In this document: piece after piece, positions 1-64,000 of the stretch
Position numbering within the stretch: the stretch's first letter is position 1
How the letters are laid out: every line of letters begins with the position of its first letter
Origin: Candidatus Brockarchaeota archaeon
Lineage (GTDB): Archaea > Thermoproteota > EX4484-205 > JAAOZP01
DNA length: 64,000 nt
Assembly (NCBI GenBank): GCA_017601225.1
Contig: JAFNIX010000011.1
Location: 1,121 to 65,120, forward strand
Direction: 5' to 3'
The notes under the pieces: generated by a model
The model's database searches: none
What the model saw: only the letters and a program-made list of their open reading frames with translations
What the model was told of the DNA's origin: nothing
Made by a program: the position numbers and the translations under genes

Positions 1-648
1 CCATTCAGGGTCTTCGCAGCCAACAGCCATTAGCTCTATGCTCGGGTCAACCTTACGCATCTCGTTTGCGAACTCAAGGGTTCTCCGGGCGCACTCGCAG
101 CCATCCTTGCAGAATCCTATCTGCCACTCCCCGTGAAGCTCGTTCCCTATCCCCCAGAGCCTAATGTTGAAAGGCTCCTCGTGACCATACTTGCGTCTAA
201 GCGAGGCATGATGCGTACCCCCGTTTAAATTACAGTATTCTACCCATCGGGCAGCCTCCTCAGGCGTACCGTTTCCGGCGTTGACAACTATGAAGGGCTC
301 CGCACCTATCAGCCTACACCACTCTATGAACTCGTCTGTTCCGAAAAGATTAGGCTCCTCAGCTCTCCACGCCATGTCGAAACGCCTCGGCCTCTGGTCC
401 ACTGGGCCGACACCGTCCTCCCAGTGGTAGCCGCTTGCAAAATTTCCACCGGGCCATCTTACAAGGGGAGGATTCAAATCTTTAACAGCGTTCAGAACGT
501 CAAGACGATAACCCTTCACATTAGGTATTTTAGAATCCCTGCCGACCCAGATGCCTCCGTAGATACACTCACCCAAGTGTTCAATAAACTGGCCATAGCA
601 TCTCTTGCTGAGAGTCCCGACTGATGTCGTTGCATCAACAATCACCAT
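1..648 (-). CDS. alpha-L-arabinofuranosidase, GH51 family (first 216 codons; the gene runs off the left edge)
   Basis: Absent from the ORF track because it is open-ended. Reverse-strand translation from ATG at 648 reads MVIVDATTSVGTLSKRCYGQFIEHLGECIYGGIWVG...LVRWPGGNFASGYHWEDGVGP...FGTDEFIEWCRLIGAEPFIVVNAGNGTPEEAARWVEYCN...LWGIGNELHGEWQIG. These are typical GH51 motifs (RWPGGNF, GNE acid/base region). Confidence 0.8.
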   Translation of the reverse strand, partial: MVIVDATTSVGTLSKRCYGQFIEHLGECIYGGIWVGRDSKIPNVKGYRLDVLNAVKDLNPPLVRWPGGNFASGYHWEDGVGPVDQRPRRFDMAWRAEEPNLFGTDEFIEWCRLIGAEPFIVVNAGNGTPEEAARWVEYCNLNGGTHHASLRRKYGHEEPFNIRLWGIGNELHGEWQIGFCKDGCECARRTLEFANEMRKVDPSIELMAVGCEDPEW

Positions 649-757
649 GCCCTTCAAACCTATTCACCTTGGAATAGAGCTTTAGTAATGCTAATAAAGG
701 TATTTCTAGGCTGCTGGCAATGATCGGGAATGGAATACCGGCGGCTTTTTCCCCACT

Positions 758-1387
758 CTAGAATGTTTTAGACTCGAAGTATTTCTCCAATAGTTTACGG
801 ATACCGCTCCTAGTTATTTCTGAGAAGGTTGAAGGAACTATTCCAAGCGTTTTCGCAAGCTCCTTGGTGCTAATTTTCCTGGGGGTGTCGAAGTAGCCCA
901 TTTTCAAGGAAAGCCAGAGAGCGTTCTCCTGCTTCTCGGTTAAAACACCCTCCTTATGCTCATGCTTCGTTAAACCAAGGATTCTAGGCTTAAACCCGAG
1001 GGACTCAAGGGTTGTTACTATCTGCCTAAAGACCTCGTAGCCTGGTGCTATGAACTCGTAGACCATCCGGTATTCTCCTAAATGCTTTCCTGAAATAAGG
1101 AAGGCGCCTTGAGAAAGCATTGTGTTACAAACTTTACAACCCTCTGTTTTGAAGGATGCTAGGACAGAGCTCTTAGAGCTTTTCAGAATCCTAAGATTCT
1201 CCCCAGAGGTCTTTCGGAGTTCGCTGGCAGGGAATCTTACTAAGTGTCTCACAGAGCCCTCAGGCAGCCTTCTAACGTCGATAAGCTTGCAATCATTGAT
1301 GCCGAGCTTCGACATGAGCTCCAGCCCCCTACACTCACTGTTCTCCACCTCGATAGTCACATGGTACATTTCTTGTTCAAGAGCCAT
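758..1387 (-). CDS. HTH_10 (bacterio-opsin-activator type) DNA-binding regulator
   Basis: The C-terminal LTEKQENALWLSLKMGYFDTPRKISTKELAKTLGIVPSTFSEITRSGIRKLLEKY is the HTH_10 signature. The track starts at GTG 1402. I used the first ATG (MALEQEMY...) at 1387. Confidence 0.7.
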   Translation of the reverse strand: MALEQEMYHVTIEVENSECRGLELMSKLGINDCKLIDVRRLPEGSVRHLVRFPASELRKTSGENLRILKSSKSSVLASFKTEGCKVCNTMLSQGAFLISGKHLGEYRMVYEFIAPGYEVFRQIVTTLESLGFKPRILGLTKHEHKEGVLTEKQENALWLSLKMGYFDTPRKISTKELAKTLGIVPSTFSEITRSGIRKLLEKYFESKTF

Positions 1388-1509
1388 CCGGCCCACCTTC
1401 ACTGTGGAATAGCAGTTCTATTAATATTAAAATCTATCTGACATGAGTAAAAGGTTTTCAACAGCATTGAGTTTATCTTTAAATACGGTGCCAGAAGCAT
1501 AGGTGGCAG

Positions 1510-2145
1510 ATGCTGAAAACCCTCCTCGCAGCCCAGCAATTCTCAGAATGGATGGAGCAGCTTGCCTACCAATATGGATACCTAGGGATATTCCTCCTGT
1601 CATTCATCGGAGCCATTTCCGTAGTCTTCCCAATACCCTATACTGTCGTGATCTACCTGATGGGTTCCATGCTAGATCCTATTCTGATAGCCATCTCAGG
1701 AGGCTTAGGCTCTGCTTTCGGAGAGCTGGCCGGCTATGCCTTGGGATACTATGGCAGGATACTGATAGGCGAGGAGCGTAGGAGGAAGATGGATTACATG
1801 CTTAAGATATTCGACCGTTACGGTGTTGCAGCAATATTCTTGTTTGCCTTAACCCCATTGCCTGACGACCTGCTGATTATCCCGCTTGGAATAATGCGCT
1901 ACAACCCTGTTAAGTTTCTCATACCGTGTATCCTTGGCAAAACCTTGATGTGCCTAATACTGGCACTCGGTGGGATGTTTTCAATAGGCCTGATTAGAAG
2001 TCTTTTCGGCGGGGAGGGGGGGTTGGTTGCAACCTTAGCTACCTTTCTTCTTCTAGCAGGAGTCATAGTGTTAATGATGAAGATAGACTGGGAGGAAATC
2101 TTCTTCAAATACGTGGAGAAGAGGGGGAAAGGGGAGTCAAAATAA
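1510..2145 (+). CDS. DedA / VTT (SNARE-associated) family membrane protein
   Basis: YGYLGIFLLSFIGAISVVFPIPYTVVIYLMG and ...LTPLPDDLLIIPLGIMRY fit the DedA/VTT pattern. There are multiple TM segments, an ATG start, and AGGTGG just upstream. Confidence 0.75.
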   Translation: MLKTLLAAQQFSEWMEQLAYQYGYLGIFLLSFIGAISVVFPIPYTVVIYLMGSMLDPILIAISGGLGSAFGELAGYALGYYGRILIGEERRRKMDYMLKIFDRYGVAAIFLFALTPLPDDLLIIPLGIMRYNPVKFLIPCILGKTLMCLILALGGMFSIGLIRSLFGGEGGLVATLATFLLLAGVIVLMMKIDWEEIFFKYVEKRGKGESK

Positions 2146-2176
2146 TTAAAAAGGGGGTTTAAGCCGTTACTGTTTA

Positions 2177-3085
2177 ATGGAGAACTTTGAAAAAGAATAC
2201 TGGCTTGAGGTTGAACTCCAACACCCTAAAGGATGGGTGTTAGCGGCGGAGTCGGGAGGAATGTTAGACGGGTATTTCAGGATAGACTCGAAAACCGCGG
2301 CTAAGCTTGAAGTAAAGTGGGAGAAACAGGCTTCCGACAGGAGGGTGAAGGCAAAGGTGCAGCCGATGGTTGTGATAAACAAGTTCATCGAAGACTATAT
2401 GACGCGGGCTAAGAGGAAAGGGAAGGCGGAAGTATACGAGCGGGGGAGTGCAAGAATATGCGGGCATAATGCTTACTTTGCAAAATGGCGGGATGTTGGT
2501 GACATAGTTACCGTCTCCTGGGTGTGCGAAGACGAGAACAAGGTTTTCCTTCTCAACTATTATCTGGAGCCAGGTGAGAAATGGGAGGATGTTGCAAGCT
2601 GGCTGGTTCCCGGGTTTATATGCCATACTTCGGAAAAATTCTGGCAATACCGTCTGATCGGCGTGGAGTTCAAAGTCCCCAAAGGATATGCTCTTCAAAC
2701 AAGGAAGCTTCTACTAGGCAGGCCGATAGTTGTTTTCAAAGCAGGGGGAAAAACACTTCTGCTCCACTGGTCCACCTTCGCTAGGGAAACCCTTGCTAAG
2801 TATAAGAGCATAGTCGAATGGGCGAAGAAAGAGGTTCCGAAAGAAGTGGTGAGCGTCATGAAGGGGTTGAAATACGATAAGCTTAAGCCCGACGAGAAGA
2901 CGGGTAGAGTGATGCTGGAGGAAACGGAGCGAACATTCTTCAGCGGTAAGACGACTGTTAAAACATTAAGGATTTGGCATGACACGGATTCGAACAGAAT
3001 ATTCTTAACAGGCTACTCAGGTCCCAGGGAGAACATTATTGACCTAGAGGAGCTTGAGAAAAGCATAGTGTTTAAGCCGGAATAG
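2177..3085 (+). CDS. hypothetical protein (302 aa), no domain recognised
   Basis: Long ORF with an ATG start. It lies 10 nt upstream of the PqqD-like gene on the same strand. The antisense ORFs over it look like shadow ORFs. Confidence 0.5.
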   Translation: MENFEKEYWLEVELQHPKGWVLAAESGGMLDGYFRIDSKTAAKLEVKWEKQASDRRVKAKVQPMVVINKFIEDYMTRAKRKGKAEVYERGSARICGHNAYFAKWRDVGDIVTVSWVCEDENKVFLLNYYLEPGEKWEDVASWLVPGFICHTSEKFWQYRLIGVEFKVPKGYALQTRKLLLGRPIVVFKAGGKTLLLHWSTFARETLAKYKSIVEWAKKEVPKEVVSVMKGLKYDKLKPDEKTGRVMLEETERTFFSGKTTVKTLRIWHDTDSNRIFLTGYSGPRENIIDLEELEKSIVFKPE

Positions 3086-3095
3086 GTGGGCAGAG

Positions 3096-3632
3096 ATGCC
3101 GCTTTTCGGGAAGAAGAAGGAGCCTCCGAGGATTTCGCCGGGAAGACTGTACAGGAGCATACCTATCGTAAACCCGAAGGTGAGGCATGAAGAGGATGCT
3201 GACGGAATCGTCACGATCCTTATCCCCGTCCCTACGGGCGACCCTAAGAAGCCTGAGAGAACAGCGAGGATAAAGCTCGACGCGATAGGTAGCAAGGTTT
3301 GGAAGAGAATAGATGGGAAAACCCCGCTGAACGAAATGGTTCAGTGGATGAAGCAGGAATTCATGTTGACTGAGAGGGAGGCTGAGGTTTCGCTATCCAT
3401 GTTCATGAAGAGTCTTGTCGACAAAAAACTTGTGGCCCTTGCCCTGCCGCCGCCGACACCGGGGACGCCTGAGGTTCAGGAGGAGATTGAGAGAATAAGG
3501 TTTGAAATAGAGGAGCTTGAAAAAGCCTTTAAAAAGAAGAAAGTGGATGAGAAAACATTCAGAGATCTTAAGGAGAAATATGAACAGGCCATTAGAGAGC
3601 TTGAGGAGAAAGAAGCGGGTGGAAAGTCTTGA
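3096..3632 (+). CDS. PqqD-family (RRE-like peptide-binding fold) protein with a C-terminal charged coiled-coil tail
   Basis: KLDAIGSKVWKRIDGKTPLNEMVQWMKQEFMLTEREAEVSLSMFMKSLVDKKLVAL follows the PqqD pattern (LNxxgxxIWxxlDGxxtxxEixxxlxxeyxvxxeeaxxDvxxFlxxLxxxgLv). The tail EIERIRFEIEELEKAFKKKKVDEKTFRDLKEKYEQAIRELEEKE is heptad-like. Confidence 0.55.
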   Translation: MPLFGKKKEPPRISPGRLYRSIPIVNPKVRHEEDADGIVTILIPVPTGDPKKPERTARIKLDAIGSKVWKRIDGKTPLNEMVQWMKQEFMLTEREAEVSLSMFMKSLVDKKLVALALPPPTPGTPEVQEEIERIRFEIEELEKAFKKKKVDEKTFRDLKEKYEQAIRELEEKEAGGKS

Positions 3633-3776
3633 AGCCGGCCCGCATGTTTTAGCGATAATTAATACTGCTTCTCTAATCAGCACGTAATCCGCTGAGGTCT
3701 CCGAGCATGAAGATGCTCAAGGGTCTTCTGCCGCCTGCCAGAAGCGCTTATCAAGGTTTCCAGCCTACTTCTAAAC

Positions 3777-4734
3777 GTGATAAGAAGACTGAGGCTGTGG
3801 AACTTCAGGGGAGTGAGGAGGGGTGAGGCTAGGCTTGAACCCTTCATGATTATTCTAGGTGGCAATAACTCGGGTAAAACTACTATTCTTGAAGCACTGT
3901 TCCTGGCCCCAAACCCTTTCCGGAGTTCCTTGTTCTGGAGTCGACGTGGCTGTTAAGGTTCTCCACGAGCAGCACAGGATTTTTTGAAAGCAAGGGTTAT
4001 TTTTCCTTTTCCAAAATTATACTTCTAGTGAGGCCAAAATCCAGTGTGACAGCTACGTAATAAGCTTCCTTAGAGATGATGAAACGGTATATGTCACTAC
4101 GAGCAAGAGCGATGCCGGCCAATGCGTCATGCTTAAGGGGAAGCCTGCTCAAGTTTTAGGGAAACTACCTTTCCCGCTCACCAGCATAGTCTTCATGTAT
4201 ACGAATGATAAGGTTACTAGGGAAGACTCTCTGCTTCTCACCCCAAGCCTGGCTAGAATTAGCTACGATTACTTGAGGATAAACTGGCCTCTGCTTGCTC
4301 ACAGCAATGTTTGCAACAAGATTGCTGAAGAACTGTCTCGACTCACCGGTGAGAAATGCGTTGACATAAACATGGAACCATTCTTCAAAGGAGGAGTATC
4401 GCTAAACCTTCTCCTGAAGGAGGAAAAGAGGATAAGGCTCACAGACACTGGAACAGGAGTCCAGAACTATATTGCAGCAAGGTTCCTGTGCGAGTTGAAG
4501 AAGCTGGAGATACTGCTCTGGGACGATGTTGATAACGGCCTCAAACCAGCTAAGCTTTCAAGCATCGCAGGCTGGTTCTCCAGCCTTGTAGAAAAGGGCA
4601 CTCAGGTCATCGCAACCACTCGGAGCCCGGAGGCTGCGAGAAGGATTACAGAAGCCGCTGGAGGCAGGCCTATAATACTTCTAAGCGTTCTTAAGGAAAA
4701 CACGCTTAAGACTGCTTCCGGCGGAACTAGATGA
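3777..4734 (+). pseudogene. disrupted P-loop ATPase (AAA_21 / SMC-like ABC-type ATPase family)
   Basis: From GTG 3777 the frame reads MIRRLRLWNFRGVRRGEARLEPFMIILGGNNSGKTTILEALFLAPNPFR (Walker A), then hits TAA at 3954-3956. The protein continues in another frame (…VDVAVKVLHEQHRIF, stop at 3985, then …SYVISFLRDDETVYVTTSKS…). That frame runs into ORF 4129..4734, which carries a Walker-B-like ILLWDDVDNGLKP. At least one frameshift and one in-frame stop are present. Confidence 0.6.
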
Positions 4735-4979
4735 TGGATTACTAGAGCAAAAATAAGGTAACTATCGTGCTTTAAAGGGGGTAAGCAATAGTTAGCACGC
4801 GCTAATACTTCGGAAACGTTTAAATAGTATGGAATCCTTTCCCTCCTCCTCGGATACTTCAGTGTCGAAACCAATACATGGTGGCAGAGGAATAAGCGTA
4901 AGCAGGTTTCCAGCAATCCGTATCCATTTCCTCCAAGTTGGAATTTTTACCGAAGCCTACCGATTAAAAGGTGTTTTAA

Positions 4980-7900
4980 ATGCCTAGGATGAGCAACATA
5001 AGGAAAGCACTAGTCATAGGAAGCGGAGGGATCGTCATCGCCCAAGCCGCGGAGTTCGATTACAGCGGGAGTCAGGCTTTGAAGGCTTTGAAGGAGGAGG
5101 GTATTGAGACGGTGATTGTGAACCCGAATATTGCGACGATTCAGACGAGCAGGAGGATGGCTGACAAAGTGTATCTTGAGCCGTTGACTGTTAAATCGGT
5201 TTCGAGAATAATTGAGAAGGAGAGGGTTGACGGAATTCTGCTCGGCTTCGGAGGTCAGACGGCTCTAAACCTTGGCATAGGCCTGCACGAGGCTGGTGTC
5301 TTAGACAAGTATGGTGTTAAGGTGTTGGGGTGCTCTATTGAAACCATCAGGATGGCTGAGGACAGAGACCTGTTTAGAAGAGCCATGTGGGAGATAGGCT
5401 TGAAGGTTCCCCCAAGCAGTGTCGCAAGGACCCCGGAGGAGGCTGTTGAAGCCTCGGAGAGCCTCGGTTTCCCTCTTCTCGTCAGGACTTCTTTCACGCT
5501 TGGGGGTCAGAGCTCAGGCATAGCTAGGAACCGGGGTGAGCTTTACGAGGCGGTTTCAAAGGCTTTGAAATGGAGCATTAACAGGGAGATTCTGATAGAG
5601 AGATCCTACTACGGGTGGAAGGAGCTTGAATACGAGTATATGAGGGACTACTATGGGAACAGTGTTTCAGTCGCAACTATGGAGGGCTTCGACCCTCTAG
5701 GCGTGCATACGGGTGAGAAAATAGTTGTGGTTCCGATTCAGACTCTTACTAACAAGGAGTACCATAGGCTTAGGGATGCTGGTCTAAGAATCGTGGACAA
5801 GCTTGGAATAGTTGGAGAGTGCAATATTCAGTTCGGCCTGAATCCTGAAAACGGGGATTTGATCGTCGTCGAGGTTAACCCGAGGCTTTCAAGATCTAGC
5901 GCACTGGCGTCTAAGGCTACCGGCTATCCTCTGGCGTACTTGGCAGCGAAGCTAGCCCTAGGATATCGGATAGAAGAGCTTACGAACAAGGTTACTGGTG
6001 TTACGAAGGCTAGTTTCGAGCCTGCATTGGACTACGTGGTTGTGAAATTCCCTAGGTGGGATTTCAAAAAGTTTCCTGGAAACGTTGACAGAACCGTGGG
6101 GACAATGATGAAGTCTGTCGGGGAAGTGATGGCCATAGGCAGGACTTTCGAGGAGGCTTTGCAGAAGGCTGTTAGAATGCTTCAAATAGGCAGGATCGGC
6201 GTGGTTGGGAACGAGGGCGAGGAGGACGGGGTTCCATCCGATTTAACGGAGTTTCTTAAGCCTAGCGATGAGAGGCTTTTCCACATCGTCAGAGCGTTGA
6301 AGGCTGGTGTTAGCGTAGACGAGATAAGCAGTGTGACGGGCATAGATAAATGGTTTCTCTACAGGATACTGAACATTATCCGTGTTGATTTTGAGCTTAA
6401 ACCCCTCCGCAACGTGAAGGATGAGGAGGAGCTCTTTGAGAAGATTAAAGAGGCTAAGAGGCTCGGTTTCTCAGACATTCAGATAGCAAGGAGGCTCGGG
6501 TGGAGCGAAGACGAGGTTAGGAGTTTCAGGATCAAACATGGTGTCAAACCAGTATTCAAACTTATAGACACGATGGCTGCGGAATGGGAGTCCATTACAA
6601 ACTATCTTTACGCTACCTACGGGGACGAGGCTAATGATGTTTCAGAAACCACTGGCAGAAGGAAGGTTATAATTCTCGGAGCTGGCACGAACAGGATTGG
6701 GAGCAGCGTCGAGTTTGACTACTGCACGATGCACACCGTATGGTCTATGAAGGAGGAGGGTTTCGACGAGGTCATCGTTGTGAACAATAATCCTGAAACG
6801 GTTTCCACGGACTACGATATGTCGGATAAGCTGTATTTCGAAGAACTGTCGTTTGAAAGAGTTATGGATATTGTGGATGTTGAAAAGCCCGAAGGCGTTG
6901 TGGTGACGATGGGCGGGCAGGATCCGATCAACATTAGCCAGAAACTCTATAAGCATGGTGTCCGGATTCTCGGAACGTCTCCGCTGAGCATAGATTTCGC
7001 TGAAGACAGGGCGAAGTTCAGCCTCCTGCTGGATAATCTAGGTATAAAGCAACCGGTCTGGACAAGGGTGACGAGCATGGAGGAGGCTGTTTTGAAAGCA
7101 AGGGAGATAGGATACCCGGTTTTAATAAGGCCTTCCTACGTGCTGTCTGGGGCTGCGATGAACGTTGCTTCAAATGAGGAGGAGCTTGTAGAATATATTC
7201 GTAACGCGACAAGAATATCTCCTGAACACTCTGTAGTTATAAGCAAGTTTTTCGAGCAGGCTTATGAGGCGGAGGTTGATGCTGTTAGCGACGGCGAGGA
7301 GGTTTTCATAGGTGGAGTAATGGAGCACTTGGAGTACGCTGGGACACACAGTGGGGATGCTACCATCATCCTCCCCCCGCAGAGGCTTAGTGAAGACATT
7401 GTCGAGAAGATTAAGGATTACACTGTTAGAATCGCGAAGGAGCTCCGGATAATCGGGGCTTTTAACATACAATACTTGGTTAAGGATTCAGAGGTATACG
7501 TGATAGAGGCCAACGTTAGAGCCAGTAGGACTATGCCTTTCGTAAGCAAGACGAGGGGTATCCCTCTCATATGGCTTGCAGGAAAGCTTATCGCAAAGCG
7601 GAAGCTCAGCGAGTTTAAAGATTTGTTGAAGTACAACGGGAGGACGATCGGCGTTAAAGTACCTGTTTTCTCGTTTGTAAGGCTTAAGGGAGCCGATCCT
7701 GTTCTAGGCGTTGAAATGAGGTCAACTGGTGAAGTAGCATGCATAGGTTATGACTTTATAAATACTTTCACCCGGGCTTGGGAGTCTTCAGGTCTAAGCC
7801 TGCCCTCTAAGAACGACATCATATTCATAACGGTTAGGGACGAGGATAAGCCCAAGGCTTTAAAACTAGCTTTAAACCTTAAGGAAATAGGGTTCACAAT

Positions 7901-8258
7901 AGCCGCCACTCGACGCACGAGGGACTTCCTGGTCTCTAACGGTTTGAAGGACGTAATACTGGTTAGAAGGCTTAGTGAGAAGTCTGAAGACGGGGTGGAC
8001 GCGATAACTTTCCTCTCAAGCGGGAGAATAGGCATGGTGGTAAACACTCCAGACCCTAAGGATAAGAGTACTCTTGAAGACATGTATACGATTAGGAGGA
8101 CGGCTGTAGAGTTTGCCATACCCGTAATCACGAGCCTCGAGGTTGCGGAGAAGATCGTTGAAGCGATACGTTTCAAGAACAATAATAATGGCTTAGGGCA
8201 GGAGCCGTATTCCTTGGACGAGTACCACAGAGACCTGCCTCTGTCAATATACGTTTAG
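4980..8258 (+). CDS. carB: carbamoyl-phosphate synthase large subunit
   Basis: 1092 aa. The N-terminus ALVIGSGGIVIAQAAEFDYSGSQALKALKEEGIETVIVNPNIATIQTS is typical. A duplicated ATP-grasp half follows (VIILGAGTNRIGSSVEFDYC...), then an MGS-like C-terminal domain. No carA is adjacent in this window. Confidence 0.97.
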   Translation: MPRMSNIRKALVIGSGGIVIAQAAEFDYSGSQALKALKEEGIETVIVNPNIATIQTSRRMADKVYLEPLTVKSVSRIIEKERVDGILLGFGGQTALNLGIGLHEAGVLDKYGVKVLGCSIETIRMAEDRDLFRRAMWEIGLKVPPSSVARTPEEAVEASESLGFPLLVRTSFTLGGQSSGIARNRGELYEAVSKALKWSINREILIERSYYGWKELEYEYMRDYYGNSVSVATMEGFDPLGVHTGEKIVVVPIQTLTNKEYHRLRDAGLRIVDKLGIVGECNIQFGLNPENGDLIVVEVNPRLSRSSALASKATGYPLAYLAAKLALGYRIEELTNKVTGVTKASFEPALDYVVVKFPRWDFKKFPGNVDRTVGTMMKSVGEVMAIGRTFEEALQKAVRMLQIGRIGVVGNEGEEDGVPSDLTEFLKPSDERLFHIVRALKAGVSVDEISSVTGIDKWFLYRILNIIRVDFELKPLRNVKDEEELFEKIKEAKRLGFSDIQIARRLGWSEDEVRSFRIKHGVKPVFKLIDTMAAEWESITNYLYATYGDEANDVSETTGRRKVIILGAGTNRIGSSVEFDYCTMHTVWSMKEEGFDEVIVVNNNPETVSTDYDMSDKLYFEELSFERVMDIVDVEKPEGVVVTMGGQDPINISQKLYKHGVRILGTSPLSIDFAEDRAKFSLLLDNLGIKQPVWTRVTSMEEAVLKAREIGYPVLIRPSYVLSGAAMNVASNEEELVEYIRNATRISPEHSVVISKFFEQAYEAEVDAVSDGEEVFIGGVMEHLEYAGTHSGDATIILPPQRLSEDIVEKIKDYTVRIAKELRIIGAFNIQYLVKDSEVYVIEANVRASRTMPFVSKTRGIPLIWLAGKLIAKRKLSEFKDLLKYNGRTIGVKVPVFSFVRLKGADPVLGVEMRSTGEVACIGYDFINTFTRAWESSGLSLPSKNDIIFITVRDEDKPKALKLALNLKEIGFTIAATRRTRDFLVSNGLKDVILVRRLSEKSEDGVDAITFLSSGRIGMVVNTPDPKDKSTLEDMYTIRRTAVEFAIPVITSLEVAEKIVEAIRFKNNNNGLGQEPYSLDEYHRDLPLSIYV

Positions 8259-9958
8259 CTAGGTTGAACATATGTAAGTATCTTTCTTAGAAACCTTGTT
8301 TTCTCAAGAGAATCCCGAATGTTAAGAATTATGCTGAGCATCGGGGATACGATTCCGGGTGAAACAGACGTTGTTTTCCCACTCACCATTCTGCCGCCGA
8401 CAATACTGTTAAACAGGAGGTCGAACTTGCCCTCAATCTCCTCCCCAGTGGAGGAAACCACTGTGGCAGAGAAATCGGCCATCATCTCCTGAATCTTCAG
8501 GATTCTTTCAAGAATCGGGGTTAATGCTTTTCTCGTCTTGCCAACAACGTACTTCCACTCCGCCAGATTATTGGTTAAGACTGTTGTCTGAAGCAGGGTT
8601 GGTTTCTTTCTTCTAAGCTCCTGCAGCAATTTCTCAGCTTCAACAGTTTCGCTGATCGAGCTTAGAATAATGTCTTCCTCCTCCAGGATGCTGCTTAATG
8701 CTCGTTTAAGCATGATCAGCCGCATCGCCCTATCTGGAAGCCGGGCAGCATAGAGCCAGGGTACGACGCTCTCCATCTGGTCAACAACCTTACCTGCTGA
8801 GTCTCGAATAAGCTTCAGCATCCTGCAGGATTCAGAAGCTTCCCTAAGGGTCTCCTGATCCACAGCCTCTGCGGAAGGCATGCTGGCCTTCTCCCCACCC
8901 GAGTAGGCTTTCAGTAGCACAGCATTCCCAAGCAAGCCATGCGTGAAAGGAGTTTTAAGGCTCTCAACGTGTGAGAAGAACAGAACGATTTTTCCAGATC
9001 CGTGTTCAGTAAACCCGATGCTGCTGGCGCCTCCTATTGTTTTAAGCGCCTCCTCGCATGGCACACCATACTCCACACTAGTTAGAGGCTCCACTATTTT
9101 TGCGAAAACCTGTTTAGCGCTAGCGATTTTAGCAATCGGGCCAGTGTGAAACATCGTAAGCTCACCTCCATAGCCTAGTGTCAACAGTCCTCTTTTCATA
9201 ATCCTCGCCTTGACGAGGCCTGTTACAGGGTAAGTCCTTAAAACCCCGCTTAACCGTCTTCCTGAGAAAACAGGCCAAGAAGGCTCTGAAACAGTGTCAC
9301 TCAAAAGTTTACACTCAACAACCTGCAGCTCGCTCCACGCCTCTATCTCCCCGTACGCGGATATTGGCACGTTGACTGGTTTAAGTGGAAGAAGTGCGCC
9401 GGCGCATATCCCAATATACACGCCCCCAGACTCTACGAATTGCCTGATCATCCTGGCCTCCTCTTTCGCGAGCGACCTGAGAATTTCAAAACTGTCTCCG
9501 CCGCCAACTATCAAGACGTCTAGCGCACGCAAGTCTTCAAGCGTCAACGGCCCTGGGAGAAGAGATATTCTTCTGAAACCCATTTTAAGCAAAGTATCCA
9601 CTGTTTCCTTCAAGTATGATACTGAAACCCCGTTCCCACTGTACAATCCTATGAGCGGGCTGCGCAACCAGGCAACACTCTGCTGATCAATGGTTTTCAA
9701 AGGCTTCAACTCTACACCGTACTCTTCGCTGAGATTCTTCGCCAAGTATTCCGAATAGACTTCTTCAACACCGATCACGAAGTCCCCGGGCTTAAGGCCT
9801 GCTTCTCTAGCATCCCTAGGTTTCACAACCCTGCCAATTTTAAACCCTGATTCGAGAAGATTATTTACAAGCCTATACGCGTTAGAATAGGCTTCCCCAC
9901 CGCCTTTCTTAAACCGTGTACTCCACCACTTCAACGTTCTCAGAGAAGCATCAGCCAC
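8255..9958 (-). CDS. protein with a class-I glutamine-amidotransferase-like (BPL_N/DJ-1-like) domain and a helical C-terminal half; function unknown
   Basis: LDVLIVGGGDSFEILRSLAKEEARMIRQFVESGGVYIGICAGALLPL resembles the GATase1-like nucleophile-elbow region. It sits 25 nt downstream of the GH3 gene on the same strand. Confidence 0.5.
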   Translation of the reverse strand: MADASLRTLKWWSTRFKKGGGEAYSNAYRLVNNLLESGFKIGRVVKPRDAREAGLKPGDFVIGVEEVYSEYLAKNLSEEYGVELKPLKTIDQQSVAWLRSPLIGLYSGNGVSVSYLKETVDTLLKMGFRRISLLPGPLTLEDLRALDVLIVGGGDSFEILRSLAKEEARMIRQFVESGGVYIGICAGALLPLKPVNVPISAYGEIEAWSELQVVECKLLSDTVSEPSWPVFSGRRLSGVLRTYPVTGLVKARIMKRGLLTLGYGGELTMFHTGPIAKIASAKQVFAKIVEPLTSVEYGVPCEEALKTIGGASSIGFTEHGSGKIVLFFSHVESLKTPFTHGLLGNAVLLKAYSGGEKASMPSAEAVDQETLREASESCRMLKLIRDSAGKVVDQMESVVPWLYAARLPDRAMRLIMLKRALSSILEEEDIILSSISETVEAEKLLQELRRKKPTLLQTTVLTNNLAEWKYVVGKTRKALTPILERILKIQEMMADFSATVVSSTGEEIEGKFDLLFNSIVGGRMVSGKTTSVSPGIVSPMLSIILNIRDSLEKTRFLRKILTYVQPS

Positions 9959-9983
9959 TATTTAATCTCATCTGAATGATTCC

Positions 9984-11531
9984 TCACAACCCTATTTTAA
10001 TGGGCGGTTTCCCCGCTGGCTTAAACTTGCCTTTTAAAACCTTCAAAGCAGCCTTGACTGCGGTTACACTGGGGGTGAAAGCAGCAACGCAGATCTTTGC
10101 ACTGCTTAACTGAGGCAGGTCCTCAGGGGCTCCGAGCGATATGACTATGCTCTCCCTGAAGAACTCGACAAGCTTTTTAAGCATAGATAGCTCCCGCCTG
10201 CTTTCCTGCGAATTATACGCCAGCACTAAGAGCAGCGTATTGCTAGGGGTGCTTCTGTAGATCTCCCCAAGTTTCTTGCTGGAAACCTCTTCGAAGCGCT
10301 CTAAAAGGTTAAACCCTCCGAGCTCCTCCCTCAGGGCTTCTTCAAGGGCGCTCCTGCCTGATTCCCCAAGCTGTTCTTCAAACTTATCTGTAACGACGAC
10401 TAAAGGTTTACCCAGCCATCTTAAGGGGAGCTCATCAACACCCTTAACCAGACTTATGCTCCGAATAAAAATTTTCCAAGCCTTAGTCCTGTTTATAATG
10501 CTGCCCCTTGTTTTCTCAGGGGTTTTTTTAAACTTCTCAAACTTTTTAAGCTTAAAACTCAACACTTCGAGAGCACTGCTTCTTATTCTTTCGTATAAAT
10601 TCCTGTCCTCCCTAGCTTTTTCAAGAATACTGTTCAAAACCTCCAGTGTTTTATCCATTCTTCTCGAAGGCACCACTATATGGTTGCCTGCTTTCAAAGC
10701 CCTCACCGCAGCCTCCTCGAGGTCAAAGCTTTCCGAGACCTGCTTATCATCCAAATAATCCGTCAAGAGAATGTTTTTAAAACCCATTTCCCGCTTAACT
10801 ATCTTCTCAACAACTCTGGGCGATAAAGAGGACGGGGTATCCCTGTCCCCTGCAGCCGGAAGAGGACTGTGCCCAATCACAACCCCTTCAACACCGGATT
10901 TAAAAGCCTCTTGAAAAGGCTTGAAGTCCCGTCTAAGAACCCCGTTAAGGTCTTCAGCCTCGCCACCATGCTTCTCGTAAAACCTTCCGGGAAAATATTT
11001 GACGAAGGACAGGACACCTCCGTTTCTAAGACCCCTTATGTAGCTGACCACGTAGCTAGACACTTCATCAGGATCATCCCCAAAGCAGTTCTCACCTATT
11101 CCAGGGGAGTAAATATTCGCCACCGGCGCCAGGTTGGTGTTAATGCTAAGCGTCCTTAATTCTAGGGCGGTAACGTAACCGGTTATGTAGGCTGACTTCT
11201 CATCTCCAGTTGCACCAACACCCATTTGACTAGGCAGCTCGGTTACAGGCGGGTAAACACCCTCGAGACCCTTCCCCTCATGTTCAGCAGCAATTATGAG
11301 TGAGAAGCCTAGGGCTCTCCTATAGGCGGCAGCCAGCTCCTTCAAGGAGGAGCCTGGATTTTTAAGCCCCGACAAGGCTTTCCTCCCTATTATCAACCCG
11401 CTTAAAGCGTTCTCCAAAACCGTCTTCTCAAGCTCGCTGAAGTTTTTCACCTCGTCAACATAAGCCATCACGGTTTGGCCGGCAATCTTTTCAAAAGGTG
11501 TTCTCTGAACGATCCGCTCCAGCGTGACCAT
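9984..11531 (-). CDS. glycoside hydrolase family 3 (beta-N-acetylhexosaminidase/NagZ-like)
   Basis: VKYFPGRFYEKHGG matches the KHFPGHG-type motif. REMGFKNILLTDYLDD matches the GFxGxvxTD nucleophile region. It has an extra C-terminal alpha/beta domain. Confidence 0.75.
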   Translation of the reverse strand: MVTLERIVQRTPFEKIAGQTVMAYVDEVKNFSELEKTVLENALSGLIIGRKALSGLKNPGSSLKELAAAYRRALGFSLIIAAEHEGKGLEGVYPPVTELPSQMGVGATGDEKSAYITGYVTALELRTLSINTNLAPVANIYSPGIGENCFGDDPDEVSSYVVSYIRGLRNGGVLSFVKYFPGRFYEKHGGEAEDLNGVLRRDFKPFQEAFKSGVEGVVIGHSPLPAAGDRDTPSSLSPRVVEKIVKREMGFKNILLTDYLDDKQVSESFDLEEAAVRALKAGNHIVVPSRRMDKTLEVLNSILEKAREDRNLYERIRSSALEVLSFKLKKFEKFKKTPEKTRGSIINRTKAWKIFIRSISLVKGVDELPLRWLGKPLVVVTDKFEEQLGESGRSALEEALREELGGFNLLERFEEVSSKKLGEIYRSTPSNTLLLVLAYNSQESRRELSMLKKLVEFFRESIVISLGAPEDLPQLSSAKICVAAFTPSVTAVKAALKVLKGKFKPAGKPPIKIGL

Positions 11532-11632
11532 TCCTTATTCTTTCACCGTCCTCCCATCTTTCGACGTCGTTTTAATCAGATGATCCATCAGGTTTCCCTG
11601 CTTTAAAAAGCCTATAAGGATTTCCCTGCCGT

Positions 11633-11986
11633 TTAAAAACGTTTTTCCAAGCAGTGTTCAATATTTTCCATGAAGTCTCTCAGCCGCATGCCTCCTTTTT
11701 TACTGATCTTTTCACCCGGTGTGAAAACCCTTATGTCGCCATATCCGAAGTCCACTACGACGTAAAGGGGAAACCCTTCGATTTCACCGGGCATAGGCCC
11801 CTCCACGTATAACAAGTGTTTACTAGTGGACTTAACCTGCATCAGAATACACTTGCCCCTTCTGAGGCAAACCAAGTCTGCCGGCCCAAGGCTTCCGCCG
11901 GACCTAACAGTCATCCAACCGTGTCTTTGGAGAAGCATTCTGATCTTACGCTCAGCAAGATAGCCTTTCCTCTTCGGGGGAGCCAT
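11633..11986 (-). CDS. hjc: Holliday-junction resolvase Hjc-like (PD-(D/E)xK fold), with Gln in place of the ExK glutamate
   Basis: KRKGYLAERKIRMLLQRHGWMTVRSGGSLGPADLVCLRRGKCILMQVKS aligns with Hjc (E…D…ExK), but reads Q-V-K. I used the ATG at 11986 (MAPPKRKG…) rather than the track's GTG at 12004. Confidence 0.7.
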   Translation of the reverse strand: MAPPKRKGYLAERKIRMLLQRHGWMTVRSGGSLGPADLVCLRRGKCILMQVKSTSKHLLYVEGPMPGEIEGFPLYVVVDFGYGDIRVFTPGEKISKKGGMRLRDFMENIEHCLEKRF

Positions 11987-11996
11987 GGGGCACGAC

Positions 11997-13172
11997 CTAA
12001 ACACTCTTAATCAATTTAACGATTTCCATCCCGTCTACAAGCCCAAGCGATCCTTTAAGCCCAGAATTCTCGTCGAAAGGAAGCCCGTCCCCCTTTAAGC
12101 CCGGTTTCATAACGGTGAAAGGAGTCGGGTCCAACGTATGGTTCCTAACAGACACCGGCGTCGGATGGTCTACAAGTATGCTTATCGAAACGTTTTCCTC
12201 AACGCTGTCAAGTATTTTCTTTAAAAGCCTCCTATCCATCTCCTCAATAACCTTCACCTTGGTTTCGAAAGAACCCTCGTGGCCAGCCTCATCGGGAGCC
12301 TCAACATGCAGATACACGAAGTCGAATTCCTCAAGAGCTTTAACCGCGTAAGCCGCCTTATTCTCGTAGCTAGTATCATAGTAGCCGGTTGCACCCGGTA
12401 CTTCGGGTACATGCATCTGAGCGAGCTTACCAATCCCCTTTATCAGGTCTACCGCCGCTATAACCACGCCTCTTAAGCCGTGTTTCAAAGAGAACGGCTC
12501 CAGGCTGGGCATTCTACCCTGCCCCCATATCCAAGCCATGTTCGCAGGCCTATCGCCCGCTTTTCTCCTCCGGATGTTCACCTGGTTTTCAGAAAGAATC
12601 CTGATCGACTCAACCATCATCCTGTTAAGCAGCCTAGACTCCTCGTTATCAGGCTTCAACAAGTGCTTACCATATTCCTCGCCGACAATATCGTGCGGCG
12701 GAGTAGCTCTTAACCCACCACCCCACTTGGAGACGAAAATATTCCTGTAGCTGACACCCGTGTAAAACCTTCCGATGTTGACGAACCTTCTGTTCAACTC
12801 CGATATTAAAACTTCAGCATCGCTCGTAGTAACATGACCACCAGAGTAGTCCACAACCCTGTTTTCCTCAACGGTTATGAGATTACATCTGAAAACAACC
12901 TCATTATCCCCAACCCTTACGCCTCTGGCTGCAGCCTCCAACGGGCCTCTCCCAGTGTAGCAGGAGTAGGGGTCATACCCCAGTATGATGAGGTTTGCAA
13001 CGTCGCTTCCCCGGGGCAGGTTCGGCCGGAGTGTTCGAAGCATACCCATTCTTCCTCTTCTAGCTATTTCATCCATGTTGGGCTTCTCCGCTGCTTGAAG
13101 AGGAGTTTTACCGTTCGCCTCCTCAACCGGGTAGTCCGCCATTCCGTCTCCAACTATTACCAGGTGCTTCAA
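11997..13172 (-). CDS. apgM: 2,3-bisphosphoglycerate-independent phosphoglycerate mutase, archaeal type
   Basis: MKHLVIVGDGMADYPVEEANGKTPLQAAEKPNMDEIARRGRMGMLRTL… and a C-terminal VYLHVEAPDEAGHEG are ApgM hallmarks. TTG start. Confidence 0.9.
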   Translation of the reverse strand: MKHLVIVGDGMADYPVEEANGKTPLQAAEKPNMDEIARRGRMGMLRTLRPNLPRGSDVANLIILGYDPYSCYTGRGPLEAAARGVRVGDNEVVFRCNLITVEENRVVDYSGGHVTTSDAEVLISELNRRFVNIGRFYTGVSYRNIFVSKWGGGLRATPPHDIVGEEYGKHLLKPDNEESRLLNRMMVESIRILSENQVNIRRRKAGDRPANMAWIWGQGRMPSLEPFSLKHGLRGVVIAAVDLIKGIGKLAQMHVPEVPGATGYYDTSYENKAAYAVKALEEFDFVYLHVEAPDEAGHEGSFETKVKVIEEMDRRLLKKILDSVEENVSISILVDHPTPVSVRNHTLDPTPFTVMKPGLKGDGLPFDENSGLKGSLGLVDGMEIVKLIKSV

Positions 13173-13258
13173 ACCCCCTCTGTGACTGTTAGAAAATTTT
13201 TAAGATTTTCGAACACGTTGGATAAACTTATTAGGCTTAAGCCTAGTAAGAAACCGGC

Positions 13259-13576
13259 TTGAAGAGGAAAACAGACCAGGTTGATAAAATACTCGAGCTG
13301 CTTGCTAGGAGAAGGCTTGAAGAGGCTGAGAAGCAGCTGGATGGGTTTAAGCCCAGCGGCGGATACGAGGCTGGCTACTTCAAAGGCTTGAGAGGAATTC
13401 TTCAAACGCTTAGGAAGCCTGTTGAAGGAAGCATTGTCGGAGAGCCTAAGGAGGATTTGGAGAAGCATGTGAAAAGCCTCATGGAAACGGTTGAAACACA
13501 TTGCTTAAGCCAGGAGGAGGAGGGGTTTTTCGCAGCCTGGGTTGACTTCCTGGAGAAACTATTCGTAGGGGAATAG
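13259..13576 (+). CDS. small helical hypothetical protein (105 aa)
   Basis: It has charged, helical, protein-like composition, whereas the overlapping antisense ORF 13169..13501 looks like a shadow ORF. The TTG start is uncertain. Confidence 0.4.
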   Translation: MKRKTDQVDKILELLARRRLEEAEKQLDGFKPSGGYEAGYFKGLRGILQTLRKPVEGSIVGEPKEDLEKHVKSLMETVETHCLSQEEEGFFAAWVDFLEKLFVGE

Positions 13577-13849
13577 AATGTTATACAGGAGGAACCACGT
13601 GAAAAGCCAAGCCAGGAAGAAGCTTCCCACGCCCTCCTTCCAAACGGCGCTCTCATCCCTAAGCCTGCCCTTATAGATTCTTTTGAAAAAATAGTAGGTT
13701 AAGAAGTATGCCATAACCATGTTTAGGAGGGCGCTTATTATCGGGGAAGGGGAACGCCAGAAGAAGGCGTGTAAAGCACCCAGTATGGCTCCTAGGGCAA
13801 CCCTCGTCCAGTAAATGAGGCTTTCAGGTTTAAATCTGGATTCGCTCAT
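13559..13849 (-). CDS. small membrane protein (96 aa, about 3 TM)
   Basis: Hydrophobic segments: LIYWTRVALGAILGALHAFFW, IISALLNMVMAYFLTYYFF, VGSFFLAWLFTWFLLYNILF. It is divergent from the NFACT gene. Confidence 0.45.
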   Translation of the reverse strand: MSESRFKPESLIYWTRVALGAILGALHAFFWRSPSPIISALLNMVMAYFLTYYFFKRIYKGRLRDESAVWKEGVGSFFLAWLFTWFLLYNILFPYE

Positions 13850-13854
13850 TCATC

Positions 13855-15759
13855 TTGAGCTTGAAACCCTCGAAAATAAGTCTTTCCAGCATAGACTACC
13901 TTGTGCTCTCCAGGGAGCTTTCTAAAGAGCTTCAGGGAGCATGGGTTGACAACGTGTACAGTAATCCTGATTACGGATACTATCTGATGGTTTTCAGAAG
14001 CGGCGGGGTTGTCAAGAAGCTAGTCATAATACCCGGGGAATCATTGTTTCTAACTCGACGCGATTACCCTGTTCCAAGTACTCCTGAAAGCAGCGTATTG
14101 CAGCTTAGGAGAGTAGTCTGCAACCTTAGGGTTGAGAGCGTGGATCAGCATGACTTTGACAGGATTATAATCATGAGTCTTTCCAGGGGAGGGTTTAAAG
14201 CCAGGCTTATCGTGGAGGGGTTGAGACGAGGCGTCATCGCCCTTGTCTCTGAAGACTGGCGTATCCTTTTCACTTCTCAGAGGATCGAGCTTGGAGCCAG
14301 ATCGCTCAGAGAAGGGGAGAAATACGTTTTCCCACCGTCAAACATATTTGACCCAACGGGTGCCCCGGGTAGCCTGGAGGCCCTGCAGAAGTATTCCTCG
14401 GAAAAGCTTGGCAGGCTGATAGCCGGTAGGCTGGGCTTCGGGTCTAAAACAATGAGTGAGATATGTAGAAGAATGGGGCTGGATCCTGATTCAAGCGTTG
14501 AAGGAAAGCTCCCCCTCGTGTTCGAGACCATACGCATGCTTATCAAGGAGGCTGAAGTGTCTCCTAAGCCGCGGATCTATTATCGTGAGGGACGCCCGGT
14601 GGAAGTGTCTGCAATAAGGCTCCTCTCCTTAGAGAGCATGGAGCAGAAGGAGGTTGAAACCGTTTCAGAGGCTTTGGACGAATACTATGCTACACTCGGG
14701 TTTGAGGCTGTTGCTAAGGATGAGAAATCTTCCTTAGAGCTGGGCAGACTGGTTAGAATAAGGGAGAACCTTGCTTCCGAAGTGGAGACGTTGAGGAATA
14801 AGGCTAGGATGATCATGGAGAACCTTCCAGGCTTCCAGGCGGTTTTAGACGCTGCAAGAAACAGGGGGGAAGCGCCCGCAGGATTTAAGATTCTTGAAAC
14901 AGACTACGGTAGGAGAACCGTTAAAATACTGTTTAACGATTCAGAGTTTAAGCTTAGCCTGGATTCCTCGGCCGCGTCAAACGCCTCCAGCATGTTTGAG
15001 GAGGCTAAGAAAATAGAGAAGCATCTTTCCGAGATCGATGGCAAGATTCTTCTGCTTAAGGAGAAGACCTCTGCTGAAAGGAGAAGAATGGTTCCTGAGA
15101 GAAGGGTTGAAAGAAAATGGTTTGAAAAATTCCGGTGGAACATATCGGTTAACGGAAACCTGATTCTAGCCGGTAGAGACGCTGGGACAAACGAGCTTCT
15201 CGTCAAGAAGCATGTTTCGGATAGAAGCATAGTGTTTCACGCGGACTTCACAGGGGCACCGTTCGTAACAATACATAACGTTGAAACCCCTTCGGAGGAG
15301 GAGCTTGAGGAGGCTGCGCTCATGGCGGCATGCTACACTACAAGAGCCTGGGAGAACAAGTATGCTTCCCTAGACGTCTACTGGGTTAGGGGAAGCCAGG
15401 TAAGCAAGCAGGCTCCCCCCGGCCAGTATCTGCCTAAGGGCGCGTTCATGATAAGGGGGGATAAGAACTTCATTAGAAATGTTGAGCTTAAGCTTTGGAT
15501 CGGTGTTTCAGATGACGGCGAGGTGGCCTACGGGAGTCTAAGCAAGGTAAAGGCAAGGTGTAGAAAGTACGCGATGGTGCTTCCGGGGGACAAGGATAAG
15601 AATCGTGAAGCAGCTTTACTCGCAAAGAGGTTTCTTAAAGACATGTCTCTTCCCCGTGAAGCATTGCCAGGGCTGCTCGAGAGGATTCGCAGCATTATTC
15701 CAGGGAGACACTGTGAAGTCCACTACATGCCACCCGTTCCTCCGGAGCAAGTAAAATAG
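13855..15759 (+). CDS. NFACT-family protein (FbpA / Rqc2-NEMF homologue, ribosome quality control)
   Basis: 634 aa with an NFACT-N-like N-terminus and a central coiled coil. The NFACT-R/DUF814 region reads WFEKFRWNISVNGNLILAGRDAGTNELLVKKH… and DVYWVRGSQVSKQAPPGQYLPKGAFMIRGDKNF. Confidence 0.85.
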   Translation: MSLKPSKISLSSIDYLVLSRELSKELQGAWVDNVYSNPDYGYYLMVFRSGGVVKKLVIIPGESLFLTRRDYPVPSTPESSVLQLRRVVCNLRVESVDQHDFDRIIIMSLSRGGFKARLIVEGLRRGVIALVSEDWRILFTSQRIELGARSLREGEKYVFPPSNIFDPTGAPGSLEALQKYSSEKLGRLIAGRLGFGSKTMSEICRRMGLDPDSSVEGKLPLVFETIRMLIKEAEVSPKPRIYYREGRPVEVSAIRLLSLESMEQKEVETVSEALDEYYATLGFEAVAKDEKSSLELGRLVRIRENLASEVETLRNKARMIMENLPGFQAVLDAARNRGEAPAGFKILETDYGRRTVKILFNDSEFKLSLDSSAASNASSMFEEAKKIEKHLSEIDGKILLLKEKTSAERRRMVPERRVERKWFEKFRWNISVNGNLILAGRDAGTNELLVKKHVSDRSIVFHADFTGAPFVTIHNVETPSEEELEEAALMAACYTTRAWENKYASLDVYWVRGSQVSKQAPPGQYLPKGAFMIRGDKNFIRNVELKLWIGVSDDGEVAYGSLSKVKARCRKYAMVLPGDKDKNREAALLAKRFLKDMSLPREALPGLLERIRSIIPGRHCEVHYMPPVPPEQVK

Positions 15760-15810
15760 CAATCCGCATGCTCAGCTTTGGAAAATGTTAATGCTTAAAA
15801 GGAGGACGCG

Positions 15811-16971
15811 TTGGGGAAAACCGGGTTGAAAATAGCCGCCAGGATAAGCAGGATTGCCGAGCCGCCACATAGAAGGATTTTGAAGGAAGCCTTGTCTAGA
15901 AGGAGCATTGTGATGAACCTTAGCGTAGGGGATATTTTCATAGAGCCCCACCCGTTGGTTAAGGAAGCCGTTAGGAAAGCCTCTGAGGAAAGCAGCCTCA
16001 CATACCCCCCGGTAGAAGGGTTCAGCGAGCTTAGAAGCCTGATAGCTGAATACCTAGTGGAGAGCAGGGGTTTAGAAATAAAAGCTGAGAACATTCTGGT
16101 GACAGCGGGGGCTTCGGAAGCGTTTCTCATAGCGTTAATGACCCTGCTTGATCCTGGGGACAGGATTATTCTACCAGACCCCACTTACCCTCAGCACACT
16201 CTTGCGGTGAACCTTTTCGACAGTGTTACAATAGACTATTATAGTCAGGATTCGGATGTTAGCAATCAGGTTGCTGGGGGGAAAGACGGGCACAGCCTTA
16301 TACTGGTTTGCTCCCCGAACAACCCGACTGGAAGAATTATTTCAGCAAAAGACATGGAGAGGCTTGTAGAGCATGTTCGAGAAACCGGTTGCACGATTGT
16401 TTCCGACGAGACTTATTTAGAAATATTTTTCAATGGAAATAGGCCTGTGAGCCCCGGAAGCTTCGACATCGGTCTTGAAAACACCATCATCATAGGAAGC
16501 TTCTCTAAGAACATGGGGATAACCGGATTAAGAGTGGGCTTCATAGCTTCTGAAAAAAGCATGATCAGCAGGGCAAGCATGGTTAGGTACGCTACTTCGC
16601 TAACGTCAAACACGCTGGGGCAACGCGTAGTTTTGAAAACGCTTCCCCTCATAAACGAGATATCCGGGTATGTAAGGATGAGTGTTGAGAAACGCCTTAG
16701 AATGTTCCTAGAGGGATTTAAGAGAAGCGATTTGCTTAAGGTCTACGAGCCTCAGGGCTCGCTCTACATATTCCCATACGTGCCGTTCAAATCGTTCGAG
16801 TTCTGTCTTGAGCTGGCTAGGGAGACAGGGGTAGTCATGGCTCCAGGCCAGGGCTTTGGGCCATCAGGCGAAAACCATGTTAGAATAAGCTTCGGAGCGA
16901 GGGAGGAAGACATAATAAATTCAATAGGGTTGTTAAACAGGTTTGAGCCTAAGGTTGAACGATGCTTTTAA
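15811..16971 (+). CDS. class I/II pyridoxal-phosphate aminotransferase (aspartate aminotransferase-like)
   Basis: PLP-lysine motif SFSKNMGITGLRVGF, CSPNNPTGRI, and overall AAT-like length. Confidence 0.9.
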   Translation: MGKTGLKIAARISRIAEPPHRRILKEALSRRSIVMNLSVGDIFIEPHPLVKEAVRKASEESSLTYPPVEGFSELRSLIAEYLVESRGLEIKAENILVTAGASEAFLIALMTLLDPGDRIILPDPTYPQHTLAVNLFDSVTIDYYSQDSDVSNQVAGGKDGHSLILVCSPNNPTGRIISAKDMERLVEHVRETGCTIVSDETYLEIFFNGNRPVSPGSFDIGLENTIIIGSFSKNMGITGLRVGFIASEKSMISRASMVRYATSLTSNTLGQRVVLKTLPLINEISGYVRMSVEKRLRMFLEGFKRSDLLKVYEPQGSLYIFPYVPFKSFEFCLELARETGVVMAPGQGFGPSGENHVRISFGAREEDIINSIGLLNRFEPKVERCF

Positions 16972-17734
16972 AGAAGGCAAGGACGTTCTCCTAATCTCGT
17001 CTAAAGGGAAGAAACGAGTCGTGAAAATACAGGGAGACCGTATTCACACCCATAAAGGATACATTCAGGTCGGAGACATCGTTGGCCACCAGCCTGGAAT
17101 AGTGGTTAGAACACACACGGGAGACGAGTTCCTCGTCCTTAAACCCCTGGTTGCAGACTATATTCCTAAGCTGGCTAGGAGGACGCAGGTGATGTATCCT
17201 AAGGACCTTGGCTACATGGTTTTAAGCCTAGGGTTATCGCCAGGCTTCAAGGTTCTGGACGCGGGCACCGGAAGCGGGGCTGCCGCCATGGTTATGGCGA
17301 GCCTCGTAAAACCTACTGGGAAAGTATTCTCTTACGATGTGGACGAGGCATCCATAGCTGTTGCCAGGAGGAACCTTGAAAGAGTTGGCCTCCTTGAGTA
17401 CGTTGAACTAGTGCATGAAGACGTTAAGAAAGCTGTTTTCAAAGAGTTTTTCGACGCTGCTTTAATGGATCTTCCAGATCCTTGGGAAGCCCTGAATAAT
17501 GTTTCAAGGTTCCTTAAGCCGTCAGCCAGAATATGTCTCGTACTACCAACTATGAACCAGCTGGAGAAGGCTTACTCTGCGCTAGTAGACTCTGGGATAG
17601 CGCATCTCGAAACAGTGGAAATATTTCTCAGGAGGATAAGGCCGTTCCAGGGGAAGGTTAGGCCCGAGTCCATTATGACTGGGCACACCGCCTACCTTAT
17701 GCTGGGCGTAAAGGTTTCTAGAGAAAACGTTTAA
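16943..17734 (+). CDS. trmI: tRNA (adenine-N1)-methyltransferase TrmI (Gcd14 family)
   Basis: FKEGKDVLLISSKGKKRVVKIQGDRIHTHKGYIQ, the SAM motif VLDAGTGSGAAAMVMASLVKPTGKVFSYDVDE, and DLPDPWEAL. The start is uncertain (TTG 16943 overlaps the upstream gene). Confidence 0.85.
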   Translation: MSLRLNDAFKEGKDVLLISSKGKKRVVKIQGDRIHTHKGYIQVGDIVGHQPGIVVRTHTGDEFLVLKPLVADYIPKLARRTQVMYPKDLGYMVLSLGLSPGFKVLDAGTGSGAAAMVMASLVKPTGKVFSYDVDEASIAVARRNLERVGLLEYVELVHEDVKKAVFKEFFDAALMDLPDPWEALNNVSRFLKPSARICLVLPTMNQLEKAYSALVDSGIAHLETVEIFLRRIRPFQGKVRPESIMTGHTAYLMLGVKVSRENV

Positions 17735-17761
17735 AAAGAACACGGAGAGAGTAGCGTCGGA

Positions 17762-18364
17762 TTGGAGAAGAAGGAGGCGGTTTACTCGGCTGGAAACCTG
17801 CTAGTACTAGTAGGTTTAGTTGTTCTCTCAACATTAATATTCGCCACCAGCCTCCAAGTCACCGGCTTTCTAAGAACGGGTATAAATCTTTTCAGCTCCA
17901 TCCTTATATTCCTAGGCTCAGTGCTCCCCTTCCTGCTTAAAGAAATGGATGCCCAGCGCAGAATGAGGAGCATTGGGCTAAGATGCTTTACGTCAAGCTT
18001 CATAATGTCAATACTGCTCCTGGCTCAAACAATAGTAAGGGGGTTCGCCTCAACGGTGCCGATTCTAGCATCGCTAGCATTAGGATTATCCGGCATCGCG
18101 GCATACCTCCTTTCAAGAACTGGGAGAATCACCCCGCCACCCATCAGGGAAATACTTCTATTCATCTCAATAATAATGGTTTTTTCAACCCCAATGATAC
18201 ACTTGCTTCTGGAAGACCTCGCGATGGATGTTAATGCTGCCAGAATAATGTCGGTCAGCCTACTAGTTGTCTTCACGGGATTACTCTATTTTTCGCTAAA
18301 GAAGCCCAACAATCCTTCTGGAACCGGTTCAGGTGAAAAAGGGCCTAAACCGCCGGATACGTAA
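17762..18364 (+). CDS. polytopic membrane protein, unknown function
   Basis: 200 aa with about 6 hydrophobic segments and a Pro/Gly-rich tail. Confidence 0.5.
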   Translation: MEKKEAVYSAGNLLVLVGLVVLSTLIFATSLQVTGFLRTGINLFSSILIFLGSVLPFLLKEMDAQRRMRSIGLRCFTSSFIMSILLLAQTIVRGFASTVPILASLALGLSGIAAYLLSRTGRITPPPIREILLFISIIMVFSTPMIHLLLEDLAMDVNAARIMSVSLLVVFTGLLYFSLKKPNNPSGTGSGEKGPKPPDT

Positions 18365-18674
18365 CGCTTAAAACCGTCTTGAAAACATTCTGAACAGGGT
18401 AGACCAGGCTCCTGTCAAGGGGGAAACCCTGAAGCAGGCCTCAACATCTTGAGGAGGGTACAAGCCGCCTCGACCATGGGGACTGGGCTCGAAACCCGTG
18501 GAGAGGTTGAAGCTGCCTTCCCAAGGTGTTGCGGAGTAAAAGCATCCTCCTCAGGCTTGTTGAAAAGCGGATTGGGGGGATGAGCCTACTAGCCTGGGCC
18601 CAAAGCCCTGAGTGGTAAAGGCAAGCCTTATTAAAGAGGCTGTGGGAAGCAAGTTAGTGCTTTCCAACCCTGAT

Positions 18675-20006
18675 ATGAACAGCCAGCCGGTTAAGCATTC
18701 GGAGGCTCTTTTAACCTTGACAAGGATTGAACAGCTTCTCAGAAACCTCAAGGATAAGCCCTCATACTACGTTGACATGCACATTCATTCAAAGTATAGC
18801 AGAGCTACTAGCTTAGACATGACTCTTGAGAACATTGCTTTCTGCGCCAAGTTGAAGGGCCTCAGCATCGTCGGCACCGGCGACTGCACCCACCCCAGAT
18901 GGCTTAGAGAACTTAAGAAGAGCCTTGTGGAGGAGAATCCTGGGCTCTACAGGCTTAGGAGTGAAAAGAATCCTGCGAACGCTACGCTTTTCCTAATCCA
19001 GGGCGAGGTTAACACTGTTTACCGGGATGAGGATATGGTTAAGAGGATTCACCACGTGGTTCTCTTCCCCAATTTCGACACTGTTAAACAGGCTTGCGAC
19101 GTTTTGAAAAATTTTGGCGACCTAAGTGCCGACGGCAGGCCCATGCTGAAATGCAGCTCGCCGGAGCTCGTTGAGATTCTGAAAAGCGTTTCAAAAGACG
19201 TGGAGGTTTTCCCAGCCCACGTGTGGACCCCGCATTTCAGCATCTTCGGCGTCCACGGTTACATTAGCGTTAACGAGTGTTATGAGGATAAGTCCGGGGA
19301 GATATATGCGTTGGAAACCGGGCTCTCTTCAGACCCGTTGATGAACTGGAGGGTTTCAAGAAATGATCCTTACACTCTTGTTTCAAACAGTGATTCGCAC
19401 TCATATTATCCTTGGAGGCTTGGGAGAGAGGCCAACCTGATGCTTCTCGAAGAGTTAAGCTACAGGAGCATTTTAAACGCGATACGTAAACAGGGACGTT
19501 CCAGAATAATTCTGACAGTCGAAACCTATCCTGAATACGGTAAATACCATTACCCTGGCCACAGGGGATGCTCGGTTTCAGTCGACCCTGAGAAATATTT
19601 CAGGCTGAAGGGAGTCTGCCCGGTTTGTGGTAAAGAACTCACTCCAGGCGTGGAGACCCATATAGAGGAGCTAGCTGACCGTCCTAAAGGGGTTAAGCCT
19701 AGAGATGCTGCAGACTATGTTCACCTAATACCGTTATCAGAAATAATAGGCTACGTTTACTCTACAGACCCTAACTCTAAGAAGGCTTGGAGCATCTATT
19801 ACAGTCTGATAAGGGAGTTTGGAAGCGAGTACCGCTTGCTTATTGAAACCCCTGTCGAAGAAATAGCGAAGCGAGACAGGAAGCTGGCGCAAGTGATTGA
19901 GATGGTTAGAAAGGGCAGGGTTAGAATAAGGCCCGGCTACGACGGGGTCTACGGCGAGATCGAGGGCTTCTACAGTCAGAACAAGCTGACGGGTTTTTAC
20001 AAATAG
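18675..20006 (+). CDS. endonuclease Q-like PHP-domain nuclease (EndoQ family; cleaves 5' of deaminated bases in characterised homologues)
   Basis: YYVDMHIHSKYSRATS, VGTGDCTHPRW, RIHHVVLFPN, ADGRP, PAHVWTPHFS, LETGLSSD, SNSDSHSYYPWRLGREAN, GKYHYPGH, Zn-finger CPVCGKELTPGVETHIEELADR, REFGSEYRLL and PGYDGVYGEI follow my recollection of the Pyrococcus EndoQ motif order. I used the ATG at 18675. The track's GTG at 18612 would eat into a GC-rich structured region. Confidence 0.8.
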   Translation: MNSQPVKHSEALLTLTRIEQLLRNLKDKPSYYVDMHIHSKYSRATSLDMTLENIAFCAKLKGLSIVGTGDCTHPRWLRELKKSLVEENPGLYRLRSEKNPANATLFLIQGEVNTVYRDEDMVKRIHHVVLFPNFDTVKQACDVLKNFGDLSADGRPMLKCSSPELVEILKSVSKDVEVFPAHVWTPHFSIFGVHGYISVNECYEDKSGEIYALETGLSSDPLMNWRVSRNDPYTLVSNSDSHSYYPWRLGREANLMLLEELSYRSILNAIRKQGRSRIILTVETYPEYGKYHYPGHRGCSVSVDPEKYFRLKGVCPVCGKELTPGVETHIEELADRPKGVKPRDAADYVHLIPLSEIIGYVYSTDPNSKKAWSIYYSLIREFGSEYRLLIETPVEEIAKRDRKLAQVIEMVRKGRVRIRPGYDGVYGEIEGFYSQNKLTGFYK

Positions 20007-20066
20007 TTTAGGCTTAATCCCCCTTTAGAAATGTTGAGGAATGAATAAGGCAGTGTGTACACAAGC

Positions 20067-21395
20067 CTACGCTTCTTTAAGCTTCAAGTAAGTAAGCTGC
20101 TTAGGCATGTAGTTTATCCTCCTGGGGGAAGGCCTAGTGCCGTATTCAACAGTCCTACCTATCGTGTCGAGGAGAACCTGCATCAATTCGCATCCCCTTA
20201 TCCTTCCGAGCCCGCCGCGCACAGCCTCTCTTTCAGAGAAGACTCTTGTATCATCCCTCCTCAAACCATTGGAGGACACGAGTATTGGAACAGGCTCCCC
20301 TGAGTGCATTCCTCTGTCGCAGGGCGTAGTATGGTCGCCGGTCACAACTATCGTAGTGCCAGCTAAAACCGTTTCATCTATCATCCTCAGGCTCTCCTCG
20401 AACCGATGTATAAACTCGTATTTCGCAACAGGGTTCCCACTGTGGCTTGCAACATCCGTGCCCTTCAAATGAAGATATACGAAGTCATACTTGTCCAGCA
20501 GTTCAAGAGCCTTGCTCAACTTTCCAACGATGTTAGTGTTGAGAAGACCGTTAGCGCCCTCAACCCTGTAGATATCCATGCCTGTGGCTCGGCCTATCCC
20601 CTTGTATAGCAGTCCTGCTGCGACACAGGCAGCGCTAAGATCCCATTTCTCCCTGAAGCTGGTCATCCTTCTCTTAACCCCGGGGCTTCTCACCAGAATA
20701 GCGTTAGCCTCACGGAAACCCTTATCAGCCCTAATCCTGTTCAACTCGTGTCCACTCAGCATTCTAATCGCCTCCACGGTTACGCTGTTAACCAGGTTGG
20801 CGAGCCTAATAGCACCATCCATATCCTTCGCCTCCTCGACAGGCTGGCAGAGCAGAACCGGCTTACCTTCAGCATGAGGATCATTATCAGTAACCTCGTG
20901 GGACAATCCTTCTCCAGAAACAACCATGACGAACCTGTGTTCTGAAAGAGGTTGGAACCTTACTCTAAATCCTTGGAAGTCACCAAGCTCCTCGTTAAGA
21001 AAGTCTATAAGCTGCCTAGTCTGCTCGCCGCTTATCCTCCCAGCCCGCCTGTCGACAACAACCGGGTAGCCGTTCTCAACCCTGATCGTCGCAAGATTAC
21101 CCCTGAAGGCTATCTCGCCCTCCTCCAGCTCAACACCCTCGCCTAAAGCTTCAATAGGGCCCCTCCCGAAATACTCCTTCTCAATATCGTATCCGAACAT
21201 GACTAGGTGTGAAACATCGCTGCTAGGTGGAACACCCGGAGCAATAACATCCATCAATCCTTGAGAACCGTTCTCCTTAAGCCTTTTGAAACCCGTGGAG
21301 TTAGCCTTTTCAAGCGGCGTTAAACCGTCTAGCTCCCTGTAAGCATGGTCCCCAAGCCCGTCCAGCACTATGAACAGTATCCTCTCAGGGTTCAA
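20067..21395 (-). CDS. second ApgM-family (cofactor-independent phosphoglycerate mutase / alkaline-phosphatase superfamily) paralog
   Basis: ILFIVLDGLGDHAYRELDGLTPLEKANSTGFKRLKENGSQGLMDVIAPGVPPSSDVSHLVMFGYD…, VYLHLKGTDVASHSG, VVTGDHTTPC. Confidence 0.85.
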   Translation of the reverse strand: MNPERILFIVLDGLGDHAYRELDGLTPLEKANSTGFKRLKENGSQGLMDVIAPGVPPSSDVSHLVMFGYDIEKEYFGRGPIEALGEGVELEEGEIAFRGNLATIRVENGYPVVVDRRAGRISGEQTRQLIDFLNEELGDFQGFRVRFQPLSEHRFVMVVSGEGLSHEVTDNDPHAEGKPVLLCQPVEEAKDMDGAIRLANLVNSVTVEAIRMLSGHELNRIRADKGFREANAILVRSPGVKRRMTSFREKWDLSAACVAAGLLYKGIGRATGMDIYRVEGANGLLNTNIVGKLSKALELLDKYDFVYLHLKGTDVASHSGNPVAKYEFIHRFEESLRMIDETVLAGTTIVVTGDHTTPCDRGMHSGEPVPILVSSNGLRRDDTRVFSEREAVRGGLGRIRGCELMQVLLDTIGRTVEYGTRPSPRRINYMPKQLTYLKLKEA

Positions 21396-21448
21396 CCCTA
21401 CGGTTTATAATGGTGCCTGTGTTTAAACTTTGCTCGGGGAGCTGTCAA

Positions 21449-22090
21449 TCAACGCCAGTAGTATAACAGTATCGGTAGAAACCAGGCGAAGCAGGCTGTG
21501 AAAAACAGTATGGTGAAGGAGTAGAAAATCATTGGAATATTACGGTAAGCGTATGCGAAGAGCAGCGTCAACATTGAAACAATCGTCAGAATGATGAGAA
21601 CAGTCAACATCCCCCTGCTGTGCGCAGCCACTAAGCCGGTTTTAGAGAAGGCTTCTAAAACTAGGAAGATTGGGAAAGCATAAATTAATCCGATTAGGAG
21701 GCTGGCTGTTAAAACAGCTCCGACCAAGCCTATTTGAAGATAGAGGGAGAAACATGTTGAAACCGCTACGGCTGCAGGGAGGAGAAGAAACCTGAGGAAA
21801 GACCATCCGGGTAGGCTAGTCAGGCTTCTCGACAATCCAGCGTATGATGGAGTAAGCCATTTGAGAAAATCCGAGTCCAGTCCACCCTCCTTAACAGCAT
21901 TATCCCTGAAGAAGTACAGTTTTTCAACAAGAGAATGCAGCCCAGCAGCGTCTAAAACATCGCCTAACACCCCACGGTCTGTAGCCTCCTGAATCTGCGT
22001 GCAGACCCTGTTTAAACCAGCCTGGTTAAGCAGGAACAGGGCGAAAGCGGAGGCGAGCAGTAGCCGCGTTGATTGACTACTCATTTGCAC
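21449..22090 (-). CDS. membrane protein, unknown function
   Basis: 213 aa with an N-terminal signal/TM and about 5 TM segments at the C-terminus. Confidence 0.5.
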   Translation of the reverse strand: MQMSSQSTRLLLASAFALFLLNQAGLNRVCTQIQEATDRGVLGDVLDAAGLHSLVEKLYFFRDNAVKEGGLDSDFLKWLTPSYAGLSRSLTSLPGWSFLRFLLLPAAVAVSTCFSLYLQIGLVGAVLTASLLIGLIYAFPIFLVLEAFSKTGLVAAHSRGMLTVLIILTIVSMLTLLFAYAYRNIPMIFYSFTILFFTACFAWFLPILLYYWR

Positions 22091-22179
22091 AGTGTTACCG
22101 TGCGCAGCCCTTTCTTTTTAGTTTTTCCTAAACAGTTTCTGGAAGACTTTAAAAGGCTAATGCAAAGCTTAAGATCCTT

Positions 22180-22827
22180 GTGAAAAAGGTGAAAGCAGTA
22201 TCCCTAGACGTCACGGGGACACTTGTAGAAGGAAGAAGTGTTAAACGCTTCTGGGATCATCTTATTCCGGCTGCCTACGCGTCGGAGAAGCATATCTCCT
22301 TCAACGAGGCGTATACACGTGTTAAAAAGAAGTACAGCATGGTGAGCAGGGATGATGTCAGATGGTACCTGCCAGAGTATTGGCTTAGAGAGCTGAATAT
22401 TAACATGAGCCTCGAGAACCTCCTTGAAGAATTCAGGCGTGGAGTGGCTTTTTTCCCAGACGTGGCTCCGACGGTAAAAAGGCTTTCCTCGCAATACGTC
22501 TTAATAGTCTCATCAAACCTTTCAAGCATACTTCTGCAAACCATCCTTAGGGATTTTAAAGAGCATTTCTCAAGGGTTTTCTCATCAGTCTCAACATACT
22601 GTCTGCCTTATAAAACCGCCGAGTTCTACGCTAAAGTTTGCTCGGAAACAGGCTTCTCTCCAGGAGAGTTTCTACACGTGGGTGACAGCAAGACGTACGA
22701 CTTTCTAGTGCCGAGAATAATAGGGATGGATAGCATACTGGTAAAACGTTACAGTAATCCTGAGCAGCAATACGAGGCTGAAAGTCTGGAAAAGATATTC
22801 AGCAGTGTGGTTCCAGCTTCAACGTGA
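22180..22827 (+). CDS. HAD-superfamily hydrolase
   Basis: Motif I VSLDVTGTLVE (DxTGT variant). Motif IV LHVGDSKTYDF. Confidence 0.75.
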   Translation: MKKVKAVSLDVTGTLVEGRSVKRFWDHLIPAAYASEKHISFNEAYTRVKKKYSMVSRDDVRWYLPEYWLRELNINMSLENLLEEFRRGVAFFPDVAPTVKRLSSQYVLIVSSNLSSILLQTILRDFKEHFSRVFSSVSTYCLPYKTAEFYAKVCSETGFSPGEFLHVGDSKTYDFLVPRIIGMDSILVKRYSNPEQQYEAESLEKIFSSVVPAST

Positions 22828-22943
22828 AGCAGGCGGGTGTGAAAAGTAAGTAAAGTATTGTACAGATTGGTCTTTAAATATGGTTGTGTCGCCTTTTTAC
22901 AAAAAAGACGTTATATACGTTCGGCGACATGCTGAATGTCGAG

Positions 22944-23807
22944 ATGAGGAAACACGTGGTAATCACGCTGGCAGCGTTCATGCTTATGGCGGTGTTAGTC
23001 TCCAACCCTGCCTGCGCGTACATCTGGGTGGACGATGGGTATCCGTCGCCTGGTCAGGAGCAGGCTAAACTAGGGATCAGCGGATGCGTGTTCTACGATT
23101 CCAATGTGAACGGTGAGAGGGATGCTGGGGAACCCTTGTTAAGCGGCATAGTCGTGGAGCTATTGGTTGGGGAAGACAGGGCAACGTGGACGTCAACCCG
23201 CTCAACCTACAGTTTCTACAATGTTTGGGGCGAGTATACTGTTAAAGTGGTTTTAGCGGAGAACTGGGCTAGCACAACCCCCCAGGCCGTAACGTTGACG
23301 GTAAAGCAGGGGGAGACTGCTATTATCGACTTCGGCGTTGTAAGCATAGGGTGCTACGGCGGCGGCCACACCGTCGGGTTCTGGAGCAGCAAGAACGGTG
23401 AAGACGCGATTGAAAGGATTCCCGACGGGATTTATGTTCTGAAAGGGTATAACTTGAGGACCAAGGACGGAGACTGGTTCGAACCCACATCGTATTCTGA
23501 GCTAAGAAGCTGGCTTCTGAACGGTGACGCGGTAAACATGGCTTACATGCTTTCAACTAAGCTTGCCGCCATGGTTCTGAACGTTGAAGCAGGCTTCGTC
23601 AACCCTAACGCTAAGATCTACGCACCCGGAGTCGATCCGGAAACAGACTTCCCAACGATCAACTACCTAATAGGTGCGGCCAACTATTGGCTGGGGCTCG
23701 ACGGCTATACTCCGAGCGGAGACCCCAACAGGGCCTATCAGGAGCTGTTAAGCAGAGCACTGGATGCTGCGAACAACAATCTAAACTTCGTCTGCCAATC
23801 CCCGTAG
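22944..23807 (+). CDS. secreted protein with an SdrD B-like (Cna-B-type) beta-sandwich repeat
   Basis: Signal peptide MRKHVVITLAAFMLMAVLVSNPACA. ISGCVFYDSNVNGERDAGEPLLSGIVVELL matches the SdrD-B pattern (GxVxxDxNxNGxxDxGExGLxGVxVxL). The track start at 22884 is probably too far upstream. Confidence 0.6.
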   Translation: MRKHVVITLAAFMLMAVLVSNPACAYIWVDDGYPSPGQEQAKLGISGCVFYDSNVNGERDAGEPLLSGIVVELLVGEDRATWTSTRSTYSFYNVWGEYTVKVVLAENWASTTPQAVTLTVKQGETAIIDFGVVSIGCYGGGHTVGFWSSKNGEDAIERIPDGIYVLKGYNLRTKDGDWFEPTSYSELRSWLLNGDAVNMAYMLSTKLAAMVLNVEAGFVNPNAKIYAPGVDPETDFPTINYLIGAANYWLGLDGYTPSGDPNRAYQELLSRALDAANNNLNFVCQSP

Positions 23808-24295
23808 GAAACACCTTCGATTTTTTAAATACGTTTTAGACTCTATGCTAATTCGTAAAACTAAGCGTCCAATAGTGTATCTTAGAATTGTATTCTGATG
23901 TTTAAGCGTGACTAGGATACGCGCTAGCAAAGCGAACCCTCTTCACCCGCATTTTTCTGCTTCTTGCCCACGGGATAGGGTTATCCTTAAAAGGCTTTAC
24001 AATGGAGGAGTGCGAAGAGCTTTATGGCGACGAGATCAAGGGGAGTCTACTGAAAATCTGGCTCAAATATAAGTAGGCTCTTAGGCAGCGTTGTTCACTT
24101 ACGCTTAAGGATGCGGGATGCCGACGTTTACGCTTTAAAAACCTGTTGAAAAGAATATTGGGCGAAGGTAAGACGCGCCCGGCAATAATACGCTGGCGCC
24201 TTGTAGCGGCTCCCGTAAACTCTATGCTATAGCTCTTGAAACATACTGGTGGAAAACTTTAAACCGGAGCAGGCTCAGGTTTTTAAACGGTTGCG

Positions 24296-24775
24296 ATGAA
24301 TAAGGCTTACTTTGCCGGAGGCTGCTTCTGGGGAGTTGAGTACTTCTTCAAGAGGGCGAGGGGGGTGGTTTCAACAAGGGTCGGGTACATGGGCGGGCAT
24401 AAGGAAAACCCTACCTATGAAGAGGTTTGCAGCGGAACAACCGGCCACTTGGAGACTGTGGAAGTTGTTTACGACCCTCAGGAGACAAGCTTTGAAGAAC
24501 TCGCCAAGCTTTTCTTCGAAATCCATGACCCTACTCAGATTAACCGTCAGGGGCCGGATGTGGGAGAACAATATCAGTCAGCCATCTTCTATCTGGATGA
24601 GGATCAGAAGAGGATTGCTGAAAACCTTGTTTCCAGGCTTGAAGAAAAAGGGTATAGGGTTGCAACCCAGCTTAGGAAAGCCGGTGTTTTCTGGCCGGCT
24701 GAGGAGCGTCACCAGGACTATTATGGAAAGACTGGTGGAAAACCGTATTGCCATTTCTACGTCAAGAGGTTTTAG
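24296..24775 (+). CDS. msrA: peptide-methionine (S)-S-oxide reductase
   Basis: AYFAGGCFWGVEYFF active-site motif, YEEVCSGTTGHLETVEVVYDP, GPDVGEQYQSAIFY. Confidence 0.95.
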   Translation: MNKAYFAGGCFWGVEYFFKRARGVVSTRVGYMGGHKENPTYEEVCSGTTGHLETVEVVYDPQETSFEELAKLFFEIHDPTQINRQGPDVGEQYQSAIFYLDEDQKRIAENLVSRLEEKGYRVATQLRKAGVFWPAEERHQDYYGKTGGKPYCHFYVKRF

Positions 24776-24946
24776 TCAATTTTGTGCGCTAAATTCTTTT
24801 AGCAGCTGCTCGTTTCTAATCCACAAGTTTAGTTTTTAAACAAGGATACTGAGTGGAAAAGTATTTAAACAGTTGAACGTTTGCAACCTAAGCAGCGTGG
24901 TGAAGGGAACCCATGGGTGAGAAAGAGGAAACGGAAGGTGCTACTG

Positions 24947-26260
24947 ATGAGACCCACCAACATTCCACAGAGCCTTCGCACCACCGTAGTCCCCGTCTCA
25001 ACCGGTTTCCTGTCACGCGTCTCCATATTGTCAGTTAAGGCTGAAAAGACTACGGGTTTTAAACGCGAGTTTACTAGTGCCCTGAGACAGTCGTTAATGG
25101 CCTATGCTTTCAACATCTTCGGGATCGTAGCAGGCATGATCTTTGCCCACTTTCTCGGTGTTTTCCAAAGCTTCCCATGGGCCTTCGTCGTTTACCCTCC
25201 GATTCTAAGCGCGAGGGGAGTTATAGGAGGGCTTTTCTGCGGCCGTCTGAGCACTGGGCTACACCTTGGAATTGTTCAGCCAAGTTTTTCCAAGAACACT
25301 AGAAGCTTTTACCTTCTGCTCCACGCGACCATAGTCTTAACCCTTGAAGCCAGCATCCTGATGGGGCTGATTGCCACCGCTCTATTCGCCTTGTCTCGAA
25401 GCGTGTTGAAACCGGAATTTTTCAGCATTTTAATCGTCATCACGTCGACAATGGCTCTCGCCTTGGCCGTTATCACACCGCTCGCAATAACAGCCTCATT
25501 CCTATCTTTCAAGCACGGCTTAAACCCGGATATTGTTCTGTACCCGGTGGAGTCAACGATAGCCGACCTGTTAATCACCCTGCTCTACGTCGGGGTGCTA
25601 AATATTTTCGCATTCAACAATTCCGCTGGCCAATATTTGCTCGCCTTAATAAGTTTAACGCTGGTTTTCTTCGCCACGTATTTCACGATTAGAAACCTAA
25701 GGGAGAAGGAGTTCGTAAAAACAATAAGGGAGTCGCTTCTCACGATAATCATTGTCTCCATAATAATAAACATAGCTGGGTCAACCTTCGGAAAGATATC
25801 GGAAATAGTGGAGGAGAGGAGAGAGATATATACTGTTTACCCGGCTCTAATCGATACGATAGGCGACGTTGGCTCCGTAGTTGGCTCCACTGCCACTACT
25901 AAACTCGCCCTAGGCACTTTGAAACCCTCTTTCTCCTCGATAAGGAATCATTGGCTAGAGATTTCCAGCGCATGGCTAGCATCCATGATCATGTACTGCC
26001 TTTATTCCTTCCTGTCTTTAATGATTCAAGGGGTTTTAACATTGCCTAGTCTCCTTAGCTTCACAGTTTTACTGCTTACCGCCAACTTAATAGCTGCATC
26101 AGGCATAATAATGGTGTCATATGCAGTCGCGATCCTGACCTATAAAAAGGGTTTTGACCCTGACAATTTTGAAATACCGATTGAAAGCTCTCTTGCTGAC
26201 AGTCTAACATCCATAGCTCTACTGTTTTCCCTATTTATAATGGCTGGTTTCCAAGAATAA
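24947..26260 (+). CDS. SLC41/MgtE-like divalent-cation transporter (two MgtE TM-domain repeats, no cytosolic N-domain)
   Basis: Duplicated motifs NPDIVLYPVESTIADLLITLLYV and DPDNFEIPIESSLADSLTSIALL. I used the ATG at 24947 rather than the TTG at 24881. Confidence 0.8.
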   Translation: MRPTNIPQSLRTTVVPVSTGFLSRVSILSVKAEKTTGFKREFTSALRQSLMAYAFNIFGIVAGMIFAHFLGVFQSFPWAFVVYPPILSARGVIGGLFCGRLSTGLHLGIVQPSFSKNTRSFYLLLHATIVLTLEASILMGLIATALFALSRSVLKPEFFSILIVITSTMALALAVITPLAITASFLSFKHGLNPDIVLYPVESTIADLLITLLYVGVLNIFAFNNSAGQYLLALISLTLVFFATYFTIRNLREKEFVKTIRESLLTIIIVSIIINIAGSTFGKISEIVEERREIYTVYPALIDTIGDVGSVVGSTATTKLALGTLKPSFSSIRNHWLEISSAWLASMIMYCLYSFLSLMIQGVLTLPSLLSFTVLLLTANLIAASGIIMVSYAVAILTYKKGFDPDNFEIPIESSLADSLTSIALLFSLFIMAGFQE

Positions 26261-26306
26261 GATTTAAAACATTCTTCCCCACCTCTTATTCAAGAATAAA
26301 TTCAAA

Positions 26307-26936
26307 ATGTCTGAGTTTGAGAAGATAGAATACCGGCCTAAACCAGTTCGAGAAATACTCTTGGAGATGAAAAACCTGTCAGAATTGATGATAGACCTAG
26401 CGTACTCGGCGGCTCTTTTTAACGATAAGGATCTCGCGGAGGAGGTTCTTGAGCTTGAAAAAAGGATTGACACGCTAGCCTATCTCCTAGACATGACGAT
26501 CATGATAGCTGCGAGGGACGCTGAGGACGCTGAGGCCTTAGCAGGAGTTGCAAAAGTGGCGGGGGCAACAGATAAAATATCGGATGCTGCTGGAGACATT
26601 GCGGTTATAGTTAAGCAGGGCATAGGTGTACACCCTGTTGTAGCCGAGATCTTTGAGAAAGTCGAGGAACACATAGCTCGGGTCAAGGTTGAGGAAAAGT
26701 CTACGCTCACCGGTAAAAAAATCGGGAAGCTGAATCTTGCAGCGAGAATGGGTGTTAACATTATAGCTATCCGCAGGGGGAGGGAATGGGTGGTGAAGCC
26801 CGGGGATGATGAGAAGATTCTCCAGGATGATATCTTGCTCGTGCGAGGAGCGCCTCTCGGGATCCAACGGTTCAAGGATCTTGCAGAAGGGAAAATAAGG
26901 AGGGTTGGAGATAAAGATGCAGCAAAGCAGCCGTGA
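26307..26936 (+). CDS. PhoU-like helical domain + TrkA-C (RCK_C) regulatory protein
   Basis: The N-terminus ELMIDLAYSAALFNDKDLAEEVLELEKRID is PhoU-like. The C-terminus GKKIGKLNLAARMGVNIIAIRRGREWVVKPGDDEKILQDDILLVRG is TrkA-C. It follows the MgtE-like channel. Confidence 0.75.
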   Translation: MSEFEKIEYRPKPVREILLEMKNLSELMIDLAYSAALFNDKDLAEEVLELEKRIDTLAYLLDMTIMIAARDAEDAEALAGVAKVAGATDKISDAAGDIAVIVKQGIGVHPVVAEIFEKVEEHIARVKVEEKSTLTGKKIGKLNLAARMGVNIIAIRRGREWVVKPGDDEKILQDDILLVRGAPLGIQRFKDLAEGKIRRVGDKDAAKQP

Positions 26937-27501
26937 AAGTTTTAAGGAAATCGTTGAAAAATTCGTCGAGCTTAAAAATACCTCGGAACTGATGATCGAT
27001 CTGGCTTATTCCGCGCTATTGTTAAACAGCAAGGAATTGGCGGAAGAAGTGCAGAGGCTTGAAGAGTATGTCGACAGGCTGCACACGGAATACGAGATGT
27101 CGCTGCTGTTAAGCGGGTTTAGAGAGGAGGAGGCGAAGGGGATTCTCGGCCTGATAAGGCTGGGCGTGGTCACGGAGGAGATTGCTGACGCTGCTGCTGA
27201 AATAGCTGAAGTAGTCTTGAGAGAAATAGAGCCGCATCCAGTGGTGAGGCTCGTGATTGAGGAGGCGGATGAAACTGTAGCTTACGTGCATGTTTCCGAG
27301 GGTTCGTCATTAGTCAACAAGACTCTCCGAGAAGCAAGGATACCTGAAGAAACCGGAATGTGGATTCTCGCTATAAAGAGGGGAGAAAAATACGTGAGGC
27401 CCAGGCCGGACTTGAAGATTGATCCTGGAGACGTTTTAATAGCCTTCGGGTATGCTGAAGGCGAGGAAGACCTTAGGAAATTAGCATCTGCGGGCAGCTA
27501 G
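26917..27501 (+). CDS. PhoU-like + TrkA-C regulatory protein, tandem paralog
   Basis: Same architecture: ELMIDLAYSALLLNSKELAEEVQRLEEYVD … LVNKTLREARIPEETGMWILAIKRGEKYVRPRPDLKIDPGDVLIAFG. The ATG at 26917 overlaps the upstream stop by 20 nt. Confidence 0.75.
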   Translation: MQQSSRESFKEIVEKFVELKNTSELMIDLAYSALLLNSKELAEEVQRLEEYVDRLHTEYEMSLLLSGFREEEAKGILGLIRLGVVTEEIADAAAEIAEVVLREIEPHPVVRLVIEEADETVAYVHVSEGSSLVNKTLREARIPEETGMWILAIKRGEKYVRPRPDLKIDPGDVLIAFGYAEGEEDLRKLASAGS

Positions 27502-27563
27502 TTTCTATTCAATCTGCTGAAAAACATTTATTGGCAAATACGAATATTGCTTACAGGTTAACA

Positions 27564-28376
27564 ATGAGTGTGTCTGGGGAGCAGGAGCGCAGCGTTATAC
27601 AGTACTACGGGAGGGCTGCTGAAGAATACGATAAGGAGTATGAAATACCCTACTTTAAAAAGCTTTACGACAAGATTACTTGGCGTTACGTTGAGCCGTA
27701 TCTCCCGGAGTCGGGTGTGGTGCTTGACGCGGGCGGAGGCACTGGAAAATGGACCATACCCATGGTTAAAAAAGGCTTGAAAGTAGTTCTCTACGACATC
27801 TCTAGAGAAATGTTGAACGTGGCTCGGCGCAAGATCATGAGGGAACAGCTTGAAAACATGGTTGTCTTCAAGGAGGGCGACATATGTAGAATAGATTTCC
27901 CTGATAATTGTTTCGACTTTGTTCTCGCCGAGGGGGATCCAATATCTTACTGCAGCAACCCTGACAGAGCACTCGGAGAACTCGCCAGGGTTCTTAAACC
28001 CGGGTGCTTCATGGCTGCAGGGGTAGATAGCCTTTTCAGCGTCGCGAGAGGAATGCTGGTCCGCAAGGGGCCGGAGGAAGCTCTTAAAGTTCTTCGGGAG
28101 AAAAGGTTTTTCGCCGAGGCCTGGGGTTTCCATTGTTGGGCTTTTTCACCATCCGATCTCAGGAGCCTCTTCGAGAAGAACGGCTTAGAAGTAGTTAAGA
28201 TAGTCGGCAAGACTGTGGCCTACGTCTCCAGGCCTGAGACGGAGTCTCTCCTCCAGGATGAAGAGAAAGCTGAAAAACTCCTAGAGCTTGAGCTGATGCT
28301 TTGCGAGGAGCCCTCTATAGTCGGCTATGGGGGCCACCTCCATATCGTCGCGAAAAAGAAAGCTTATCATGAGTAG
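27564..28376 (+). CDS. class I SAM-dependent methyltransferase
   Basis: VLDAGGGTGKWTIPMVKKGLKVVLYDISREML (motif I/II). I used the ATG at 27564. Confidence 0.8.
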   Translation: MSVSGEQERSVIQYYGRAAEEYDKEYEIPYFKKLYDKITWRYVEPYLPESGVVLDAGGGTGKWTIPMVKKGLKVVLYDISREMLNVARRKIMREQLENMVVFKEGDICRIDFPDNCFDFVLAEGDPISYCSNPDRALGELARVLKPGCFMAAGVDSLFSVARGMLVRKGPEEALKVLREKRFFAEAWGFHCWAFSPSDLRSLFEKNGLEVVKIVGKTVAYVSRPETESLLQDEEKAEKLLELELMLCEEPSIVGYGGHLHIVAKKKAYHE

Positions 28377-29671
28377 AGTCTCTTGTGATACGGGTTTAGG
28401 TTGGAGCCGAGGGGCTCAGTGTTTCCAACAAGGTGTTCAACGTTCAACGGCAGCCGGTTGAAAACCCCGACCTTCCTCCCCCTCTTCCAGAAAGCGTCCT
28501 CAATCACGTCGTAAACTGTTTCGAAGAGCGGCTTCTTCCTCTGCCTGAAGCCGAGCAGCGCCACGTCGATCATGAGGGCAACCTGACTGCCAAGCGGCTG
28601 CGTAGTATAGGGTGTTACAGCCCCGTATCCTTCCTGACACTCTGAGCAGCCAGTGTTATGGATAAACGTGTACGGCTCAACAGGGGTTGAAACCCCGTTG
28701 AAGCCGCGGAGCTTCAGGCTTTCAAGATACTGCTTCCCCTGCTGGTCGATGTAGTTTGAGGGCAAGTCCTCTCTGGCGGCGGTCTGAACAGCGTCCATCA
28801 CAACCCTGTACAATCCTTCAACAGCCTCGTGAAACTCTCTTTGACCCATGGTCATCGGCTCGCCAACTCTGAAAGTCCTCCTTATCACACCGTGATACCC
28901 GTTGAAAGTCGGGCTGACACCCATAGACACCATGTCACCCTTCTGGATTATCCTGTTAGTCGCCGGCCCTATTATCGTGTAATTTCTTTCACCGGAAGTC
29001 ACGATGGTGGGGAAACCGGTTCTGCCTGCCCCCAGCTCCTTCATAACGTAGTCCCCAACCCCGGCGACCTCCAGCTCTCTCATTCCAGGCACTGAAACAG
29101 CCAGCATAGCCCTGAAAGCAGCGTCAGCAATAATGTTAGCCATCTCGCATATTTCCAGCTCCCTGTCAGACTTCTCATACTTTATTCTCTGCAGAAGCTC
29201 CTCGTCGAAGAACACCTTGTCAACGCCGAAAACCTTGTGGAGCAACATAACCTGCTCGTAGGGTACAGCTTGCGGGCTTGAGAGAACCGCCACCCGGCTG
29301 TCCTCTGAAACACCCATATGCTTCAAAACTTCACGGAACGAGGTGAACCGGGCATGCCTATAGTCCTCGTCAGAAATCTGGAATTCTTTCAGAAAAACGA
29401 TGTCGGCACCCGATTCCTCAACAGCCTCCTCTATCACATGCCCACCCTCAGGGCCGGCTAGAACAACGGGCCTACCCTCGGAGGGAACAAGAATACCGTA
29501 GCGTTCTATTATTGGGTCGAAGACGCCCGCGAGCCAAGCTATGTCAGACCTGTCCAGCTCGCTGCCGCACGCGTAAGCTAGGCGGTAGCCTTTCAAACCC
29601 ATCCTGCTTTGAAGAATACTCCATCTTTTCTCATACTCCTCCCTAGTTATTCTAAGTCCAAGGTTTACCAT
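28367..29671 (-). CDS. M24 (creatinase/prolidase) fold hydrolase lacking the two canonical Asp metal ligands
   Basis: Creatinase_N-like N-terminus plus a pita-bread domain. GDMVSMGVSPTFNGYHGVIRRTF aligns to GDlvviDxGaxyxgYxsDiTRT with Gly and Val at the Asp positions. IHNTG and VIEDAF are retained. I used the ATG at 29671 (the TTG at 29740 is possible). Confidence 0.7.
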   Translation of the reverse strand: MVNLGLRITREEYEKRWSILQSRMGLKGYRLAYACGSELDRSDIAWLAGVFDPIIERYGILVPSEGRPVVLAGPEGGHVIEEAVEESGADIVFLKEFQISDEDYRHARFTSFREVLKHMGVSEDSRVAVLSSPQAVPYEQVMLLHKVFGVDKVFFDEELLQRIKYEKSDRELEICEMANIIADAAFRAMLAVSVPGMRELEVAGVGDYVMKELGAGRTGFPTIVTSGERNYTIIGPATNRIIQKGDMVSMGVSPTFNGYHGVIRRTFRVGEPMTMGQREFHEAVEGLYRVVMDAVQTAAREDLPSNYIDQQGKQYLESLKLRGFNGVSTPVEPYTFIHNTGCSECQEGYGAVTPYTTQPLGSQVALMIDVALLGFRQRKKPLFETVYDVIEDAFWKRGRKVGVFNRLPLNVEHLVGNTEPLGSNLNPYHKRLYS

Positions 29672-29881
29672 GGGCCTGGTTTCTTCGATTATCTCGGCGG
29701 CGATAAGGCCTATTTCCCTTCGGCTCAGCCTGCTGGCCAAACTCCTTCACCATCCGGCTTGCATACGGTCAATAGTTCTAGGCTTATATGCGTTCTCCTA
29801 CTCTCCTCCATGCGAAGCCGGCGGTGTTAACGGTTTAAGCAGGCAACCTTATAAGTTTCTATGAAGAATTAGTCGCCAAGC

Positions 29882-30664
29882 TTGAAGAGAAGCAAGTTTC
29901 GAAACAGGGTTGTGCTAGCGGTTGGCGCGCACCCTGATGATGTTGAGTTTTTAATGGCGGGCACTCTGGCCCTCCTCCATAGAAAAGGATGCAGGATTTT
30001 CATCGCAACGGTTTGCACAGGAGACATGGGTTCAACGAGGCTCAGGAGCCAGGAGATCGCTAGCATCAGGTTCAGGGAGGCTGAGAAGGCTGCTAGCATT
30101 CTCGACGCACCCTATGTGTGTCTCGGAGAATCAGACCTGCACCTGGTTTTTGAAAACACGACTCGTTTCAAAGCGGTGGAGCTTGTGAGAAGAGTTAACC
30201 CGGACATCGTCATAACACACTCTCCGGAGGACTACATGATAGACCACCAGTTGACCGCAGACCTCATGTGGGACGCTTGCTTCAACGCGCCAATACCTAA
30301 CTACGTGACGAACCATGCTAACCCTGCTAAGCCGACTGGGAGAATACCATTCCTGTTCTACGCGGACGCCATTGGGGGCAGGAACAGGTTTGGTGAGAAG
30401 GTTCAAGTGGGTTTCTACGTAGACATAAGCTCGACGATCAGAGTCAAGGAGAGAATGCTTGCTCAACACAGGAGCCAGAGAGAATGGTTACGTGCACAGC
30501 ACGGCATAGATGAATACATACTTCAGATGAGACGGTGGGCCAGGGAGAGAGGCTCGGAAGCCGGAAGGAAATATGCGGAAGCGTTTCGCCAGCACAGGGG
30601 CCACCCGTTTCCCGAGGAGAACATTTTAGCTTCAATACTGGGCTCGCTATGCATAATACCTTGA
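29882..30664 (+). CDS. PIG-L / LmbE-family N-acetylglucosaminyl deacetylase
   Basis: VLAVGAHPDDVEFLMAGTLALL (AHPDD motif), DIVITHSPEDYMIDHQ, HRSQ. Confidence 0.85.
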   Translation: MKRSKFRNRVVLAVGAHPDDVEFLMAGTLALLHRKGCRIFIATVCTGDMGSTRLRSQEIASIRFREAEKAASILDAPYVCLGESDLHLVFENTTRFKAVELVRRVNPDIVITHSPEDYMIDHQLTADLMWDACFNAPIPNYVTNHANPAKPTGRIPFLFYADAIGGRNRFGEKVQVGFYVDISSTIRVKERMLAQHRSQREWLRAQHGIDEYILQMRRWARERGSEAGRKYAEAFRQHRGHPFPEENILASILGSLCIIP

Positions 30665-30940
30665 TCAGGATGCATATCGCATCAGCCGTCTTAAACTAGG
30701 CCTATTCCCAGCTGGGCTGAAGCTTAACCAGTAGATAAAGCCTTAAGTAAGAGAAATATGAGATGGGAAAAACAGAGGGTGGAGGATTGAGCTCAAACAC
30801 AGTTTCTACAAGGCTGTCCAAGTTCTACTCCTTATTCCCGTGGCCGGAGGACCCGTACTCTGAGCATGGGAGAAAACGCTACGAGGATGCTTTAAAGGAT
30901 ATGGAAGCCCTCATAAGCAGTAGAATGCTTTAAAACCTGG

Positions 30941-31720
30941 TTGAAAATATTCGGGAACAGTTTATTAAGAGCCACGCGGATGATACTTATGGGTTCTAGG
31001 ATTAATCCCGCTATTCTGCAAGTGATTAATGTGGCGGCTATACTGGCAACTATATTATTCAATTCTATCGTAAACGTGCTGCCTCTAAACGGTGTGACAA
31101 CGGGGCGGTTTCAGACTCTTATCCAAACCTTTTCACTCCCCCAGGCTACGTTTTCGCAATATGGGGAGTAATCTACGTTCTTCTCACCATATTCATGGTT
31201 TACCAGGCTCGGGTTAGCCAGAGGAAAGAAGAGTATCTCGGAGAAATAGGCTTCCTACACCTGCTGGGTGCCGTAGCAAACATACTGTGGCTAATAGTCT
31301 TCCACTACTCTTACGGGTAACCCGTCGCTCTTCGTGTTCACGCCTATTCCAATAGTCGCTCTACTAGCAACCCTTCTTCTAACATACATTAGGCTGGGAG
31401 TAGGCGTAAAGAAGACCCCGATGGTTCAGAAGCTGGCTGTTCACGTTCCGGTGAGCGTCTACCTCGGATGGATATCTCTAGCCACGATAGCGAACATCGC
31501 CTCAGTCATCAACGTGCTTATGCCAAGCATACCTCTGGATATTCAAGCTTTAGGGACGGCCGCGGTTATTCTGGTTGCTTTAACAATAACGCTGCTGATG
31601 CTTGTTAGAAGAAGAGACTTCGCCTACAGCCTGGTTGTAGTATGGGCGTCCATAGGGATTGCTTTGAAACAGGCATCTATCCCCGTAATCCACTGGACTG
31701 CACTATTCGCTTTGGCGTGA
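30941..31720 (+). pseudogene. TspO/MBR-related tryptophan-rich membrane protein, split over three frames
   Basis: Frame a: …VNVLPLNGVTTG. Frame b, after a shift at the G-run 31102-31105: AVSDSYPNLFTPPGYVFAIWGVIYVLLTIFMVYQA…FHYSYG, then TAA at 31318. Frame c, after a shift at GGG 31315-31317: GNPSLFVFTPIPIVALLATLLLTYIRL…YLGWISLATIANI…. Joined together they make one coherent TspO-like protein of about 250 aa. Confidence 0.65.
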
Positions 31721-31757
31721 TAATCGCCACAATAATACTTATGCTGGTGAAGAAGGG

Positions 31758-33044
31758 TTAGTGCAAACCGTGAGCCCGCCTTGAATAAACCGGTTGGTAA
31801 TAATGGTTGCGGTGCTTCCTGTTGCTTAGCCAGAGCATGAACAGGGGCAGGGAGCCCAGCACGTTTATCGCTGCAGAAGCGTAGAACACTGCCTGCGGCG
31901 TGAATCGAGTCCAGATTAATCCTCCGACCGCTGGCGAGACTAGGGCTACCATCCCGGCTATCAGGTTGATTACGCCGTATGCCGTGGCAACACCGGCTTG
32001 AGACCGGTACTTAGCTATAAGGCTCTGCCCGCTCACGTTGTCCAGCCCAAACGTTAAGCCCCAGAGAAGGAGGATTACGCTTGCTAGAACAGGGTTTTTC
32101 GAAACCGTGAAGAGAATCATGCATGGAGAGGTTGCAGCTATGTGGAAGGCGAAAGATATCTCTCCACCATACTTGTCAACTATCTTTCCACTCGGCAAGT
32201 GGCCGATCAGGATTCCCAGCTGCTCAGCGCTGAGCATCAAGCTTATAGTGGGCAGGGAGAATGCTAAAACATCTTCCGCATATATGGCTAAGTAAGGACC
32301 CTGAATACCTAATCCCAGCGTGTGAAACACTATGCCTAGCAAAACTGCCAGCAGCAACGGGTTTTTCAGACTGGCCAAGCCGTTCTTAAAATCCGTGAAA
32401 GATAGTCCGTTTCTCCACCTCTCGTCAACCCTTTCCACCGAATAGTGTAAAGATTCTTTTAAGAAAAGCATTGCGCCGCATAAGGCTGCAGACTCCAGTA
32501 TCAGGGCTAAGGCGAAAAGCCAGTAGAATCCGAGCAATACGGCTATTATGCCGGCGATGGATGTCGCGACGATGCTGCTAAGGCTCTGAAGAAATGCGAG
32601 TGTCGCATAGGCCTTGCCCCTTTTCTCCTCAGACGTCACATCTATGACATACGCGCTGGTGGAGGGACCCATGAAGCTCATGCTCAAGCCTTGAAAGACT
32701 AGTGCTATGAGCAGCCAGAAGGGGTCTTTGAATAAGAAGAGCAGGAGTAGAGTCGAAATGGAGAAGACAATAGCCAGCAACATCATTTTCTTCCTTCCAA
32801 AAATGTCTGAGAATACACCGGATGGGAAGCTGACTAGGCTCGACACCAGATCCCTAGCGGTGTTCATGAAGCCGAATATGAGAATGGAAACACCTAAGGT
32901 GCCTGTTATGTAGAGTCCGAGCAAAGAACCGTAAAGGCTACTGGCAAAACTCATCACCGCATTGATGAATGAGAGAACCCTGAGATTCTCGTCTAAAACC
33001 AGGTAATCCGAAAACCTGCTGATCATCCTTCCGAGCAGGCTCAT
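31758..33044 (-). CDS. MFS transporter
   Basis: About 12 TM segments. MFS motif A-like GVFSDIFGRKKMMLLAIV lies between TM2 and TM3. Confidence 0.85.
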   Translation of the reverse strand: MSLLGRMISRFSDYLVLDENLRVLSFINAVMSFASSLYGSLLGLYITGTLGVSILIFGFMNTARDLVSSLVSFPSGVFSDIFGRKKMMLLAIVFSISTLLLLFLFKDPFWLLIALVFQGLSMSFMGPSTSAYVIDVTSEEKRGKAYATLAFLQSLSSIVATSIAGIIAVLLGFYWLFALALILESAALCGAMLFLKESLHYSVERVDERWRNGLSFTDFKNGLASLKNPLLLAVLLGIVFHTLGLGIQGPYLAIYAEDVLAFSLPTISLMLSAEQLGILIGHLPSGKIVDKYGGEISFAFHIAATSPCMILFTVSKNPVLASVILLLWGLTFGLDNVSGQSLIAKYRSQAGVATAYGVINLIAGMVALVSPAVGGLIWTRFTPQAVFYASAAINVLGSLPLFMLWLSNRKHRNHYYQPVYSRRAHGLH

Positions 33045-33162
33045 AAGATCTGTAAGGGTGCCGGCTTAAAACTGAGGATTTAAATTTTTCATCCCTATTT
33101 TCTCCCACCAGTCTTGGAATCCTCGTAAGGCTTTTATAGTTAGAATTGCAGCTCTAAGAATA

Positions 33163-34872
33163 ATGTCTGCTGTATCGCAGCGGATCGTTTTGGCGGATGA
33201 AGGCAAAAGCCCCTACCGAATCATCATACCTGCTGATGCAATCCCGTCGGAACACTATGCTGCGGAAGAGCTGCAGAAGTACTTTGAGCGCATAAGCAGC
33301 GTGAAACTGCCCATTGCCACGGATGACCAGCCGATGGCAAGCCATGAAATCATGCTCGGCGACAACAAGCATCTGCGCAGCTTAGGATTGCAAGTGGATC
33401 TGTCTAAACTCGGATCAGAAGGCTTCCTGATTAAAACGTTTAACAATCATCTGGTAATCGTAGGCGGCAGGCCTCGTGGAACGCTTTACGGCGTATACGC
33501 TCTGCTTGAGGAGAAGCTCGGCGTCCGCTGGTTTACACCTGAAGTGGAGCACGTGCCCAGTATGACGCGTGTTGAAATCCCTTTCTTGGACGAGACGCAG
33601 AAACCGGCTTTAGAGTATCGAGAAGTCTTCTGGACGGAGATGCTGAGTGATGCTGACTTCGCAGCCCGACACAGGTTGAACGGCCACCATTACCGTTTGA
33701 CTGAGAAACACGGTGGACGGGCAGTCGTATTCCACCCGTTTGTACACAGTTTAGACCAACTTATTCCACGTGAAATCTGCGAGCAGCATCCGGAGTTCTG
33801 GCCGATGATAGATGGTAAACGCGTCAGCGGATATGTTCAAAGATGCTTGTCAAACCCTGAATTGGTTAAAATTGCGGTTGAACATGTGAGAAAATGGTTG
33901 GAGGAGCATCCTGACGCGACCATTATCGATGTTTCGCAGAACGACACGGGTAACTGGTGCCAGTGTCCAGAATGCAAAGCGTTTGACGAGTCTGAGGGAA
34001 GCCCAGCCGCGTCTCTCATCAGGTTCGTAAACACGATTGCCGAATCCATTGAACAAGATTATCCGGGTGTCCGCGTGGAGACTCTTGCCTACCAGTATAG
34101 CCGTAAGCCTCCGAAAACCCTTCGCCCGCGTAGAAACGTTATAATCAGGCTCTGCTCCATCGAGTGCTGCTTCTCCCACCCGTTGGAAAGCTGCCCGTCT
34201 GAGGAGAACAAGAGTTTCCGCAGAGACATTGAAGCCTGGCAGCCTGTTTCCCCACTGCTGTACGTTTGGGACTATACGACTAACTTCGCCCATTACGTTC
34301 AACCCTTCCCAAACCTTGAAGTGCTTCAGGCTAACGTAAGGTTCTTCGTTAAACACGGTGTCAAAGGCTTGTTTGAACAGGGCAACTATTCTCCAGGTGG
34401 AAACGGGGAGATGGCACCGCTTAGAGCATACTTGCTGGCTAAGCTACTCTGGAACCCTAATATTGATGTGCAGAAGCATTTGAACGATTTTCTGGAAGGC
34501 TATTACGGCGGGGCGGCGAACGCTGTCCGAGCCTACATAGAATTGCTGCACAGGAAGGTTAGGGAGAAGGATGTTCACGTTCACATTTACGACCCACCAG
34601 CCTCCCCGTTCTTGGACGACGAGTTTCTGGAAGAGGCTGAAAGGCTGTTCGACGAGGCGGAGCGGTTGGCCGACAGCGAGGAGACCCGTTTCCGCGTGCA
34701 GGTGGCCCGCCTACCAGTCTGGTACGTCAAGCTGGCTACGAACCGGGTTAAGGGGGAGGCACGGTTAGAGTTGCTCCATAGGTTTCTCCATGTTGCCCGA
34801 AAGGCTGGTATAACACATATCAGTGAAAGCACGAAGCTGGATGACTGGGCGAAGCAAATGGGCGAGGAATAA
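33163..34872 (+). CDS. DUF4838-family protein (GH20-like/glycoside-hydrolase-like fold, uncharacterised)
   Basis: ALEYREVFWTEMLSDADFAARHRLNG, RCLSNPE and GNWCQCPECKAFDESEGSPA resemble the DUF4838 pattern as I remember it. No signal peptide is obvious. Confidence 0.6.
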   Translation: MSAVSQRIVLADEGKSPYRIIIPADAIPSEHYAAEELQKYFERISSVKLPIATDDQPMASHEIMLGDNKHLRSLGLQVDLSKLGSEGFLIKTFNNHLVIVGGRPRGTLYGVYALLEEKLGVRWFTPEVEHVPSMTRVEIPFLDETQKPALEYREVFWTEMLSDADFAARHRLNGHHYRLTEKHGGRAVVFHPFVHSLDQLIPREICEQHPEFWPMIDGKRVSGYVQRCLSNPELVKIAVEHVRKWLEEHPDATIIDVSQNDTGNWCQCPECKAFDESEGSPAASLIRFVNTIAESIEQDYPGVRVETLAYQYSRKPPKTLRPRRNVIIRLCSIECCFSHPLESCPSEENKSFRRDIEAWQPVSPLLYVWDYTTNFAHYVQPFPNLEVLQANVRFFVKHGVKGLFEQGNYSPGGNGEMAPLRAYLLAKLLWNPNIDVQKHLNDFLEGYYGGAANAVRAYIELLHRKVREKDVHVHIYDPPASPFLDDEFLEEAERLFDEAERLADSEETRFRVQVARLPVWYVKLATNRVKGEARLELLHRFLHVARKAGITHISESTKLDDWAKQMGEE

Positions 34873-34927
34873 TTTAGAAGGCTACGTTTTCTCAAGCGTG
34901 CCTGCAAAATATGTTCGCATTTTAGAA

Positions 34928-35371
34928 TTAGTCTGAAGGTTTAAAACGTGCTGCCTGTAGTCTCTTTTTCTCCAGCTCCTGCTGCATTTCCTCGCAGCGC
35001 CTATACCAGAGTATTTCATAATCCTTTTGGGGCACAACCCTGTTTCTCAAGTCGGAAATCCTGCGGATCCCGCTTTCCCTACACCATTTTACACATATTT
35101 CATAAGCCTCCCAGTCTAGCTCCTCGGCCTCCCAGTAAACCGGGACCTCTGAGACACCACACAGGAAAGCGGCGAAAGCCCTAGTGTGACCATCGACAAA
35201 GATGACCTCGTCCCCAAGCTTTTTAACAGGTATGGGTTCAATCGACCACGGGTCGCTGGGGTTAAACCTTTTCATCACTTCGCAAAGCTTTTCAAAACAA
35301 ATATAGAGCTGGCTGGGCTGTATGTCTTCAAGCCTCATCCTGAATACTTTAGCCATTAGCCCGTGCTCCAA
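34928..35371 (-). CDS. ParB/Srx-fold (ParB-like nuclease domain) small protein
   Basis: IQPSQLYICFEKL … VIFVDGHTRAFAAFLCG matches the ParB-N/sulfiredoxin-fold motif (DGHHR-type). Confidence 0.55.
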   Translation of the reverse strand: MEHGLMAKVFRMRLEDIQPSQLYICFEKLCEVMKRFNPSDPWSIEPIPVKKLGDEVIFVDGHTRAFAAFLCGVSEVPVYWEAEELDWEAYEICVKWCRESGIRRISDLRNRVVPQKDYEILWYRRCEEMQQELEKKRLQAARFKPSD

Positions 35372-35469
35372 ATTTAGAACACTGGTAAATTTAAAACTTT
35401 GGTTAAAGCAGATTAGAAGTCAAGGGTGGATTTAGAGCCGCCTGTGAGAAACCTGAGAACCTTTCCCCT

Positions 35470-36621
35470 TTAAACGCTAAAGCCAATCCTCGGAATCTCC
35501 ATCTGTCTTCCTCCTCTTAAGGCTGATTGGTGAGCAATTATCCCTGGGACAGTCATGGCTAGAGCCTCATACACCCCAATGGCTGGAGGACGCTTCTCAA
35601 CTATTGATTCAATAAACTCGTGAACTATGAAAGTATGCGAGCCGTCGTGCCCACTCGGGTGGCGCAGCGTCTCCGGAAGCATAGCTGTTCTCCACCATTC
35701 TGTCTGTTGGTAGTCTTCCAACTGCGGCATGTCGAAGAGACTGTTCCCAGCCCTCCAGACAACATGCTTCGTGCCATTAGGATGCGGCTCGAAAAAACTC
35801 ATTTTCTCCCCAAACCACTGCCCCCTCTCGCATGGGCCGATAGGTGCGTTCCAGTAGACGGATACTCTGAAAGCATTACCCTTGTTCGTTATGAAGAACG
35901 CGGTCTCGTTCCAGAAAGGATTGTTGTAAGCATTATCCTTAAGAATCGGAGACCCGTCACCCCAGCCCACGCAGGAAACGCTAACCATGCTTTCTCCACT
36001 GACACCGACGAGGTATGCAGTACAGTGAGTAGGATAATGCATCGGCGGAAAACCGTAGCGCCAAGTTCTGTTACCATTATTATCGTAGAACAGTGACGCT
36101 AACCCTGGATGATAGTATTCAGCCTCCGTGTAGAATATCCTGCCGAACCGGCCCTCGCTAAACCACTTTCTTGCCGATATCACCGCCTGATGATACCAGC
36201 TGGTCTCAGCCATCATGTAATTCAACCCAGTTTCCCTAACAGTTTCGAGAAGCATATTTGCCTCCTCTAGGGTCATGCAGGCTGGTACTGCGCATAAAAC
36301 GTGTTTCCCCGCTTTCAAACACTTGACGGCATGCTCAGCGTGATTGGGCGCGGGTGTGAAAAGCGCGACTGCATCAACCCTCCGATCCTGCAGAAGCTCT
36401 TCAAGATCCTCGTATGCCTTTCCGCATCCGTAAACCTGCATTAGACGCTGGCGTTTTTCAGGAATAGGATCACACACTGCCTCCACAGCGCAATGCGGAT
36501 GCTTATGCCATTCGAAAACAGACCCGAAGCCTCCGCCCACTACTCCTATGCGGACCTTCTCGGATGGATTCACGTTTCTAAGCAGCCGGTGGAGGTTAAA
36601 ACTTTTTAATATCCGAAGCAT
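35470..36621 (-). CDS. Gfo/Idh/MocA-family NAD(P)-dependent oxidoreductase
   Basis: Rossmann motif VRIGVVGGGFGSVFEWH, VDAVALFTPAPNHAEHAVKCLKAGKHVLCAVP. The exact start is uncertain (ATG 36621 or GTG 36573). Confidence 0.85.
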   Translation of the reverse strand: MLRILKSFNLHRLLRNVNPSEKVRIGVVGGGFGSVFEWHKHPHCAVEAVCDPIPEKRQRLMQVYGCGKAYEDLEELLQDRRVDAVALFTPAPNHAEHAVKCLKAGKHVLCAVPACMTLEEANMLLETVRETGLNYMMAETSWYHQAVISARKWFSEGRFGRIFYTEAEYYHPGLASLFYDNNGNRTWRYGFPPMHYPTHCTAYLVGVSGESMVSVSCVGWGDGSPILKDNAYNNPFWNETAFFITNKGNAFRVSVYWNAPIGPCERGQWFGEKMSFFEPHPNGTKHVVWRAGNSLFDMPQLEDYQQTEWWRTAMLPETLRHPSGHDGSHTFIVHEFIESIVEKRPPAIGVYEALAMTVPGIIAHQSALRGGRQMEIPRIGFSV

Positions 36622-36823
36622 CAAACATCTTCGTGAAGACTTAAACCTTTTACAGTAGGCTATTCACGACATTAAGCGTCTTGTTTCAAGAGCTAAGACA
36701 ATGGTATAATGATGCGTATAGAAGAGTGGGCACGCTTAACCGGGAGAGATACCTGCTTCCTGAACTGAGTTTCACACTTTATGGGGTATGTGTCAAGATG
36801 GTGATTTTTTAACGCGTTTACGA

Positions 36824-37837
36824 TTATTTGGCAACCATGTCGAGAACCTCTTCCTTCTTCTCAAGTATTTCCAAGCAGTAGGTTATCGATTCGCCTATCG
36901 TCCTATCTATATCGTCCTCCCCGACGCCAAGCTCCTCCCTTATTAGTCTTCCATCTATGTAAGTGTAGGATGCCATTACGTCTGCGAATTCAACTGGGTC
37001 CAGCCCAGGCTCCACACCCCTCCTCATATACTCCTCCTTAACCCTCTTCATGAAACGCCGGTATAGGAAAGTCGGGATAGTAATTATCATCTTGTTGGGG
37101 CAACCCATATACTTGTTCACTATTCTCAAGAACTCTTTCCAAGTCATGTTATAGTAGCCAACCGGGTAGCATACTCCTCCCCTGCCCCGCTCAACCGCCC
37201 CCGCAATACACTCCCCCACCTGTCTCAGAGTAACCATGCTGGTTCCACCCTTAGGCCAGAAGACTGCTCTTCTCATGTTGAGAAGCTGTTTAACGAATAT
37301 CATCCAAACCGGTTTTCTACCGGGCTGCTTCCCGAAAATATAGGGCAGCTCGAGGACCATGACATCCATCTTATCGTCTGAGAAGGAGAGTGCCACGTTC
37401 TCCTGGTCAACGCGGCTCCTTATGTAAGGATGCTTCTCGTAAAGCTTTTTCTCAGGCCACAGCTTAGCGAAATAGGCGAAGTAGGAGCCGAGGACAACTG
37501 CCTTCCTAACCCCACACTCCTTAGCTAATCCTAGCAGCCTCTTGACAGGTGCAATATTATACTTATAGTAGGCGTCGTAAACTGGTGGGGGGAACTCCAC
37601 GCGCTCGTCAACCCCTGCGGCGAAAACAAAGCCCTCGCAGCCCTCGATCAGCCTCTTAATCTCCCCGTCGGACATCTCGTTTATATTCCCCAGTATCAGC
37701 TCCATTTCACCGGGAAGGTTTGCACCCTTCGGAATAGGCGGCAGCGCGATCGACCTCACCGAGTGCCCACGCCTAATAAGCTCAGCCGCTCCAGCCGACC
37801 CTAAGAGCCCAGTGCCTCCAACTATGAAAACCCTCAT
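36824..37837 (-). CDS. NAD-dependent epimerase/dehydratase family (SDR) protein
   Basis: MRVFIVGGTGLLGSAGAAELIRRGHSV Rossmann motif. Confidence 0.85.
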   Translation of the reverse strand: MRVFIVGGTGLLGSAGAAELIRRGHSVRSIALPPIPKGANLPGEMELILGNINEMSDGEIKRLIEGCEGFVFAAGVDERVEFPPPVYDAYYKYNIAPVKRLLGLAKECGVRKAVVLGSYFAYFAKLWPEKKLYEKHPYIRSRVDQENVALSFSDDKMDVMVLELPYIFGKQPGRKPVWMIFVKQLLNMRRAVFWPKGGTSMVTLRQVGECIAGAVERGRGGVCYPVGYYNMTWKEFLRIVNKYMGCPNKMIITIPTFLYRRFMKRVKEEYMRRGVEPGLDPVEFADVMASYTYIDGRLIREELGVGEDDIDRTIGESITYCLEILEKKEEVLDMVAK

Positions 37838-37973
37838 TCCTCAATTTTGACAGTTTATTTCCAGGCTGATAAACTTTAAGCCTCGCCAGCCCGCTTAGCC
37901 ACGGTTTTTCTCAACAGTGTAGGAAACAGTTTTCCACCAAAGCACCGCGCATCCAAGCAACACACGTTATTGT

Positions 37974-38070
37974 TCAGTCGCCAGCGATTCTCCTGTAAGA
38001 GTAAAGATGTCTATGCAAGTCAGCCCTATGATTATTCCCTGTTAAGTCTCTGAATATCTAGCGTGCTCAT
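37974..38070 (-). pseudogene. decayed partial copy of the small membrane-protein gene at 50835..51023
   Basis: 37974-38036 aligns with 50835-50897. The runs gcgattctcctgtaa (15/15) and ccctatgattat (12/12) are identical, overall identity is about 80%, and there is one 1-nt indel. It would encode …IIIGLTCIDIF / YSYRRIAGD* against the intact …IIIGLTGIIIFYIYRRIAGD*. It has the same orientation as the intact gene. Confidence 0.55.
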
Positions 38071-38086
38071 TAGATAAATGACCTTT

Positions 38087-40015
38087 TTAAAACGGAAGTA
38101 TCCACCCTACTTTGGAGAGAAGCACTATGCCTATTACTAGGCCAACGAGTATGCCTTCTCCTGTTGCAATGCCTGCTGCCACAACTGTTTTGTATTTTTC
38201 CCACCACTCTCTTCCAAGAAATCGGGGCATCACGTATCTTCCGATTAGTGCGGCTAGAAACATAGGAACCGTGAATGCTGGAAGTGTTGACATGCCTGTA
38301 GCAATACCCATTAAGCTAAATGGTATTGAAGCTATCTTGGTTAAGATCGAACCCACTACACCTAAGCCTACGGCTAGGGAGAAGAAGAACAAGAGAACAG
38401 GCAAGTTTAAGGTAAAGACCTGTCTAGTAGCCCACATAAGCTGGTTTATCGCTTGAACAGGCCATGAGATAAGCGTGTTTGGATATGCTGAGGAGGGGAT
38501 TGGAGCGATCATCCAGAACACGCTGGCATATATTACACCAAATATAGTGTAAAGTATAAATGCTATAACGAAGGCTTTTAAGAAATCAATCGGTTTCGTT
38601 TCAGTCAAATAAGCTACTTTAATGTTCTGAACCCATGTTGGAGTTGAGCTTCCACCTATTACTGGACTGAAAAACCAGGCGTCGATTTTCGGGTAGCCGG
38701 AGAGCATTATAGTGAAAGCCCATGCATAAGGTATACTTACCGCGTAACCTGTTTCACCAACTGCCCTGGTGCCTATTATAGCGTTCAGAAATGAGACGCC
38801 AAGTGAAACCGCAAGTGCAGGAAGTATGGGGAATTCCGGTATGAAATAATTGAAGAGTAGGACTGAGGCAGTAATTGAGGCAAAGTAGAGAGACAGAAGA
38901 ACTTTTAGAGAAGGATAGCCAGCAGCCTTACTCTGGGCTGAGAGCCTCCATAGGGAGCGAATGCCCTTCACCACCACTTTCCAATTCTGTGCTAACGCTA
39001 ATATGGAAATGGCTAGCATGAACCCGATCTGCGGTATAAGCCAGACCCTAAGCATAGACCTTTGCCAAACCAGACTCAGACTCATCCCGAAGGTCCATTC
39101 CTCCTTCCATAATGGAAAATAGCTGCTGAAAAACGAGAGTGCAAGATTGTTCCCAATTATCCACACTAAAATTGAGCTTGCGAACATATAGACCACTGTG
39201 TTAAACGGGATTAGGAAGCCGCCTATCCAGACTAGGGGATCTGTCGCGATGCCAAGTGCAGCACCGGGAAGAAGCCGCTCTATGCCTAGCAATCCGGTTG
39301 TCAGATCCCACCAGGGTACGGGAATGACCTGTATGTTCGTACCCCAAAGTCCAAGGCTCAGAGTATTAATCCCATACAGGAAAAACGAATAAAAAGCCCC
39401 AATCGCTGCAGAGATAATGAAGACTTCCATCTTATCAGAAGGCCTATCAGTAAGTGTATTTATCATCTGGGCGGATATATCTGCAAATGGAAAAGGTAGT
39501 TTCTCCGTCTCTAAAAATAGTTGGGCACAGATTATGGTTAACGAGATTTCCGCAATGATAAATAGAATGCCAAATTGCAAAGTTGAGAGAAACATTGGAA
39601 GAAGCCACGTGCTTGAGAGTAGAGTCCTGCTGAATTCTATCTCTTTCCAATATGGGACGTAGAAAGTAGGTATGACCTCTGGAAGCGGCAGCTTGGTAAA
39701 GGGATCTATGAATGACCATCCAACAGGTCCCGTTACCAAGTAGTGACGGTATATGAAGTCTGTCATGGGTGTTGATGCAGCGACACCTATCATTATGAAC
39801 ATGATGAAAAGTTCCTGCTTAGATAGGCGTATATTCATTAAGGAACCTACTTCTAGAAAAAGGATTACAACTATGTAACTGAAGGCTCCGGCTATTGCAG
39901 CCCCCGAAACCAGACTCAAATATATCGAAACAGGCAGGAGAACTATTGAAGCAAAGAAAAGAGCTAATATTACTCTCCAGGTTATTCCAGGTTTAAACTC
40001 TATGGTCTGGCCCAT
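38087..40015 (-). CDS. polytopic membrane protein, distant paralog of the 669-aa pair; OPT-superfamily-like permease (tentative)
   Basis: 642 aa with more than 14 hydrophobic segments. It shares RLSKQELFIMF, ETEKLPFPFADISAQMIN and LLPGAALGIATDP with the 669-aa proteins. The EKLPFP… motif and the C-terminal GIATGEGILVGLV recall OPT transporters (LPFPSGxAtA, AGLIAGEsL). Its start lies 1 nt after the upstream stop. Confidence 0.6.
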   Translation of the reverse strand: MGQTIEFKPGITWRVILALFFASIVLLPVSIYLSLVSGAAIAGAFSYIVVILFLEVGSLMNIRLSKQELFIMFIMIGVAASTPMTDFIYRHYLVTGPVGWSFIDPFTKLPLPEVIPTFYVPYWKEIEFSRTLLSSTWLLPMFLSTLQFGILFIIAEISLTIICAQLFLETEKLPFPFADISAQMINTLTDRPSDKMEVFIISAAIGAFYSFFLYGINTLSLGLWGTNIQVIPVPWWDLTTGLLGIERLLPGAALGIATDPLVWIGGFLIPFNTVVYMFASSILVWIIGNNLALSFFSSYFPLWKEEWTFGMSLSLVWQRSMLRVWLIPQIGFMLAISILALAQNWKVVVKGIRSLWRLSAQSKAAGYPSLKVLLSLYFASITASVLLFNYFIPEFPILPALAVSLGVSFLNAIIGTRAVGETGYAVSIPYAWAFTIMLSGYPKIDAWFFSPVIGGSSTPTWVQNIKVAYLTETKPIDFLKAFVIAFILYTIFGVIYASVFWMIAPIPSSAYPNTLISWPVQAINQLMWATRQVFTLNLPVLLFFFSLAVGLGVVGSILTKIASIPFSLMGIATGMSTLPAFTVPMFLAALIGRYVMPRFLGREWWEKYKTVVAAGIATGEGILVGLVIGIVLLSKVGWILPF

Positions 40016-40016
40016 T

Positions 40017-43000
40017 CTACCTCATACCCCCTTTATCCACCAACTCTATATATTTATTTTTCTCACTATCCGAGATCATCTTCCAGGTCAACAATTGCTT
40101 CCTGACGGCATCTATAAAACCATAGTTTAAAGCCACCCAGGTGTCCGGAGTACCCTCTATCCTTTCAAGCCTAAGCAGGAAGTCATATTTCCTCGTATCC
40201 TCGTAAAACTTAGAGTTTATTAAGGCCCTCTGATATACTCCTGAATCGAGAGGCATAAGGGAAACAAGAAGTTCCTGAGTTTTTCCTTTAAGATCTGTTT
40301 TAATACTTCTGACTATAAACGGGTCAGGGGTTTCGGAAGTATGTGCCTTGAAGAACTCCTCTAAGAATAAGTAAACCGCTTCAACCTCTTTTTCCTCCGT
40401 CAGTGAGAATGGTAATGGGATATCCCATATGTTGCCCTTCGGCTTCGTAGGAATCTTCCATTTTCTTTCAAGCGAGGGCGTAATTAGTTTCGAGGCCATT
40501 CGAATAGGATAAAACATCGCCAATAAGGTTGAGAGAATGCCTGCAAAGATTGCTAGGGCTATAGAAAGCGAGGTGGCGTTTAGAGAAAAGCTTTCCGGCA
40601 GTAATTTGCCGGCGATTAAAAGCGAATTAGCCACTACTCCTAGGAAGTAGGCGGGAACGACGGACAAGATCGAGTATGCTACAGCCTCTATTATTAACAT
40701 TATTGCAGAACCGGATGGGGGAAGGCCGACAGCACTATATACGAAGAGATCGCCTCTCCTCTCCTTTACTGAACCCAATACCGCTACCGAAATGGATGCC
40801 GCTCCTATCACTATCAAGGGCAGGGCGAAGGAGAGGCCTGAGGGGGTGAAGGAAACTATTGGACTGTAATATTTTGCTCCCTCTTGAGAGGAAACGTAAA
40901 TCGGAATACTATATACATTAGCTATTCTTTCTGCAAGAGTTGCAGCATCATCATAGCTTTTCGTCACTATGGAGACGCTTGCCAAATACCCACCCATGTC
41001 CTTTACTAATTCATGAGGCAATATCAGCATCATGCTCCATGGCGTAGGTGCATACTGCGGTTCCTGAACAGTTCCAAGAACTATAGATGGAAGAATAGGG
41101 TATAAGGGAGTATCGATGTATCCGTCAAAGTTAACAAAGCTGTTCAAAGTAGAGGAATTTACGATCCCCACTACTTTAAGATTTAAACCTTCAAAAACGA
41201 TCGTGTCGCCAACCTTAACCGATAGATCTTTAGCGATGTTAAGAGGAAGGATCGCGGAATAATAGTCTTCGGAGTTGAACCATCTCCCTTCAATTAAGGC
41301 TTTCGAATAATCGTAAACTTGGTATTCTTCAGGAGTTAACCCTATAACGGCTTTGATGGTAGTAGAGGAGATGTTTGTTTTTATGAAGGTATAGACGTCT
41401 CTACCTTCGATTGATTCAGGATACCACCAGAACCTCGGAGCAACGATTACCGTCAAATCGGCAAATCGCTCCTGCTTTAATATGTTAATCAAATCATAGT
41501 CGAATGCACCAGCAGGTTGCTGCCGAATATTCGTCTTTATACAAATTCCTATATAGTTGACTTTCCCTTCAGGAATAGTCGACGGCATGGGCGCTTGGAA
41601 AATCGAAACAGAGGTGAGCGATACAAACGCAAAAACCACGGAAGCTATCGAAAGCATAACTAAGGAAGTTCTCAGCTTGCGTCTTTTCATATGCTCTATA
41701 GTATATGGGAAAATTACTAATGTAAATGAAGTTAGGCTTCTTTCCGCGAAGTGAGCACCAAGCGCCTTTCTTCTTATCGTTTTCAAAGTATTTAGGGCTT
41801 CAGAAGAGAATAGGAAGGTTACAATCACGAAGAAAACTACTACAATTACGCTGAGAGGAGCCATGATGAAATTAGCTGCTAGTTTAAATATTGGATTTAC
41901 GTAGTATAAAAGAAGCATCATCACTATGAAAATGATTCCTGAAGATGCTGCCACTATTTTCCCTTGGGCTCTTATGAAGACGGCGGGCGCTAGGAATGAG
42001 AATAACGCTAGTATGATTATTAAGAATATAGAAGTCGTCGGGATATCATTTATTAAACCCATAACTCCTCCATAGGTTCTAACCACAATAGAATTTAAAG
42101 AAACTGCTGATTGAAGCATCGTCAAATAGTCAAGGGTTCTTAAAGAATCGGAAAGGAGACCCCTGTAGAATAAAGCGTTATTTAAAGAATCTTGGATTAA
42201 AGGGTTCCATATGTTTAATTCGCGTAACCCAGAATATCTGTTCACCGAAGTAGTGTAAATATTTAGCGCGGACTCGAGCAAGGCGTTTATATGAATTTCC
42301 TCATTGTCCTTCGAACAGTAGCCAGAAAAATCATATGGTGGTATTAGGGCTGTCGAAGTGTTAGTTAACAGTACTTGGAGCACTCTCATAGACCCTATGG
42401 TCATGAAGCTCACGAAATACGTGTGGGGTTGGACGAAGGCAACTAGGATTTTATCATCAGGCTGGAGGAAAACCCCCCAGGATATGTCTGGGCCAAGAGA
42501 TTTAGCGTTAAGGAGTTGAACTGAAGGAATGGATTGGAGCCAAATGTTTGTAGGTACACGGGGATCCCTGAAGATTAGTGGTCTTAAGCCTTGGTAGTCG
42601 AATAAGTTGAAGAATACGACCGTGTTAGATCTGAACGCTATCGTGGTTACGTTATAGGGATCCGTGTTTAATTGATAGTAGTTTGGAAGGTATTGTGCAC
42701 CGTACTGCCCAAAGTCTGGTGCATACTCTATCAGACCGGTTTCCTCGTTCAACCTAAATGCTAAGAACGTATAGGCACCTTGACATGGTGCTAAACCGTA
42801 ACCCAACCCTCTTACTTCAAACCTCCCCTCAGAATCTGAAAAAACGTAAATTATTTGGAAAGGATAATTCGTATAACCTAGGCCTCCAGGAAATACTGCG
42901 ACCATAGCGTTTGGAAGAGGTGTGTACCATCCCTTGGTAACATTGAATGTTAACGTCCTGCCATAAACTGTGATAAACCCGGCTACATCTGTTGCCCCCG

Positions 43001-44519
43001 CTGCTATAAGGGTTCTACTCCTTCCTGTGACTGCTGGAGACACTTGGTCCCACCTGATTCCCCAGTCTATCGAATTGGAGAGCTCATGAATTATAGCTAG
43101 GCTTAAGTAAACCTGGGGCCAAAGATTATCATATTGAACATTCTGGCTCAGCGGCAGTCCCCAGAAGAAGTTTAAGGTTCTACCCGTCTTTATCGTGAAG
43201 CCTAATCCATGAGCCATGGATAATGGCTCAGAATCCAGAATATATGGGGTCACTTGAGACCCCCACCAAGCATTCATGGGGAAACCGTAGATTACCTCTA
43301 CGGGGCTTACTTCCCTGCTAAAAGCATTCACTATATCCATAAGCTTTGTCTGCAACCATCCAGTCCATCTTGCCTGAACGGTTGTACTCCCATACCTGTA
43401 GAAAAACCCTTGACTGAGAAAAGATATGCTCTTAGAGCTTGTCGAAAAATCCATGTTGATCTGCAGCCAAATCTTAGTGTGCCCCTCAACAACACTATTG
43501 TTATAGAAGAACTCGTCCACAAAGGCTCTGGAGCCTGCAAGCGCCTCATAGTGGCCGGAGAAAGCAACGAACCAAATTGTCCTTTTAGGTTTCTTATCCG
43601 AGAAAACTCGTGCAAATTCTAGTAAGGCTGAAATCGATGTCGCCTCGTCTTTCGAAGATGCTAATGCAGGAACGACTGACCATGTATCGAAGTGGGTTGA
43701 AACAACAATTACATCATTCGGGTAATCCGTACCTTCTAATATACCAATTATATTTTGGCCGACAACGTTTTTGAAGACCATATTATTTACGATGGTGGCT
43801 TCAATTTCACCATTATTCTCCTCAAGCAGGTTTAAAACGAATAAAGCGTCTTTTCTAGAAATGTAAAGCCTCGGCAAGTATACTGGAGTAAGCAGGAACT
43901 TCGACCTGGCTTCAGCATGATTGCTCTCCTCAGGCTCGATGAAGATAACTCCCTTTGCCCCGAATGCAGCAGCCTGAACCCAGTTGCCCCCACTATTAAA
44001 ATCCATCAGAACGATCGTCCCGTTTATAGGCTTACCTTTAAGGGCTTGATAACTCCCGTCTCTAACGTAGAGGAGTTTACCGGAAACTCCTTCTGGAGGA
44101 GTCTTACAGGTTTGAATAAGATTAGGCCATAGTGAGAAGACCTTTATCCTATAAGAGCGGTCCTTGGTTTTCAGAACGATGTAGTTATCACCGTCTATTG
44201 GACTTACCACAGTGTAATTCTGAACAATTACCTTTAACCCTAATTCTTTAAACCTATCAGCTATGTATCTTGAAGCCCTATAGAAATCAGGGTAACCGGT
44301 TACTCTCGAGCTTAGAGAGGAGAAGAATTCCAAATGTTCAACAAGCCTCGACTTATCAAAATTTGACAAAACTGTTTGGAAGTCTCCAACATCATCCGGC
44401 TGGGCTTTCACGCTGAAAAAGGCTCCCATGCTGGAGAGCAAAGCTACCCCTATTAAAACCAAGATGAATGGAGTGAAAAAGTGTCTCCAGCATTCTTGCA
44501 AATCTTTATCAAATCTCAT
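40017..44519 (-). CDS. giant membrane protein: N-terminal TM + PA domain + M28-like peptidase domain + large extracellular region + two FtsX/MacB-like permease modules + cytoplasmic tail
   Basis: M28-like motifs VVSTHFDTW…SSKDEATSISALLEFARVF…FVAFSGHYEALAGSRAF. The FtsX signature VKERRGDLFVYSAVGLPPSGSAIMLIIEAVAYSILSVVPAYFLG lies near the C-terminus, with an earlier TM cluster. The ATG at 44519 has GAGGTGA 10 nt upstream (the track's TTG is at 44525). Confidence 0.75.
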   Translation of the reverse strand: MRFDKDLQECWRHFFTPFILVLIGVALLSSMGAFFSVKAQPDDVGDFQTVLSNFDKSRLVEHLEFFSSLSSRVTGYPDFYRASRYIADRFKELGLKVIVQNYTVVSPIDGDNYIVLKTKDRSYRIKVFSLWPNLIQTCKTPPEGVSGKLLYVRDGSYQALKGKPINGTIVLMDFNSGGNWVQAAAFGAKGVIFIEPEESNHAEARSKFLLTPVYLPRLYISRKDALFVLNLLEENNGEIEATIVNNMVFKNVVGQNIIGILEGTDYPNDVIVVSTHFDTWSVVPALASSKDEATSISALLEFARVFSDKKPKRTIWFVAFSGHYEALAGSRAFVDEFFYNNSVVEGHTKIWLQINMDFSTSSKSISFLSQGFFYRYGSTTVQARWTGWLQTKLMDIVNAFSREVSPVEVIYGFPMNAWWGSQVTPYILDSEPLSMAHGLGFTIKTGRTLNFFWGLPLSQNVQYDNLWPQVYLSLAIIHELSNSIDWGIRWDQVSPAVTGRSRTLIAAGATDVAGFITVYGRTLTFNVTKGWYTPLPNAMVAVFPGGLGYTNYPFQIIYVFSDSEGRFEVRGLGYGLAPCQGAYTFLAFRLNEETGLIEYAPDFGQYGAQYLPNYYQLNTDPYNVTTIAFRSNTVVFFNLFDYQGLRPLIFRDPRVPTNIWLQSIPSVQLLNAKSLGPDISWGVFLQPDDKILVAFVQPHTYFVSFMTIGSMRVLQVLLTNTSTALIPPYDFSGYCSKDNEEIHINALLESALNIYTTSVNRYSGLRELNIWNPLIQDSLNNALFYRGLLSDSLRTLDYLTMLQSAVSLNSIVVRTYGGVMGLINDIPTTSIFLIIILALFSFLAPAVFIRAQGKIVAASSGIIFIVMMLLLYYVNPIFKLAANFIMAPLSVIVVVFFVIVTFLFSSEALNTLKTIRRKALGAHFAERSLTSFTLVIFPYTIEHMKRRKLRTSLVMLSIASVVFAFVSLTSVSIFQAPMPSTIPEGKVNYIGICIKTNIRQQPAGAFDYDLINILKQERFADLTVIVAPRFWWYPESIEGRDVYTFIKTNISSTTIKAVIGLTPEEYQVYDYSKALIEGRWFNSEDYYSAILPLNIAKDLSVKVGDTIVFEGLNLKVVGIVNSSTLNSFVNFDGYIDTPLYPILPSIVLGTVQEPQYAPTPWSMMLILPHELVKDMGGYLASVSIVTKSYDDAATLAERIANVYSIPIYVSSQEGAKYYSPIVSFTPSGLSFALPLIVIGAASISVAVLGSVKERRGDLFVYSAVGLPPSGSAIMLIIEAVAYSILSVVPAYFLGVVANSLLIAGKLLPESFSLNATSLSIALAIFAGILSTLLAMFYPIRMASKLITPSLERKWKIPTKPKGNIWDIPLPFSLTEEKEVEAVYLFLEEFFKAHTSETPDPFIVRSIKTDLKGKTQELLVSLMPLDSGVYQRALINSKFYEDTRKYDFLLRLERIEGTPDTWVALNYGFIDAVRKQLLTWKMISDSEKNKYIELVDKGGMR

Positions 44520-44592
44520 TAGCAATCTTCACCTCTTCTAACATCCTGCCCGTAACAATTTATGATAAAAAAGAGTTTTTAAGGTTTTCTGA

Positions 44593-46602
44593 TTAAAATC
44601 TTCCGAGCCATGATGGCAGCGATACATTGAAGAAAGTGATTAAAGCTCCGAATAATACTAGAACGCCGAAGCCTATACCAATCCCCATTGCTATCGGCAT
44701 CCATTTTTCCTCGAATACTCTTGAGCCGCCGAACTTGAGGACCGCATATTTTACGATGAAGGCTACGAGCCAAGCGGGCCAGAAGCCCTCAGGCAACATC
44801 ATTAGACCTACTGGATTTATGAAGAACCACCGGAACCTTGACCTAAGACTATAGCATGCGAAGACGAATATCGTGCCCACTATAGTATAGGTCCATGTCT
44901 CCGCGACGGTTACTGCTGGAGGCGTACCGTAAGTGTAATTGTAAATTGTCGGCAGCATCCAAGCATCGTATTGTATAGAGTTTATCCTTGAGTATCCTCC
45001 GAAGCTTGTCATGAACCATGGCCATATGAAGTAAGCAGCAACGGCAGTAACTACTATAGAGGTTAACGCAACATAGAGTATTTCTTTATAGCTTGTATTA
45101 GTCGCCTCGCCTATTTTGAAGGACATGAAGCCCCAGTGTATGTTCATAGGACTCATCCTGGAGCCAGCTAATCCTAGTGAGGTGTACATCAACATAGCAT
45201 TGAATGCGTCTGGAGATGGTCTTTGACCCCACTGGCCTAGGAAAGTACCTGTGTCGAAAACTATGCCGTGATAGGAGCCACCGTAGGGATAGAAGTGTTG
45301 CTCTCCCATTATTCTTATCCAAGCGAACATGATGAAGACATAGAATATTGGGATGAATACTGCCATCACTATTGGTGTTCCCGCTACGGCGAAGAGTATG
45401 ATTTGGATAAGTAGTGTTCCTATGGCGCCGAACGCCATAAGCCTATATGAAATACCACCCACATCTCCACCTTCCCCAGAAATACCTTTTCTAAGAACTT
45501 CCAAGATATACTTATAGTACTTGAAAACTACGTATAGGGCTATGCCTACGGAAACAAGAGCGTCAAACTGGGCCCACTTGAATACTCCGAGCGAGTACGG
45601 GTATTGAGTCTCGTTTCCAGCGCCTGGTGTGAACGGGTTTATTCCCAGTCTGACAGCAGCTGTTTGGAATAGAACTCCCCAGATAAACCACCAGAGGGTA
45701 GCTGTCGCCAACACGTCTAAAGGAATCAGTTGTCCTATGGAAAAAGCATCAATAACATAAAAGTTGCCGACGAGTAATGCTCCGGGCAATGGGCCAGATG
45801 TTATAGCCAAAAGGTCTACTGGCCAGTTGGCCAGCGCATTGCCTCCGAAGGCCAGTGGCCAGAAGTTTATAACCTGCCCAGGAATTGAAAGCAGCATTCC
45901 TATGATAAGCCCTATGTAGAAGAACTTTACGCTGCCAATTTTCAGGTTGAATAGGTTAGGCTTATCGTCACTTGTCGTGGTGAAATTGTTTATCATGAAG
46001 CTTACTGGCATGACCCAGGGAAACGGCAGTTTTTCTACCTCCATTAACGGCTTTATTAGCATAGTTCCCCAGAACCACAAGGTTGCGAATTCGACGATTG
46101 ACCAGACTATCCAGAAGAGGATTGGTACTAACCATGGGCCAATGTCGAAGGCACCGCCATACCAGAAAGCGTTCATAACAACAGGATCCTTAGGAACAAT
46201 GAAAGGCGGAACTTTCTCGTAGAAAACTGCTTTGTATGCTTCCGTGTTTAGACCTGTTGTTGCATGTGCGATGCTCCAATTTGTTATCGGCGTAGTAGTC
46301 CAGTAGCCTATTCCCTGTGCAGCATAGTAGCTGCCAGCAGTTATATAGCAGATTACGAAGAACAGTGTTAGCTCCTGTGAAGAAAGCCTGATCCTTCCAG
46401 AGAGTTTAGATAGCACATAGATTATCACAAGATTCCAGAAGAATGGCAACGGGAATATTAATGGATAGTTCCACCATGCTCCGAAGCCCTGCATCACCAG
46501 GTTTAGAAAGTATCCTACTGGAGGAATCAGTATTGCGGAAATTATGATCCATGTTTTCAGGCCAGAAGGCTTAACCCTTTCCTTTGGAGCTGTTTCCCCC
46601 AA
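44593..46602 (-). CDS. 669-aa polytopic membrane protein, paralog A (OPT-superfamily-like, tentative)
   Basis: More than 14 TM segments. Motifs MEVEKLPFPWVMPVSFMIN and NWPVDLLAITSGPLPGAL. The TTG start is supported by AGGTGAT (46608-46614) 5 nt upstream. It is first in the operon with the 1500-aa and 642-aa genes. Confidence 0.65.
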   Translation of the reverse strand: MGETAPKERVKPSGLKTWIIISAILIPPVGYFLNLVMQGFGAWWNYPLIFPLPFFWNLVIIYVLSKLSGRIRLSSQELTLFFVICYITAGSYYAAQGIGYWTTTPITNWSIAHATTGLNTEAYKAVFYEKVPPFIVPKDPVVMNAFWYGGAFDIGPWLVPILFWIVWSIVEFATLWFWGTMLIKPLMEVEKLPFPWVMPVSFMINNFTTTSDDKPNLFNLKIGSVKFFYIGLIIGMLLSIPGQVINFWPLAFGGNALANWPVDLLAITSGPLPGALLVGNFYVIDAFSIGQLIPLDVLATATLWWFIWGVLFQTAAVRLGINPFTPGAGNETQYPYSLGVFKWAQFDALVSVGIALYVVFKYYKYILEVLRKGISGEGGDVGGISYRLMAFGAIGTLLIQIILFAVAGTPIVMAVFIPIFYVFIMFAWIRIMGEQHFYPYGGSYHGIVFDTGTFLGQWGQRPSPDAFNAMLMYTSLGLAGSRMSPMNIHWGFMSFKIGEATNTSYKEILYVALTSIVVTAVAAYFIWPWFMTSFGGYSRINSIQYDAWMLPTIYNYTYGTPPAVTVAETWTYTIVGTIFVFACYSLRSRFRWFFINPVGLMMLPEGFWPAWLVAFIVKYAVLKFGGSRVFEEKWMPIAMGIGIGFGVLVLFGALITFFNVSLPSWLGRF

Positions 46603-46676
46603 CTTCTATCACCTTTTCACGCAAAAAAGTAATTTCCATCCGTAAATATAAAGCTTACTCCCATTATTTTCCCATA
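46435..46676. repeat. 242-bp near-identical repeat, copy A (partner 50491..50732)
   Basis: Covers the first 56 codons, the SD, the 5' leader and the TATA region of paralog A. I found 4 mismatches, all within ctgcatcaccagg versus ctgtattattagg. The offset to copy B is a constant 4056 nt. Confidence 0.9.
46643..46653 (-). promoter_or_regulatory. TATA-box-like element (CTTTATATTTA on the minus strand) about 41-51 nt upstream of the TTG start of paralog A
   Basis: The minus strand reads GTAAGCTTTATATTTACGG…AAAGGTGATAGAAGTTG. An identical element sits upstream of paralog B. Confidence 0.45.
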
Positions 46677-47195
46677 TTAAGGGAGCCAAGTGGCTTGAGC
46701 AATACTCTCCTCCAGACCCGGATGCGGACTGGAGGTTAAGCACACTGAAAGCATACATCGACAAGTTTAAAGGAGAAAGGCAATAGTTTTTCCGGGTCAT
46801 GAAACGTTTTAATTATCCCACTATTTGGGGGTTTGCAAAACCTCTTCGTCCATTATCATTAAGAATAAGGATTTTGTCAACCGGATTAGTGGAAATTTAT
46901 TTCCGATTACAAATGGAGGGTTATCGAGAGACATCAGGGTAAGAGCATATATAGTATAAGTATTAACTGGAGACAACTATGCTAATGGGAAGGCGCCGCT
47001 CATGTCGAGAACACAATTCAAGGATTTGTGATACCCTACTTAAGAAAAGCCATTCCGACAGCTAAAAAACATGAAATACCATTCATAAAACATACTGAGG
47101 TGAATCTTTGACCAACATAGACATGATCCTATACGCAGGATCGATGTGCTTGACCCAATAGAACTGATAGAAGGGACTGATATAGGAGAAGTAAA

Positions 47196-47223
47196 GTAAA
47201 TAAAAATATGTAAATAAAAATAT
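47196..47223. repeat. perfect tandem duplication of a 14-nt unit (gtaaataaaaatat x2)
   Basis: Read directly: gtaaataaaaatat gtaaataaaaatat, inside the 717-bp gene-free spacer 46603..47319. Confidence 0.9.
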
Positions 47224-47319
47224 GATAAAAGGATGGCTGTTATTGGAAATGTTGATTGCTCCTATGTTCTATTCTACGTTGATCGAAAGTATAAGAGTAA
47301 AAAGTATATAGCTAAATAC

Positions 47320-48351
47320 TTAGGCTAGATGTTCGTCTGGGAAATCCTCCTCTAGAGGCAGTGAAACTGATTTCTTTCTTAGAATAGAGATGACCCCCGC
47401 TATCGCCAATTCTAATGCCTTTCTCCCATCTTCTCCCGACACAGGGACAGGGGTATCCCTTTTTACACATTCTTTGAAAGCTTCCAGTTCAAGAAAGTAC
47501 GGATCTTTGGTTTCCAAGATAATTCTTTTCCTTTTTACTGAACCTCCGGTTAAAAAGATATCGATTTGTTTAGGATTGTTACTACCTATCCGAATCAATC
47601 CCTTGGTACCGATAACCTCAAGGTTATAGGTGAAAGGATAACCTTCAGGCATTATCCAACTTCCTTCAACGTAAGCGCCAAGCGTATTTTTAAACAAGAT
47701 GAAGGCCCTAGTATGATCGTGAGAATAAGCCCTTCTTACTAAGGTTCCGCCTTGGGCATATATCTCTCTTGCGTTCCCAAAAGTCCATATGAAGAAGTCA
47801 AGATCATGAATACTAGTGTCTATGAAAACACCGCCTCCCTTGTGGGGATCATTATGCCAATCTTTCCATACGGAAAAATTATGGGCAATCAGTCGATTGG
47901 CTTTTGCAAAAACAGGCATTCCAATTTCACCATCCATTATTAAACTCTTGGCCATTATGTATTCCGCCCAGAATCTTAGAACATGAGCAACCATAAGTTT
48001 CCTCCCTGAATTCCTAGCCTTGTTGATCATGCTTTCAGCATCCTTAAGTTTTAAGGCTACTGGTTTTTCAACAATAACATTCTTCCCGTATTCTAGTGCA
48101 GTCTCCGCGATCTCTTTGTGCGTATATGTTGGGGTGCACACATCCACTATATCCACAGAGCTGTCTTTTAAAACTGGATCTAGGTGTTCGTAAAAATTTG
48201 GTATATGAAATTTTTCACTCATCTGCTTAGCCCTCTCCCTTTCCACATCTACGCATGCTAAAAGCTCTACACCGCTTATAGACTTCCAACGATCAATGTG
48301 AATCTGACCTATGTTTCCGCAACCGACAACAGCCGCTCCCAAACTATTCAT
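47320..48351 (-). CDS. Gfo/Idh/MocA-family oxidoreductase
   Basis: LGAAVVGCGNIGQIHIDRW Rossmann motif, VDIVDVCTPTYTHKEIAETALEYGKNVIVEKPVA. AT-rich coding sequence. Confidence 0.85.
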   Translation of the reverse strand: MNSLGAAVVGCGNIGQIHIDRWKSISGVELLACVDVERERAKQMSEKFHIPNFYEHLDPVLKDSSVDIVDVCTPTYTHKEIAETALEYGKNVIVEKPVALKLKDAESMINKARNSGRKLMVAHVLRFWAEYIMAKSLIMDGEIGMPVFAKANRLIAHNFSVWKDWHNDPHKGGGVFIDTSIHDLDFFIWTFGNAREIYAQGGTLVRRAYSHDHTRAFILFKNTLGAYVEGSWIMPEGYPFTYNLEVIGTKGLIRIGSNNPKQIDIFLTGGSVKRKRIILETKDPYFLELEAFKECVKRDTPVPVSGEDGRKALELAIAGVISILRKKSVSLPLEEDFPDEHLA

Positions 48352-48373
48352 CTCACTCCAGAAAAACCCTTAG

Positions 48374-48382
48374 AATATAAAG
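48374..48382 (-). promoter_or_regulatory. TATA-box-like element (CTTTATATT on the minus strand) about 23-31 nt upstream of ATG 48351, consistent with a leaderless transcript
   Basis: The minus strand reads GGTAAAACCTTTATATTCTAAGGGTTTTTCTGGAGTGAG-ATG. Confidence 0.4.
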
Positions 48383-48616
48383 GTTTTACCTAATACCTTG
48401 ATTTAAAGTACTAGATGGAAAATATTTGCAACACCCCCTAACTACATGCGTTAGTACTAAAATATGGTGAACACCATTTAGACATACTGTTGAAAAGACG
48501 TTAATTGACTAAGCTCCAGCAAGAATGTACTAATTCTAATCTGGAAGCCAATACAATAGATTGCCTATGTTGAGATTTGAGAGTTAAGCCTGCTATTATG
48601 GAGCAAAATATTCTTG

Positions 48617-48629
48617 TTTTTTAAAAAAA
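48617..48629 (-). terminator. oligo-T tract (T7 on the minus strand) about 20 nt downstream of the paralog B stop; archaeal-type terminator candidate
   Basis: The minus strand after the stop reads …ACCCCATTTTTTTAAAAAACAAG. Confidence 0.35.
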
Positions 48630-48632
48630 TGG

Positions 48633-48660
48633 GGTTAAAACCTAGTGGTTAAAACCTAGC
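48633..48660. repeat. tandem duplication of a 14-nt unit spanning the stop codon of paralog B (ggttaaaacctagt / ggttaaaacctagc)
   Basis: Read directly, 13/14 identical. The second unit contains the stop and the last 3 codons (…ARF*). Confidence 0.85.
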
Positions 48661-50658
48661 GAACCATGCTGGCAAAGCTGTTCCGAAGAAAGTTATCAAG
48701 GCGCCGAAGAGCACTAAGCCGCCGAAGCCTATGCAGGCTCCCGTTGCCATTGGCAGCCATCTTTCTTCAAAAACTCTTGCACCGCCGAACTTGAGAACCG
48801 CATACTTTATAACGAAGGCTACAAGCCAAGTTGGCCACCACCCGTTCGGGAGCATCAGCATTCCTATCGGGTTTATGAAGAACCAGGTGAATCTAGCTCT
48901 TAAGAAGTAGATCAGCGGTGTGACGACTATTCCGAGCAATGCATAGCCCCAAGTTTCTTCTACTGTGAGGGCTGGAGGAGTACCGTATGTCCAGTTGTAT
49001 ATTCCTGGGAGAGACCAGTCATTGTAGCTTATCGAGTTGATTCTAGAATATCCTCCGAAGCTCGTCATGAACCATGGCCATATGAAGTAGACCGCAACTA
49101 GCGTTGAAAGCAGCGAGATTATGGTGATGTAGAGAACTTCCTTTCCTGACGTGTTGGTCTCGTAAGCCATCTTGTAGGATTTGAATCCATGGTGCATCGC
49201 CATGGAGCTCATTCTTAACCCTGTGCCATAGCTGTAATACATCAGTATCGTGTTGAAAGCTGCTGGAGATGGTCTGGGGCCCCACTGGCCTAGGAAAGTG
49301 CCTGTGTCAAACACTAGGTATGAATAGGTGTCTACGCTTGGCATGAACTCCTCAACTTCACCCATCATCCTTGTCCATCCAAACATGTAGAAAATGAAGA
49401 ATAGCGGTATGAATATGGCCATGATTATCGGCGAACCTGTGACGGTGAACAGGATGACTTGAAGCAGGTATGTGCCTATGGCTCCCCAGGCTAGGAGTCT
49501 ATAGGAAACTCCATCGTCCTCAGCCTTTTCCCCCTTCAGACCCTTCTTGAAGATTTCCAAAATATGCTGCCTATACTTGACCACAACGGTAGCAGCCAGA
49601 CCTAGTGATAGACCTATCCAGGAAAACTGCATCCATTTAAATGGGCCCAGGTTCCAAGGATATGCAAACTCGTTACCTGCTCCCGGTGTGAATGGGGCTA
49701 GGCCGGTTCTAACAGCTAAAGTTTGATAGATTACACCGAAGACAAACCAGTAAAGAACTGCTGTGGCCAGTGCATCTAAAGGTATGAACTGTGCTACGAA
49801 CACGTCAGTGACATAAAGGTTGCCGGAAGTTAATGCTCCGGGCAATGGGCCAGATGTTATAGCCAAAAGGTCTACTGGCCAGTTTGTGAGGGCATTGCCT
49901 CCGAAGGCCAGTGGCCAGAAGTTTATCACCTGCCCCGGAATCGAGAGCAATGCTCCAATTATGAAGCCTATCCAGAAGAGCTTCGTCAACCTAAGTCTAA
50001 AGTTGAAGAGAATGGGAGTTCCCTCTTCTTCCTCCGTGTAGTATTTAACAAGATACGTGTGAGGCGCTATGCCTGGGAAAGGCAGTCTCTCAGTTTCGAC
50101 TAATGGCTTTCTAAGGAAATAACCCCATATTGCCATTCCAATGAATTGCCCTATTCCCCAGACTATCCAGAAGAGAATTGGAACCAGCCAAGGACCTAGG
50201 TTGAAGGTGCCGCCATACCAGAAGGCACGCATCACCACGGGATCCTTAGGGACAATGAAGGCAGGGACTTTCTCATAGAAGACACTTTGGTATGCTTCGT
50301 TATTTAATCCAGAGGTTGAGAAACCTATGTTCCAATGTGGAAGCGGAGTGGTGGTCCAATAGCCGAATCCGTATGCAGCATACATTCCACCTGCTGTTAT
50401 GAAGCATACCACGAAGAATAATGTGACCTCCTGTGGGGAAAGCTTAAAACTTTTAGACATTTTGGTTAGTAAGTAGAATATTACTATATGCCAGAAGAAT
50501 GGCAACGGGAATATTAATGGATAGTTCCACCATGCTCCGAAGCCCTGTATTATTAGGTTTAGAAAGTATCCTACTGGAGGAATCAGTATTGCGGAAATTA
50601 TGATCCATGTTTTCAGGCCAGAAGGCTTAACCCTTTCCTTTGGAGCTGTTTCCCCCAA
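48649..50658 (-). CDS. 669-aa polytopic membrane protein, paralog B (OPT-superfamily-like, tentative)
   Basis: Same length as paralog A with no indels (constant 4056-nt offset). The first 35 residues are identical and the remainder is clearly diverged. Motif VETERLPFPGIAPHTYLV. Confidence 0.65.
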   Translation of the reverse strand: MGETAPKERVKPSGLKTWIIISAILIPPVGYFLNLIIQGFGAWWNYPLIFPLPFFWHIVIFYLLTKMSKSFKLSPQEVTLFFVVCFITAGGMYAAYGFGYWTTTPLPHWNIGFSTSGLNNEAYQSVFYEKVPAFIVPKDPVVMRAFWYGGTFNLGPWLVPILFWIVWGIGQFIGMAIWGYFLRKPLVETERLPFPGIAPHTYLVKYYTEEEEGTPILFNFRLRLTKLFWIGFIIGALLSIPGQVINFWPLAFGGNALTNWPVDLLAITSGPLPGALTSGNLYVTDVFVAQFIPLDALATAVLYWFVFGVIYQTLAVRTGLAPFTPGAGNEFAYPWNLGPFKWMQFSWIGLSLGLAATVVVKYRQHILEIFKKGLKGEKAEDDGVSYRLLAWGAIGTYLLQVILFTVTGSPIIMAIFIPLFFIFYMFGWTRMMGEVEEFMPSVDTYSYLVFDTGTFLGQWGPRPSPAAFNTILMYYSYGTGLRMSSMAMHHGFKSYKMAYETNTSGKEVLYITIISLLSTLVAVYFIWPWFMTSFGGYSRINSISYNDWSLPGIYNWTYGTPPALTVEETWGYALLGIVVTPLIYFLRARFTWFFINPIGMLMLPNGWWPTWLVAFVIKYAVLKFGGARVFEERWLPMATGACIGFGGLVLFGALITFFGTALPAWFARF

Positions 50659-50732
50659 CTTCTATCACCTTTTCACGCAAAAAAGTAATTTCCATCCGTA
50701 AATATAAAGCTTACTCCCATTATTTTCCCATA
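50491..50732. repeat. 242-bp near-identical repeat, copy B (partner 46435..46676)
   Basis: See copy A. Identity stops abruptly at cccata|ataggc versus cccata|ttaagg. Confidence 0.9.
50699..50709 (-). promoter_or_regulatory. TATA-box-like element upstream of paralog B (identical to 46643..46653)
   Basis: Part of the 242-bp repeat. SD AGGTGAT at 50664-50670. Confidence 0.45.
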
Positions 50733-50834
50733 ATAGGCGATGGAGCAAAAAGATTGAAGATGAAAAAGCGTCGGCACTTAGTTTTAAGCCATTTTGCATG
50801 CCTCGTCACACGCAAGCCATTAAAGCGATAGTCA

Positions 50835-51023
50835 TTAATCGCCCGCGATTCTCCTGTAAATGTAAAAGATGATGATTCCAGTCAACCCTATGATTATCAG
50901 CAGCAACGGGGGAGACAGGAAATCTCCCAGTGTTTGCACGATCAACCAAACAATCCCGATGAATAATATTGCGAGAAAAACCACGAGCACGATGCCAGCC
51001 TTATCACCGCTCAAGCCGGACAC
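50835..51023 (-). CDS. small two-TM membrane protein (62 aa or shorter)
   Basis: IVLVVFLAILFIGIVWLIVQTL and LLLIIIGLTGIIIFYIY hydrophobic segments. A decayed copy of its 3' end occurs at 37974..38036. The start is uncertain (GTG 51023 lies only about 10 nt from a TATA-like tttttataaatt). Confidence 0.5.
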   Translation of the reverse strand: MSGLSGDKAGIVLVVFLAILFIGIVWLIVQTLGDFLSPPLLLIIIGLTGIIIFYIYRRIAGD

Positions 51024-51341
51024 TCAACCTGTTTTTATAAATTATTGCTTTATTAACCTTATGAAGTGAATCCGACTGAAACAATAAGGATGGAAGCATA
51101 CTTGATGAGCATCAGTTGAAAGACCGAAAAGCCATTTCCATAGGGCTTGATGGAGGAAAGCTTGTAACACGCGTCCTTTTTCTAGCCGGGCAAATTAATT
51201 AAGGTAGTAGGCATCGTGCTGAGAAAGGCTTATGAATCGCACGCCCACTAAATCATATTTAATCCGTCGCTATCGTAGAATTAGAAATTCGACACTTATT
51301 AAAGCTTAAATAATACGGTCGTCGATAAATGCCGATGAAAG

Positions 51342-52040
51342 TTGGAGATATTCGATAGTTTCTCTAAGTCTGTCGACTATGTTTCGAAGCTGTTGTCAAG
51401 AGGATCGGAGCTCATAGTAATGATAATAGTCAACATAATTCCGATAGTCAACTTCATCTTCCTAGGCTACTGCGCCAAGATTTTTAAAGAGGGCCCCGCT
51501 AAGGACGAGCCGCCGAAGTTCGAGAATTTCGGAGAACTCTTTTGGGACGGGTTAAAGATATTCATCGTAGGGCTATTGTGGGCATTACTACCGATACTAA
51601 TACTCGTGGTGGCGTTCATCTTGGTCGCACCCTGGTACTGGATTGGCGGCGGACTCGGTTTCGCTCGACTCGGAGTCACGCTGATCATCGCCATATTCAT
51701 AGCGCTCTTAGCCGGCATAGCCGTGGGGATATTTGGAGTAATAGGTCTCCTTCTCACAGCGAAGACCGGGGAAATAGCTAAAGGTTTTTCCTTCCAGCAG
51801 ATAATGGCAGTGATAAACAGCGTCGGCTTCGCCAACCATGTTATCTGGGTGATTGTGGCAGCCATCATAGCGTTCATAGTGGGCTTGTTTGGAACGATTC
51901 CGCTGATCGGCTGGCTCATCGCCATAGTCGTATCGCCCCTGCTTGCAACCTTCCTAGTCAGAGCAGCAACACTCTTCTACTCGGACGCTGTTGAAAAAAC
52001 CCTACTCCCCCCACCACCGCCTCCGCCGCTATCCGTTTAA
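51342..52040 (+). CDS. DUF4013-like membrane protein with a poly-Pro tail
   Basis: IVNIIPIVNFIFLGYCAKIFKEGPAKDEPPKFENFGELFWDGLKIF resembles the DUF4013 N-terminal motif. About 5 TM segments. C-terminal LLPPPPPPPLSV. Confidence 0.6.
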   Translation: MEIFDSFSKSVDYVSKLLSRGSELIVMIIVNIIPIVNFIFLGYCAKIFKEGPAKDEPPKFENFGELFWDGLKIFIVGLLWALLPILILVVAFILVAPWYWIGGGLGFARLGVTLIIAIFIALLAGIAVGIFGVIGLLLTAKTGEIAKGFSFQQIMAVINSVGFANHVIWVIVAAIIAFIVGLFGTIPLIGWLIAIVVSPLLATFLVRAATLFYSDAVEKTLLPPPPPPPLSV

Positions 52041-52247
52041 CACCCTATTCAGGTTCCCCGCAAGCCTGATCGGAAACTTTTTCTCCGGCTCTTGCAACAA
52101 TTAACATGCTTCTGCAACTATAACTGGCAGTCGATTATGTGGCAAAAACATAGTGCTTCAGAAAATTCTTAAATCTCTTCCTCACAGTTGAACCCGGCGG
52201 CAATTCTGCATAAATGTTTTTTAAATCAGAAGGCTTTTTTACTCATC

Positions 52248-53066
52248 ATGGAAGACTGGGTTAGAAGAATTTTCATAGAAAGAGCTGGCCTTTTTCTCAA
52301 AATTATGAACGAGAGGTGGCTTAAAACAGAGGCTCTTGTCGACGGGATGATAAGGCTTCTTAAGGATTTCAGCGTTGAGGGTGGAAAGGTTTTAGACCTT
52401 TGCTGTGGAAACGGGAGGGTTGCAATATCCTTCGCTAAAAAGGGGTTCACAGCCGTAGGTATAGACTTATCCCCAACATTTATCGAGGACGCTAAAGCGA
52501 GGGCGAGGGAGCTAGGCGTCTCCAAGAAGGTTGACTTCATATGCGGCGATGTTCGAAGACTCCTTAGCCTAGTGCCAAAGGACTCTTGTTTCAACGTGGT
52601 GACCAGCGTCTGGACTTCAATAGGCTATTACACTAAGAGCGAAGACCTCGAGGTTTTCAAGCAGGCTAGACAGCTAACTAGAGAAGGAGGAATACTTTTC
52701 ATAGCTGAAACAGCCCACAGGGATTCTCTAAGCCTGAGAGTCTGCCCCTCGTCATTCACGATTCACGAGGATATTGTTCTGGTTGAGGAGACAAGGTGGG
52801 ATGCGAACACCTCTAGGCTTAGAACAACATGGTCTTTCTACGCGAAGAATGGTGACAACCTGAAGTTCATCGACAGAATTACGTTCGAAATATACATTTA
52901 TAGCTTAAGCGAGCTCGCATCAATGTTGAAAGAAGCAGGCTGGGAAACAGTCGCAACATATGGAAACCTAGCCTCGAGGCAACCGTTCACACCCTGGACA
53001 GAGTTAAACCTTGTTGCGAAAACCATTAAAAAAGGGAAATGTAAAGAACTGAATTTCAACACTTAA
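52248..53066 (+). CDS. class I SAM-dependent methyltransferase
   Basis: VLDLCCGNGRVAISFAKKGFTAVGIDLSPTFI. I chose the ATG at 52248 because the TATA-like ttttttaaat (52217-52226) lies about 21 nt upstream. Confidence 0.8.
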   Translation: MEDWVRRIFIERAGLFLKIMNERWLKTEALVDGMIRLLKDFSVEGGKVLDLCCGNGRVAISFAKKGFTAVGIDLSPTFIEDAKARARELGVSKKVDFICGDVRRLLSLVPKDSCFNVVTSVWTSIGYYTKSEDLEVFKQARQLTREGGILFIAETAHRDSLSLRVCPSSFTIHEDIVLVEETRWDANTSRLRTTWSFYAKNGDNLKFIDRITFEIYIYSLSELASMLKEAGWETVATYGNLASRQPFTPWTELNLVAKTIKKGKCKELNFNT

Positions 53067-53178
53067 TTGCACACTAATATTATGTGCCCATTACCATCCC
53101 ATAATTTGTTTATTTTCAATCGTAAGAAATAAAATTTATATATGGTGTCTGAAAGCGGTTCGCCGGGGGTGGAGGCTA

Positions 53179-54036
53179 ATGGTGTCTAGTCGAATAGTGG
53201 AACGGAGCTTAGAGGAGCTTGCGTATCCTCAGCATGGTGAAGTCTATAATCCTCTCGACCTGGGTAGGGTGGCGTTTCTCGGCGCGGGTCAGAAGTGGTA
53301 TGGTGCTGTTTTGGAGACTAGTGTTGAGAATGGTGTTGTCAGTAGGCTTGCTAAGATTGCTGAGAACGCTGGTGTCATGATAAGGTTCATTCAGTTCTCC
53401 AACGTTGAGCCTCACGACGGCCTTATGAGGGCGATAGTCTTCCTAGACTTCTCGAACACGAGCGTTACGCCGGAGGAGCTTTTAAGGCTCGCCAGAAAGC
53501 AGCCTTTCGTTAAGAGCGCCAACCTCATAACTCCCACGCTGAACGGAATACTCTCAGACACATATTTCTTCCCACTGGTCGTTGGGAAAAAGAGGGCAGT
53601 AATATTCAGGAGGAGAGTCTATGAGTCCCTGTTTAAGGGGATTAGGGAGAAGTTCGGTACAGCTGGGGAGGCGATGCTATACTACCAGGGCTTCGCCATC
53701 GGAAACAGGACATATCAAGCCTACAGGGAGGAAACAGGCCTAGAGAAGCCTGAAGAACTAGCAGGGTTTATGAAGATCTACCTTAGGACTATGGGCTGGG
53801 GGATAATGGACATCGTGAGCCTTAATGTTGAGAAAGGAGAAGCACAGATACGCATTCACCAAAGCTTCGAGTGTGAAACAGGCAAGGATAGCGAAACACC
53901 ATACGGTCACTTCACCAGAGGAATCCTAGCAGGATACTTCGCAAGCATATTCGAGAAAGAAGCGAAAGTCATAGAAACCAGATGCATAGCAAAAGGAGAC
54001 CCATACTGCGAATACATGATAAACACGCATGGCTGA
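53179..54036 (+). CDS. V4R (4-vinyl-reductase) domain protein with an ACT-like N-terminal domain; probable small-molecule sensor
   Basis: The C-terminal MGWGIMDIVSLNVEKGEAQIRIHQSFEC…PYGHFTRGILAGYFASIFEKEAKVIETRCIAKGDPYCEYMI is the V4R pattern. SD GGTGGAGG upstream. Confidence 0.75.
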   Translation: MVSSRIVERSLEELAYPQHGEVYNPLDLGRVAFLGAGQKWYGAVLETSVENGVVSRLAKIAENAGVMIRFIQFSNVEPHDGLMRAIVFLDFSNTSVTPEELLRLARKQPFVKSANLITPTLNGILSDTYFFPLVVGKKRAVIFRRRVYESLFKGIREKFGTAGEAMLYYQGFAIGNRTYQAYREETGLEKPEELAGFMKIYLRTMGWGIMDIVSLNVEKGEAQIRIHQSFECETGKDSETPYGHFTRGILAGYFASIFEKEAKVIETRCIAKGDPYCEYMINTHG

Positions 54037-54285
54037 AAAACTCTTTGCAAAATATTCAGAAAATCGGTGTTACAGGGTTGCATGAAAAACTTATTAAACA
54101 GCATCTTCCTCCAATACTTCGGGGAGGGGGGCCAAGAGAATTCTCTTAGCGCATGCATTATTGAAGAATCTGGTTCTCCACAAGACTCTTTTAACCACTG
54201 TATTTATGCATTCTTCCCTCTAAAAACAATGAGAGGATGGTTGAAAAAGCTCCAAGGATTTTGGGATGAATGAAGTAGGATTCGT

Positions 54286-54897
54286 CTAATCGAACTCCAC
54301 GTAGAACCAGAATCTCATCTTAGGATACTTATGGTGAAAACCTGTGGTCTTAGTTAGGAACGTCCCAACGTCTTTCATGAACGCATTAATGATGCCTAGA
54401 TTATCATTAATTTTCTTGTCAATCTCCTCGGTAGGCATGTCCCTCTTAGCTATTCGTTTAACGGCTTGCCACATTATCCTCCTATCCTCCTGGTTTTCTC
54501 GGCAGAGGAAAATTTCACCGCTTGCAAGAACCTTTATCTCGTCCTGCACCTCCTTCAAATCAAGTATTTCGCATGGCCAGAATACTCTTGGTACGATGTA
54601 GTCGCCATGACCCCAGGGATACTCGCTTCTTATCCAGGCCTTCACTTTCCGCCTCAGTTGCTCATACACCTCCCTTATCCCCTCTCGCTTCGAGAACTTG
54701 AGGTCGTATGCGGTAGCTAGGATGGTCGCCATATGTCTAAGCCCCTTCTGCCACAGGACATAGAATGCGTCTATACCAAGCCGCTCATCCGGAATGAGTA
54801 CAGGATGGTAAGAAATATCCCGCAGCTCCTTCTCCGCCTCAGATCTTTCCTCTTCCTTCTTCCATTTATAACAGACAAATAGATGATATTCGCCCAT
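54286..54897 (-). CDS. 203-aa hypothetical protein, last gene of the three-gene operon
   Basis: The ATG lies 5 nt after the stop of the 1820-aa gene. Soluble, Trp/Lys/Glu-rich (…FVCYKWKKEEERSEAEKELRD…YPWGHGDYIVPRVFWPCEILD…). I recognise no domain. Confidence 0.55.
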   Translation of the reverse strand: MGEYHLFVCYKWKKEEERSEAEKELRDISYHPVLIPDERLGIDAFYVLWQKGLRHMATILATAYDLKFSKREGIREVYEQLRRKVKAWIRSEYPWGHGDYIVPRVFWPCEILDLKEVQDEIKVLASGEIFLCRENQEDRRIMWQAVKRIAKRDMPTEEIDKKINDNLGIINAFMKDVGTFLTKTTGFHHKYPKMRFWFYVEFD

Positions 54898-54902
54898 CTC
54901 CT

Positions 54903-57900
54903 TTAACCACCAACCATCCCCTTAACCTCATCTAAGCTCTTAAGCTCCCCTTTAATATAGATTTCCAGCGGCACGTAGAGTTGCTCATGCAACCCTATGG
55001 CATGCTTCACATAGTATTTTGCTCCTTCTCCAGTAATATCGTTTCCGATAAAAAGCCTTATCGTAATCTTCTTGTCACCCAATATTTGCATCTTTGCATA
55101 AGTAAAGTAGTCTGTTATTTGACCCGGATCCGTTTCAGTTTCATATCCATGTTTACACTCCACAAGAGTTATAGTTCCATCCCGACCCTCCGTCGTTATG
55201 TCAATAATTCTATACCTTGTTTCGGATAATTCAAGTTTCTTCTCTATCGCAACTATACTCTCACCTATGCTCTTGAAGAGGGTTATCGCATTGATCTCAA
55301 GCAGGGTGTGCTCTGGGTTCTTGTTAAGCTGGTCAAGTATTCCTCTCTTAATGCTTCCATCCATACTTATGAACACGGGTTTTGTCTTCTCATCCTCCAC
55401 GTATTCTCCCACGAGGAGATTCTTCAGCGTATCCGGCTTATCGGATCGGCCGTAGTAGTTCTCTAGCTCATGGACTAGTTTGAGCAGTTTCAGGTCTCTG
55501 AAGGTGTCCTCTTTATCCCTGTAGATCGCTAGCTCAGCGTGTAACTTCCCATCCTCACCTATATTCAGGCGTAAGCCTAAAACATGATCGTCGGGTAGAG
55601 TCATCTTCAAGTATTTCCTAGGGCCCATAGTGTCGACGTAAGGCTCTTCAACAGGTATTCTTACCTCCTCGTATCCAACCTTGGCTGCAAGCTCGTAGCC
55701 ATCACCAGTGGTGGATGTTAGCCTAACCGTTTTACCTACAAGGTCAACCCCGTCAATACCATCAATCCTGACCACGTAAAGCCCTATTATCCCGTCCTCC
55801 TTCACCGGATGATGCTTGAAGCTGAACTCCAGCTCCTGGCTCCAAACGCTGTGAATAGTATTGTCCTCGCCAACGTAGACAAGTGCTAATGCAGCCTTCT
55901 TGCTTCTAAGCATGTTTCTAAGATTCTCCAACCCGTTTCTGCCAAGCACTTTCTCAAAGTCCTCGCCGAGGGTGATTTTCGTCTGGCCTGCTGCAACCCC
56001 CCTAAGCCTATCCCTGTCGCGGAGGAAGAACGTGCCAGTGTCGGGAATGCTTCTCTCCATAACCAGGTGCATGGGGCTCGCCTTCTCCCCGTAAGTTATC
56101 TCGAGAAGCTTCGCCAGCACCTTTCCAGCCCCATCGTCGAAAACCTTGAAGCCTATGCCTACAACCCTCTGCTTGAAAACCGTCTCGCCCTTAGCTGCCT
56201 GCCCCAAGTAGAGCTCCCCGCTTATTGAAAGCCTAAACTGCTGCGTGTCCCTATCGACATCATCATACTTGAACTCCAAGTAGACTGAGCCCGAGGCAGC
56301 CTTAACATTCGCATCCAGCTCAGCCACAGGCTCACCGCTGCTTGTGACCAGCAACATCCTGTCTCCACCTCCCAGCCTGACGAACTTTGGCGGCGCCTCA
56401 ACATCCTGTAAGAAGTCCTTCACACCATACGGTGTGAAGACAGCCAGATAATCCCTATTCGTATCGAACTCCGCCTCTCTGAACCTAAGAGTTCTCTTCT
56501 CCTCAATAACGCCTCGCTCATTCTCCTCAACCGTCCCCCTGACGCCCTCAGCTGCATCCTCCCCTGTCTCCGGGTCTATCACCGTGACCCGGTAGACCCC
56601 TGGCTCAACCCCCTTCTCCTCAATGATCAGGCTGTCACGGGAGTCTGGCTCCAGGAAAACCGTCTTCAGTCTCCTCGTGAACACGTTGAGCCAAGTGTCA
56701 AGTCTCTCAGGATGCTTAACGACATTCTCGAGGAAAACCTTGGCGACCCGTTTCCCGTAATGATCCCCGGCTGAGAAATACGCGTCGAAGAGCTTAAGCC
56801 CGTTCTCGAAGCCTCCCCCAACCTTGGTTAACGCCTTCCCAATACTGTTGAGCTCCTCGTCGCCAAGCCCCATGGATTTCTGCAACGCGTAGAGGGCTTC
56901 ACCTAACCCCTTCTTTTCCAGGCTTCCAAGCCAGTCCATCAACAGTTTCCCAGGCTCGCCACCCTTCTTCCATGCCTCCAGCTTGCTTACCCTCTTCCAT
57001 GCTTCGACAATAGTCTTCGCGGTGTCCTCTCTGCCAACGTATTCCTCCCCCATCCTGCCAAGTATGCTCAGAATCCTCGTTGCAATGCTTTCAGGAACAC
57101 CTTTATCCGATGTGACTCTGTCGACGATGTTTGAGGCTCTTTTCGCAATTTCCTCTGGCTCCCCACCGTCGGGGAGTGTTTTCAAAGCCTTTTCAACGTT
57201 TTCCCCGAAGTCTTTGCTAACTTGGCCTGCGAAGATTAGCCTCAAAACATCCGGTAGGGTGAGTTTGCCCTTCAACCATGCTCCGAATTTCATCCCTGTT
57301 TCAGCAAGGTCCCATATTGCTGGGGTTACCCAAGCGTAGAGGCCCTGTGCAAACCTTTTCAAAACTGAGGATGCTGAGATTCGCCCAGATTGCCCAGCCA
57401 TCGTTAGCATATCCCTTGCCGTTGAGAACTCGTGGTAGATGGTTGCGAACGTCGCCGCGTAGGTTACTGCCTCAATCATAGCGCCCACGATTTTACCTGT
57501 TGCGTAGCCCTGCTCGTACTCGCCCGCGTTTTTCCATCCTAGTGCTGTCTTGACTTCTTCGAGCTTAACGTCCATTACGAGCCTTAAGCCTAGGTCGCTA
57601 GCTACCTCTCCCGCCTTGCTGAGGAATGTTTGAGAAAGGTTGTCGCAAATGGCTGCGAAGCCGTGTTTGCCTTGTAACCTGTAGCCGGTGGCCATTCCAC
57701 TGTATATTAGCCCCATGGCTGTGAGGTTTCTTAACGCGGTGGTCGCGTTGAATATCTCTCCCCTCTGGTTGTAGACTTGGTATGCTTTAAGAAACGTGAG
57801 GGCAACCGCTATCACGGGCATGAGCTCCCTCGGAACCATCGCGACCGTGCCAAGCATCATCATGTTCACCATTATCCTATCGCTCCTATTGATGAGGCCT

Positions 57901-60365
57901 AGGATGAAGCCCCGCCACCATTGCAGTGAAAGAGGAAATGGTGGGCTTAGAACCCTAGGTAGGAAGAGCTCAGCTACAAGCCTATCACCCTTACGAAGCC
58001 TTATCCAGAAGGTTGTGTTCGAGAAGAGGAGTATGCTTAACTCTTTGCAGCATGCTTTCTCAGCTTTCAGTATTGTGCTCTCAGATTTTCCAGGTGGAAG
58101 GGTGACTGGCTCAACGGTAAACGTGTAATCTATGTCTTGCGTCGCATAGTTTCTCAGCCAGATGCCCCTTATTAATGAGCTTTCCAGAGGAGTCTCTTGA
58201 AGCGGGTGGTAGAGCAGGATAATCCTGTTAGCATAGAGCTCTCTTTCAAGAGGAGTTAGCTCGAGTATCGCATCTGAGGAGGGCCACTCCTCTTTGTTGC
58301 CGTCCTCATACCAGTAGCATCCTTCTCGTATTCTTCCGAAGTCCTCCTGCTGAAGCCTCCTGTAGGCTGATGTGTCAACCCAGAGCGGTTTCCTAACCAC
58401 CCTCTTTGAAGCAAGGGTAACCTTGTATCCCTCTGGGGCAACTATTTCCCCGCAGCCCGTGACGTTGAGAATACTCTTAGCCTCATTCTCCCTTACCAAC
58501 TTCTCTTCGAAAGCTGGCATGACACTCTTCACCACGTATTTCACTGGGACTGTTGTCTGCAGCCCTTGGACAGGGATAAGGGGGCCTACGAGGACATCAC
58601 CATAGATGTTTAACGTAACTTCTTTAGGGATGACTCTGAGTTCGAAGCCCTCGTCTGCGATAGGCAGGAACGAGGTGTAGACCTTGACGCCTTCAGCCTC
58701 AAGGATGAGGCCTTGGAAGCTTATGGTGAAGCTTCCCGGTATTTCGAAAGCTGAGTAGGGATGGTAGATTTTAACGTGGGTGTAGCCCTCGTAGCCTGGG
58801 ACGAAGACCCTCCTCTTCTCAAAATGCTCTGGAACCCTTAAAGTGTACTCTTCGAAGTGCTCTGGCACGACGTAGGCTGGTGAAACAACCGTTGTAAAGC
58901 CCTCTGAAACATACTTGTTCCCGGAGGAGTCGAAGAATATTGCCCTAGCCCTTATGCTTGCAACCTCCGATCTCAGCTTAAGAGTAACCATCCTGATCCA
59001 TGTTTCACAAGCAGGTATGCTTCCAACACTGAGGCTAAGAGGCTCAACGTCGCCAGTGAACTCTAAGACTGTGTTGAGGGCTTCGCCTGCACCCTTGTTC
59101 TCAAGCCTAACCGTAATGTTAACATGCTTGAAAAACGGCTCCCCGCCTTCAAGGCTAACCTCAACCCTGGGCGACTCAGGACCGACAACATTAACAGTGT
59201 AGGTGACCTCGTCCGGCGGAGGCCAGCCTGGGAAGAAAGCATTCCCGTCAAGCTTAAGCGTTAATATGTAGGTTCCCGGTGCGATGGCTTTCAGCTTGAA
59301 GCACCCCTGGGTTTGAGTATTGTTGAGCACGCGTCGAGCATCGTCTAAAGGCTCGAAGCCATCTGGGTAGTGGAGGGTTAGGGTAGCGTTGAGAGGTTGC
59401 TCCTCAGGGTCGATATAGAGTGGCGTGGCGACGTAGCTTACCTCCAGAATATCCCCGGTTTCAACACTGCTGGATGAGAGGCTTGCCTCGACGAGCCAGC
59501 CTGATAGCCAGACAGGATCGTAGGCTGGGAAAAGTACTCTAAAATTCTCCTCGTGCTCTGGAATTAGGACGTCGATATCCTCGTAGTGACCTGGGACAGC
59601 AACTAGGAAAGATGGCGTTGATCTTGAGAAGTCTATCATTGTCCCGGGTGGTATCGTGGTCAGGTTCGCATACTCCGGGAAATATTTGAGCAGGAAGGAT
59701 GGGAAGGATGGTTGAGCAGATCCTCCAGCAATCCCGAACTCAGGGTATACTCCAAGACTCAAGCTGGATAGAACACTATGGGCCTCACCTGTTTCAAGAT
59801 CCATGTAGGTTATGTTGTAGAGGCCCTCTATCCTCCTCCTAATCTTGTACCACCTTGTTTCCGTAACGTTGTAGACGAGGTGCTGCTTGCCCCCTATCGC
59901 CCTGGAGTAGACGTGGAAGCATGCTGGGAGAGTGCGGAACAGGGGGACGTCGATAGGGATGTGGATTAAGACTGCTCCGAAACCGTTTCTCTTAACGTAA
60001 GCCTTGTCATACCTTATCTGGAAGCTCTCGTTTCCAACCCTAGCTGCATCAGGAAGCCTAACACTCTCCATGAGGCTTGAGAAAGCCGTGCGAATATCGT
60101 TGTCATCCGCGCCATGGCTTACGAAGGATGCTGCATAACGCCAAAGATTCTTAACGTCGTCCATCGAAACACCCTCAGGCATTATGAACTCTCTGTCGCT
60201 AAGAGGCCCCTCCGGAGGGATTCCCAGCTCTATCTCCCTTATGAGCGTGTCGAGCTCAACGCTAGCAGGCTGCTCCCCGGCCCCGCCTAGGTTGACTAGG
60301 ATTACAGGGTTCTCAGCGGCGAGAAGGATGAGAATAAGCAGTATACCTGTTACCCTCTTCATCAT
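54903..60365 (-). CDS. 1820-aa multidomain envelope protein: signal/anchor + beta-rich sequon-dense N-half (CARDB-like segment) + hydrophobic cluster + sequon-free C-half ending in a PD-(D/E)xK nuclease-fold domain
   Basis: N-terminus MMKRVTGILLILILLAAENP. CARDB-like VEVSLEGGEPFFKHVNITVRLENKGAGEALNTVLEF (about 58930-59175). Hydrophobic cluster IMVNMMMLGTVAMVPRELMPVIAVALTFL … GKIVGAMIEAVTYAATFATIY (about 57430-57880). C-terminus RYRIIDITTEGRDGTITLVECKHGYETETDPGQITDYFTYAK (D…ExK…QxxxY). The start ATG overlaps the upstream stop (ATGA). Confidence 0.8.
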   Translation of the reverse strand: MMKRVTGILLILILLAAENPVILVNLGGAGEQPASVELDTLIREIELGIPPEGPLSDREFIMPEGVSMDDVKNLWRYAASFVSHGADDNDIRTAFSSLMESVRLPDAARVGNESFQIRYDKAYVKRNGFGAVLIHIPIDVPLFRTLPACFHVYSRAIGGKQHLVYNVTETRWYKIRRRIEGLYNITYMDLETGEAHSVLSSLSLGVYPEFGIAGGSAQPSFPSFLLKYFPEYANLTTIPPGTMIDFSRSTPSFLVAVPGHYEDIDVLIPEHEENFRVLFPAYDPVWLSGWLVEASLSSSSVETGDILEVSYVATPLYIDPEEQPLNATLTLHYPDGFEPLDDARRVLNNTQTQGCFKLKAIAPGTYILTLKLDGNAFFPGWPPPDEVTYTVNVVGPESPRVEVSLEGGEPFFKHVNITVRLENKGAGEALNTVLEFTGDVEPLSLSVGSIPACETWIRMVTLKLRSEVASIRARAIFFDSSGNKYVSEGFTTVVSPAYVVPEHFEEYTLRVPEHFEKRRVFVPGYEGYTHVKIYHPYSAFEIPGSFTISFQGLILEAEGVKVYTSFLPIADEGFELRVIPKEVTLNIYGDVLVGPLIPVQGLQTTVPVKYVVKSVMPAFEEKLVRENEAKSILNVTGCGEIVAPEGYKVTLASKRVVRKPLWVDTSAYRRLQQEDFGRIREGCYWYEDGNKEEWPSSDAILELTPLERELYANRIILLYHPLQETPLESSLIRGIWLRNYATQDIDYTFTVEPVTLPPGKSESTILKAEKACCKELSILLFSNTTFWIRLRKGDRLVAELFLPRVLSPPFPLSLQWWRGFILGLINRSDRIMVNMMMLGTVAMVPRELMPVIAVALTFLKAYQVYNQRGEIFNATTALRNLTAMGLIYSGMATGYRLQGKHGFAAICDNLSQTFLSKAGEVASDLGLRLVMDVKLEEVKTALGWKNAGEYEQGYATGKIVGAMIEAVTYAATFATIYHEFSTARDMLTMAGQSGRISASSVLKRFAQGLYAWVTPAIWDLAETGMKFGAWLKGKLTLPDVLRLIFAGQVSKDFGENVEKALKTLPDGGEPEEIAKRASNIVDRVTSDKGVPESIATRILSILGRMGEEYVGREDTAKTIVEAWKRVSKLEAWKKGGEPGKLLMDWLGSLEKKGLGEALYALQKSMGLGDEELNSIGKALTKVGGGFENGLKLFDAYFSAGDHYGKRVAKVFLENVVKHPERLDTWLNVFTRRLKTVFLEPDSRDSLIIEEKGVEPGVYRVTVIDPETGEDAAEGVRGTVEENERGVIEEKRTLRFREAEFDTNRDYLAVFTPYGVKDFLQDVEAPPKFVRLGGGDRMLLVTSSGEPVAELDANVKAASGSVYLEFKYDDVDRDTQQFRLSISGELYLGQAAKGETVFKQRVVGIGFKVFDDGAGKVLAKLLEITYGEKASPMHLVMERSIPDTGTFFLRDRDRLRGVAAGQTKITLGEDFEKVLGRNGLENLRNMLRSKKAALALVYVGEDNTIHSVWSQELEFSFKHHPVKEDGIIGLYVVRIDGIDGVDLVGKTVRLTSTTGDGYELAAKVGYEEVRIPVEEPYVDTMGPRKYLKMTLPDDHVLGLRLNIGEDGKLHAELAIYRDKEDTFRDLKLLKLVHELENYYGRSDKPDTLKNLLVGEYVEDEKTKPVFISMDGSIKRGILDQLNKNPEHTLLEINAITLFKSIGESIVAIEKKLELSETRYRIIDITTEGRDGTITLVECKHGYETETDPGQITDYFTYAKMQILGDKKITIRLFIGNDITGEGAKYYVKHAIGLHEQLYVPLEIYIKGELKSLDEVKGMVGG

Positions 60366-61540
60366 TTCCCTGATTCCCTTCCCTCCTGATGCTTCCTAAG
60401 CCTGCTGAGCCCGAGAGCCGCGAGGAGAGTGAAGACAAACAGGGAGGCGAGGATTATGCAGACGATTCTAAGCACGTTGTTCTCTCCCCTCAGGGCTTCA
60501 GCCTCACTCCTGACAGTTGCAAGTGTATTGTTGAGAGTATGCATTCGGCTGAGGCTGTTGAGCCATCTTTCCTCCAACACCCTATTTAACGCGTTAAGCT
60601 CAACCACGCTGGTGTTAAGCTCCACCACCTTAGAAGACAATTCTTCAACAAGGTGGGTTAGGGTCTCGTTGCTCTCCTCAAGCATTCCAACCCTATTCCT
60701 AAGCTCTGAATATGCTTTCCAGATTTCAACCTGAATGTTAAGCGTTGCGCCGAACGTCGAATCCATAGTCTTAACGTTGACAGTGAGATTCCCAGGCTCA
60801 GGCAACCTTGCAACATAAGCGTTGCCTTCGAGGATGATTGAGCAGGGGTCCCAGGTTAAACCGTGTCTCAGGATTCCCTCGACGCTGACGATGGACTGGC
60901 TTGAAGCAATGTTTAGCCTAACCTCTATGGCCTGCTCCCCAACCCTGATGGATGAGACACCTATGCTGGCGATGCTAACTGCTTGGGCACCCTCAACCCT
61001 AATCATGAAGTTCCTCGGCCTACCGCTCTTCTCATCCCATACTTTGACTATCCTGCCCTCCTCCCTGTTTACAAGCAGGCTTCTCCCGCTTATCGGAGGG
61101 TCTTCGTCAACACCTATCCAGAGCTGAGTGGCGTCGAGGGAGAAGCACGGGTATATGCAGACATAGAACTCGCCGTTAACAGTGATGTTTGGAAGAGGTA
61201 TCCTGGCCCAGCCGAAGGTGCCGTTCTTTAAAAACTGGAAGGTCGCGTACTGTTTAGTGTAGACTAGGCTGAAATATTGGTCTCTGACCTCAAGGGTGAA
61301 AAGCATGTTCCCACCCCTCTCCAACGCTAAGCCGTAGAAAACCACGCCGGTTATCCTCCAAGGCAGTGCTGGCGGGGTAAACCTGACTGCTGCGCCGCTA
61401 GGGTAGAAGTCGCTCCAAGCATAGTCGAAGCTCCCATCATCGTAAGCAAGCTCGAAGGGGGAAGCGTAAACCTTTAGAGGATTTAGGAGGAGAGTTGAGG
61501 ATAAGGCTAGGGCTAGAATAAGCCAGACATGCTTACTCAT
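60362..61540 (-). CDS. surface-anchored protein: signal peptide + beta-rich ectodomain + coiled-coil stalk + C-terminal TM anchor (SlaB-like architecture)
   Basis: Signal peptide MSKHVWLILALALSSTLLLNPLKVYA. 6 N-x-S/T sequons. Heptad-rich AYSELRNRVGMLEESNETLTHLVEELSSKVVELNTSVVELNALNRVLEERW…EAEALRGENNVL. TM RIVCIILASLFVFTLLAALGLS, then a basic tail. The ATG at 61540 is preferred over 61600 because a TATA-like element sits about 25 nt upstream of it. Confidence 0.7.
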   Translation of the reverse strand: MSKHVWLILALALSSTLLLNPLKVYASPFELAYDDGSFDYAWSDFYPSGAAVRFTPPALPWRITGVVFYGLALERGGNMLFTLEVRDQYFSLVYTKQYATFQFLKNGTFGWARIPLPNITVNGEFYVCIYPCFSLDATQLWIGVDEDPPISGRSLLVNREEGRIVKVWDEKSGRPRNFMIRVEGAQAVSIASIGVSSIRVGEQAIEVRLNIASSQSIVSVEGILRHGLTWDPCSIILEGNAYVARLPEPGNLTVNVKTMDSTFGATLNIQVEIWKAYSELRNRVGMLEESNETLTHLVEELSSKVVELNTSVVELNALNRVLEERWLNSLSRMHTLNNTLATVRSEAEALRGENNVLRIVCIILASLFVFTLLAALGLSRLRKHQEGRESGK

Positions 61541-61563
61541 AGCTGGGTTAATAAGGGTTAAGG

Positions 61564-61573
61564 TTTTAAATAA
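61564..61573 (-). promoter_or_regulatory. TATA-box-like element (TTATTTAAAA on the minus strand) 23 nt upstream of ATG 61540; candidate promoter of the three-gene operon
   Basis: The minus strand reads AAAAACTTATTTAAAACCTTAACCCTTATTAACCCAGCT-ATG. The spacing fits a leaderless transcript. Confidence 0.45.
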
Positions 61574-62101
61574 GTTTTTCGAATACACGCATATTTTCAT
61601 CCTAACAAGTATGAATTAAGACGTTTTTAAGCACCAATATTACAGAATTCTTCTCAAAGGAACTTTTATGGTGGATTTCTTGGCTTGATGATATTTTAAG
61701 TACTTCGGTTCATATAGCGTGTATTATTTTTAGAATATTTGGTTAGAAAGCTAAATTTCATCTGAAAAGCATGTTTACTATTAATGTTCTGAGAGGAAAG
61801 GTACTTACGTTATAACAGAGAAATAATTATCCAAGTGGATGTATTATTTTGGGACGAAGAGGGATTAGGAATAGTCGACTCGATACCTCTGTTATGTGGA
61901 TGTCTTGAAAAATTGTCTTAAAATATTTTGGAAATCAAGTAAAATTTAAGCGCCGGTACTACACGTGCGACTAATTGCTTAATATTTATAAACAAGAATC
62001 GCGGATACCAATATGAAAATGCCCCTGCCTAATAAGCGCGCTTATTTGCTATATCTATCTAAATTATTAAAAAGAATAAGAAAAGAAATTTTTAAATAGA
62101 A

Positions 62102-63034
62102 TTATGCTTCCTTAACTCCTTCCAATGCCTCACGCAAACCCTTGTAACGGTTGCGAACAGTAACCTCAGTCACATTCGAAGCCTCAGCAATCTGCTTCTG
62201 AGTAAAAAGCTGTAAGCCTAATCTCTGAGTTGCAAGGTACATGGCTGCGGCGACCATGCCTAATGGGTCCTTCCCGGCCGTGATCTTTTTATCCTTCGCT
62301 TCTTTTAAAATTTTCAATGTTTCTCTTTCTACTTCTGGTCCGACTTTGAGTTTGCTTGCTACTTTTTCAACGTATATTGCTGGGTCGCTCAGGGGCATTT
62401 TGCTTTCAAGTGATCTGATTAGTAGCCTGTAGCTTCTCGCAACCTCTTTTCTTTTAAGCCCTGACGCGTTTGCAACCTCTTTAAGTGTTCTCGGTATTCC
62501 GCTGTCTCTGCACGCAGCATATAGTGCTGCCGCCGCAAGGCTGTTTATCGGTCTTCCTCTCACTAGTCCTCTTTCAAGCGCGTCCCTGTATATCTGTACT
62601 GCTCTCACGTATGTTGCTTTCGGCGCTTTAAGCTGGTCCGCTATTTGGGAGATTACTTTGCTCGCAACCTGGAGGTTTCTCTCCGCCGAGTTGTACGCTC
62701 TGTTTCTCTGCTGCCATAGTCTAAGCTTCTGGGCCTCAGCCATCGCTTTCTCGGATAGGACTTTTCCGGTTGCGTCTTTGATTCCTGTTTCAAGCGTTGT
62801 TGACAACCCGTAGTCGTATATTGCTGTCGAAAGCGGGCTTCCAACCCTGTCTCTTTTCTCAGACTCCTCGTCTCCGAATTCTCTCCACTCCTTAGTCTCG
62901 TCGAGCAGTTTCTGCACGAGCACGAAGCCGCATTCTGAGCAGTAGATTTCCCCAGACCTTTTATCCTCTACTATTTTCTTCGAGCCACACTGGGGGCATG
63001 CCCATCTCTGCAGCTCGTCTGTTGGGAGGCTCAT
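62102..63034 (-). CDS. tfb: transcription initiation factor B (TFIIB homologue)
   Basis: Zn-ribbon WACPQCGSKKIVEDKRSGEIYCSECGFVL, followed by two cyclin-like repeats (…RGRPINSLAAAALYAACR… / …GKDPLGMVAAAMYLATQ…). SD GGAGGT upstream of the ATG. Confidence 0.95.
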   Translation of the reverse strand: MSLPTDELQRWACPQCGSKKIVEDKRSGEIYCSECGFVLVQKLLDETKEWREFGDEESEKRDRVGSPLSTAIYDYGLSTTLETGIKDATGKVLSEKAMAEAQKLRLWQQRNRAYNSAERNLQVASKVISQIADQLKAPKATYVRAVQIYRDALERGLVRGRPINSLAAAALYAACRDSGIPRTLKEVANASGLKRKEVARSYRLLIRSLESKMPLSDPAIYVEKVASKLKVGPEVERETLKILKEAKDKKITAGKDPLGMVAAAMYLATQRLGLQLFTQKQIAEASNVTEVTVRNRYKGLREALEGVKEA

Positions 63035-63227
63035 CTCTCAAACCTCCTGCAGAAAAGCTTAAAAGCCGGTGTCATTTTCACTCAACCCTCTCCTACTAGT
63101 ATTTAAACTTTTCGCTTACGGTTGATTTTACAACCCTTCTTTTACCCCGTCTCCGGTGCATAAAAACCTGGTTCCCCGTTGTTTCCCATGATTTAAACCG
63201 TTTGTAAACCGTTTGCGTATCATCGGA

Positions 63228-63604
63228 ATGGGCAGGGAGTTTTCATATTTCATCCGCCGGGCGTGCGATTCTGGAAAGATTGTGAGAGATTACATCGATA
63301 CGGAGGAGCTGGTTACCCCATCAATCATTCTGGCTTAAATTGCAAGGAAATATCTGCGTGAAGGCATGGGGGAAGACTTTGTTAAAAAGGCTTCGTGGCA
63401 AGCAGCATCGTGAAGGAGATTGATACCGATCTGAGCATAATAGCGGCGAAGGCTTACCTAGAGCTTGAAGGCTAAGGCAAAGAGACTTAAAAAACCAGCC
63501 TAACCGACGGAACCGTGTTAGCTGCAGGAAGAACACTTAAAGCTAAAATAGTCACTGGAGACGAGCGTTTCAAAGGATTAGATGAAGTAGTATATATAGG
63601 TTGA
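63228..63604 (+). pseudogene. decayed PIN-domain (VapC-like) gene
   Basis: Pieces in shifting frames: …GKIVRDYIDTEELVTPSIILA(TAA)IARKYLREGMGEDFVKK…, …SIVKEIDTDLSIIAAKAYLEL…, and …KTSLTDGTVLAAGRTLKAKIVTGDERFKGLDEVVYIG*. The last is a typical PIN C-terminus (…D…A.A…ga.lvT.D..F). Several stops and frameshifts. No antitoxin ORF was seen. Confidence 0.4.
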
Positions 63605-63845
63605 CAACGCATACTTCAATTTTAGGTTCAACATTATAATATTTGGCAATATGAAGTTTGTAACTATTATCTAATCGCTTGCGAAGAGCACTCTCGCAAT
63701 AACGGGTTCCTCCACTTTGTAAATTAGATAGTAGTATTGTTGGAATTGGATTAAGGCCTAAATTTCATAGGAATGATAGCATGAATATGGTTGTTGAAAG
63801 AAGAAAATTTATGTAATGAAGCTGGCGACATAGAATAGAGGGGGC

Positions 63846-64000
63846 TTGAATCGCGGGATTCTCCCTATAGAGGAGCCTAAGCTTAAGCCTCTTGCCAACC
63901 TTCAAGCTAGAGATATTGTCTTACTAATAACGGTAATAATGGGGGTTAAGCCTATTGCAACGTTGGTTGTTCCTTTAGAAGTCAAAGGATGGTTGCAGCG
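63846..64000 (+). CDS. possible 5' end of an ORF running off the right edge (unknown function)
   Basis: Open frame from TTG 63846: LNRGILPIEEPKLKPLANLQARDIVLLITVIMGVKPIATLVVPLEVKGWLQ…. No stop occurs before the window ends. There is no other support. Confidence 0.25.
   Translation, partial: MNRGILPIEEPKLKPLANLQARDIVLLITVIMGVKPIATLVVPLEVKGWLQ

Follow-up and report, generated by a model that had tools for sequence, protein, structure and literature searches.

A lineage-restricted family of Brockarchaeota surface proteins with exchangeable nuclease-like tails, a candidate polymorphic toxin-immunity system

How does a protein that begins with a signal or membrane anchor come to end in what looks like a nuclease? 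An earlier note raised this question for an 1820-aa open reading frame in a 64,000-nucleotide stretch of a Candidatus Brockarchaeota contig (the window), and regarded the two ends as an unexpected pairing. Our analysis indicates that the pairing is not anomalous: it is a signature of polymorphic toxins, and the family of this protein shows other hallmarks of them. Archaeal intercellular conflict systems are mostly predictions, and Makarova et al. 2019 reportedly predicted polymorphic toxin systems among archaea. A later account lists DNases and RNases as the commonest toxins of predicted archaeal systems, none of which had been characterised as of 2021 (PMC8416519). For Brockarchaeota, a phylum of uncultured hot-spring archaea (PMC8065059), no such system is known.

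The giant gene lies on the minus strand at 54903..60365, and its translation suggests a surface-anchored scaffold with a variable, nuclease-tipped tail. The N-terminal signal/anchor (residues 1-26, MMKRVTGILLILILLAAENPVILV; 60288..60365, minus strand) is present as described, being evident from sequence and from a hydropathy peak of 2.34, and is kept across homologues. At the other end, the PD-(D/E)xK and QxxxY motif set quoted by the earlier note is found in the translation, with the codons of D1722 (55200-55202), E1736 (55158-55160) and K1738 (55152-55154) where the note had placed them. The upstream glutamate that it mentioned is E1708 (55242-55244), which is invariant among homologues, and the QxxxY motif is formed by Q1749 (55119-55121) and Y1753 (55107-55109). 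Codon mapping and alignments thus place the catalytic motifs at 55107..55244 on the minus strand.

These positions are conserved among homologues. When seven C-termini that share 15-51% identity were aligned, only G1701, E1708, D1722, E1736, K1738, E1742, Q1749 and Y1753 remained as invariant columns. Counted over 44 profile-matched segments, with denominators that vary by position, conservation was 39/39 for E1708, 34/34 for D1722, 34/35 for both E1736 and K1738, 31/34 for Q1749 and 29/34 for Y1753. The pattern E..hhD..hhExK..QxxxY with the query spacings arose in 0.055% of 20,000 whole-protein shuffles. D..ExK-like motifs occur in essentially all tail types of the family, with ExE replacing ExK in the tails of P0010 and P0016. 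In classical polymorphic toxins, the toxin folds are many and unrelated; that every tail type seen here ends in a PD-(D/E)xK-like domain, and that a few tails carry ExE, counts against reading the tails as toxins.

Structure prediction points to the same kind of domain. Invariant columns, an AF2 model, Foldseek and a PDB profile search delimit it to residues 1646-1820 (54906..55430, minus strand), and the model of these residues is confident (pLDDT 90.5, pTM 0.82). The alpha-beta-beta-beta-alpha-beta core by which the earlier note proposed to recognise the fold is present in the model, which is therefore compatible with PD-(D/E)xK. In order, the elements are a beta-hairpin, an alpha helix, alpha1, beta1 (E1708), beta2 (D1722), beta3 (E1736, K1738), alpha2 (Q1749, Y1753), beta4, alpha3 and beta5. 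Within the listed AF2 elements (H39-54, E58-67, E73-81, E87-93, H102-117, E122-128, H135-151 and E155-159), D1722 falls on E73-81, E1736 and K1738 on E87-93, and Q1749 and Y1753 on H102-117, active-site geometry being judged by this secondary-structure placement only. Every top match, whether by Foldseek or by PDB profile, is a PD-(D/E)xK nuclease. In Foldseek searches against the PDB, the domain matched EndoMS (5gke, E 1.9e-4) and NucS (2vld, E 2.3e-4), followed by R.BspD6I (2p14), ACE1 (9iab), XisH, SfsA, Card1 and Can2; the top matches had E-values of 1.9e-4 to 4e-3, probabilities of 0.87-1.0 and modest TM-scores of 0.3-0.44. The PDB profile search returned ACE1 (9iac, E 0.0014) and NucS (E 0.057) with the motifs aligned. 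Overall, sequence and model support a domain of the PD-(D/E)xK restriction-endonuclease fold, QxxxY helix included, at the extreme C-terminus; the last 175 residues are a real nuclease domain, probably active and metal-dependent.

Placing this domain in a named family proved difficult. Neither the full protein nor its last 180-300 residues matched any Pfam or NCBIfam model, those of NucS/EndoMS included, even at E <= 10. PADLOC and PHROGs scans of the giant protein, the tail and both neighbouring gene products yielded nothing usable, and a phmmer search of the full protein against PDB sequences gave only noise. The one hint from curated models comes from P0008, the closest tail orthologue, which matched Tox-REase-7 (E 0.0016, 19.1 bits against a gathering threshold of 25) and Mrr_cat (E 0.0041, 17.7 bits against a 21-bit gathering threshold) in Pfam; these sub-threshold matches were the only ones across nine other tail types. 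The domain would act in the manner of Tox-REase-7, but assignment to that family is not established, P0008 falling short of the threshold and the query lacking a match. The description of the domain as RecB/Cas4-like fits its motif order and QxxxY helix and fails in the strict sense: C1737 is the sole cysteine of residues 908-1820, and the domain lacks the four-Cys Fe-S set of Cas4 proper. The nearest neighbours of the domain are the NucS/EndoMS catalytic domain, ACE1, and the sub-threshold Tox-REase-7 and Mrr_cat matches of P0008. A search of 1.84 billion representative proteins with the domain profile found only 32, nearly all from the same family or its fragments, so the tail nuclease domain is not a widespread named family. 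The missing curated-model match and the TM-scores in the 0.3-0.44 range weigh against a toxin assignment.

The domain sits at the tip of a mosaic protein. A sequon-rich ectodomain (residues ~27-827; 57885..60287, minus strand) is delimited by sequon counts and followed by a membrane region (residues ~828-977; 57435..57884, minus strand), in which hydropathy across the homologue alignment marks hydrophobic segments at ~828-848, ~850-868 and ~955-977. The segment after it (residues ~978-1165; 56871..57434, minus strand), which ends ...EAWKRVSKLEAWKKGGEPGKLLMDWL, is the last stretch shared at high identity, as defined by the protein identity profile, the boundary alignment and DNA identity. The remainder, residues ~1166-1820 (54906..56870, minus strand), is a hypervariable cassette of ~480 uncharacterised, largely beta-rich residues and then the nuclease domain. 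Against P0002-P0005, P0009 and P0010, identity runs at 75-95% as far as residue ~1140-1200 and at 20-30% thereafter; the drop is abrupt and separates a conserved part of about 1165 residues from a variable part of about 655. At the DNA level, identity of 75-90% extends to about position 56,900 of the window, with a breakpoint near 56,870, and GC content falls to 0.42-0.46 over the 3' end of the gene. The distant relative P0008 is ~40% identical to the query throughout, tail included, whereas the near relatives lose their identity in the tail; the phylogenies of tail and scaffold therefore disagree. The scaffold of P0005 is 83% identical to that of the query, yet its tail is different and is followed by a beta-propeller gene. 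The boundary region contains no VENN-type motif, and Pfam and NCBIfam searches of the full-length protein detected no TPS/FHA, Rhs/YD, PAAR, LXG or PT-HINT module.

The giant gene is flanked by two partners on the same strand. The upstream gene (60362..61600, minus strand), annotated from sequence and hydropathy, overlaps it by 4 nt and is a 412-aa ORF that NCBI calls at 392 aa, with a true start probably at M21 (61540). By sequence and hydropathy, its product starts with a signal peptide, continues with an ectodomain of ~280 aa and a coiled coil, and closes with a C-terminal transmembrane anchor at 379-397. This layout is a SlaB-like architecture; an NCBIfam scan gave a weak SlaB match (E 0.099), and Pfam gave nothing beyond coiled-coil noise. 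The gene is kept 5' of the giant gene in 6/6 homologous loci, at 31-81% identity, and all 39 homologues of its product come from one archaeal lineage, the same as that of the giant protein. We considered whether the two proteins form the main S-layer; with 3-5 divergent paralogues in each genome and a nuclease tail exchanged as a cassette, this is unlikely. Only 5 nt separate the stop codon of the giant gene from the downstream gene (54286..54897, minus strand), which encodes a 203-aa putative cognate immunity or inhibitor protein with no signal peptide. Its 20 homologues are confined to the same lineage. The predicted structure is helical and confident (pLDDT 91.6), and fold searches found no match in the PDB (best E 0.4) or among BFVD viral structures (best E 0.8); judging by the model, the fold is apparently new.

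Tail type and downstream-gene family vary together. Of 171 pairs of loci, 24 showed similarity at both the tail and the downstream gene, 4 at the tail alone, 13 at the downstream gene alone and 130 at neither. For several tail types, the downstream proteins are homologues of one another. Such homology among the partners of different tail types is unusual for immunity proteins and counts against a toxin interpretation. Truncated tail remnants with a downstream-type gene within ~12 nt were found in at least eight places (L003, L006, L008, L009, L010, L011, L012 and L018), and in five of these (L003, L008, L009, L010 and L011) a query-type remnant precedes a homologue of the downstream gene. The remnant at L003 is 81% identical to the last 52 residues of the query, and the next gene is 61% identical to the downstream gene of the window; at L010 the tail and partner module stands free of any giant gene. 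All data come from metagenome-assembled genomes (MAGs), so that some fragments scored as orphans could be assembly artefacts, which is less likely for L008 and L010 because stop codons lie upstream of them. The downstream protein is most likely a cytoplasmic partner that would bind and neutralise the nuclease.

N-glycosylation sequons are unevenly distributed over the giant protein. Across 14 homologues, the ectodomain holds 168 sequons where 57 are expected (9 against 3.4 in the query). The membrane region, including the loop between hydrophobic segments 2 and 3, carries 26 against 8.8 expected. Past the third hydrophobic segment only one sequon was observed where 26 were expected; the last sequon in any homologue corresponds to query position 946, and the query cassette contains no N-x-S/T sequon at all. 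Nineteen diverse tails together carry 2 sequons against 31.6 expected, a count so low that none of 2000 shuffles reached it, while the non-membrane ORFs of the window, used as a control, carry 34 against 33.3 expected. The avoidance of sequons in the tail suggests, indirectly, that the tail may be exported. By hydropathy, the three central membrane segments place the tail in the producer's cytoplasm, not outside. This predicted location counts against a toxin function, as does the failure to recognise any export or delivery machinery.

The family is restricted in distribution. The 19 homologues of the giant protein all come from Brockarchaeota or Thermoproteota MAGs, are unnamed and lack Pfam domains, and a survey of 185,579 species genomes found 22 loci in about 9 MAGs, with 3-5 paralogous giant-gene loci per MAG. 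Homologous loci lie near toxin-antitoxin, restriction-modification and defence genes (PIN/MazE, ParE, HicAB, DpnII, DndB, GmrSD and AbiEii). The window itself is chromosomal, with the locus among housekeeping genes; a mobile-element or viral origin was rejected on this ground and for want of PHROGs matches. The family is undescribed, and its scaffold is a new archaeal one with no relative in curated databases; neither the Brockarchaeota description paper nor a 2026 survey of archaeal immunity mentions it, the list of Makarova et al. 2019 lying outside this comparison.

Several other explanations bear on these observations. Short motifs might arise by chance in a long protein, and no curated family model recognises the query; the rarity of the pattern among shuffled sequences, the invariant columns, the confident nuclease-like AF2 model and the Foldseek matches effectively refute a chance origin. 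A subtler possibility is that the restriction-endonuclease fold has given up catalysis and serves as a module that binds nucleic acid or protein, its variability reflecting recognition, for example VARTIG-style discrimination between self and non-self. Inactive PD-(D/E)xK domains are common in the superfamily, and the ExE tails of P0010 and P0016 would fit such a role. VARTIG also provides an archaeal precedent for hypervariable C-termini free of toxins (PMC8416519). Against this, all six catalytic positions of the query tail type stay essentially invariant even though identity over the remainder of the domain falls to 15%, the pattern expected of a maintained active site, and we regard loss of catalysis as very improbable.

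If the domain is an active nuclease, its target need not be a neighbouring cell. The ectodomain and stalk might sense a virus, and an inhibitor-checked cytoplasmic nuclease might then cut viral DNA at its point of entry, as in SNIPE, or trigger abortive infection. The cytoplasmic placement of the tail by hydropathy and the defence genes around homologous loci favour such an antiviral role, diversification of the effector end could also result from an arms race against inhibitors of viral origin, and membrane-bound nucleases that cleave injected phage DNA do exist (bioRxiv 10.1101/2025.11.03.685801). It leaves unexplained, however, why orphan tail remnants are retained with matching partner genes, why a change of tail type goes with a change of partner family, and why sequons are avoided in the tail but not in cytoplasmic proteins from that genome. 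Moreover, the presumed virus-facing ectodomain is the conserved part, and PADLOC gave no match; we consider an antiviral role unlikely. A housekeeping role is harder still to sustain. The repair nucleases NucS/EndoMS are among the nearest structural relatives and the locus sits among housekeeping genes, which would suit a membrane-anchored nuclease for DNA uptake, cell-cell exchange or envelope repair with the downstream protein as regulatory subunit. The 3-5 divergent paralogues per genome in a patchy distribution within one lineage, the hypervariable catalytic end, the frequent orphan cassettes and the missing NucS Pfam match make this improbable.

We therefore favour a locus that works like a polymorphic toxin-immunity system, with the scaffold, tail and partner in the corresponding roles, and put the probability of this at roughly 60%. 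The features of such systems found here are an N-terminal signal/anchor on a large multidomain protein; a conserved N-part, abruptly followed by a variable C-module of incongruent phylogeny; a toxin-type domain, predicted from sequence and model, in that module; a cognate, co-varying gene directly downstream; and orphan tail and immunity cassettes. A known trafficking or release module was not found. In the mechanism that we propose, the scaffold would be glycosylated and anchored in the membrane at the cell surface, where it would carry a ~655-residue exchangeable C-terminal cassette with the nuclease as effector tip, and would be co-expressed with the SlaB-like stalk protein from the upstream gene. 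It would present or deliver the tail to a neighbouring cell, in which the nuclease would attack nucleic acid, while the cognate downstream protein would shield kin. Recombination beyond residue ~1165 would swap tail and immunity cassettes, the displaced remnants staying behind as orphans.

By analogy with CdiA, a more daring proposal can be made, which we hold only tentatively and think rather doubtful: that this family is a native contact-dependent toxin-delivery machine of TACK archaea, the first that can be recognised there, with an unrelated scaffold and CdiA-like stalled export. The glycosylated N-terminal half would be displayed on the surface with its SlaB-like stalk partner, and the sequon-free C-terminal half, its nuclease tip masked by the immunity protein, would wait on the cytoplasmic side of the third membrane segment. 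Upon contact, the tail would be threaded out and into the neighbouring cell, and sequon avoidance would be the evolutionary footprint of its passage past the oligosaccharyltransferase. If this were true, sequon avoidance could be a general signature of translocated archaeal effectors.

The locus is a compact, testable three-gene model: the catalytic residues of the nuclease are clear, it has a matched partner, and orphan cassettes occur naturally with which cross-immunity could be assayed. That the ectodomain is rich in sequons and the tail free of them is also a new kind of evidence on which parts of an archaeal surface protein have to pass membranes unglycosylated. Should this signal hold more widely, it could guide the search for exported effectors in other archaea.

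Compared with known systems, the tail domain most resembles NucS/EndoMS (2vld, 5gke), its best structural match (Foldseek E ~2e-4), with D...ExK...QxxxY aligned. The likeness is confined to the catalytic domain, however, at only 13-16% identity and a TM-score of ~0.4. NucS/EndoMS combines an N-terminal DNA-binding domain with a C-terminal nuclease in a cytoplasmic repair enzyme of ~250 aa, whereas the query domain is the tail of an 1820-aa surface protein. Cas4, RecB and ACE1 (9iab, 9iac) share the E/D/ExK/QxxxY order; ACE1, a Cas4-family protein associated with Argonaute, is the best PDB profile match and ranks 5th to 10th among the Foldseek matches. Unlike Cas4, the query domain has no Fe-S cysteine ligands, and its locus has no CRISPR or Argonaute context. 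Tox-REase-7 (PF15649), which was defined from bacterial polymorphic toxins, and Mrr_cat (PF04471) share the restriction-endonuclease fold, and both are matched below threshold by P0008.

At the level of the whole locus, SNIPE resembles the query in tethering a nuclease domain to the cytoplasmic membrane (bioRxiv 10.1101/2025.11.03.685801), but it is bacterial, belongs to another nuclease family and architecture, and lacks a giant ectodomain, a cognate partner gene and orphan cassettes. VARTIG of Thermococcales is likewise an archaeal, lineage-specific locus in which a large surface protein acquires a hypervariable C-terminus by recombination, with variable downstream genes and a polymorphic-toxin-like organisation (PMC8416519). 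The two families have no detectable sequence relationship, and in VARTIG an Ig domain makes up the variable part, with no identifiable toxin, whereas the query tail ends in a nuclease domain whose active site is conserved. Contact-dependent inhibition (CDI) and other polymorphic toxin systems are defined by orphan CT/immunity modules and a layout of conserved N-part and variable C-part (PMC9086364). The query scaffold, which has no Pfam match, is unrelated to FHA, Rhs/YD, LXG and PT-HINT proteins and includes three segments predicted to lie in the membrane; the tails observed are all of one fold, the archaeal host lacks an outer membrane, and function is predicted here from sequence. Despite these differences, the locus shares with CdiA/CdiI, Rhs and the archaeal systems reportedly predicted by Makarova et al. 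2019 a large surface or secreted protein with a conserved N-terminal majority, a sharply bounded variable C-module that ends in a nuclease, a co-varying small gene directly downstream, orphan remnants with immunity genes, and several loci per genome.

The giant ORF on the minus strand (54903..60365) encodes 1820 residues, and the C-terminal sequence and codon positions quoted for it in the earlier note proved correct (D1722 at 55200-55202, E1736 at 55158-55160, K1738 at 55152-55154). The pattern E..hhD..hhExK..QxxxY, at its observed spacings, arose in only 0.055% of cases when the protein was shuffled 20,000 times. Column conservation is much stronger evidence for the motif than this shuffle statistic: across seven aligned C-termini, which are 15-51% identical, the sole invariant columns were the motif residues E1708, D1722, E1736, K1738, Q1749 and Y1753, together with G1701 and E1742. 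Among 44 profile-matched segments, the catalytic D was found in 34/34, E in 34/35 and K in 34/35, with Q in 31/34 and Y in 29/34. The tail types of two homologues, P0010 and P0016 (locus L005), carry E-x-E in place of E-x-K, and their tips may be inactive or mechanistically different nucleases.

The AlphaFold2 model of residues 1646-1820, built with the seven-C-terminus alignment (pLDDT 90.5, pTM 0.82), runs beta-hairpin, alpha, alpha, beta, beta, beta, alpha, beta, alpha, beta. It contains the proposed alpha-beta-beta-beta-alpha-beta core. The three core strands carry, in turn, E1708, D1722 and E1736/K1738, and the helix after them carries Q1749/Y1753. The top Foldseek matches in the PDB were all PD-(D/E)xK nucleases, namely EndoMS and NucS (E ~2e-4), the small subunit of R.BspD6I, the Cas4-family protein ACE1, and XisH, SfsA, Card1, Can2 and AdnAB. 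A PDB search with the alignment profile brought up ACE1 (E 0.0014), NucS (0.057) and EndoMS, and the catalytic motifs coincide in these alignments. Nothing in Pfam, NCBIfam, PADLOC or PHROGs matched the query. P0008, a distant relative with the closest tail orthologue, gave sub-threshold Pfam matches to Mrr_cat and to Tox-REase-7, a restriction-endonuclease-fold domain of polymorphic toxins. With a single cysteine, the domain is not an Fe-S nuclease of the Cas4 type. Chance occurrence of the motif is effectively excluded by the shuffles, the invariant columns and the fold matches. It is very probable that the domain has the PD-(D/E)xK nuclease fold, and we conclude that it forms a new subfamily of this superfamily, with an intact active site and predicted nuclease activity. 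An exhaustive search of 1.84 billion representative proteins with the domain profile matched only 32 proteins. A related D..ECK..Q nuclease domain occurs in two small proteins, P0043 (356 aa, with a signal, sequons and a membrane segment) and P0045 (a 154-aa fragment without these), which may represent a minimal version of the same idea.

Against its nearest relatives, homologues P0002-P0005, P0009 and P0010, the query was 75-95% identical up to residue ~1140-1200 and then fell abruptly to 20-30%, whereas identity to P0008 was ~40% over the whole length, tail included. It follows that tail and scaffold do not share one history. The boundary comes after ...EAWKRVSKLEAWKKGGEPGKLLMDWL in the alignment and near window position 56,870 at the DNA level; across the nuclease domain and the gene behind it, GC content drops to 0.42-0.46, from 0.50-0.55. 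The tail types differ greatly in sequence, yet each one found has a D...ExK-type motif at its end. The downstream gene (54286..54897, minus strand) starts 5 nt past the giant-gene stop and encodes a 203-aa protein without a signal peptide, whose model is confident and mostly helical (pLDDT 91.6); neither the PDB nor BFVD holds a structure that matches it. When 19 loci were compared pairwise (n=171), tail and downstream gene were both similar in 24 pairs, the tail only in 4, the downstream gene only in 13 and neither in 130. P0005, for example, has a scaffold 83% identical to the query, but its tail differs, and the gene after it encodes a 364-aa beta-propeller, not the 203-aa type. The putative immunity protein of this tail type is a PQQ-like beta-propeller with repeats of YAVNPDGTLKWK (L007 4680-5774, L006 12513-13430), a fold different from that of the window's helical partner.

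Orphan cassettes were also recovered. Downstream of a giant protein with a different tail, locus L003 carries a remnant that shares 81% identity with the last 52 residues of the query; 9 nt further on begins a gene with 61% identity to the downstream gene of the window. At L010, the site beside a TFIIB-family gene (TFB) lacks the giant gene and holds only a truncated tail, which covers query residues 1540-1820 at 76% identity, and behind it a partner that shares 77% identity with the downstream gene of the window; this site adjoins a DpnII R-M system. The same arrangement recurs at L008, L009, L011, L012, L018 and L006, the last with a P0005-type remnant preceding a beta-propeller gene. Stop codons upstream of the L008 and L010 orphans show that these are not the ends of longer genes. 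Scanning 185,579 species, with one genome per species, yielded 22 loci in ~9 MAGs (3-5 loci per MAG), all from Brockarchaeota or labelled Thermoproteota, Nitrososphaerota or similar. Their neighbourhoods are often rich in toxin-antitoxin and restriction genes; the flanks of L002, L004, L007, L009 and L010, which are variable surroundings of the defence-island or TA-island kind, contain PIN/MazE, ParE, HicAB, AbiEii, DndB, GmrSD and DpnII genes.

The giant gene and its two neighbours make up a three-gene operon that is conserved. The upstream gene (~392-412 aa) overlaps the giant gene by 4 nt, lies 5' of it in 6/6 homologous loci examined, and belongs to a family confined to the same lineage. 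Its product is SlaB-like in architecture: a signal peptide is followed by an ectodomain and a coiled coil, and the C-terminus is a membrane anchor. The match to the SlaB model itself is only weak (E 0.099). The mechanical ORF (60362-61600, minus strand) spans 412 aa and the NCBI version 392 aa; the signal peptide starts at M21 (61540), probably the true start. Across a 500-bp AT-rich spacer (61601-62101, GC 0.35), the operon is flanked by TFB (62102-63034), an adjacency repeated in L003 and L010, and this may be a conserved hotspot of variation. The window is chromosomal, carrying carB, phosphoglycerate mutases, NFACT and TFB. Its two cofactor-independent phosphoglycerate-mutase-like genes (PhosphMutase/Metalloenzyme; 11997-13172 and 20067-21395, both minus strand) are paralogues <8 kb apart. 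Also on the minus strand are a 1502-aa ORF of unusual architecture (40017-44525), fusing an M28 peptidase domain with MacB periplasmic-core and FtsX permease domains, and two paralogous 669-aa multi-pass membrane proteins with DUF6785 plus DUF6784 (44593-46602 and 48649-50658), between which lies a GFO/IDH/MocA oxidoreductase gene (47320-48351).

A Candidatus Brockarchaeota MAG contains the identical giant protein, with the annotation hypothetical. Hydropathy indicated an N-terminal signal or anchor and three central hydrophobic segments conserved across homologues (~828-848, 850-868 and 955-977), which would put the tail in the producer's cytoplasm. Over 14 homologues, the first ~827 residues hold 168 N-glycosylation sequons vs 57 expected, a threefold enrichment, and the loop that joins the second and third segments is similarly rich (26 vs 8.8 expected); the last sequon lies at query position 946, and after the third segment there was 1 vs 26 expected. 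This near sequon-free part corresponds to 54906-57434 in the window and is shared by homologues P0001-P0038. Nineteen diverse tails contained 2 N-x-S/T sequons vs 31.6 expected, with 0/2000 shuffles having so few, and the window's non-membrane ORFs were at chance level (34 vs 33.3). The window's own tail (0 vs ~2 expected) is not significant alone, the depletion being a family-level signal. Such counter-selection would imply that the tail meets oligosaccharyltransferase and hence crosses a membrane at some stage; the sequon-poor tail may be the footprint of export past the glycosylation machinery. Secretion of CdiA is arrested and resumes on receptor binding (PMC9086364), and by analogy a stalled-secretion model would fit the sequon-poor tail. 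This is a new scaffold, with membrane segments, a SlaB-like partner and, by Pfam and NCBIfam, no trafficking domain of a known kind. In P0011 (1228 aa, partial), query residues 97-641 align at 89% identity before a jump to ~1168-1427, leaving out the whole membrane region; P0011 thus represents a misassembly or else a deletion that arose naturally.

A membrane-tethered antiviral nuclease resembling SNIPE, which cleaves injected phage DNA, would fit both the predicted topology and the defence-island neighbourhoods, but it leaves the orphan cassettes, the partner switching and the tail's sequon avoidance unexplained, and the virus-facing ectodomain is the conserved part; we consider it unlikely. 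A cellular DNA-handling role is less likely still, and a non-catalytic recognition module marginally less so again. We favour, with a probability of about 0.6, a toxin-immunity reading of the whole locus. It would be a polymorphic nuclease-immunity locus specific to one archaeal lineage, hitherto undescribed and built on a novel scaffold, a conclusion exceeding the scope of the earlier note, which had not expected a nuclease on a signal-bearing protein; the polymorphic toxin layout removes that surprise.

In archaea, polymorphic toxin systems are known as predictions, nucleases being the toxins predicted most often; up to 2021 no such system had been characterised (PMC8416519). Five features in combination define CDI and other polymorphic toxin-immunity systems: a conserved N-terminal majority, a sharply bounded variable C-terminus with a nuclease at its end, an adjacent downstream gene that co-varies, orphan modules of tail and partner, and several loci per genome (PMC9086364). 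Because the giant-gene loci, like CDI, present all five features, the nuclease domain can be read as the putative toxin tip of the giant protein and the downstream 203-aa protein as its candidate immunity protein.
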